Origin: Candidatus Saccharimonadota bacterium
Lineage (GTDB): Bacteria > Patescibacteriota > Saccharimonadia > Saccharimonadales > UBA4665
Length of the DNA stretch: 32,000 nucleotides
Assembly (NCBI GenBank): GCA_963718045.1
Contig: OY970350.1
Coordinates: 450,001-482,000 of the forward strand
Reading direction: 5' to 3'
A model generated the notes under the pieces. The model did no database searches. It saw nothing but the letters and a program-made list of their open reading frames with translations, and was not told where the DNA came from. A program made the position numbers and the translations under genes. Of the stretch, positions 1 to 32,000 are shown piece after piece. Each line of letters opens with the position of its first letter. The stretch's first letter is position 1.

Positions 1-2
1 AA

Positions 3-1385
3 TTTAGTGATGCTTTCACCAGATTCACTAAGGGACAGAGTCCCCTGCAAAACGACCGGGTTTTGGCAAAAACGGCCGATATGATGTGTCAGCTTGCTAA
101 TGGCAAGGTTAGCTCTTCGATGCTTGACGATAATCCTGCTGGCCTAAGCAGTTTGGAACGTCCAGATGTCAAGGTTAGCGTCGAGTTTATTAACTCCAGA
201 CTGGGTCTAAAACTTGGCGCCAACGATATTAAACAGCTTCTACTTAATGTTGAGTTTGAAGTTGATGTTCATGAGGACAGGCTGCATATTAAGGCTCCAT
301 TTTGGCGACAGGATATTGAGATAGCTGAAGACATTGTTGAAGAAGTCGGCCGGCTATATGGATACAGTAAACTGCCGCTTCAGCTGCCAAAGAGAGATAT
401 CGGGCCAGCAAAAGTTAACCGTCCGGGACTAGTTAAATCCAAGATCCGCCAGATACTGGCCAGCGGCGGGGCTAATGAACTGCTGACCTATAGCTTTATA
501 CATCAGAAATTAATTGGTGCTTCTGGTCAGGACAAAGATTCTGCCTTTAGGATTGCTAACGCGCTTAGTCCGGATCTTCAGTATTACCGTCTTAGCCTAT
601 TGCCCAGTTTACTGGATAAAGTTCATCAAAATATTAAAGCTGGGGCTAAGGAGTTTTCTATCTTTGAGATTAACCCTGTACATGTTAAGGGCAATGAAGA
701 CACGGAGGAATCTAACTTGCCTAAGGAGTTCCCTCGCCTTGGCTTAGTTTTTGCTGCCGAAGATAAGCTAGCTAAAAGCAAATACGATGGAGCACCGTAT
801 TACGAGGCTCTTATGTACCTACATTATCTAATGGATAAGTTGTCGGTGATCTATAGCGTTCACGAGTTTGACGGGAAAATGATTCCTAAAAATATGATAG
901 AGCTAGCTAAGACTTTTGAACCTAAACGTTCAGCTTTAATTAGTGTTAAAGATAATATTGTCGGCTTAATTGGTGAACCTAAACCGGCTGTTAAAAAAGG
1001 GCTTAAACTGCCGGACTATGTTTCGATGTTTGAACTAGATTTAACGCTAGTTATTAATTCGCTGTCTAAAAGTGCCTACTTGGAGCTATCCCATTATCCC
1101 AAGGTGGAGCAGGATATATGTTTAAGAATCAAAGAAGATATAAGCTACCGCCAGGTTTATGATCTAGCTCATTCGGTAATTCAAGAAAATGTTGGTGATA
1201 GCGGCTTCTTTAGCCTACTGCCTATAGATATATATATAGATCCAAAAGATGAACACAGAAAACAAATTACTTTAAGGCTTAGTGTCAGCTCATACCAAAA
1301 AACAATGACCGATTCTGAAGTTAGCAGCATATTAAAGGATGTATCAGATAAAGCAGCCGAAAAATTAGAGGCTAGCGTCGTCTAA
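3..1385 (+). CDS. pheT: Phenylalanine--tRNA ligase beta subunit, C-terminal part (5' end lies outside the window)
   Basis: The frame is open from nt 3 to the window edge, so the TTG at 63 is not the true start. Contains the typical PheT core motif EDIVEEVGRLYGYSKLP and a C-terminal FDX-ACB-like end (HYPKVEQDICLRI...ITLRLSVSSYQKTMTDSEV). Confidence 0.85.
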   Translation, partial: FSDAFTRFTKGQSPLQNDRVLAKTADMMCQLANGKVSSSMLDDNPAGLSSLERPDVKVSVEFINSRLGLKLGANDIKQLLLNVEFEVDVHEDRLHIKAPFWRQDIEIAEDIVEEVGRLYGYSKLPLQLPKRDIGPAKVNRPGLVKSKIRQILASGGANELLTYSFIHQKLIGASGQDKDSAFRIANALSPDLQYYRLSLLPSLLDKVHQNIKAGAKEFSIFEINPVHVKGNEDTEESNLPKEFPRLGLVFAAEDKLAKSKYDGAPYYEALMYLHYLMDKLSVIYSVHEFDGKMIPKNMIELAKTFEPKRSALISVKDNIVGLIGEPKPAVKKGLKLPDYVSMFELDLTLVINSLSKSAYLELSHYPKVEQDICLRIKEDISYRQVYDLAHSVIQENVGDSGFFSLLPIDIYIDPKDEHRKQITLRLSVSSYQKTMTDSEVSSILKDVSDKAAEKLEASVV

Positions 1386-1840
1386 GCTTTAGCCGTTTTT
1401 TTGATCATGGTCTGTATCTTATCAAGTTCAGCGTCAGACATTTTAGGGCCTTCAGCTGTCGATAAGTAGCCTAGATATTCAGGATGGAATTCGGTGTGTT
1501 GGCTTATAATGTTAGTTTCAGTGGCCAGTTTACCGTGCAAGGGATAAAGCTTAACGTGAACATGATCAACACCTGTACCTTCGACTACCATAGCTACCCT
1601 TTTCACTTTAAGGGCACGTTCTAATATTTTGGCAACTTTAGATGTTGCCAAGATTAGTCCAGTCATTTGCTCATCAGACAATTTAAATAGATCACCGCCA
1701 GGATTCTTTTTGGGGATAACGACCGTTGCACCCGGCGTATTGGGAAAAGGTGTCAAAAAAGCCAAGTAGTTAGCGTCTTCCCAGATTGGCCATGAGGGTA
1801 TTTTATTTTTTAAGATTAGATCAAAAACTGTCTCATTCAT
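1382..1840 (-). CDS. HIT (histidine triad) family hydrolase
   Basis: 152 aa. Carries a HIT-like motif GVDHVHVKLYPL, with the third His position occupied by Lys. The N-terminal region (KIPSWPIWEDANYLAFLTPFPNTPGATVVIPK) is typical of HIT proteins. Its stop overlaps the pheT stop convergently. Confidence 0.7.
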   Translation of the reverse strand: MNETVFDLILKNKIPSWPIWEDANYLAFLTPFPNTPGATVVIPKKNPGGDLFKLSDEQMTGLILATSKVAKILERALKVKRVAMVVEGTGVDHVHVKLYPLHGKLATETNIISQHTEFHPEYLGYLSTAEGPKMSDAELDKIQTMIKKTAKA

Positions 1841-1896
1841 ACTGAAATTATAGCAGTATATGCATTCCCGTTGAGTAGCATATAATTAACCATTAG

Positions 1897-3255
1897 ATGG
1901 ACAGCAAAGAGAGAAAAGAAACAGACATTACGCCTAGAGAGTTAGATTTAAAGCAGAAAGCAATTGAAGTTTTAAAAGATAACGACCAGGGCACCTTTAC
2001 TGAGCCTAGCGGCAAGCTATATCTTCACCAGTGGCTTTGGGACAGCTGTTTTATTGCTATCGGCCAGGCTAATTACGACGTCAAAAGAGCCGAGGTTGAA
2101 ATTAGAAGCTTATTTAGGGCCCAGTGGGCTAATGGCATGGTACCCAGTATTGTTTTAAGCAGTAATCATATCGACCGTCATGACCGTATTTGGCGGAGCT
2201 GGCTTAACCCTAATGCACCGGATGATTTAGCAACTTCAGGCTTAACTCAGCCGCCAATGTTAGCTGAGGCAATTACCAGAATTGGTGAAAAATTAAACCT
2301 TCAGGAGAGAAGGCGCTGGTACAAGCAGGTATACAAGGGTTTGCTGGCCTACCATAAGTGGCTATACTCCGAGAGGGATCCTCACAAGGAAGGGCTGGTG
2401 CTTTTAATTCATCCCTGGGAAACAGGCTTAGATGACAGTCCGCCGTGGATGAGCGAACTGCATGAGCATCTCCTGCCTTGGTGGATCAGGATGCTTCACA
2501 ATATTAGGTTAGACGACATTGTTGGCTGGTTTAGATCAGACAGCCGCTATGTATCAAAAGATGAAAGACTGACTAATGTCGAGGCCTTAACCTTTTTTGA
2601 TGTTCAAAGAAGACTAAGACGTAAGAACTATGAGTTTAGCAAGTATATTGATCATTCCCTGTTTGTTATTGAGGACCTGACATTTAACTGCATTTTAATT
2701 AGAGCTAATAATTTACTTAAAGATATAGCTGAATTTATTGATGAGAAACTCGACGACGACTTACTTGAATCAATGGAAAAGACCGTTAAGCAGCTTAATA
2801 GACTATGGGATGAATACGCCGAAGAATATTTCTCTCGCGACTTTATATCCCATAGATTAATTAAGGAATCGTCTATTGCTTCGTTTATGCCTTTATACAG
2901 CGGGGCTATTTCTAAAGACAGGGCCGAGAGAATAGTTGAATCTCTCGAGAATGAGCACCGCTTTGGCACGCCCTACCCCGTCCCCTCGGCACCGCTTGAT
3001 TCCAGCTGGTTTAGTCCGCACCGTTATTGGCAGGGGCCAACCTGGCTTAATACCAACTGGTTAATTATTGACGGACTAAAAAGATATGGTTTTAATGCCC
3101 ACGCTGAAGCATTAACAGACGCGACCATTGAACTAGTTGAAAAGTCAGGTTTTCATGAATACTTTAATCCCATTACCGGCGAAGGACTGAGCGCCGATAA
3201 CTTCTCCTGGACTGCTGCCTTATATATTGACTTGCTTAGCACAAAAACTAATTAG
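1897..3255 (+). CDS. (alpha/alpha)6-barrel glycoside hydrolase, GH63-like (glucosyl-/mannosylglycerate hydrolase-like)
   Basis: 452 aa, which matches the size of GH63 MGH/GgH enzymes. Motifs: LHQWLWDSCFIAIG, HPWETGLDDSPPW, RYWQGPTWLNTNWLIIDGLKRYG. Substrate specificity cannot be told from the sequence alone. Confidence 0.55.
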   Translation: MDSKERKETDITPRELDLKQKAIEVLKDNDQGTFTEPSGKLYLHQWLWDSCFIAIGQANYDVKRAEVEIRSLFRAQWANGMVPSIVLSSNHIDRHDRIWRSWLNPNAPDDLATSGLTQPPMLAEAITRIGEKLNLQERRRWYKQVYKGLLAYHKWLYSERDPHKEGLVLLIHPWETGLDDSPPWMSELHEHLLPWWIRMLHNIRLDDIVGWFRSDSRYVSKDERLTNVEALTFFDVQRRLRRKNYEFSKYIDHSLFVIEDLTFNCILIRANNLLKDIAEFIDEKLDDDLLESMEKTVKQLNRLWDEYAEEYFSRDFISHRLIKESSIASFMPLYSGAISKDRAERIVESLENEHRFGTPYPVPSAPLDSSWFSPHRYWQGPTWLNTNWLIIDGLKRYGFNAHAEALTDATIELVEKSGFHEYFNPITGEGLSADNFSWTAALYIDLLSTKTN

Positions 3256-3258
3256 TCT

Positions 3259-4314
3259 TTAGTCGCTATCTAATTTAGGTTTATCTATTAAAACGGGCTC
3301 GACAGACGGTTGTGTATCGGCAATTTTGACTATATCTCTGTCTATCTTGCCCAGCTCCTTATACGTTGTATTGAAATGTCCGACCGTTGTGCCAAGAGAA
3401 CTGCCTAGTTTTAGCATATAACTGTTATGAGCCAGCAAATGCTTACCGAGAAGTTCAATGTTTTTTCTTATCTTATCTGTGTCTTTTTGGATTTCCAAGC
3501 TTCTTAAGCCCTGGACAATTACCTGGAGCATAGCCGAGAGAGTGCTGGGTCCGACAATAGTTACTCTTTTTTCGACAGTAGCGTACTGCATAAGATTCCG
3601 GCCGCTTACACCGCTCTGACCAACTTTATTGGCCAGCAGATCGTAATATATTGCTTCACTAGGGATGAACATCAAGGCCATATCTAGCGTACCTAAGTTA
3701 GTCTTTATATACTTAGATGTTTCATCAATTCTTTTCTTTAAGTCTTCTTTAAACTGCCTTTCCAGAGCCGGGCGGTCTTCGGCTTTTGCTTCAACTAGAC
3801 GGTTATAGTTCTCTAGAGAAAATTTAGAGTCAATTGGCAGCAGATGTTCATCGAGTTTAATAACCGCATCGACTATGTCATCACCTAGCTTAAACTGCAG
3901 TTCAAATGAGCCGGGCGGCAGCATGTTTTTAAGTATCTGTTCAAGATAATATTCACCTAAGACTCCCCGTTGTTTGGGATTTTGGAGGACATTTTGAAGG
4001 GTTTTTAATTCACCGGCTACATCGCCAACGCTTTTATTGGTTCGATCAAGTTCAGTTAATTTCTGGGTAACTTCCCTGATTATTTTGGCACTGGCATTAA
4101 ATTGGGAGGTTAACTGCTGGTTATTCTTGCCCAGCTGGTCTGTTAACTGCTTCTGCAAACCATCTTTAAGATCAAGCATGGACCGGCTAAGCTCGGTTAT
4201 ATCGGCTTTTAACAGCAGGGCGTCATTTTGGTTTGCTTTTGACGGCCTTTTAATAACTAAGATGGTCAGTAGGACCACCACCAGTATTCCGAGGATTATT
4301 ACCGCTGTTATCAT
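3259..4314 (-). CDS. rmuC: DNA recombination protein RmuC
   Basis: N-terminal TM helix (ITAVIILGILVVVLLTILVI), a long coiled-coil, and the conserved RmuC C-terminal core (LPIDSKF...MFIPSEAIYYDLL...TIVGPSTL). Confidence 0.85.
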   Translation of the reverse strand: MITAVIILGILVVVLLTILVIKRPSKANQNDALLLKADITELSRSMLDLKDGLQKQLTDQLGKNNQQLTSQFNASAKIIREVTQKLTELDRTNKSVGDVAGELKTLQNVLQNPKQRGVLGEYYLEQILKNMLPPGSFELQFKLGDDIVDAVIKLDEHLLPIDSKFSLENYNRLVEAKAEDRPALERQFKEDLKKRIDETSKYIKTNLGTLDMALMFIPSEAIYYDLLANKVGQSGVSGRNLMQYATVEKRVTIVGPSTLSAMLQVIVQGLRSLEIQKDTDKIRKNIELLGKHLLAHNSYMLKLGSSLGTTVGHFNTTYKELGKIDRDIVKIADTQPSVEPVLIDKPKLDSD

Positions 4315-4344
4315 AGTATTAGTCTAACAGACATTAGTTTGTTC

Positions 4345-4965
4345 TTAGTCCTCAATTGTTACCGTAGTGCCAATAGCCGTCCAGTTGTATAGCCAGGCGG
4401 CCGTTGCCAGCGGACATTCAACACAGCCATGCGAGGCGTTAGATGAATCCGGACTGACGTTGCCAAAGGCATTAGCCGGCCGCCAGGTTGCATCATGAAA
4501 ACCATAAACGCCGTACTGGTTATTTAAAAATGGCATCCAATAGTAGACAAAGTCGTTCCAGCTGCCGGTTGAATCGTGACCTATCAGGTGGACATCGGTT
4601 TCTTTAGCATATACATGATAAGTGCCAGTCGGTGTTAGATCAGCCGCTAAAAACGCCATACCGGTTATAACTGGCGAGCTATATTCGACTGTTCTGCCCT
4701 GGCAAGCCCAGAGCTCACGCTGGCTTATACTAACAAGCACTAGCTGGCTTAGGGTGTTGTCGGCGCAAACATTAGTGACAGTAGAACTGCTGGTAGAGTC
4801 TGCTGACGATTTTATTTTAGCGATTATGCTGGCTGGAACATTAAGGTTAGTGGCATCGGTCGACAGTTTATCGTCCCAATACCGAGCAATCTCAGCCCTT
4901 CCAATAAAAGCCAGACCAATTATTACAGCGCCAATAACGATCATTTTAATTAGACTTGAAATCAT
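4345..4965 (-). CDS. L,D-transpeptidase (YkuD domain), membrane-anchored
   Basis: N-terminal TM anchor. YkuD catalytic signature with His (YGFHDATW) and SHGCVECP (the Cys nucleophile motif). Confidence 0.8.
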   Translation of the reverse strand: MISSLIKMIVIGAVIIGLAFIGRAEIARYWDDKLSTDATNLNVPASIIAKIKSSADSTSSSTVTNVCADNTLSQLVLVSISQRELWACQGRTVEYSSPVITGMAFLAADLTPTGTYHVYAKETDVHLIGHDSTGSWNDFVYYWMPFLNNQYGVYGFHDATWRPANAFGNVSPDSSNASHGCVECPLATAAWLYNWTAIGTTVTIED

Positions 4966-5007
4966 ATAAAAAGCTTACCTAGCATGCTCAATATTATACC
5001 TTATCTT

Positions 5008-5043
5008 AAGAATAAAAATGATCCGGGAAATACATCCCGGATC
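5008..5043 (-). terminator. Intrinsic terminator downstream of mpg
   Basis: Perfect 9-bp stem GATCCGGGA/TCCCGGATC (5020-5043) with a 6-nt loop, followed on the minus strand by ATTTTTATTCTT. A second 7-bp hairpin TAGGAAG/CTTCCTA lies at 5046-5066. Confidence 0.65.
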
Positions 5044-5136
5044 TGTAGGAAGCCTCACACTTCCTATTTATTAGCTTATGCTTGGGCGTTTTAAATTTCA
5101 ATATATTTTTAGGTAATTTGTAATGTATATCACAAA

Positions 5137-5712
5137 CTACTTGTGGTTATTAGATACAAATGGGTTGTCTTTAATATAAAAACGCCATTTAACTTCTTTG
5201 GCTTTGCTTATGCCTATCCTTTCGCTGGCTGCAATTAGGCTGCTATTAATAGGCTTTTTGATAACCAGCTTAAGTGGCTCCTTAGTTAAATCATGATTAT
5301 TCAGTTCCCTGCCGATACTAAGAGCCTGGCAAACTTTACCAGGCCCATTCGTTAGTTCTAGCTTTGTCTTAACATTCTTCCTATTGGCTCTAATCAGCTT
5401 TAAGCCGCTAATAGGTTCTACAGCTCGTATCAGTACGGCTGAACCGTGACCCGGTGGTCCAACCACAATGTTCAGACAGTGATGCATGCCGTAAGTAAAA
5501 TAGACGTAAGAAAAACCGGCCGGACCAAACATTGCCTCGGTTCGTTTAGTTGAGCCCCTAAAGCTATGGCTGGCTGGATCGAGCTGATTATAAGCTTCGG
5601 TTTCAACTATTCTAGCTCTTATCTTTTGACTTCCTAAACTCTTCACTAGCTGGCAGCCAAGCAGACGTTTTGCTGCAGTTTCAGCGTCAGTATTTAAGTA
5701 AGTCAATAACAT
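5137..5712 (-). CDS. mpg: DNA-3-methyladenine glycosylase (AAG/Mpg family)
   Basis: Family motifs LLGCQLV, ARIVETEAY, DPASHSFRG.T.R...MFGPAGFSYVYFTYGMHHCLNIV. Confidence 0.9.
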   Translation of the reverse strand: MLLTYLNTDAETAAKRLLGCQLVKSLGSQKIRARIVETEAYNQLDPASHSFRGSTKRTEAMFGPAGFSYVYFTYGMHHCLNIVVGPPGHGSAVLIRAVEPISGLKLIRANRKNVKTKLELTNGPGKVCQALSIGRELNNHDLTKEPLKLVIKKPINSSLIAASERIGISKAKEVKWRFYIKDNPFVSNNHK

Positions 5713-6934
5713 GGCAGATAAATATTATCCTATTTCAAGATATACTAGAACTATGGAAGTTCGACCACTTGCGGATAGGATGAGGCCTCAAAATCTTAAA
5801 GAATTTGTCGGTCAGGACCATCTGTTAGCTAAGGATCAAATTTTAAGAGAAATAATTGAAAAGAAGAAAGTCGTCAGTCTAATCTTTTGGGGTCCGCCGG
5901 GTAGCGGTAAGACAACGCTTGCTAGAATTATTGCCAACGAAATAGATGCTGAGTTTATTGAGCTTAGCGCCGTGTCGTCCGGTAAACCTGACGTCATGAA
6001 AGTAATTGAACGTGCCAAGCAGAATAAACGACTTAATATTAGGACAATATTATTCGTTGATGAGATACACCGATTTAATAAAGCCCAACAAGATGCCTTT
6101 TTACCTTACGTCGAAGACGGCACAATTATCTTAATCGGCGCAACCACTGAAAACCCCAGTTTTGAAGTTATAAACCCACTTTTAAGCCGAACTAAGGTCT
6201 TAACGCTTAAACCAATTTCGAAAAAGGATATGGTCAAGATAATAGCAGGCGCTCTAAAACGGGAAGGTATAGCCAAGCAAAGGGTGCCAGATGAGACAAT
6301 CGACTTTTTAGCCGAAACTTCCGGCGGTGATGCCCGTGTTGCCCTTAGCAACCTCGAGCTGGCTTTAGAGATCGAACATAAGCTTATAAGTATTGAAACG
6401 ATAAAAAACGTATCTCAGAAAAGACTGCCCGGTTATGACAAGAATGGTGAGTATCACTACGACATAATTAGTGCTTTTATTAAGTCAATGCGCGGCAGTG
6501 ATGCTAATGCTGCTCTTTATTACCTAGGAAGAATGCTTAATGCCGGCGAGGATCCTAAGTTTATTGCCAGACGAATGGTTATATTTGCCAGTGAAGATGT
6601 TGGTATTGCGTCATCACCGGCTCTAAACTTAGCCGTGTCGACATTTGAGGCTGTTGAGAGAATAGGCATGCCAGAGTGCCAATTTGCCCTGTTCCACTGT
6701 GCTTTAGTATTATCTAAATGCCAGAAATCCAGAGTCGTTGCTGACGTCATGAATAAAGCTCTTGAAGCTGCTTCTAAGTACCAGGATCTGCCTGTGCCAT
6801 TAGGTATAAGGAATGCCCCGACTAAGCTCATGAAAAACCTTGGTTACGGCAGCGGATATAAGTGGCAGGCAAATTTTAAGGCAGCTGATGGATTTTTGCC
6901 AGAACAAATAAAAGACTTGGATTTATTTAAATAG
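5711..6934 (+). CDS. rarA: Replication-associated recombination protein A (RarA/MgsA AAA+ ATPase)
   Basis: PLADRMRPQNLKEFVGQDHLL, Walker A GPPGSGKTTLA, Walker B LFVDEIHRFNKAQQD, and the MgsA C-terminal domain (YHYDIISAFIKSMRGSDANAALYYLGRML..GEDPKFIARR). The true start may be M15 at 5753. Confidence 0.9.
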   Translation: MADKYYPISRYTRTMEVRPLADRMRPQNLKEFVGQDHLLAKDQILREIIEKKKVVSLIFWGPPGSGKTTLARIIANEIDAEFIELSAVSSGKPDVMKVIERAKQNKRLNIRTILFVDEIHRFNKAQQDAFLPYVEDGTIILIGATTENPSFEVINPLLSRTKVLTLKPISKKDMVKIIAGALKREGIAKQRVPDETIDFLAETSGGDARVALSNLELALEIEHKLISIETIKNVSQKRLPGYDKNGEYHYDIISAFIKSMRGSDANAALYYLGRMLNAGEDPKFIARRMVIFASEDVGIASSPALNLAVSTFEAVERIGMPECQFALFHCALVLSKCQKSRVVADVMNKALEAASKYQDLPVPLGIRNAPTKLMKNLGYGSGYKWQANFKAADGFLPEQIKDLDLFK

Positions 6935-6977
6935 CTATCTAGTTAGTTCAAAAATAAGTATAATATCAGTCTGTTAT

Positions 6978-7051
6978 TGGGGATTGGCCAAGCGGTAAGG
7001 CACTGGGTTCTGGTCCCAGGATCGGGGGTTCGAATCCCTCATCCCCAGCCA
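6978..7051 (+). tRNA. tRNA-Gln (anticodon CUG), CCA encoded
   Basis: Hand-folded cloverleaf. Acceptor TGGGGAT/ATCCCCA, D arm GCCAAGCGGTAAGGC, anticodon stem CTGGG/CCCAG with loop TTCTGGT (CTG), T arm GGGGG-TTCGAAT-CCCTC, discriminator G plus CCA. The U1-A72 start is typical of bacterial tRNA-Gln. Confidence 0.9.
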
Positions 7052-7059
7052 GATAGTAC

Positions 7060-7093
7060 GAAGCTTGATTTTTAAGGCTTCATTTAGCTTTTT
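7060..7093 (+). terminator. Possible terminator hairpin after tRNA-Gln
   Basis: Stem GAAGCTT/AAGGCTTC (7 bp including one G-U) with loop GATTTTTA, followed by the T-rich ATTTAGCTTTTTA. Confidence 0.35.
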
Positions 7094-7138
7094 ATCTCTG
7101 TTAATTTTGTTATTTTTGAAAGTTCGATCACTCATCTT

Positions 7139-8620
7139 CTACCCTCCTATTAATTTACTTGTTTTTAACACTTTGTCGGCTATAGCTCGACAAAAATTGG
7201 TATAACTAACAGATACAACTCCATTATGTGTGGTTATGCGCTTAAAAAGTTTGGTTATTATCAACCGCTTTTGTTCTGGCATTCTATTTTGATAAATTAT
7301 GGCTGCCTTTTGGGCTAATTCAAGGATCACCAAGCGTTGTTCCAGGCTTTTTGTTACTAAAGCATCAACCTTGGCCTTTTGAGCTTCTAACGCGGTCTTT
7401 TGAGCCTTAAATACCTCATGCTTTTCTACGTACTTATCCTTAGATATATCACCGGCTAATTTATCATCATAAAGCTCATCATCCATACGCTTTATCCTAT
7501 CGATCTGCGTGGTGATCGATTCCAGCATACGAGTTCGCCTTTCAATATCGTTACGGTGTTGACTTCGGATTGAATCGGCCACCCAATCAATAATTCTAGA
7601 TGAAGGACATATTAATTTTGTAAGTTGCTCAACAATTGTGACCTCAAGCTTATCCTCTCGTAGGAACTTATTACTCTTACAAGCTGCACTTCTTCGTTGG
7701 CAAGAACCGTAATAATGGCCTTTTTGCAACTGCCAGGTTACTACGCCCCCGCAATCGTCACACCGGATCATGTTCTTAAACACCGGATTATGTTTTTTAA
7801 AGTATATTGGGCGACCGGCGTGCATTTTACGTTGCACCCTATCAAAAAGTTCTTTACTGATAATTGGTATTTGAGCTCCTGGATAATCCGTACCATTAAA
7901 ATGATTTATACCTATATAAAAAGGGTTGCTGAGGATTGTTTGAATGTAACTTTTGGCAAATGGCCGACCCTTACGGCTTCGAATACCCAACAAGTCCATC
8001 TCGTGAGTAATTGTGTTTAAGGACTGATTTGGCTCAAGGTAAAGCTTGAATATGTGGTTCATAAGACTTTCTGTGGCCGTATCTGGAACATGTATGCGTT
8101 TACCGTTATCTACAACTGTCTTATAACCTGGCGGCGGCGAGGCGGGGAGCCAACCTTGAGCTAGTTTTTCAGCCCATCCTTTCATAGCCTCTTCTCTCAA
8201 GTTGTCGGTGTATTTTTTGGCGACAGATAAATGAATGTTCCACATAAACTTAACGTCAGACTTGGCGTCTTTATGAAGTAACAAATTTTCTTTGACTGCA
8301 TGTAGTCGACGTTTATCGTCTTGCTCAAGCCAGTCGTCTATAGCTACGGCATCACGAAAGTTCCTCGTGAACCGGTCAGTTTTTTCAACCGTTAAATGGT
8401 ATATCTTATTCTCGGAAATATAAGTCAACAGTTCATGGAACGTTTTTCTGCTCTGCTCCTTTGAGGCGGTCTCAGCAATCTTAAACACCTTGACAACCAA
8501 TAACCCTTTGTTTTCACAATATCCCGTCAAAAGCTTTAACTGAGAATCAAGTGAGTAACCTTCGTCTTCCTGTGACTTACTGGAAACTCTGGCTAATATG
8601 ACTGCATTTGACTGATCCAT
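7139..8620 (-). CDS. Large serine recombinase (integrase)
   Basis: N-terminal resolvase catalytic domain (AVILARVSSKSQ...YSLDSQ), a recombinase domain, a Cys-rich zinc-ribbon (CDDCGG...GSCQRRSAAC) and a C-terminal coiled-coil. 493 aa. Confidence 0.9.
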   Translation of the reverse strand: MDQSNAVILARVSSKSQEDEGYSLDSQLKLLTGYCENKGLLVVKVFKIAETASKEQSRKTFHELLTYISENKIYHLTVEKTDRFTRNFRDAVAIDDWLEQDDKRRLHAVKENLLLHKDAKSDVKFMWNIHLSVAKKYTDNLREEAMKGWAEKLAQGWLPASPPPGYKTVVDNGKRIHVPDTATESLMNHIFKLYLEPNQSLNTITHEMDLLGIRSRKGRPFAKSYIQTILSNPFYIGINHFNGTDYPGAQIPIISKELFDRVQRKMHAGRPIYFKKHNPVFKNMIRCDDCGGVVTWQLQKGHYYGSCQRRSAACKSNKFLREDKLEVTIVEQLTKLICPSSRIIDWVADSIRSQHRNDIERRTRMLESITTQIDRIKRMDDELYDDKLAGDISKDKYVEKHEVFKAQKTALEAQKAKVDALVTKSLEQRLVILELAQKAAIIYQNRMPEQKRLIITKLFKRITTHNGVVSVSYTNFCRAIADKVLKTSKLIGG

Positions 8621-8633
8621 AGACTATCTCACG

Positions 8634-8828
8634 CTAGCTGGTCTCTGCCAGTATCTGAAAAAAATCTACCAGTGATTGACCAATATCCGTAGCTTCCTCG
8701 TATGTAACATCTCTGTTTTGCTCGGCCGACAAGATCTGACGCAATATATTTATGCTAGCGGAAGTCTCGGCATTACAGGTCGACTCTGTTAAGAAAGTAT
8801 CTCTTATTTGCTCAAACGATTCCGCCAT
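8634..8828 (-). CDS. Small acidic hypothetical protein co-transcribed with the recombinase (possible directionality factor; unknown)
   Basis: The ORF track gives 8634-8843. The internal ATG at 8828 is preceded by GAGGG about 7 nt upstream, so I prefer it as the start. There is a 13-nt gap to the recombinase start. No recognisable family. Confidence 0.4.
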   Translation of the reverse strand: MAESFEQIRDTFLTESTCNAETSASINILRQILSAEQNRDVTYEEATDIGQSLVDFFQILAETS

Positions 8829-8845
8829 GCTTATTACCCTCATCT

Positions 8846-8891
8846 GTATACTATTGCTATAGCAATAGTATACTATAGCTCTAGCAATAGT
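8846..8891. promoter_or_regulatory. Perfect 28-bp palindrome plus a third half-site: candidate operator
   Basis: GTATACTATTGCTA|TAGCAATAGTATAC at 8846-8873 is perfectly self-complementary. An extra TAGCAATAGT copy lies at 8882-8891. The site sits between the XRE gene's 3' end and the start of the small-ORF/recombinase operon. Confidence 0.5.
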
Positions 8892-8947
8892 TTCAAGTAC
8901 TTTTTACAGGTTATACACAGCTTTTTTACGAGATAAAATATACTAGG

Positions 8948-9160
8948 CTATTTACCCAATATGTCAGCTGAGGTAGCACCAATTGCATCAATAATCTTTA
9001 AAAAATTTGAAGTGGTCGGGTTTTTCTCGCCACGTTCAATTTGCGCATAATGATTCTGACTAATACCGGCCTTCTTTGCTACTTCAACTTGGGTTAGATT
9101 TTTAGCGCGCCGAGCAGTACGAATTCGATTAGCTGTTCTTTTCACTGATTCATCTGTCAT
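8948..9160 (-). CDS. XRE-family helix-turn-helix transcriptional regulator
   Basis: 70 aa with the classic HTH_3 pattern LTQVEVAKKAGISQNHYAQIERGEKNPT. Confidence 0.85.
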   Translation of the reverse strand: MTDESVKRTANRIRTARRAKNLTQVEVAKKAGISQNHYAQIERGEKNPTTSNFLKIIDAIGATSADILGK

Positions 9161-9407
9161 ATTATGTATATTGTAACATGCGCATATAGATGGTTAAATA
9201 TATAACTTAGCTAATACAGTATTTAAATACCCCGACCTAAGTGAATGTTTTATGGGGTAAAAAAGTTCTATTTCGGATCCGCCGTCTTCCAATGTTTTTT
9301 GTAGAAAAACCCATAATGTCGATATTATGGATATTTTTTCTTTTATTCTCTGTTATTCTTTTTTTTCTTTCTCCTCTATTATATATATAAATATATAGAA
9401 GAGAATT

Positions 9408-10259
9408 GTGGGGATCGGTAGTATAAGTATGGCCAGTAAAGACAGTAATATAAAGTCAAAAGATAGGAAATTAAATCAAGGTCAATTAGAAGTATTGTTG
9501 AAGTTGTATAGGTATAGATTCAGTACAAGAGAGTTAATAGCTGATAGTTTAGGTAAGAGTGATATGTCTATCTATTTAAGGTTACAGACACTGATAGCAA
9601 ATGGTTATGTAGCTAGCAGATATGATAAGAGCCATAGACTAAGCGGTAAACCGGCAGCTTATTACTTACTGCCTAAAGGTCTTCGGGCCCTGAAGCAATA
9701 TACCAACCGTGATGATATTACAGATGCAGCTATTAGAAACAGCTATAAAGATAAAGACGAACTTGTTTCAGAGCAGTTTATTGATCATAACCTGGCAGTC
9801 TATGCCATAGGCAACCGGCTACAAGCCTTTCATCCGGACATCAAACAGTTTACGAAACGCGAACTGGTTATATATAACTACTTTCCTAAACAATTGCCTG
9901 ATCTTTATTTATCAATAAAGCTAGGCGATCAAACAAAGCGGCTGTTTCTGGACTTTATTGAAGCCAGTACACCGTCATTTGTGATTGACCGGCAATTGCG
10001 GCAAAAGATTGAGTATTATCAGAATGGCGCCTGGCAGGCTAAGGGCAATTCTTTCCCGCCAATCTTATATGTCTGTGAAACCGGCAGCCTTGAAAAACGA
10101 TTACAGAAACTAGCTAGTAAAGCACTTTACCGGTCTGATACCGATATGCCAGTTTACACGACTACAAAAAATGCACTTGGTAGCGCATCTCCAAAGAACG
10201 GCTTAATCTGGTCAAGCGTTAAAGACCCGGATGAACTTGTTACTCTGATAGTACTTTAG
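9408..10259 (+). CDS. Replication-relaxation family-like protein (wHTH + PD-(D/E)xK-like core)
   Basis: The N-terminus LNQGQLEVLLKLYRYRFSTRELIADSL...LQTLIANGYVASR...YYLLPKGLRAL resembles the Replic_Relax wHTH. Later motifs are HNLAVYAIGNRL and PDLYLSIK...RLFLDFIEAS. Start uncertain (GTG 9408 or ATG 9429). Confidence 0.5.
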   Translation: MGIGSISMASKDSNIKSKDRKLNQGQLEVLLKLYRYRFSTRELIADSLGKSDMSIYLRLQTLIANGYVASRYDKSHRLSGKPAAYYLLPKGLRALKQYTNRDDITDAAIRNSYKDKDELVSEQFIDHNLAVYAIGNRLQAFHPDIKQFTKRELVIYNYFPKQLPDLYLSIKLGDQTKRLFLDFIEASTPSFVIDRQLRQKIEYYQNGAWQAKGNSFPPILYVCETGSLEKRLQKLASKALYRSDTDMPVYTTTKNALGSASPKNGLIWSSVKDPDELVTLIVL

Positions 10260-10292
10260 AGCAGTTTATCGCCTTACTCAGGGCGTAAAGAG

Positions 10293-10562
10293 CTAGTTAT
10301 TCTCGATAACTTCTAGCCAGTTGACTCGGGCTAGAGCAGTACCGAGTAAATCACTCCACAGACTGGCTTCCAGCTCTAAGTCGCACATCTCATCTTGCAA
10401 CTCAGATTCCAGCCACTCGGACTTCGTGACTGTATTGCCGGCTCTCTTACAGGCCGTTTGCAGCAAATCATAACTAGCTGGATCGTTATTTAGCCATAAG
10501 CTTACTAGCCATGTCTCACGGTTCGACCAACCGTTGTATGCAACCGACACTGTGTCATTCAT
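10293..10562 (-). CDS. Hypothetical protein (conserved-looking GWSNRETWLVSLWLNND motif)
   Basis: 89-aa ORF lying 2 nt downstream of the preceding small ORF. Trp-rich motif of a type I associate with phage/plasmid small proteins, but I cannot name the family. Confidence 0.45.
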   Translation of the reverse strand: MNDTVSVAYNGWSNRETWLVSLWLNNDPASYDLLQTACKRAGNTVTKSEWLESELQDEMCDLELEASLWSDLLGTALARVNWLEVIENN

Positions 10563-10564
10563 GG

Positions 10565-10759
10565 CTAGTTACTACCTTTCAGACCGCATAGCTCGCAGTC
10601 ATAATTCTGATTGATAATGTCTGTCAGCTCCTGATCACAGGTTGAATCAACACAATCAGCTAAGTCATAGTACTGGCAGGCACAGACGGCCAGTAGCGCA
10701 TCCTTTTCAAGTGCCAATCTTGCTGGACCGTTATCTACGATTAAATTTGATAAATTCAT
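10565..10759 (-). CDS. Small Cys-rich acidic hypothetical protein
   Basis: The ATG at 10759 is preceded by AAAGGAGAAGAG (a good SD). The track's longer 10810 start has no such signal. 64 aa with 8 Cys (CACQ..C..C..CELC). Confidence 0.45.
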   Translation of the reverse strand: MNLSNLIVDNGPARLALEKDALLAVCACQYYDLADCVDSTCDQELTDIINQNYDCELCGLKGSN

Positions 10760-10800
10760 AACTCTTCTCCTTTTTACTTTACGTAATAAGGAGGAAGGCG

Positions 10801-10876
10801 CAGCCCGCAAGCGATTCTGGCAAGGTGGAGACTAATAAGTACAACCTTGCCAGAATTGATCGGGCTGTACAATTAG
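10801..10876. repeat. Copy A of a ~63-nt hairpin-plus-box element
   Basis: Inner 13-bp perfect stem ATTCTGGCAAGGT (10814-10826) / ACCTTGCCAGAAT (10844-10856) with a 17-nt loop. Outer stem CAGCCCG (10801-07) / CGGGCTG (10861-67). Conserved box TTGATCGGGCTGTACAATTAG. Confidence 0.7.
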
Positions 10877-11104
10877 GCACCTACGTAAAGCAATGCTAGC
10901 TCTCGGCTTAGTGTCTGGTATTTTCTGTCTACGCTGACATTATCCCTTTCTATAATCTTTGAAAGCATATGACAGGCTTGGACAGGTACAGAATAATCAT
11001 TCAGCTTCATAGTTGTGTATTATTCCGTTATATTATTAAATGGTAATTCTGTTAGGTGTTTTTCTAATTAAAATGTTATAGAATTATAGTAATGAGTTAG
11101 TAAT

Positions 11105-12103
11105 ATGATGAAACTTAATTTATTAAAAAAAGTATTTTTGTATTTTGGCGTTTGGCTAGCTTGTTTTTTGCTTATTTTCTCTTCTAAAGTATTTGCCGAT
11201 CCGATATTTACTCTTGTGGGATTATCTGGTGGTACAGAAGTTGATGGTTATTATACCAGTGCTCCAACATATACTGTTCAACTAAGCCCCACATACCCTA
11301 ATTTATGCCAGTCCTCTGACCCAAATTACCTAACGGTTCAAGAAAATCTTCAACCAATGGGAGCGAATATAACTGGTAATTATCAATGGGAATTATTAGA
11401 AGATATGAATAATGACGCTTTGGTTCTAAAAGATTTAACCCAAAACTATGGGACCGACCTTGTTGCTTGTAATTGGAATACGCCTAATCCAAATTACCAA
11501 GTTCTTTGGAGTCAAACAATTCAATACGATGAGAGTAGCCCAACAATTAGTATTACTTCGCCTAGCAATAATACTGACTTTGCTAGTTCTACTAGTCAAA
11601 TCACAGTTTCTGGTACTGTCAGCGACTCAGGGTCTGGTATCCAATCAGTTACAGTTAACGGAGTAAATGCCACCGTCAGTGGTTCAATTTATTCAGCTGC
11701 TGTAAATATAAATTATGGCTTGAATACAATAACTGCTGTTGCTACTAGCAATGTTAACTCAACCACAACCTCACAGCCTATAAGTGTATTTAGGTATGAA
11801 AGCGCCAGTAGTGGCTCTGGAACTAGTAATACTATAACAAACCCAATCCAGCCAGTTACAACCCCTAGTAATACAACAGTTACCCCAACAGTAACAACAA
11901 CCACCCCTACAGTTACATCTACTACAAGCAACAATACCAATATGCAACCGAAAACAACTAATAGCTCTGCAATATCAACTCCAGTTAAAGTTGCTGGCAG
12001 TGTTGGTGTTGCGGGCGGCGCAGGACTAGCAACAGCAAGTTTCTTGGGTTATGTACCTTATAAAAAAATTGGCTTATTGATTTTTAAGATAGTTGGTAAA
12101 TAA
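11105..12103 (+). CDS. Secreted/cell-surface protein with Ig-like domain, Thr-rich stalk and C-terminal membrane anchor
   Basis: Signal peptide (KVFLYFGVWLACFLLIFSSKVFA|DP). Ig-like segment (ISITSPSNNTDF...ITVSGTVSDSGSGIQSVTVNGVNATVSG...NTITAVAT). T/P/S-rich linker. C-terminal hydrophobic segment plus a basic tail. Confidence 0.7.
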   Translation: MMKLNLLKKVFLYFGVWLACFLLIFSSKVFADPIFTLVGLSGGTEVDGYYTSAPTYTVQLSPTYPNLCQSSDPNYLTVQENLQPMGANITGNYQWELLEDMNNDALVLKDLTQNYGTDLVACNWNTPNPNYQVLWSQTIQYDESSPTISITSPSNNTDFASSTSQITVSGTVSDSGSGIQSVTVNGVNATVSGSIYSAAVNINYGLNTITAVATSNVNSTTTSQPISVFRYESASSGSGTSNTITNPIQPVTTPSNTTVTPTVTTTTPTVTSTTSNNTNMQPKTTNSSAISTPVKVAGSVGVAGGAGLATASFLGYVPYKKIGLLIFKIVGK

Positions 12104-12175
12104 AAATTAGGGTTTGTTCTTTGTAGGTACTAATGTTGGAACCCGTTTACTCCCAGAATTATCGTATGCTACCCG

Positions 12176-12200
12176 TAAAGCTCCTGTCAGAAGAGCTTTA
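12176..12200. terminator. Possible bidirectional terminator hairpin between convergent surface-protein genes
   Basis: 8-bp perfect stem TAAAGCTC/GAGCTTTA with a 9-nt loop, followed by a weak T-tract on the plus strand (GGCTTGTTGATTTTG). Confidence 0.3.
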
Positions 12201-12238
12201 GGCTTGTTGATTTTGAACTTATCCATAGCTTAATAATT

Positions 12239-12952
12239 TCAACAACCAGGGTATTCGGTTTTAAGATTAGATTGCTGCTGTTGAAGGCTGCTCAACTGCT
12301 GATCATATTGTGCTGTTAGCGAATTGATTAGGTTTTGCGTTTGTGATGCTGTGGTTCCGTACCCATTACCTGCTGATTCAGCTGTCTGATCAACATTCGC
12401 TAAATCATCTTTCACTACTGTTATCTGTTGATTTAGCGAAGAGAACTGGGAGTCATACGAGCTACAATCAACTGTCGGCGTAGTGCTAGGGGTTGTGGTC
12501 GGTGTTGTAGACGTATTAGTAGTCTGGTTGCTGAGGCTTGACGCATTGATCTGATCTTGTTCTTCCTGGAGTTGGATAGCTTCAGCATTGGCAGTGTCTG
12601 TTTGAGCATTTTGTAAGTCTTGTTCATAATTAGCGCAGTCACTGGCAATAGCTGCATTAGCTGCTTCATTAGCACTGGTGCATATTGAACTAATATTAGT
12701 GGTTGTAGTTGTAGATGAGCCACTTGATGGAGTTGTGCTTGACCCTGAAGATGAATTAGAACTATTTGGTTGCGATATAACACTATCGGATTGTGCCGAT
12801 TGCGTTAGGTTTTTAGACACATTGTTAGAATTGTTAATAGGTATAATCTCTATAGCTGCCACAGCGCCAAAACCTATAATTAGCAAGCCCATAATAAAGG
12901 TGGCATACTTATGCGCAATAACTATATGCTTTACAGCTCGTAGAGCTTTCAT
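12239..12952 (-). CDS. Membrane-anchored S/T/Q/N-rich extracellular protein with paired cysteines
   Basis: N-terminal TM (ATFIMGLLIIGFGAVAAIEII), Ser/Thr-rich tracts, Q/N-rich coiled-coil-like segments, Cys residues, C-terminal EYPGC. SD GGGAGAG upstream of the ATG at 12952. Confidence 0.65.
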   Translation of the reverse strand: MKALRAVKHIVIAHKYATFIMGLLIIGFGAVAAIEIIPINNSNNVSKNLTQSAQSDSVISQPNSSNSSSGSSTTPSSGSSTTTTTNISSICTSANEAANAAIASDCANYEQDLQNAQTDTANAEAIQLQEEQDQINASSLSNQTTNTSTTPTTTPSTTPTVDCSSYDSQFSSLNQQITVVKDDLANVDQTAESAGNGYGTTASQTQNLINSLTAQYDQQLSSLQQQQSNLKTEYPGC

Positions 12953-12984
12953 AACTCTCCCTTTTTATGTCTTAATTGTAGCAT

Positions 12985-13046
12985 TTACAGGCAATGGTGG
13001 AGATAAAAATACTACCTTGCTGGAGTTGATCGGGCTGTGCAATTAG
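12985..13046. repeat. Copy B of the ~63-nt hairpin-plus-box element
   Basis: CAGGCAATGGT-GGAGATAAAAATACT-ACCTTGCTGG hairpin (imperfect) followed by TTGATCGGGCTGTGCAATTAG. The 33-nt right part (13014-13046) matches 10844-10876 at 29/33 positions. Confidence 0.7.
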
Positions 13047-13097
13047 AGACAGCATAAAAAAAATAGCGTTGAGCTAGCTATCTATAAAAGACTGTTT

Positions 13098-14438
13098 TTA
13101 AGGGACTTCTCTTAAAACATTAACTCTAAACTTGTTAGAAATCGACCTACAACGATCGTTTTCTAATACAAATGCTCGTATCCAATGCTTGCCGGCCCAA
13201 CTAACAGCTTCAGTTCTTTGTGGCTGATCGTCAACCATACTATTGGGGTCTTCAAAATGTCCTCGAATCTGAAACGGCACCTCACCCGGGTCATTCATAA
13301 CTTGCCACTTAACAATATGCCCGGGCTGTAACTCTTCGCTTAGCTTAAACTTTAAGCTATCAAGGTTTTGCCGGCTAGTTTCACTATTCAGGTGGCCAAA
13401 AGGCACCGTAAGTTCATACAGGCTACCAGCTATAGAGCCGTTGTCGCAATCTGCCTCAATTTTGTATTGACCGGCATAATCACAATCGAAGTAAATGCCT
13501 TGGTTGCGAAGCGGAAGTTCTTTGAAATGCTTTAAAGTTGCCGGCAAACGATCTCCAAACAAGTCTGTTAGTAATTGATAGTTGTCGGTTTGCGTATACT
13601 GCACGATCGTCCGGCTAATCTTATCAGACAGTTGCTTAATTTTATCTTCTACTTCTTGACCTATGCGTTGCCCCAGATCTTCTGCTTCGTTAACCGGGTT
13701 TAGGACTTGATAATTAGGATCTGAAAGGTTGATTTTAATATTACGGGATAATTCTAAAAGCTCTCTTAGGTAGTGACCATTTTGTTTGAAGATGTAACTG
13801 TCATAGACTAGCCGCTGAAGATAAATAGATGGAACTATAATTCCGTTCATTTGGGCAAGCCTCTTGAAAAGAATGTATAGAGGTCTAAAGGTGGGAGCTG
13901 CTGACGAAGCTGCAAAATTTTTAAACCAGTTTATAAGAGCAACCGGATCACTTAGCTCCCATTGATCTACCGTATTATTACTTACCGCTACGTATCTATG
14001 GCCGTTCATAACTAATATTGGCGTTATATCGAGATGAAATTTTTCGCCACTCGGGCCTTCGGCGTACTGAACCCTCACGCAACGATGTTTAATAGTTGTG
14101 CTTCTGTTTGAGTAGTCCGATGAGGAGCCTAGGGCTTGAGCGATTGATTTTAGGGCGCCGCTGGCCGCCACCCACTTTCGGGATTCTAGCACTACGTCCA
14201 CGTCAAACTCGACCGTTTCATCTTCGTCAATTAGAGGTTGTACGGTAGTTCGAGTAGCAAAAGAACCTTGTTCATAGCAACTAATATCGTCCGGCAGCTC
14301 ATCATTGTTGTCACTGAAAAAGTTACACAAGCCATTGATGGCATCATTAGAACGCTTAAACTGCGATTTGTTTAATATCAACTTATTGAGGTAGAGTTCA
14401 ATTACCCTATCAATCTCGTGTCGATCAATATCGGCCAT
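13098..14438 (-). CDS. SMODS/CD-NTase-like nucleotidyltransferase with C-terminal beta-rich (AGS-C-like?) domain
   Basis: Pol-beta NTase signature in SMODS order: G58-S59 (YEQGSFATRT), D79-x-D81 (EFDVDVVLES), D137 (FHLDITPIL), then QWELSDPVALINWF. The last ~130 aa form a separate domain. AGGAGG SD 5 nt upstream of the ATG. 14-nt overlap with the upstream ORF. Confidence 0.7.
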   Translation of the reverse strand: MADIDRHEIDRVIELYLNKLILNKSQFKRSNDAINGLCNFFSDNNDELPDDISCYEQGSFATRTTVQPLIDEDETVEFDVDVVLESRKWVAASGALKSIAQALGSSSDYSNRSTTIKHRCVRVQYAEGPSGEKFHLDITPILVMNGHRYVAVSNNTVDQWELSDPVALINWFKNFAASSAAPTFRPLYILFKRLAQMNGIIVPSIYLQRLVYDSYIFKQNGHYLRELLELSRNIKINLSDPNYQVLNPVNEAEDLGQRIGQEVEDKIKQLSDKISRTIVQYTQTDNYQLLTDLFGDRLPATLKHFKELPLRNQGIYFDCDYAGQYKIEADCDNGSIAGSLYELTVPFGHLNSETSRQNLDSLKFKLSEELQPGHIVKWQVMNDPGEVPFQIRGHFEDPNSMVDDQPQRTEAVSWAGKHWIRAFVLENDRCRSISNKFRVNVLREVP

Positions 14439-14949
14439 TATCCCTCCTATTTGTTTTATAATACTGCCACCGACGTTTTAATCTAGAAAATGGATTAAAG
14501 AAATCACGAACGTCAGCTAAGAACTTATCAGTGCACTGACTAATGTCGGGATGTTTCTCATTTTCCAATTTTGCGCCGGGGCCTTTGGCTTGACTATCCC
14601 AGGCTTGCTGCATTAAAGGTGCGGTTATTTTTTTAATTTCGACGACGAAGCTCTGATAAGCTTTACCAAACCATATTGATTCTGTTCTTAGTAGGCCAAT
14701 GTAGTAGTCTGTTTTTGTTTGGATATCATGCATTTCATCGCGTATGCTAATAGCATCTTGCTCGGCTAGCGTTTTATCAGCCGAGCGTCTGCTTATGCGG
14801 TAAAGTAATTCTAGTCTGGCCAAAGTTGTTTGATAAGCTTCGGCAATAAGTTCTTTACGACGTAACCGAGTTGCTTGTAATTGCCCAATAAACGCAACTC
14901 CTAAACCACCAGTTATTATACCGATTAGGATATTTTTGAACGTATCCAT
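14425..14949 (-). CDS. Single-pass membrane protein of unknown function (candidate effector/sensor of the NTase operon)
   Basis: N-terminal TM helix FKNILIGIITGGLGVAFIGQL, a helical cytoplasmic part, and a strongly basic C-terminus (FSRLKRRWQYYKTNRRDNGRY). GGAGGG SD upstream of the start. 5-nt gap after the repressor gene. Confidence 0.6.
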   Translation of the reverse strand: MDTFKNILIGIITGGLGVAFIGQLQATRLRRKELIAEAYQTTLARLELLYRISRRSADKTLAEQDAISIRDEMHDIQTKTDYYIGLLRTESIWFGKAYQSFVVEIKKITAPLMQQAWDSQAKGPGAKLENEKHPDISQCTDKFLADVRDFFNPFSRLKRRWQYYKTNRRDNGRY

Positions 14950-14954
14950 ACTAA

Positions 14955-15578
14955 TTAACCCTCCGGTGTAGATAAAACTTGAATGACTTTGCCAGCCACT
15001 ACCGCATCGGGCTGATCAGCTTCATGTAAAAATATAGGTGTATAGTAGTCATCTGTTGACTCAGATATAAAAACAACTTGGTTGTTAAGAGGATCAAAAT
15101 AATAACGCTTAATGTTGGCTAGTCCCTCAACTACTGCCACAACATAGTCACCTGGCTCGGGTTGTGTTGATGCGCTGTCAACAATCACAAAATCACCATC
15201 GTTAATCGGCTGACCGTGGACGCCAGCGCGATTCATTGACGTGCCTTGAGCCCTTAGGGCAAACAGATCATCGTATCTTGTAGTTTGGAGCAGACGTGAG
15301 GAAACTTTAAGATGACCTTCAACTCTTTCGTCCGCGAAAATATCGGCCGGACCGCAGTTTGCCGCACCGACTATAGGAATCGAAACAAGTTTAAATCCAG
15401 ATTTCGATATTAAATTTTTACTATTGAAGTTATATCCTAATTTCTCTAGTCGATCTTTATTGTACTTGACAACCTGAGGGCTTTTTGCGCCAGTGAGAGA
15501 GGCTATTTCACTTAAGCTTAGCTTAGTTACATCACGTTCACGGCTTAGGATGATAATTGCTTGCTGGATTTTATTCAT
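14955..15578 (-). CDS. LexA-like repressor (wHTH + S24 autopeptidase), paralog 1
   Basis: N-terminal HTH (LSLSEIASLTGAKSPQVVKYNKDRLEKLGY), linker IPIVGAANCGPA (Cys-Gly candidate cleavage site), Ser motif AQGTSMNRAG, Lys motif ANIKRY. Confidence 0.8.
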   Translation of the reverse strand: MNKIQQAIIILSRERDVTKLSLSEIASLTGAKSPQVVKYNKDRLEKLGYNFNSKNLISKSGFKLVSIPIVGAANCGPADIFADERVEGHLKVSSRLLQTTRYDDLFALRAQGTSMNRAGVHGQPINDGDFVIVDSASTQPEPGDYVVAVVEGLANIKRYYFDPLNNQVVFISESTDDYYTPIFLHEADQPDAVVAGKVIQVLSTPEG

Positions 15579-15620
15579 AAGGTCAGTATAGCATAAAATA
15601 GTTTTATGGTCGTAGCATTA

Positions 15621-15645
15621 ATTACAATATTAATTATATTGTAAT
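15621..15645. promoter_or_regulatory. Perfect 10-5-10 palindrome in the divergent promoter region: candidate LexA-like operator
   Basis: ATTACAATAT-TAATT-ATATTGTAAT. It lies 43 nt upstream of the repressor ATG (15578) and 106 nt upstream of the HNH gene start (15751). Confidence 0.5.
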
Positions 15646-15750
15646 GCCGCTATAGGTGGTGTTATTATCATAACTGTAGACACTAGTAGTGAGGGTTACT
15701 ACCTGGGGAGCAACACCAAAATAACCCATATTAATTAAGATCCAAAGAAA

Positions 15751-16155
15751 GTGAGCAAATCTATGGACTCAAAAAGCTTAATCCCAACGTCAAATCATAA
15801 CTTACGGAGTTTATTATCACTCCCGGTGGCGGCTAAACCCATAAAACAATATAGCAAAAAAACTGCCGGTGCCGCTTTTAATGAACTCGAGATGGCGGCT
15901 GTATGGAATAAAGCCCTCAGTATACCTGGCTATGATTTGCGGTTATGGCGACGAGACGCGTGTGGGGCACCAATATATCGCTCAAACTATGGTAAAACCG
16001 TTGAAACTGGTTGGGAAATTGATCACATCAACCCTGTCTCAAACGGCGGGGGCGACAACTTGGCAAACTTACAGGCGTTACAGTGGGAAAATAATAGACT
16101 TAAAGCAGATAAACTAACTAATTTGTATTGCGTAGTACCAAAGAGAGGAGCCTAA
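15751..16155 (+). CDS. HNH endonuclease
   Basis: C-terminal His-Me finger GWEIDHINPVSNGGGDNLANLQALQWENNRLKADK. Start ambiguous (GTG 15751 or ATG 15763). Confidence 0.8.
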   Translation: MSKSMDSKSLIPTSNHNLRSLLSLPVAAKPIKQYSKKTAGAAFNELEMAAVWNKALSIPGYDLRLWRRDACGAPIYRSNYGKTVETGWEIDHINPVSNGGGDNLANLQALQWENNRLKADKLTNLYCVVPKRGA

Positions 16156-16157
16156 CT

Positions 16158-16283
16158 ATGCCCTGGCATCTAATAAATGATCCAAAATATAGCCCATTAA
16201 ACCCCATTAAACCCGTGAGGCCATTGAAGCCATTACGACCACTAAAACCTCTACAACCCCTAAGACCACTTAGGCCGGAATGA
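16158..16283 (+). CDS. 41-aa proline-rich micro-ORF with nine tandem P-[LIV]-[KRNQ] tripeptide repeats
   Basis: The ATG lies 2 nt after the HNH stop (TAACTATG) and GAGAGGAG lies upstream. Sequence MPWHLINDPKYS-PLN-PIK-PVR-PLK-PLR-PLK-PLQ-PLR-PLR-PE. Codons vary synonymously between repeats. Confidence 0.4.
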   Translation: MPWHLINDPKYSPLNPIKPVRPLKPLRPLKPLQPLRPLRPE

Positions 16284-16393
16284 TCCAGAATTTTCTACGT
16301 CGTATCAAGCTTACGCGAGCGCAACACATAGACATGAAGATGCTAAGCAAGCTGCGACAATATCTCGACTTGAACATCAAGTTCGTGTATTGA
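16280..16393 (+). CDS. Possible 37-aa basic micro-ORF, ATGA-coupled to the repeat peptide
   Basis: The ATG at 16280 overlaps the TGA at 16281-83. Sequence MIQNFLRRIKLTRAQHIDMKMLSKLRQYLDLNIKFVY. A competing start-less frame (16273-16428) is also open, so the call is weak. Confidence 0.25.
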   Translation: MIQNFLRRIKLTRAQHIDMKMLSKLRQYLDLNIKFVY

Positions 16394-16431
16394 CCGACAA
16401 ACTAGAGTCCAAAAATTCTATAGCTTAACTA

Positions 16432-17100
16432 TTAGCTAACGGGGACAACATCAACTACTTTGCCGGCGATTGAATATACGCCGCTGTCTTCTTCGGATAC
16501 AACAATTGGAGGCAATGGTTCTTTAGATTCTGACAGGAGTAATATCCTTGAGTTAACTGGGTCAAAAACAAGTCTTTTAATATTGGCAACTTCGTCAAAT
16601 ATGGAAACCACATAATCCCCATTGCTTGCCTCGTCAGTTTTCTCAACTAATACGTAGTCTCCGCTGTTAATCGGCTTCCCAGATATGTTTGCTGCATTCA
16701 TTGAGTTGCCAACTGCCTTTAAGGCATAGAGTTTATCTAGTTTAACCTTTGGCAGTAGTGACGGCGAGAGGCGTAAAAACTCTTTTACCCGGTCATCAGC
16801 GACGCTGGTAGCCGAGCCACAGTTAGCCTCACCCATTACCGGTATGCTAAGTAAACCTAAAAACTTCTCACCTTCAGTGACCTTAGTGATTTCACCAGAT
16901 TTTGGGTCACGAAATAGAAGGCCTTTTTCTACAAGCTGGTCTAAATGAAATTTGATACTACCATGATTGGCTACGCCGAGCCGTTTGGCCAGGCCGTAAT
17001 AGCTACTAGAGCCCAGGTTTTCGGTATCCGCCAGGGCAAGTAGCTGTTCTTGTACTTGATGCATTAGCATTAGTATAAGGGGTGATTCCTGGTCTGTCAA
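16432..17100 (-). CDS. LexA-like repressor (wHTH + S24 autopeptidase), paralog 2
   Basis: wHTH (YYGLAKRLGVANHGSIKFHLDQLVEKGLL), linker IPVMGEANCGSA, Ser motif AVGNSMNAAN, Lys motif ANIKRL. Clearly alignable with paralog 1 through the whole S24 domain. Confidence 0.8.
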   Translation of the reverse strand: MTDQESPLILMLMHQVQEQLLALADTENLGSSSYYGLAKRLGVANHGSIKFHLDQLVEKGLLFRDPKSGEITKVTEGEKFLGLLSIPVMGEANCGSATSVADDRVKEFLRLSPSLLPKVKLDKLYALKAVGNSMNAANISGKPINSGDYVLVEKTDEASNGDYVVSIFDEVANIKRLVFDPVNSRILLLSESKEPLPPIVVSEEDSGVYSIAGKVVDVVPVS

Positions 17101-17353
17101 ATCGAATTACGGTTTTTAGTTACGAAATACTTGCGCTATTTTTGGCTGCCTGTTAGACTAGGGGTGAGTTTTAAAAAAAGTTTTGGGACTCGGACGTGCT
17201 GAGGGTCACCCCGGCCATTAACAAGAAGCCTAGAAAAGAAAGACACCAGGGTTAACTGGTGTCGGGTGTACTTAGTTTTGCAACGTTTGTACGCTCCCTA
17301 TTCTAGCAGCAATAACTAATTCTGGCTAAAGCTAGATATAAGGAGTCGCCACT

Positions 17354-17587
17354 ATGGCATCTAAAAACAACATTCATACTACCTACAGTAAGTCAGCTGG
17401 TAACTGGCGCAACATTCGTGAGGGAGCCAGCAAACCCGCAAAAGTCTATGACACCAAAGCCGAAGCCCAGGCTGCCGGCCGAAACATGGCAATTAATAAT
17501 AAATCTGAACAGCTAATCCATGACAAAAATGGCAAAATAGCTGAGCGTAACAGTTACGGGAACGATCCATTCCCACCTAGGGGTTAG
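17354..17587 (+). CDS. DUF2188-like small protein
   Basis: Pattern W.N.....KP.KVYDTKAEAQAAGRNMA......QLIHDKNGKI.ERNSYGNDPFPP matches what I remember of DUF2188. AAGGAG SD 7 nt upstream. Confidence 0.6.
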   Translation: MASKNNIHTTYSKSAGNWRNIREGASKPAKVYDTKAEAQAAGRNMAINNKSEQLIHDKNGKIAERNSYGNDPFPPRG

Positions 17588-17591
17588 TAAT

Positions 17592-17912
17592 ATGAGACGG
17601 ATTTACGACGCAGCGTTCGCCCCGAACACCAATGGTACACACCACTCCCATTTAGGCACGTTTTGGTGGGTAGATAAGGACGACAAAAGCATAAAAGGTG
17701 CCTGGCACTCAAGGGATGACGCGCACGATTACGTCCTAGGCCACCGCGAAACGGTTTACGTAGCAGAACCTGGCGAGTGGGCTTGGGTCTACGCCTACCA
17801 CCACACAAACGACCCGACTATTAAATGGATTCAGACTGAAGCGGACGGCAAATTGCCGGACAACCTGATAACATTAGCGAAAAGACATGCCCAAGGGTTG
17901 CCAAATGATTAG
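17592..17912 (+). CDS. Hypothetical Trp/His-rich protein (locally GC-rich gene)
   Basis: 106-aa ORF lying 4 nt after the previous stop. No family recognised. Hand count of 17701-17820 gives about 59% GC. Confidence 0.5.
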   Translation: MRRIYDAAFAPNTNGTHHSHLGTFWWVDKDDKSIKGAWHSRDDAHDYVLGHRETVYVAEPGEWAWVYAYHHTNDPTIKWIQTEADGKLPDNLITLAKRHAQGLPND

Positions 17913-18816
17913 GAAAACTAGAATCCGAAGCCTAAACCCATATATTAAATTAATACCCGACAAGCCAAACGTTTACGTGGGGGTTATCAGCCCACCGGCA
18001 CTAACACTAAAACGGATTGGGTTTAGTGATTCACCTGAAGCTGGTGAAACCATACTCCCACGCCCAGTTGGCAAAGCGAGCCGGTACAACGCCTATGGCA
18101 AACGTATAGTCCATAAAGACCAGCCCTTGGAAACTGCCTACACTACGGTGGAGTGGCATTGGACTGAGTGGCACGGGCGAGATAAGGTTGAGCAATCTGA
18201 TTTCAGGGACAGACCCTATAAAAGATACCCCCGAACCTCTGTTCCACCCCCTTCTTTACAGTTAACTATCTTTACCAATACTGCAGGTGAAAAGGTAGCA
18301 TTAACCCCATTAATCAACAACTGGAAGGCTAGCCAAGGTGATTTAATCCACGCCGTTAACCTAATGCTAGATATTTTTGGAGAGGCTACGTTTTTTGACG
18401 ATAAATTGGAGCAAGTTATAAAGGCGCCAATTAAAAGTCTTAACTGGAAGATTTTACCAAAGGGCGCGCGCCCATTTGCCGAATTGGAAGGTCACCTCAA
18501 ACAAGCACTTAACAGAGTGAAACAAGGTAATCGGAGTTTTGTTGACCACCGCTTGGATCGCCTGAATAGTTACAAGCCGGAATTTACAGCTATTGGCCAG
18601 GGTGGCTTTACTGGCTACGTTGTGTTTGGTTATCCGAAGAAAAATATCTATGTGCTTGAAAGTATCTTGTACGGCAACGCTACATACGTACTTGGCAACG
18701 ATTGGGAAAAGATTTCAAAGCTGACCAAAGCGGAGATTTTAAATGACCAGCTTCACAAAGAGCGTATCATCCACGTTCGCAACTGGTTTGAGAAAATTCG
18801 TAAGCTACTCAGCTAA
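17905..18816 (+). CDS. Hypothetical protein (~303 aa), unknown family
   Basis: Long ORF. The ATG at 17905 overlaps the upstream stop by 8 nt (the track start 17887 is also possible). No motif I can assign. Confidence 0.55.
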   Translation: MIRKTRIRSLNPYIKLIPDKPNVYVGVISPPALTLKRIGFSDSPEAGETILPRPVGKASRYNAYGKRIVHKDQPLETAYTTVEWHWTEWHGRDKVEQSDFRDRPYKRYPRTSVPPPSLQLTIFTNTAGEKVALTPLINNWKASQGDLIHAVNLMLDIFGEATFFDDKLEQVIKAPIKSLNWKILPKGARPFAELEGHLKQALNRVKQGNRSFVDHRLDRLNSYKPEFTAIGQGGFTGYVVFGYPKKNIYVLESILYGNATYVLGNDWEKISKLTKAEILNDQLHKERIIHVRNWFEKIRKLLS

Positions 18817-18817
18817 T

Positions 18818-19912
18818 CTATATATTGCTTTTCCGGCGATTGTCGTCTTTGCATAACATTTGACAATTCTTTGCCGTAGTATGGCCGCCCTCCGACCAGG
18901 GAGTAATATGGTCAGCTTCCATTTCCCCGATATCAAAGCGTTTCCCGCACTTGGGACAGACACCTTTTTGACGCTCGTATGCTTCTCGCCGTTCATTTGG
19001 ACTGAAATCACGCACATTAAGCCATTTTTCTTTGCGCGTTAAGACGTATGCATAAATACCAGATTTTTTTGTTACATCTTCATCCTGCATCAGCTTTGTG
19101 ATTTCAGATTCAAGCTCATTAGGATCTGGCTTTGAGTCCTTAAACTCGTTATATAACACTCCCCACTCGACGTTTTTCATCTCCTGGCGGTATTTTGGAA
19201 ATGTCTTGTGTGCCCACTCGATAACCATCTGAAAGTATTGCCACAATTCGTTGGCGTTCGGGTCTTTTTGATGTCGAGCCATATACTCCCGTATGTCTCC
19301 ACTATTAATCCAGGATAACGCTGTTTCGAGATATTCTTGTCGAATTGGTGATCCTACCAGCAATTGTCCACCATCATTTGCAAGAAGATATGCTGCGCAA
19401 TTAGTCTTGCTAAATTTTAGTTTTGCATCAGACAGCCAAGGACCGGTATAGACAGCGTTCCTGATTTCTTGGGGTGTTAGCTTCTCGCCGGCGATATTGA
19501 TAATTTCAAACCAATCAAGACGTTCACGATCGGTTCCTTCACAAAAATAAATCATTAATTCGTAATCAAGTATTTGGTCTCGTTCCTCAGTAGTGAGATT
19601 GTGGAACATCATACCGTTTAACGAAAAATCACTATTTACGTACTGGGCTATGCTAATTGTGCGCTGCTGCCCGTCAAGCACCTCATAACCACCGTCATCA
19701 TTCACCATCCAGTACATCACATTGAGAGGAAAACTTTTTTTCACTGTTTCTATTACGGCATCACGTTGCTTACCACTATAAACAAACTCTCGTTGATACT
19801 TTGGCCTGATGTTTAATTTCCCGTCATAGCTCATCACACCCTCTTCATTGTTATCTTTATAGCCACTTACGACGTCACGAACCTTTATACGGTGTAATTC
19901 AATCTTCATCAT
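18818..19912 (-). CDS. DUF262 (ParB/GmrSD N-terminal-like) - HNH fusion nuclease
   Basis: DUF262 hallmark LDGQQRTISI near the N-terminus. C-terminal HNH: CPKCGKRFDIGEMEADHITPWSEGGHTTAKNCQMLCKDDNRRKSN. Its ATG overlaps the methylase TGA (ATGA). Confidence 0.8.
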   Translation of the reverse strand: MMKIELHRIKVRDVVSGYKDNNEEGVMSYDGKLNIRPKYQREFVYSGKQRDAVIETVKKSFPLNVMYWMVNDDGGYEVLDGQQRTISIAQYVNSDFSLNGMMFHNLTTEERDQILDYELMIYFCEGTDRERLDWFEIINIAGEKLTPQEIRNAVYTGPWLSDAKLKFSKTNCAAYLLANDGGQLLVGSPIRQEYLETALSWINSGDIREYMARHQKDPNANELWQYFQMVIEWAHKTFPKYRQEMKNVEWGVLYNEFKDSKPDPNELESEITKLMQDEDVTKKSGIYAYVLTRKEKWLNVRDFSPNERREAYERQKGVCPKCGKRFDIGEMEADHITPWSEGGHTTAKNCQMLCKDDNRRKSNI

Positions 19913-21027
19913 GTTTTCCCTTCTTTTCTTTTAATTAATATACGTGCATAAGGGACTTTAACCTCATCATCTTTCATGTAATAGAGATCACCATCTACCG
20001 CTCCACGTAGTTGCACTTCTTTTCTGTACTTCTTGTGTTCTGGTTTATACGGTCGAACGCCAACTCCTAATCCAGAGTTGGATATGCCAAGACCGATTAT
20101 TTCAAATTGATCAGGGTTATACTTGTTCAGGAAAGTGATTGGAACGCCAACTACGCCAGAATAATCCATGGGAATTTCAGTAACCTTATCAGTATTAATG
20201 CCATCATAGTTTTCGTATTTAAAATAATCATCTGGGGTGTATTTTTTATATAAAGTTAACTCTTCGTGTCTCTTGTCATTATCAAGGTTGGTAAACCATA
20301 GGCAACCTTTAACAAAAAGGTATTTTCTTCCATCTACTATTTTAGAATTGGCCGCATTCTCATTAATAGGATAATCGTCTGGTACTCGAAACCATTTGTT
20401 TCTTCCATCCATCGTAATGCCAAGCCAAACTTTATTATCTTTTATTAATTTAAAGCATTCCCTATAAGTTATCGCATTTAAGGCACCAATTATGAGAAAC
20501 TTTTTATCATATTCAATTAATTGCGCTAAATATTCTCGAAAAAGGGAAAATGGTGGATTTGTAATAACAACGTCTGCTTGTTGCAATAGCTCAATACATT
20601 CCTCGCTTCTAAAATCACCATTTCCTTTAAGCGGCGTAGCTGTGTTCTTGTCGTGCTTGAGTAAATATTCAACATCAGCAAGATTTATAGAGCCGCTTTT
20701 GTCAGTATCGGTAACTTCGTTTATTTCTATCTTAAATGGTTGCTTCCCATCCGGTTTTAGCCCTTCAACGTCTAGCAAACTTAACTGCTGTCCAGCTACA
20801 GGTGACTTTGTGTAGCTCGTAGCAATAAGTTTTTTTAACTGAAGGTAATTAAAGTTGCTTGCTAAGTATTTAAAGAAGTTACTCTCGAAAGGGTCATCGC
20901 AGTTACAAAACACAACTTTACCTCTCAGATATTCTTTGTAATACCTGAGTTCATTCTCGATATCTTCAAGCTGCGTGTAAAACTCATCTTTCTTTGATTT
21001 TTGAGCTGTTCGTAAGTCTCGAGCCAT
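19909..21027 (-). CDS. N6-adenine DNA methyltransferase (NPPF motif; EcoRI-methylase-like family)
   Basis: N-terminal KKDEFYTQLEDIENEL, CNCDDPFESNFFKY, and the catalytic motif IV VVITNPPFSLFREY. Confidence 0.8.
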   Translation of the reverse strand: MARDLRTAQKSKKDEFYTQLEDIENELRYYKEYLRGKVVFCNCDDPFESNFFKYLASNFNYLQLKKLIATSYTKSPVAGQQLSLLDVEGLKPDGKQPFKIEINEVTDTDKSGSINLADVEYLLKHDKNTATPLKGNGDFRSEECIELLQQADVVITNPPFSLFREYLAQLIEYDKKFLIIGALNAITYRECFKLIKDNKVWLGITMDGRNKWFRVPDDYPINENAANSKIVDGRKYLFVKGCLWFTNLDNDKRHEELTLYKKYTPDDYFKYENYDGINTDKVTEIPMDYSGVVGVPITFLNKYNPDQFEIIGLGISNSGLGVGVRPYKPEHKKYRKEVQLRGAVDGDLYYMKDDEVKVPYARILIKRKEGKT

Positions 21028-21294
21028 TTATTCTCCTTTAGAATAGTATGGCATAATTCAACACCTTGCGCTATTGGGGTATATTTGTGCCTGTCATATT
21101 GCTAAAAAAAGAGTCTTGTTATAGATACTACAACAGCCTGAAACTGTATGTACTAGTTTGTTATCGATGCTCTTTATCTGTTGCTATGCACCAGCTTGAT
21201 TATTATTAACTATTATTGCTTTGATTGTATATCACCCCTGTTAGGAGTATAATAAGGGTATAAACATTAGAGATAACGAGAGGGTAATAGTAAC

Positions 21295-21573
21295 ATGGGC
21301 AAAATATACGTAGATGCGGTCAAAGTTATATTAGCATCCAATAAAGATAAAGAAACTAAGCTGCAAGATATGGCTGCATTAAGCACGCCTGTTGACTCCG
21401 AGAGCGCGCATTATATTCATGAGCTTGTTACACAACATATGCCTTGGCTAATTAAAGGTGGGGTTTTTAATCAAAAGCAGGTTGATATTTCGTACGAAGA
21501 AATAGTAGCTGCCGCCAATAACCCAGATCATAAGCAAAAATTTGTTGTATCCGCGTATATGGGCGATGCGTAA
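21295..21573 (+). CDS. Hypothetical protein
   Basis: 92-aa ORF upstream of and co-oriented with the second recombinase. GAGAGGG SD-like sequence upstream. No family recognised. Confidence 0.4.
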   Translation: MGKIYVDAVKVILASNKDKETKLQDMAALSTPVDSESAHYIHELVTQHMPWLIKGGVFNQKQVDISYEEIVAAANNPDHKQKFVVSAYMGDA

Positions 21574-21631
21574 ATACTCTCTATTTACATAAGACAGTTG
21601 ACTCTGTTAAACACAGAGCTATGCTGTCAGT

Positions 21632-22891
21632 GTGATGGAAATAACAGAGGTAAACTACTGCTTGTATGCCCGCAAATCGAGTGAGCAAGACGAGCGACAG
21701 GCTATGAGTATTGACTCTCAGTTGAAGGAGATGTTGGCTATGGCTGAGCGTGATGGGCTCAATATAGTAGAAACTAAGCACGAAAGTCATTCAGCTAAAC
21801 AATCCGGGCAAAGACCTGTATTCAACGAATTGCTCAATGACCTAAGGAACGGCAAGTTCAACGGTATTCTTACATGGGCACCAGATAGACTGTCTCGTAA
21901 TGCAGGAGACCTTGGATCGCTCGTAGACCTAATGGATGGCAATAACCTTCATAGCATAAGAACATTCGGCCAAAGCTTCAGTAATACACCGAACGAGAAG
22001 TTTTTATTGATGATCTTGTGCTCCCAAGCAAAGCTCGAGAATGACAATAGAGGTGTAAATGTAAAACGCGGGATCAGGGCAAAGTGTGAGATGGGCTGGC
22101 GACCATGTATGCCGCCACTCGGCTATTACACGCGAGGATCGACAGGTAGTGTTAAGGATGTAATTCTCGACGTTGAGCGATCACCATTTATTGCCGAGAT
22201 GTTCAAAATGTCAGCCCAAGGTAAAAGTGGCAGGCATATTAAACAATGGCTAATCGACAATAATGTCCGGACACGCAAGGATAAGACGGTATCTCTGAGC
22301 ATGATATACAAGATGCTCAACAGTACCTTTTACTACGGAGAGTTTGAATATCCCAAAAACAGTGGTAAGTGGTACAAGGGTAACCACGAAGCGTTAATAA
22401 CTAAAGGACTATTCGATCAGGTTCAGAAAGCTATAGCCGTGCCGATCAAGTCAAAATGGGGAGCAAAGGAGTTTCCCTACAAACGATTTTTGAAATGCTT
22501 CTCGTGTGGAGCGAGTATTGTAGGCGAAGAAAAGATTAGAAATTATAAAAACGGGAATCATAAGAGGTTCGTATACTACCACTGCTCCCGGCAGGTAAAA
22601 CATGACTGTCCCGAGCCATTTGTTAGAGCAGAAGTCATTGAGCAAGAACTTGTAAAGCTGTGCGACACACTCATCACTGATCTTACAGAATTAGAGCCAG
22701 GGCTAAGAGGAGCTATTGATAAGTTCACTCGAATGATGAGAGCTACCAATACAGGCTATGCCAAAAAGAATCTCATATCAGGTTATGTAAAATATGTGCT
22801 TCAAGAGGGATCAGTGTTTGAGAAAACTAGACTTGTACGGAACCTAAAGGCCACACTCGCCTTACACGACAAGCAACTGGTTAATATATGA
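21632..22891 (+). CDS. Large serine recombinase (second copy, different lineage)
   Basis: Catalytic N-terminus YCLYARKSSEQDERQAMSIDSQ, WAPDRLSRN, a recombinase domain, and a zinc-ribbon (CFSCGAS...YYHCSRQVKHDC). 419 aa. Confidence 0.85.
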   Translation: MMEITEVNYCLYARKSSEQDERQAMSIDSQLKEMLAMAERDGLNIVETKHESHSAKQSGQRPVFNELLNDLRNGKFNGILTWAPDRLSRNAGDLGSLVDLMDGNNLHSIRTFGQSFSNTPNEKFLLMILCSQAKLENDNRGVNVKRGIRAKCEMGWRPCMPPLGYYTRGSTGSVKDVILDVERSPFIAEMFKMSAQGKSGRHIKQWLIDNNVRTRKDKTVSLSMIYKMLNSTFYYGEFEYPKNSGKWYKGNHEALITKGLFDQVQKAIAVPIKSKWGAKEFPYKRFLKCFSCGASIVGEEKIRNYKNGNHKRFVYYHCSRQVKHDCPEPFVRAEVIEQELVKLCDTLITDLTELEPGLRGAIDKFTRMMRATNTGYAKKNLISGYVKYVLQEGSVFEKTRLVRNLKATLALHDKQLVNI

Positions 22892-22894
22892 TAA

Positions 22895-23923
22895 CTATTC
22901 TTGATCTACTGAAAACTTTCTTATGTTTCGCAATCTTTTTACAGTGGTTCTTGTTTTATATGGCCATAGTTGCTCAAGGTCTTCAACCAGCTCTAATGTC
23001 AAAACGCTATCTAGTTCTTCGGTATCAACAGATGTAATCCCTCTGCGGCATCCCTCAGCAAGTTCGATAATAAAGTCATTCACTCGAGTAATATGACTTT
23101 TAACTTGATCGTGTTGGATTCGCTTAACTGGGTCAATTATTCTACCTTTTGGGTTCATCTTCTTGTTTTTCTTCGTTAGCCCAACATAAGTTGCATTCTG
23201 TTTACTATCTTCAAGTAGTCCTTCTGATATCTCTCGCACTTTAGCGAGATTAATATTGTCGTCGTGCCGCTTCACGTACCATTGTCTGAAGAGATACTCA
23301 ATAAAAGCAATGAGTTTTTCGGCTTCATCTTGATCGATATCGATGATTAAATTAACATCCTTTTCCATATGAGCACCGATATTGCCTACTTTTCTAAGTG
23401 AATCGATCGCTTGCCATTCGGCATCGGGGATTTTACCTTCTAGCTCGTCTATTTCTTGAGACAACTTTAACCTAGAGATACCGTGGAAATCTCGAATCAT
23501 GCCCTGAAGACAACGCCTCGCAAGCGTGGCAGATGCTTTTGGACTTTGGGTTAAGATTAAGCATGCTTCCGTATAGTCTTGAACAATGGGTCTCGGTATG
23601 TAAGTTGGCTGCGGTTTTGCCGTCGACGAAGGCATAAGCAGCCAGCTAGTAATAGCTTTGCCCTCTTTTGTCCCATATTGACCTTCAATTGTACTTGTCA
23701 AATAGACTTCCAGTCTAAGTTGTTTACAACTGGGATTGGGGCATGTTATGGCGACAAATTTAAGCCCCCGCCCTTTTTTATTACTATAATGTGCAGCGTT
23801 GATGTTAATCTCTCGCCAAAAGGTATTGTAATTAGGCGTGGTTAGCGTTGTTGGCCGATTACAGTATGGGCAAGTGTACTCCATTTGCCATTTATTATAC
23901 TCTCGGCTGTAAGAGAGCCACAT
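22895..23923 (-). CDS. Zn-ribbon + DUF4145-like domain protein
   Basis: N-terminal CPYC...CPNPSC four-Cys ribbon. Central helical segment ASATLARRCLQGMIRDFHGI...IDSLRKVGNIGAHME is typical of DUF4145. An unknown C-terminal extension of ~110 aa follows. Confidence 0.6.
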   Translation of the reverse strand: MWLSYSREYNKWQMEYTCPYCNRPTTLTTPNYNTFWREININAAHYSNKKGRGLKFVAITCPNPSCKQLRLEVYLTSTIEGQYGTKEGKAITSWLLMPSSTAKPQPTYIPRPIVQDYTEACLILTQSPKASATLARRCLQGMIRDFHGISRLKLSQEIDELEGKIPDAEWQAIDSLRKVGNIGAHMEKDVNLIIDIDQDEAEKLIAFIEYLFRQWYVKRHDDNINLAKVREISEGLLEDSKQNATYVGLTKKNKKMNPKGRIIDPVKRIQHDQVKSHITRVNDFIIELAEGCRRGITSVDTEELDSVLTLELVEDLEQLWPYKTRTTVKRLRNIRKFSVDQE

Positions 23924-23965
23924 AAGATGTAGCGGCTAATTGAGTATCTAGTTCGAATAAGCGAA

Positions 23966-24586
23966 TCAAGGCTGATTGAGAGATTTGAACCTCAGCCGGC
24001 GTGGTGTAGTAATCCAATCAGCTAGTAATATTCGATTAACAAGTACGCATTCATTACTTTTAGCAAGCTCCTTCGCTATTTGGCTATAAGTACTATTGGA
24101 TATAACCATAGCTCTATCACAGTGGTATTTCTTCAAGGCTGTTACTACTTGCCTAACTGCAATAGCTTTAACTAAGCCGGAGTATCTCTTTACTTGTATG
24201 CCCCATGTAATACCATCCTTTATAGCAATAATGTCTATACCATAGTCATATTCTTCTGTTAACCTAATATGGTTGTAACCTTTTGTTTTTAGTAGTCTAG
24301 CAACGTAGTGTTCAAACTCTAGGCCGGTCATATTATCGAAGGCTGCCATACTGGGATTGTGATTTCGGCGGCACACCCTCAACTTCTTAATTGTTTTGTA
24401 GATTATAAGTAAACTTATTACACCTAATAACGCAAGCAACGAAGTAGCCAGTATATGCTTCGTTTTCGTCGTTAACACTTTATGTGTCCAGGTATTAGAT
24501 ATAAGTAATATAGTAAACACAAAAGCAGTTGTATTGCCGGTAGTACCAGCATTGTAGGATTTACGATGTAAATGTCTGCGCGACAT
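23966..24586 (-). CDS. Membrane-anchored Mrr-like restriction endonuclease-fold protein
   Basis: Two N-terminal TM helices, then an Mrr_cat-like core LTGLEFEHYVARLLKTKGY...YGIDIIA...WGIQVKRY (D...QxK) and VRQVVTALKKYHCDRAMVISNSTYS. Confidence 0.75.
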   Translation of the reverse strand: MSRRHLHRKSYNAGTTGNTTAFVFTILLISNTWTHKVLTTKTKHILATSLLALLGVISLLIIYKTIKKLRVCRRNHNPSMAAFDNMTGLEFEHYVARLLKTKGYNHIRLTEEYDYGIDIIAIKDGITWGIQVKRYSGLVKAIAVRQVVTALKKYHCDRAMVISNSTYSQIAKELAKSNECVLVNRILLADWITTPRRLRFKSLNQP

Positions 24587-24705
24587 ATTACTCTACCTCT
24601 TCTGTTATAGACGTAGTATTATCAGATGAGTCGGGGGAGTCTAAGCCGTCAATCAGTTGGCGAATTTCCTCTACATCGCAGTCTGTATCCTCGTCAAAAG
24701 TTCTA

Positions 24706-24728
24706 TTCCAGACCCACCTCCCCAGCCA
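24706..24728 (+). repeat. Degenerate direct copy of the tRNA-Gln 3' end (candidate attR)
   Basis: TTCCAGACCCACCTCCCCAGCCA compared with the tRNA 7029-7051 TTCGAATCCCTCATCCCCAGCCA gives 18/23 identities, the last 10 contiguous. Same orientation as the tRNA. Confidence 0.4.
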
Positions 24729-24806
24729 ATTCTTCTCTATCTGTTATTTGAAATTAGCCATTATGGACGTTAGAACATTTAAATAAACGTGAAGTTATCG
24801 GTTGAT

Positions 24807-24986
24807 TTATTTAAAAAACTTCCGAGCCAGAGTAGCAAACAGAAGACCAAGTAACCAACCGCCGCTAAAAATAAATACATTATGGAACCTGCTTGAACTA
24901 ATTAACAGCCAAGCAACTAGCAGTACTACTGCCCATACTACAAAAACTCCAACTACGTATATCCACCATGGGTATTTTTTAATCAT
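24807..24986 (-). CDS. Small two-TM membrane protein
   Basis: MIKKYPWWIYVVGVFVVWAVVLLVAWLLISS...GGWLLGLLFATLARKFFK. I prefer the internal ATG at 24986 over the track's 25058 non-ATG start. Confidence 0.4.
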   Translation of the reverse strand: MIKKYPWWIYVVGVFVVWAVVLLVAWLLISSSRFHNVFIFSGGWLLGLLFATLARKFFK

Positions 24987-25064
24987 AAGTTTATTATAGG
25001 CCCGCGACAGTACGGTAGACAAATTAAGAAAAGGTTCTAGACCAACGTGCTCAGCCAATTTGGC

Positions 25065-25358
25065 TTAGATACTATGGTCTTCCGAATGTTGAGTATATAT
25101 ATTTCTTAGTATTTGTTCTTGATATTCTGCCCTATTGGCAGCAACGATTGCGCATAACATATTCAATGAACCATTTGTAAAGTCACTTTCTACATCAGCA
25201 GTTTCCCGCAAATAAAGTTCTGCTAAACTTGCCACATTCCAAGCTCTTTCTGGATCTCTAAAAAGCAAACGACCTAAATCGCGGCCTAGACTTTCTGCAG
25301 ATTCACGGTTAAGCGATTTAAAGTCTATTTCAGAAAACGGGTCATTATCTATCGACAT
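25065..25358 (-). CDS. Hypothetical protein
   Basis: 97-aa ORF with no recognisable family. Confidence 0.4.
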   Translation of the reverse strand: MSIDNDPFSEIDFKSLNRESAESLGRDLGRLLFRDPERAWNVASLAELYLRETADVESDFTNGSLNMLCAIVAANRAEYQEQILRNIYTQHSEDHSI

Positions 25359-25466
25359 TAATATATTATATAACTATTTTACTAACAATACTAGATATAG
25401 ATATCGATGTATTGTAATGTCTGAGTCCGAAGAATGTCCGTTATGGCCAGCCAAAGCATAAGCAGT

Positions 25467-26624
25467 TTAGATAATAACTCTTCTTATACTCTCAGATAAT
25501 CCTGTCATTAATGAATAGTTAAATAATCCATTGTTTACACTGATTTGTTCGACTGAGTTGGGTTGACTCTTGTCCCTGCTTATGACGGTCACCATAGTGC
25601 CAATACTTACTTTATTATCCTTAATATCAATCATAGTGTGGTTCATGCAAACCCGGCCAACTATGGGAAATGTTTCGTTGCCAATTGTTACACAGCCCTT
25701 ATTGCTAAGTTCTCTCGGTACACCTTCATAGTAGCCTAGAGGCAAAATTCCAATATTCATATCTTGTTTTGCCGTAAAAATACCGTTGTAGCTTACCCTG
25801 TCTCCGTTTCTTAGCTTCACTACCTTTATGACCGTTGATCTTAACTCAAGGACGGGCTTTAAAAATCTAAGCTCGTTGTAGTGGTTATCCTTGGGGCTTA
25901 AAGGGTTTATGCCGTAAAGTCCAATGCCTATACGTAAAGTATTGGCATACTTGCTATGAACTCTTGTGCTTCCGGCTGTTTGTGCTATATGGAAATATTT
26001 TGGCTTAAAACCTTCACTCAAAATAGCTGCAGTTAGCTTATCGAAGGCTAGTGTTTGTTTTTTAGTAAAGTCATCACTTTCTTCATTATCAGCATCGGCT
26101 AAGTGTGTCATTACTCCTTCAAGTATTAATGATTTATATTTTTTCAGTTCATTAAGATAGGGCATAAGTTCATCAGCTGCAAGTCCAAGCCGGTTCATGC
26201 CAGTATTCAACTCTATGTGAATATGAATAGGTTTACTTAGACTAGCCAGCGCCTTTAACATCTCAAGGTCCTGAACGACAAATGAACATTTTCTGGTATC
26301 TAATAGGTGAACATTCTCTGGTTTTATATAACCAAGTACTAGAATTTTATGCTTTGTAATGTCTCTTATCTTAGCCGCTTCAAAATACCCATCGACAGTC
26401 AGAAAATCACAATCTGTTCTGTTAAGAATTTCAGCTATCTGTTTTAACCCATGACCGTAAGCGTTGGCTTTAAGAACAGGAATTATTGAATATGTCTTAT
26501 GGTAGTTTTGAAAAAGATTAAAGTTATGTATAAGATTGTCGCTACTAAGTTCTATTATATTAAGCGTCTGATAATTATTGGCCGAGATTTTGTTAACTAT
26601 TTTCTTAATTTGTCTGCGCAGCAT
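25467..26624 (-). CDS. alr: Alanine racemase
   Basis: PLP-lysine motif PVLKANAYGHG, the conserved R.G..LYG segment (LRIGIGLYGI), a C-terminal beta domain, and the correct length (385 aa). Confidence 0.9.
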   Translation of the reverse strand: MLRRQIKKIVNKISANNYQTLNIIELSSDNLIHNFNLFQNYHKTYSIIPVLKANAYGHGLKQIAEILNRTDCDFLTVDGYFEAAKIRDITKHKILVLGYIKPENVHLLDTRKCSFVVQDLEMLKALASLSKPIHIHIELNTGMNRLGLAADELMPYLNELKKYKSLILEGVMTHLADADNEESDDFTKKQTLAFDKLTAAILSEGFKPKYFHIAQTAGSTRVHSKYANTLRIGIGLYGINPLSPKDNHYNELRFLKPVLELRSTVIKVVKLRNGDRVSYNGIFTAKQDMNIGILPLGYYEGVPRELSNKGCVTIGNETFPIVGRVCMNHTMIDIKDNKVSIGTMVTVISRDKSQPNSVEQISVNNGLFNYSLMTGLSESIRRVII

Positions 26625-26717
26625 AGGTAAAAGTATAGACTATTTTACTTCTGACTTCGTTAACCAACACCAGCCAGGTATTGACTTTTCAGTGTAATCT
26701 TTTACTATCATCACATT

Positions 26718-27326
26718 ATGAGACTCAATATGATAAACGGTCCGTGCGGTGTAGGTAAAAGTACGGTTTCGGGCTTGATCGCAGAAAGATCACCAGACTT
26801 ATTACTGATACAAGTTGGTAGAATTCGAGACACGATGCCACCACCGATGTTTATTGACGATTCAGATGGGCATCCGGAATCATGGTTAAGAATGTGGTCA
26901 GCAAATCGCGTTGGTAGAAGTCTAGCTAGAACAGTATTGGCTGAAGGTAGAGACGTAATAGTTGACAATGTTAAGTACCAAACCGAATGGGTAGAGCCGT
27001 GGGAGAGTGTAGGAAGAGAACTTGGGGCAGAAGTACTTGATATGTGCATACTAGCACCTAAACATGTTGTCGAAGAGAGGGCTAGACTGCGTGGTTACAA
27101 ACCAGGCGGAAGGCTAACTCCGGAAAAAGTCTCGATGCTATACGACAAAGTAATATTGTTTTACAGAGACCGCCCCGAGGCATTATTTCTAGACAGTGTA
27201 GATTTAAGTCCTAGTGTAATAGCTGACGAAGTAATGAACTATGAGGCAGAAGACGTTGCCCCAGTCTTCGAGGAAGGCAGGAATTTATATAACTGTCTTC
27301 TTCAAGAAGTCATCACTAGGCAGTAG
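26718..27326 (+). CDS. P-loop NTPase / AAA_33-like small-molecule kinase
   Basis: Walker A INGPCGVGKST at the N-terminus (the true start may be ATG 26730). Walker-B-like VIVDN. About 200 aa, like gluconate/chloramphenicol-phosphotransferase-type kinases. Confidence 0.55.
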   Translation: MRLNMINGPCGVGKSTVSGLIAERSPDLLLIQVGRIRDTMPPPMFIDDSDGHPESWLRMWSANRVGRSLARTVLAEGRDVIVDNVKYQTEWVEPWESVGRELGAEVLDMCILAPKHVVEERARLRGYKPGGRLTPEKVSMLYDKVILFYRDRPEALFLDSVDLSPSVIADEVMNYEAEDVAPVFEEGRNLYNCLLQEVITRQ

Positions 27327-27373
27327 TAAATAGCAATGTTTTAACACTGGTTATAATGGCCGGCTATATGAGT

Positions 27374-27883
27374 TTATTGACGTTTACTTAACAGCCCACG
27401 AATATATGCTGCTTGGCCTGCGTGCTGAAGATCGTCAGACACAACACTTATAAGCCTCACTGCTTGAGTAACTGGTGGATCCCACCGTGTATCGACTATT
27501 TTTTCGTAGTCATGCTCGACTAACTTTTCAATATATCTGATAGTTTCTGAATGTACGGCATCGAGATAACCAGTCAATAATTGTGCCTCGGGATGAACTC
27601 TAGCTACATCTTTTGGGTTATGACCGTACCCTGTATCACCCCTTTCAAATGGCAAACCAAATCTTTCGTACCAGCCCTTATTCCAGACCTGTTCTTTGGC
27701 AGCCAAATCAGAGAGATGATCATCCTGTATTCTAGTTAAATGCCACACTAGCCAGGCAATAGAATTGGCAGATTCAGAAGGTCTAAACGCTAAATCAGTA
27801 GCACTTAGGCCATTTACGGTCTCTTTTGCTATATCTCTTATACGGCTAAATGCGTCAATTAGTAATTCGTCAGCTATGTTCAT
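27374..27883 (-). CDS. DinB-superfamily (DUF664/DinB_2-like) protein
   Basis: 169-aa four-helix-bundle pattern with His motifs (WLVWHLTRIQDDHL, DDLQHAGQAAYIRG). Confidence 0.7.
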   Translation of the reverse strand: MNIADELLIDAFSRIRDIAKETVNGLSATDLAFRPSESANSIAWLVWHLTRIQDDHLSDLAAKEQVWNKGWYERFGLPFERGDTGYGHNPKDVARVHPEAQLLTGYLDAVHSETIRYIEKLVEHDYEKIVDTRWDPPVTQAVRLISVVSDDLQHAGQAAYIRGLLSKRQ

Positions 27884-28020
27884 TAATTATCACTATAGTC
27901 CTATTTAGTTTTAACGCTTAACAATATGGCCAGCCAAGGCTGAATAAAATAGATAGATATTGGGTTATCTTGGAGTAAGTGGCATAATATTACATGTATT
28001 AAATAAACCAAAATACAGCT

Positions 28021-29115
28021 ATGTTGGAGCTCTCATCAAACGAACAAACTCATGAACAGGTTAGCGACTTGTTAGTTGGGCCAAAAACCAGTACTAGCAC
28101 GATAGAAATAGAAGAGATGCCTGAGGCAGATGGACTATATAATGTGACAGCCTGGAAGGAGAAGTCGGATGTGGAACGTTCCAGCATACGTTGCCTGCTG
28201 GGCCGAGGTGCTATTAGGCTTAGCGGACTGGGTAAGCCAGATGTCACAACCTTGGAATATAGAAGAGTGGGCCCAGATGGTGAAGTTATATACTCTGAAA
28301 TAGTCTGGGACTACATAGAGGGAGAGCCCACTTTGGAAGATCCTCGAGTATTGCCCGTAGAAGATGGCCTTGTTTTTGGTCTGTCCGCGGTTGTCAAAGA
28401 AGACGAAGATTATGTACCATATCCCGCTACTGCCTTTACACCATATAAAAAATTACGGGAAGGACTCCGTAACTACAGAATGATTACCAACCATGGACCC
28501 GGTAGCCAAACCACACCGTTAGGTGACATGGCCGGAAAGAATGCTACCGTTATCAGCGCAACTGCCACTGAGGCTACCGTTATGTTCAGGCCAGAGGGTG
28601 AAGAATATAATCACCGGCTGCGCGTACTTGATATCGTGGACGGCCGGGCAACCCCTCACCAAGATAGCGACATAGTAGTACCCGCTGTTCCATGGGCTAC
28701 GTTTAGAATCGGTACGACTATTCCACCGGTCTGGCTTAATCCGCGAGTAGCTATTTTCCCACTTCATGGGATAACCATAGATGGCAACGCAAAAGATATG
28801 TATTCTATCGGAGCAGCTAGGTTGACTAGAGCTAAGGATGGCAAGTTATCGATAGATAATATAAGTCAGAAACCTCTGGTTTCTCCAAGCTTATTTAACG
28901 GCACTGTCGAACGTAACCCGCAAAAGCGAGCGCTTTACTGCGTTGGGAGAGAACTCATTAATGACAGTGATGGCAATTTTCAGAAACTAGTTATGCTAGT
29001 CAGCGCCGGCGATACTAAAACGTTTAGGGTCACATTACCGAAAGAGATATTGACCCAAGGTTGGCAGACTAATAATGAGCCTGCTTCAGGGCAACAGCTA
29101 GCTGAAGTTGCTTAA
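28021..29115 (+). CDS. Hypothetical protein (beta-rich, possibly propeller-like)
   Basis: 364-aa ORF with normal codon structure. I cannot assign a family. Confidence 0.45.
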   Translation: MLELSSNEQTHEQVSDLLVGPKTSTSTIEIEEMPEADGLYNVTAWKEKSDVERSSIRCLLGRGAIRLSGLGKPDVTTLEYRRVGPDGEVIYSEIVWDYIEGEPTLEDPRVLPVEDGLVFGLSAVVKEDEDYVPYPATAFTPYKKLREGLRNYRMITNHGPGSQTTPLGDMAGKNATVISATATEATVMFRPEGEEYNHRLRVLDIVDGRATPHQDSDIVVPAVPWATFRIGTTIPPVWLNPRVAIFPLHGITIDGNAKDMYSIGAARLTRAKDGKLSIDNISQKPLVSPSLFNGTVERNPQKRALYCVGRELINDSDGNFQKLVMLVSAGDTKTFRVTLPKEILTQGWQTNNEPASGQQLAEVA

Positions 29116-29145
29116 GTATGTTAGTACGACGGGCATTAAGGCTGA

Positions 29146-29763
29146 TTAGCATTTGGCAGTACTAAAAACGTCTGGTTTGCCGTCTCGACCGCGTTTTAAC
29201 TCATAAAAGCCGTCGTGTTTAGCAATTTCAACTAAATTGTCCCACAGTTTGACCGATTCATCTTGATCCGGTAACTCTTTTAGGACCGGGCCGAAGAAGC
29301 CCGTTTGTTTACCGTCATCATATTTGAAAACGATAGTCGGCACCCCAATATCCTCGCCAACTATTTTAAGTGCTGACTCGCTTGATGCGATCAACTCTTT
29401 ATCTAAAGATTCGTCATCAGCGGCCTTGATTAAATCCTTTTTTAACTTAAGTTGGTCTATAACTGAAACAATAAGCTCATCGTTATACTCTTCACCGCTA
29501 AGAAAATGCTTAATGCCAAAATTGGTATAGAGTGCAAGTAGATCAGCGCCGTTTTTAGACGCAGATAGCATAACCCTCTCGACTCGGTGGGCCGGCATAT
29601 GTCCAGCCTGTGATTTCTTACCCCTAAGCTCGCCATTCTTGTAGGCAAGACTAAACAGTCGCCAATCAATATCAATATCTCTCTTGTTGCTGGACATTAA
29701 AATCCAGCGACTGGTAATCCAACACCAAGGGCACGCCGGATCAAAATAAAAAGCTACCTTCAT
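29146..29763 (-). CDS. DsbA-like thioredoxin-fold protein, Rv2466c-like
   Basis: FDPACPWCWITSRWI (CxxC), VGEDIGVPTIVF, FFGPVL, KLWDNLVEIAKHDGFYELKR. These line up closely with the mycobacterial Rv2466c sequence as I remember it. Confidence 0.75.
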   Translation of the reverse strand: MKVAFYFDPACPWCWITSRWILMSSNKRDIDIDWRLFSLAYKNGELRGKKSQAGHMPAHRVERVMLSASKNGADLLALYTNFGIKHFLSGEEYNDELIVSVIDQLKLKKDLIKAADDESLDKELIASSESALKIVGEDIGVPTIVFKYDDGKQTGFFGPVLKELPDQDESVKLWDNLVEIAKHDGFYELKRGRDGKPDVFSTAKC

Positions 29764-29965
29764 TCTTTTAATTATACAGCTTTATATGGGTTACAATTCA
29801 CACATCGTCCGTAGTGGCTTCTTGTGAACCTTATGGTTAGCGCTGGACTGCCCCGCCCTTGAAAAGATCAAAGATTAGTCTGGATACACTAATTAGTCGG
29901 AAGTTCGTTAATGCCGTCCAGCCACATAGAGCACTAAGTAAGATCGACTGGGTATATTACTACAC

Positions 29966-31651
29966 TTAAGTCTCTTGGTGGACGTATTTAGTACCCCGTA
30001 GCCATGAAGCTACAGCTGCTATCAGACAGGCAACTATGGCAAAACTAAGGACTAAAATGAGCCCATGTTTAAAGGGGCTACCGATTAAGTGCGGGAAGAA
30101 GCTTTTGGATGTTAGACGGGCGGCATCAACGTGCGGTAGCTTGCTAAGGATTTTTGGCCCGAGCAGGGTTTTAAGGGGATTGTAGCCCAAGAAAGCTGCA
30201 AACAAATAGCTAATTGGCGGCAGATGAGATAGCTGTGTAGCGAGATGTGCCGATACGCCATTTGCAGTTAACCCGGCATACATAGTCGGTGGCACTTTCG
30301 CGGTCAGACCGATGATCATCAGGCTAAAAAATATGCCGATCGACAGCGGCATACCGGTATTTTGAAAAGTGGCCCTCATACCCGAAGCAACACCTCTATA
30401 GTCGGCTGGAACGGAGTTCATTATGCCGGCAGTGTTGGGAGCCGAGAATAAGCCAAAAGCCAGTCCGTTAAGCAGTAATATTAGAGCAAAGGGCAAATAA
30501 GGAAAGTTAACCGGTAGAAGCATCATCAATGCGAAGCTGGCCGCTGCCAATATCATACCGCCAGTTGCAAAAGGCCGAGCGCCATATTTGTCGGATAAAT
30601 ATCCGGACAGAGGTCCAGCAATCAAAAAGCCGGCAGTGGTCGGTAACATAAAAATACCTGCCCAAAGTGGGGTTTCTGCAAATGAGTAACCGTGAAGCGG
30701 CAGCCAGATACCCTGCAGCCACATAATTAGCATGAACTGCAAACCTCCCCGGCCTACCGCTGATAGTATCCCCGCCAAATTACCGGCCGTAAAGGCTCTA
30801 ATTCGGAAGAGGCTTAAATTAAACATCGGTTGCTTGACACGGTGTTCGATAAAAATAAAGGCTATCAACAGAACGATACCGCCGGCAATCATTTCCAGAA
30901 CAAACGGGTTGGCCCAACCCATCGAAGAAGTACCATAAGGTTTGATACCATAGGTAACACCTATCAGGAGCATGGATAGGCCAGCCGCGAAGGCAAGATT
31001 ACCCAGCCAGTCGATCTTAGCTTTGTGGAATATGTCGATTTCCTTAAGCATGAGATAGGACCAAATTATGCCAACAGTTCCGATTGGTACGTTGAAAAGA
31101 AACACCCAGCGCCACGAAAACTGGGCTAAAATTCCACCGACCAAAATACCGATAAAAGCTCCGGCCATTGCCGAAATCTGGTTTATGCCCAGCGCCATAC
31201 CCCGCTGGTTAGAAGGAAAGGCGTCAGTTATAATGGCTGCTGAATTGGCCATCAGCAGTGCTCCGCCAACCGCCTGAACCATACGCATCAGAATCAATTC
31301 CAGGGCGCCGCTGTCGCCATGACTCCAGGTCAATGCCGCACCCAGTGCCCCCAGTGTAAAAATGACAAAACCCAGATTATACATCCGGACACGACCGAAC
31401 ATGTCGCCGAGCCGCCCGAGTGATACCACCAACACAGCTGTTACCAGTAAATAACCCAGTAAAATCCACAGCAGGTAAGTAAAGCTACTGGCACTAAGCG
31501 GATTGATATGAAGACCCCGAAATACAACAGGTAAAGCAATTATCAGGCTGGTCCCGTTAATGGCCGCCATCAACATCCCGAGCGTAGTGTTTGATAGTGC
31601 AATCCACTTGTAGTGGACGTTAACTCTAATACCGCCTTTGAATTTACTCAC
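29966..31651 (-). CDS. MFS transporter, DHA2 (EmrB/QacA-like, 14-TMS) family
   Basis: 561 aa and highly hydrophobic. MFS motif A-like [12 protein letters not shown], motif C-like region, and a length typical of 14-TMS DHA2 efflux pumps. Confidence 0.85.
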
Positions 31652-31901
31652 TTTTTCATTGCTCCATTTAAGTTTCAGTAAGACTTCTGTCCTATTTTAC
31701 ACAATTTGTTAAAGCTCTCTCAATGTAAAACTTATAGCAGGTTTGACCAATCATGATCTGCTCAGTCTGGACAGACAGAGGTGGGGCTATTATGTGGCAG
31801 GGTTCTATCTGAGCGACCCAGCCGTAAACTTTAGCTTCTTGTCCGCCAAATGACTTTTCTCTACGGGAGACAAAGTGCCCATGCTCAAATTATTCAGATA
31901 C

Positions 31902-32000
31902 TTAATTACTAAAAGAAGGTTGTCCGGCAGGAGATTCTTTTTCTAGCTCGGCTTCATTACTAAAATCATTTTTAGAGAAAACCTCACTAAATTTTGCGGC
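31902..32000 (-). CDS. C-terminal 32 codons of an unidentified ORF running in from the window edge
   Basis: Open minus-strand frame from nt 32000 to TAA at 31904-31902 (..AAKFSEVFSKNDFSNEAELEKESPAGQPSFSN*). Too short to identify. Confidence 0.2.
   Translation of the reverse strand, partial: AAKFSEVFSKNDFSNEAELEKESPAGQPSFSN

What the first reader, a model, noticed from the sequence alone, without database searches (positions are those of the whole stretch)
13098..15578. LexA-like repressor + single-TM protein + SMODS/CD-NTase-like enzyme: a compact, possibly damage-gated CBASS-like operon with no recognisable effector
Seen in sequence: three minus-strand ORFs form one tight unit. The S24 repressor (14955-15578) is followed after a 5-nt gap by a 174-aa protein with one N-terminal TM helix and a very basic tail. 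That ORF overlaps a 446-aa protein by 14 nt. Strong SD boxes (GGAGGG, AGGAGG) precede both internal starts. The 446-aa protein has G58-S59, D79xD81 and D137 in the spacing and context of SMODS/CD-NTase enzymes, then W..SDP, and an extra ~130-aa C-terminal domain. Established knowledge: SMODS (often with AGS-C) enzymes synthesise nucleotide second messengers in CBASS-type conflict systems. They are normally paired with an effector, frequently small 2-TM SLATT proteins. Some CBASS are regulated by the two-protein CapH/CapP repressor-protease module. Inference: the 1-TM protein is the membrane effector or a sensor. A single self-cleaving LexA-like protein as first gene would then place the module under RecA*/DNA-damage control. 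I do not recognise this repressor-TM-NTase architecture as a described system.
Basis: partly seen in the sequence, partly recalled or inferred. Interest (0 to 1): 0.8.

Follow-up and report, generated by a model that had tools for sequence, protein, structure and literature searches.

The report
Type I CBASS behind LexA-like repressor
A standard two-gene CBASS anti-phage system (one-helix membrane effector plus a cyclic-nucleotide synthase) sits directly behind a LexA-like self-cleaving repressor gene at the end of a small mobile element in a Saccharibacteria genome. In related elements the same slot holds other defence systems, so the CBASS is ordinary but the repressor-led defence slot is a modestly new arrangement.

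Summary
Three minus-strand ORFs (S24 repressor 14955-15578, 174-aa protein 14425-14949, 446-aa SMODS+AGS_C cyclase 13098-14438) are packed with a 5-nt gap and a 14-nt overlap, and the catalytic G58-S59, D79xD81 and D137 are invariant in 25 homologs.

The 174-aa protein is a recognisable effector: it matches PADLOC's CBASS "1TM effector" models. The pair is therefore a canonical Type I CBASS, not a new system.

S24 is not a CBASS component. The cyclase's nearest relatives (75%, 72%, 42% identity) keep the 1TM-cyclase pair but lack S24.

Close S24 homologs lead a variable slot, with junctions of at most 28 nt. The slot holds three other unrelated CBASS, a Pycsar, ThsB-TIR+SLATT, OLD-family ATPases, DUF2130, unknown genes, or nothing.

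The locus lies at the end of a ~9-kb serine-recombinase element (~7052-16277) next to tRNA-Gln. A second S24-bearing element follows it.

Best reading: this is a defence-cassette hotspot co-transcribed with an MGE-borne LexA/CI-like repressor, comparable to λ cI-rexAB, BTP1 cI-bstA and E. coli lexA-dinF. Expression would be basal, with a possible boost after DNA damage. I found no paper describing an S24-type regulator in front of immune operons, so that aspect is a new variant of a known theme. Interest is moderate.

The parts
13098..14438 (-). CD-NTase (SMODS / DncV-like NTase core) fused to a C-terminal AGS_C Ig-like domain, 446 aa; the CBASS cyclase
   Evidence: Pfam SMODS 1.7e-13, DncV-like_NTFase 4.6e-9, AGS_C 1.1e-7. 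PADLOC Cyclase PDLC00793 4.6e-33 over residues 18-439. GS, DxD and D are invariant in 25 homologs.
14425..14949 (-). CBASS 1TM effector, 174 aa: an N-terminal TM helix, a helical bundle and a basic tail
   Evidence: PADLOC Effector '1TM' PDLC00666 4.1e-11 and PDLC00665 1.1e-6. Always found directly upstream of and overlapping the cyclase in relatives. Hydropathy. AF2 model pLDDT 73, all-helical. The family comprises 170 clusters at 50% identity.
14955..15578 (-). S24a: LexA/UmuD-like self-cleaving repressor (wHTH-like N-terminus plus S24 peptidase), 207 aa; first gene of the transcription unit
   Evidence: PF00717 9e-15. NCBIfam lexA 55.9 bits, below the 110.95 cut-off. Aligns to UmuD' with GTSM (S114) on GDSM and NIKR (K157) on TVKK. 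S114, K157 and G76 of the 'ANCG' motif are invariant in the family.
15585..15592 (-). Extended -10 promoter element (TGCTATACT region) ending 6 nt before the S24a ATG; implies a leaderless S24a-1TM-cyclase mRNA
   Evidence: About 12 of 14 S24-clade loci have the same TGnTATAAT-like element 4-7 nt (mostly 6) before the ATG, with no Shine-Dalgarno. This is an inferred promoter.
15590..15610 (.). Proximal inverted repeat CATAAAA-CTA-TTTTATG overlapping the core promoter; candidate operator
   Evidence: (positions -32 to -12). The TAAAACT half is conserved in L011, L014, L027 and L029.
15621..15645 (.). Perfect 10+10 inverted repeat ATTACAATAT-N5-ATATTGTAAT in the divergent S24a/HNH intergenic region; candidate S24 operator
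   Evidence: 100% complementary. It is unique in the window, with 0.06 expected by chance. It overlaps the -35-like TTGTAA of the HNH-ward promoter-like site and a second minus-strand promoter-like site. It contains the TGTAA/TTACA half-site that is 6.5-fold enriched upstream of S24 genes.
15751..16155 (+). Small HNH endonuclease-like gene divergent from S24a; the conserved partner of this S24 clade
   Evidence: Pfam HNH 2.8e-5. Homologs at 45-62% identity sit divergent from S24 in L011, L014, L029 and L032.
7052..16277 (.). About 9-kb integrative element carrying the CBASS. It contains serine recombinase 7139-8620(-), HTH 8948-9160(-), Replic_Relax 9408-10259(+), a 2.1-kb insert at 10877-12987, the CBASS, S24a and HNH. 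It lies next to tRNA-Gln (6978-7051).
   Evidence: tRNA. Pfam. blastn to the Saccharibacteria MAG locus L007 shows homology from 5882 to 16277 only, minus 10877-12987. The boundaries are approximate.
16432..17100 (-). S24b: a second LexA-like repressor (35% identical to S24a) belonging to the adjacent element, with an empty downstream slot. The true start is probably the ATG near 17064.
   Evidence: PF00717 1.3e-15. Promoter-like TTGACA-17-TATACT at 17100-17072. Alignment to the family N-terminus. The divergent DUF2188 partner matches those of L015, L024 and L030.

Best explanation
The 174-aa and 446-aa genes form a canonical Type I CBASS. The CD-NTase-AGS_C cyclase would make a nucleotide signal on phage infection, and that signal would activate the single-pass membrane effector to kill or arrest the cell. 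The cassette is cargo. It occupies a variable slot immediately 3' of a LexA/CI-like S24 repressor gene, at the distal end of a ~9-kb serine-recombinase element integrated beside tRNA-Gln in a Saccharibacteria (CPR) genome. In related elements the same slot, fused just as tightly to the S24 stop codon, carries other CBASS types, Pycsar, ThsB-TIR+SLATT, OLD-family ATPases, DUF2130, unknown genes, or nothing. S24 therefore belongs to the element's frame, and the slot is a defence hotspot. The cargo is most likely transcribed from the S24 gene's own leaderless promoter. That would make CBASS expressed at the repressor's autoregulated steady-state level while the element is resident, as with λ cI-rexAB and BTP1 cI-bstA. 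It would rise further if DNA damage triggers S24 self-cleavage, as with E. coli lexA-dinF. What is shown here: the gene identities, the junction geometry, the lack of synteny with the CBASS relatives, the cargo variability and the element's extent. What is inferred: co-transcription, operator function, self-cleavage and the direction of regulation.
For: Identity of the pair. No Cap2, Cap3 or HORMA-type genes occur in the element, hence Type I. CBASS travels without S24: P0002 (75%), P0003 (72%), P0009 (42%) and L010 (41%) all keep 1TM+cyclase with other upstream genes. S24 is followed by variable cargo: L014 PycC 1e-61 + PycTM 2e-30; L020 ThsB 5e-73 + SLATT_3/SLATT_1; L021 OLD/AriA/GajA-like x2; L022 1TM effector 1.7e-55 + Cyclase 1.7e-180, only 23% identical to the window's; L027 and L030 CD-NTase + Cap15; L015 DUF2130; L011 310 aa + DUF4145; L024 and L034 unknown; L029 empty. 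Junctions from the S24 stop to the next start range from -8 to +28 nt in all cargo-bearing cases. S24 clades broadly track the divergent neighbour (HNH vs DUF2188), while close S24 relatives carry different cargo. Element extent comes from the L007 comparison. Several homologous S24 loci are on IMG/VR viral contigs next to a bona fide TerL. Promoter and operator evidence. [quoted passage not shown]
Against: The window's element lacks the TerL/ParB-MTase frame, so it is not demonstrably a prophage. 'MGE repressor' is inferred from position only. None of 80 ParB-MTase-probed frames carried S24, so S24 is not an obligate part of that frame. A cargo-less S24+HNH pair also occurs in an apparently chromosomal context (L032), so the family may be the host LexA. 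Of the 11 cargo-bearing elements, 7 carry known abortive-infection-type systems (6 of them nucleotide/NAD-signalling), whereas the S24-less frames carry R-M. That pattern could instead indicate a dedicated regulatory link. There are no expression data. The neighbourhood sample is small (about 13 distinct elements) and drawn from S24a's nearest homologs.
Confidence: 0.7

Rival explanations
1. S24 is a dedicated, portable, single-protein DNA-damage switch for toxic immune operons, a LexA-type counterpart of CapH/CapP, CapW and CapK/CapS. It keeps CBASS low until RecA*/ssDNA-triggered self-cleavage de-represses the operon.
For: S24 is followed by diverse immune operons, just as capK-capS are (348 of 443 followed by immune operons, PMC13373217). 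S24-led cargo is dominated by abortive-infection or signalling systems, while S24-less frames carry R-M. S24+cargo also occurs outside the TerL frame (L014, L027, window). The dyad is intact. TGTAA-type repeats lie at -30 to -67 of the S24 promoters.
Against: The closest CBASS relatives function without it. Empty-slot and cargo-less S24 copies exist (L029, L032, window S24b). Because S24 and the cargo share one transcript, the cargo cannot be fully off. S24 co-varies with its divergent neighbour rather than with its cargo. I found no published precedent, and nothing was tested experimentally.
Confidence: 0.25
2. S24a is simply the host's (or a duplicated host) LexA, and the CBASS cassette inserted into the lexA operon by chance. 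The adjacency has no functional significance beyond read-through transcription.
For: The family is widespread in CPR genomes and sources often name it LexA. There is a partial match to the NCBIfam lexA model. L032/L033 show S24+HNH without cargo in a housekeeping context near MgsA.
Against: S24a lies inside the segment shared with L007 that ends at 16277 and starts at the recombinase/tRNA side. There are two S24 genes 1 kb apart in one window, each next to a serine-recombinase element. Recurrent tight fusion of different defence cassettes to S24 in at least 11 elements is not expected from chance insertion. It scores well below the lexA equivalog cut-off (55.9 vs 110.95).
Confidence: 0.1
3. 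The three genes are an obligate three-component CBASS-like system in which S24 is an integral sensor component. This is the literal first-reader reading.
For: Tight packing and strong SD sites. A second S24 -> 1TM -> AGS_C-cyclase arrangement exists in L022.
Against: The nearest cyclase and 1TM homologs lack S24. The L022 CBASS is unrelated in sequence (23% identity), and its S24 is only 33% identical. S24 precedes many non-CBASS cassettes.
Confidence: 0.03

Closest known systems
Type I CBASS with a 1TM effector and a CD-NTase-AGS-C fusion (Millman et al. 2020 classification; PADLOC 'Cyclase' and 'Effector 1TM' models)
   Same: A two-gene operon of effector plus cyclase, with no Cap2/Cap3 or HORMA/TRIP13. 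The SMODS core has the GS...DxD...D residues and a C-terminal AGS_C Ig-like domain (present in about 40% of Type I CBASS, 10.1101/2023.05.21.541620). The effector matches the 1TM models.
   Different: The host is a CPR/Saccharibacteria bacterium. The match to the 1TM models is moderate (4e-11). The signal molecule and the effector mechanism are unknown: the model is a helical bundle with no solved structural relative.
Repressor-adjacent abortive-infection loci of temperate phages: λ cI-rexAB and BTP1 cI-bstA (PMC8585504); the Vibrio P2-like hotspot between cI and integrase (PMC9122126)
   Same: A defence gene or genes lie immediately downstream of, and presumably share the promoter of, an S24-type repressor. 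The site is a hotspot of mosaic diversity. Like the λ cI P_RM transcript, the predicted repressor mRNA is leaderless (the λ fact is from my own knowledge).
   Different: The repressor here is LexA/UmuD-like rather than λ CI-like. The element is a ~9-kb serine-recombinase/relaxase element with no virion genes in the window. The cargo comprises CBASS, Pycsar and Thoeris-like systems. The host is CPR.
DNA-damage-responsive regulators of immune operons: CapH/CapP (10.1101/2022.04.27.489752), CapW (PMC11662680), CapK/CapS (PMC13373217)
   Same: A regulator gene or genes sit directly upstream of many different immune operons, CBASS among them. The regulator belongs to a class that senses DNA damage. 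It is related to regulators that control prophage or ICE induction.
   Different: It is a single self-cleaving S24 protein, not an HTH + metallopeptidase pair, a WYL protein or a kinase/substrate pair. It lies on the same transcript as the cargo. No experimental evidence exists, and no Cap-type regulator domains are present.
E. coli lexA-dinF operon (own knowledge)
   Same: A gene co-transcribed downstream of an autoregulated lexA is expressed basally and induced by DNA damage.
   Different: The cargo is an immune system on a mobile element rather than a chromosomal efflux gene.
P2/P4 prophage and satellite defence hotspots (PMC9122126)
   Same: Conserved flanking genes with highly variable defence cargo, carried on small integrative elements.
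   Different: The frame genes differ (S24, HNH/DUF2188, ParB-MTase, TerL, serine recombinase) and the host phylum differs.

Membership tests
CBASS (Type I) | A CD-NTase/SMODS-family cyclase scoring above curated thresholds | tested here: met
   Pfam SMODS 51.6 bits (cut-off 26.5) and DncV-like_NTFase 37.5 bits (cut-off 24.9). PADLOC Cyclase 4.6e-33 over the full length.
CBASS (Type I) | Catalytic Pol-beta NTase motif (GS ... DxD ... D) intact | tested here: met
   G58, S59, D79, D81 and D137 are invariant in 25 homologs.
CBASS (Type I) | An adjacent effector gene of a recognised Cap/TM class | tested here: met
   PADLOC Effector 1TM at 4.1e-11 and 1.1e-6. The gene overlaps the cyclase by 14 nt, and the pair is conserved in L001-L006 and L010.
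CBASS (Type I) | No ancillary Cap2/Cap3 (Type II) or HORMA/TRIP13 (Type III) genes | tested here: met
   Pfam scans of all ORFs of 90 aa or more in the window show none.
CBASS (Type I) | Synthesis of a cyclic oligonucleotide and phage protection | not testable with these tools
   Needs LC-MS and phage challenge.
   No Pfam family at E of 1 or below for the 174-aa protein. Only one hydrophobic segment.
LexA (NCBIfam TIGR00498 equivalog) | Score above the equivalog cut-off | tested here: not met
   55.9 bits against a cut-off of 110.95 for S24a, and 68.5 bits for S24b.
S24 self-cleaving repressors (LexA/CI/UmuD superfamily) | S24 domain with the Ser nucleophile and Lys general base | tested here: met
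   PF00717 9e-15. S114 (GTSM) and K157 (NIKR) are invariant in the family and align to the GDSM and TVKK motifs of UmuD'. Assigning these to UmuD's catalytic Ser60 and Lys97 rests on my own knowledge.
S24 self-cleaving repressors (LexA/CI/UmuD superfamily) | A cleavage-site dipeptide (Ala-Gly or Cys-Gly) in the linker | tested here: inconclusive
   A conserved 'A-N-C-G' motif (A73, C75 at 90% or more, G76 invariant) sits in the linker. It resembles UmuD's Cys-Gly site (own knowledge), but cleavage was not tested.
S24 self-cleaving repressors (LexA/CI/UmuD superfamily) | An N-terminal DNA-binding domain and a cognate operator | tested here: inconclusive
   The window protein has no Pfam HTH hit, although some family members hit LexA_DNA_bind PF01726. 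Candidate operators lie at 15590-15610 and 15621-15645. Binding was not tested.
S24 self-cleaving repressors (LexA/CI/UmuD superfamily) | RecA*-stimulated autocleavage | not testable with these tools
   Needs biochemistry.
CapH/CapP regulator module | An HTH repressor plus an ImmA/IrrE-type Zn-metallopeptidase gene pair upstream of the immune operon | tested here: not met
   No metallopeptidase or XRE-HTH gene lies next to the operon. The upstream gene is an S24 serine peptidase.
MGE defence hotspot | Conserved flanking gene(s) with different cargo in related elements | tested here: met
   S24 (45-73% identical), with its divergent HNH or DUF2188 partner, is followed by at least 9 different cargo types or none.
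MGE defence hotspot | The locus lies within a mobile element | tested here: met
   tRNA-Gln plus a serine recombinase and Replic_Relax. Presence/absence boundaries come from the L007 comparison. No att repeats were found, which is expected for serine recombinases.

The most novel reading that the evidence does not exclude
In CPR bacteria, LexA-like S24 proteins would serve as portable, single-protein, self-cleaving DNA-damage switches fused transcriptionally to abortive-infection immune operons (CBASS, Pycsar, Thoeris-like, OLD). That would be a fourth class of damage-responsive immune regulator alongside CapH/CapP, CapW and CapK/CapS, and the first that plugs immune expression directly into the RecA/SOS pathway.
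Probability: 0.25. Interest if true: 0.7.

Novelty: new variant of a known kind. Interest (0 to 1): 0.42.

Why it matters
The CBASS itself adds only a CPR example of a known class. The context is more useful. It points to a recurrent hotspot where diverse defence cassettes are fused to a LexA-like repressor gene on small mobile elements of Saccharibacteria and other CPR bacteria. Little is known about immunity or its regulation in these organisms. If the S24 protein controls these cassettes, it would link the classical SOS switch directly to abortive-infection immunity. The slot could then be mined for new defence genes, such as the unknown 310-, 332-, 399-aa and DUF2130 cargos.

Tried and rejected
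rejected. The hits are SMODS, DncV-like and CBASS cyclase models.
- **SLATT effector:** rejected, with no Pfam hit and a single TM segment.
- **Structure of the 1TM effector:** the AF2 model from a 3-sequence alignment is moderate (pLDDT 73). The Foldseek PDB search gave nothing with E below 1, so there is no mechanistic lead.
- **Genome and metagenome scans with the cyclase alignment:** these returned only 3 and 1 loci. The viral-contig scan returned none. Synteny therefore rests mainly on exact-protein contig look-ups.
- **L007:** it looked like independent synteny support but is the same element with frameshifts, so I did not count it.
- **Probing viral contigs with the frame's ParB-methylase:** 80 loci and no S24. 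This showed S24 is not obligatory in that frame.
- **DNA alignment of the S24/1TM junction with S24-less relatives:** uninformative upstream of the start codon.
- **att-type direct repeats around the tRNA:** only chance-level matches.
- **Promoter and terminator scans:** counts were at chance level, so I used them only together with cross-locus conservation.
- **Rfam:** only the tRNA.
- **Literature:** no paper on S24/LexA-like regulators upstream of CBASS or other defence systems. The 'S24' hits are table numbers. The Patescibacteria SOS paper (PMID 28618189) is not held.
Full report

Yes. The ORF list gives three consecutive minus-strand ORFs at exactly the reported coordinates:

| ORF | Coordinates | Length |
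|---|---|---|
| S24 protein | 14955-15578 | 207 aa |
| TM protein | 14425-14949 | 174 aa |
| Cyclase | 13098-14438 | 446 aa |

- There is a 5-nt gap between the first two ORFs and a 14-nt overlap between the last two.
- GGAGGG and AGGAGG precede the two internal starts (sequence read).
- Pfam assigns Peptidase_S24 (9e-15) to the first ORF. It assigns SMODS (1.7e-13), DncV-like NTase (4.6e-9) and AGS_C (1.1e-7) to the last, all above the curated cut-offs.
- The 174-aa protein has one hydrophobic N-terminal segment and a basic tail, with 8 K/R against 1 D/E in the last 25 residues.

**2. What the cyclase and TM protein are**

- PADLOC models match the 446-aa protein as a CBASS oligonucleotide cyclase over its whole length (PDLC00793, 4.6e-33).
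- They match the 174-aa protein as a CBASS "Effector, 1TM" (PDLC00666 4.1e-11; PDLC00665 1.1e-6).
- 1TM, 2TM and 4TM are the transmembrane effector classes of the Millman 2020 classification, as quoted in 10.1101/2022.04.27.489752.
- About 40% of Type I CBASS cyclases carry the Ig-like AGS-C fusion (10.1101/2023.05.21.541620).
- No Cap2/Cap3 or HORMA/TRIP13 genes occur in the window.

The pair is therefore a canonical Type I CBASS, and "no recognisable effector" is wrong.

- The effector family is moderately large, with 170 clusters at 50% identity.
- An AlphaFold model is of moderate quality (pLDDT 73, pTM 0.63). It shows a TM helix followed by a helical bundle.
- It has no solved structural relative, so the killing mechanism remains unknown.

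**3. Is the S24 gene part of the system?**

The cyclase's closest relatives all keep the overlapping 1TM+cyclase pair, but their upstream genes are tiny ORFs, Mrr, PLD-like or other genes. None has an S24 gene. These relatives are:

- P0002, 75% identical
- P0003, 72% identical
- P0009, 42% identical
- a 41%-identical metagenome locus (L010)

The only locus with the same three genes, L007 from a Candidatus Saccharibacteria MAG, is a frameshifted copy of the same element (95.7% DNA identity). It gives the host lineage but is not independent evidence.

**4. What the S24 gene is attached to**

The S24 family is widespread in CPR genomes and sources often call it LexA. In the neighbourhoods of S24a's nearest homologs, S24 is the first gene of a variable slot.

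| Locus | S24 identity to S24a | Genes after S24 |
|---|---|---|
| window | 100% | 1TM + AGS_C cyclase (CBASS) |
| L011/12/13/16 | 73% | unknown 310 aa + DUF4145 + Zn-ribbon protein |
| L027 | 69% | CD-NTase + Cap15-type effector (CBASS) |
| L029 | 66% | nothing; the convergent serine recombinase follows directly |
| L014 | 61% | PycC (1e-61) + PycTM (2e-30) (Pycsar) |
| L024 | 55% | two unknown proteins |
| L015 | 54% | DUF2130 |
| L030/31 | 48% | CD-NTase + Cap15 (CBASS) |
| L034/35 | 45% | unknown 399-aa protein, then housekeeping genes |
| L020 | 37% | ThsB-TIR (5e-73) + SLATT_3/SLATT_1 |
| L021 | 33% | two OLD/AriA/Gabija-like ATPases |
| L022 | 33% | 1TM effector (1.7e-55) + AGS_C cyclase (1.7e-180), then DUF2130 |

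- The L022 cyclase is only 23% identical to the window's, so that CBASS is unrelated.
- In every cargo-bearing case the next gene starts between -8 and +28 nt from the S24 stop.
- On the other side, S24 is divergently paired with a small HNH-like or DUF2188 gene.
- In many loci that side continues with a ParB-methylase, a 135-aa protein, a genuine terminase large subunit and a serine recombinase. The terminase has 633 phage matches, with E values down to 2e-30.
- Several of these contigs are classed as viral by IMG/VR.
- S24 clades broadly follow the type of divergent partner, whereas close S24 relatives carry different cargo.

The slot behind S24 is therefore a defence-cassette hotspot, and the CBASS is one interchangeable occupant.

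**5. The element in the window**

- tRNA-Gln lies at 6978-7051.
- It is followed by a large serine recombinase (7139-8620), a small HTH gene, a Replic_Relax protein (9408-10259), the CBASS, S24a and HNH.
- L007 is homologous from the housekeeping MgsA side up to 16277, then diverges. It lacks 10877-12987.
- This defines a ~9-kb integrative element at about 7052-16277, with S24a and its cargo at the distal end.
- The window's element has no terminase or ParB-methylase.

Immediately to the right lies a second element:

| Feature | Coordinates |
|---|---|
| S24b | 16432-17100 |
| DUF2188 | 17354-17587 |
| GmrSD-HNH | 18818-19912 |
| EcoRI-like methylase | 19909-21027 |
| Second serine recombinase | 21632-22891 |

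S24b has the same topology as S24a but an empty slot.

**6. Regulation (inferred)**

- About 12 of 14 S24-clade genes have a TGnTATAAT-like extended -10 that ends 4-7 nt (mostly 6) before the ATG, with no Shine-Dalgarno. That implies leaderless mRNAs.
- Upstream of S24a are two candidate operators. One is a perfect 10+10 inverted repeat at 15621-15645, unique in the window with 0.06 expected by chance. The other is a 7+7 repeat at 15590-15610 that overlaps the core promoter.
- The distal repeat overlaps the -35-like hexamer of the HNH-ward promoter-like site.
- TGTAA/TTACA is the most enriched 5-mer in the 90 nt upstream of the 14 S24 genes: 17 sites against 2.6 expected, and at most 13 in 2000 shuffles. 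In several loci it occurs as direct repeats 10-11 nt apart.
- This fits citations of a direct-repeat LexA motif in Patescibacteria (PMC7739468). I could not read the primary paper.
- The S24 protein keeps the Ser114/Lys157 dyad and a conserved A-N-C-G linker motif.
- It scores below the NCBIfam LexA equivalog cut-off, 55.9 against 110.95 bits.

No promoter-like or terminator-like feature separates S24a from the CBASS genes beyond chance-level hits. The cassette's similarity to S24-less relatives begins at the 1TM start codon. Co-transcription from the S24 promoter is therefore the most economical reading.

One consequence follows. The repressor must be made continuously, so CBASS on the same mRNA cannot be silent. 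DNA damage could boost it, as with lexA-dinF, or lower it, as with λ P_RM. It could not simply "gate" it.

**7. Comparison with known systems**

[quoted passage not shown] Examples are λ rexAB and BTP1 bstA, at a site noted as a mosaic hotspot (PMC8585504). A Vibrio prophage hotspot also lies between cI and the integrase (PMC9122126).
- Regulators that raise immune-operon expression after DNA damage are known too: CapH/CapP, CapW and CapK/CapS.
- I found no report of an S24/LexA-type protein in that role, or of this hotspot in CPR elements.

Two observations keep the "dedicated regulator" reading alive:

- S24-led cargo is mostly abortive-infection or signalling systems. Of 11 cargo-bearing elements, 7 carry known Abi-type systems and 6 of those are nucleotide/NAD-signalling.
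- Closely related frames without S24 carry R-M systems on that side instead.

The sample is small and was drawn from S24a's nearest homologs.

**8. Verdict**

- The enzyme, effector and repressor identities are right.
- The claims of an unrecognisable effector and of a novel three-gene CBASS-like system are not supported.
- The locus is a known-type Type I CBASS sitting in a repressor-led defence slot of a small Saccharibacteria mobile element.
- The arrangement is a new variant of known themes (repressor-adjacent prophage defence loci, and damage-responsive immune regulators).
- Interest is moderate at 0.42. It would be higher (about 0.7) if S24 proves to be a dedicated SOS-type switch for immune operons. 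I put that probability at roughly 0.25.

Noticed in passing
window 16278-24600: A second S24-bearing serine-recombinase element lies in tandem with the first. It contains S24b (16432-17100, empty cargo slot), DUF2188, DUF3892, an unknown 309-aa protein, GmrSD_N-HNH (18818-19912), an EcoRI-like methylase (19909-21027) and a serine recombinase (21632-22891). DUF4145 (22895-23923) and Mrr (23966-24586) follow. Together with the first element this forms a ~18-kb defence island beside tRNA-Gln.
   Followed up: partly
window 17064-17100: The mechanical TTG start of S24b is probably wrong. The family N-terminus (MH.IQ...) and a near-consensus TTGACA-17-TATACT promoter (17100-17072) point to the ATG near 17064 and a leaderless mRNA.
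   Followed up: partly
L011, L015, L020, L021, L024, L030, L034, L036-L042: A family of small CPR elements has a serine recombinase, TerL, a 135-aa TerS-like protein and a ParB_N/N4-N6 methylase, with defence cargo on the divergent side. L020 comes from a 9.1-kb contig, but no element boundaries were determined. No capsid or tail genes were seen in the fetched stretches. They may be phage-satellite-like elements of CPR bacteria.
   Followed up: partly
window 10877-12987: A 2.1-kb segment is absent from the otherwise collinear L007 copy, so it is a recent insertion or deletion inside the element. It encodes a secreted Glucodextran_B/cadherin-like protein (11105-12103) and an S/T/Q-rich low-complexity membrane protein (12239-12952).
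   Followed up: partly
L002:7364-7561, L004:7326-7523 (also L003, L005, L006); window 8948-9160: A 65-70-aa XRE-type HTH gene lies convergent immediately after the cyclase in the S24-less CBASS loci. Its homolog in the window sits between the recombinase and Replic_Relax. It may be an alternative regulator or an element gene.
   Followed up: no
L011:7530-8771, L014:7017-8174, L001:7338-7931, L022:4235-5860: A Zn-ribbon protein family (my 'fam10') recurs at the far side of the cargo in several loci, and right after the cyclase in L001. It may be the conserved distal flank of the hotspot.
   Followed up: no
window 16128-16283 and L007:4046-4246: A short ORF at the element's right end encodes a PLKPLRPLKPLQPLRPLRP-type proline/leucine repeat. 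It is conserved in L007. Its function is unknown, and it may mark the attachment-site region.
   Followed up: no
L015, L024, L030, L032 upstream of S24 (-65 to -34): TGTAA(A) direct repeats spaced 10-11 nt apart lie upstream of S24 genes, whereas window S24a and L034 have the half-sites inverted. This may be the CPR LexA-box in two architectures.
   Followed up: partly
L032/L033: An S24 + HNH-like divergent pair with no cargo lies in a housekeeping context (ASCH, NUDIX, MgsA) and is seen on 17 contigs. It may be the chromosomal LexA locus from which the MGE copies derive.
   Followed up: no
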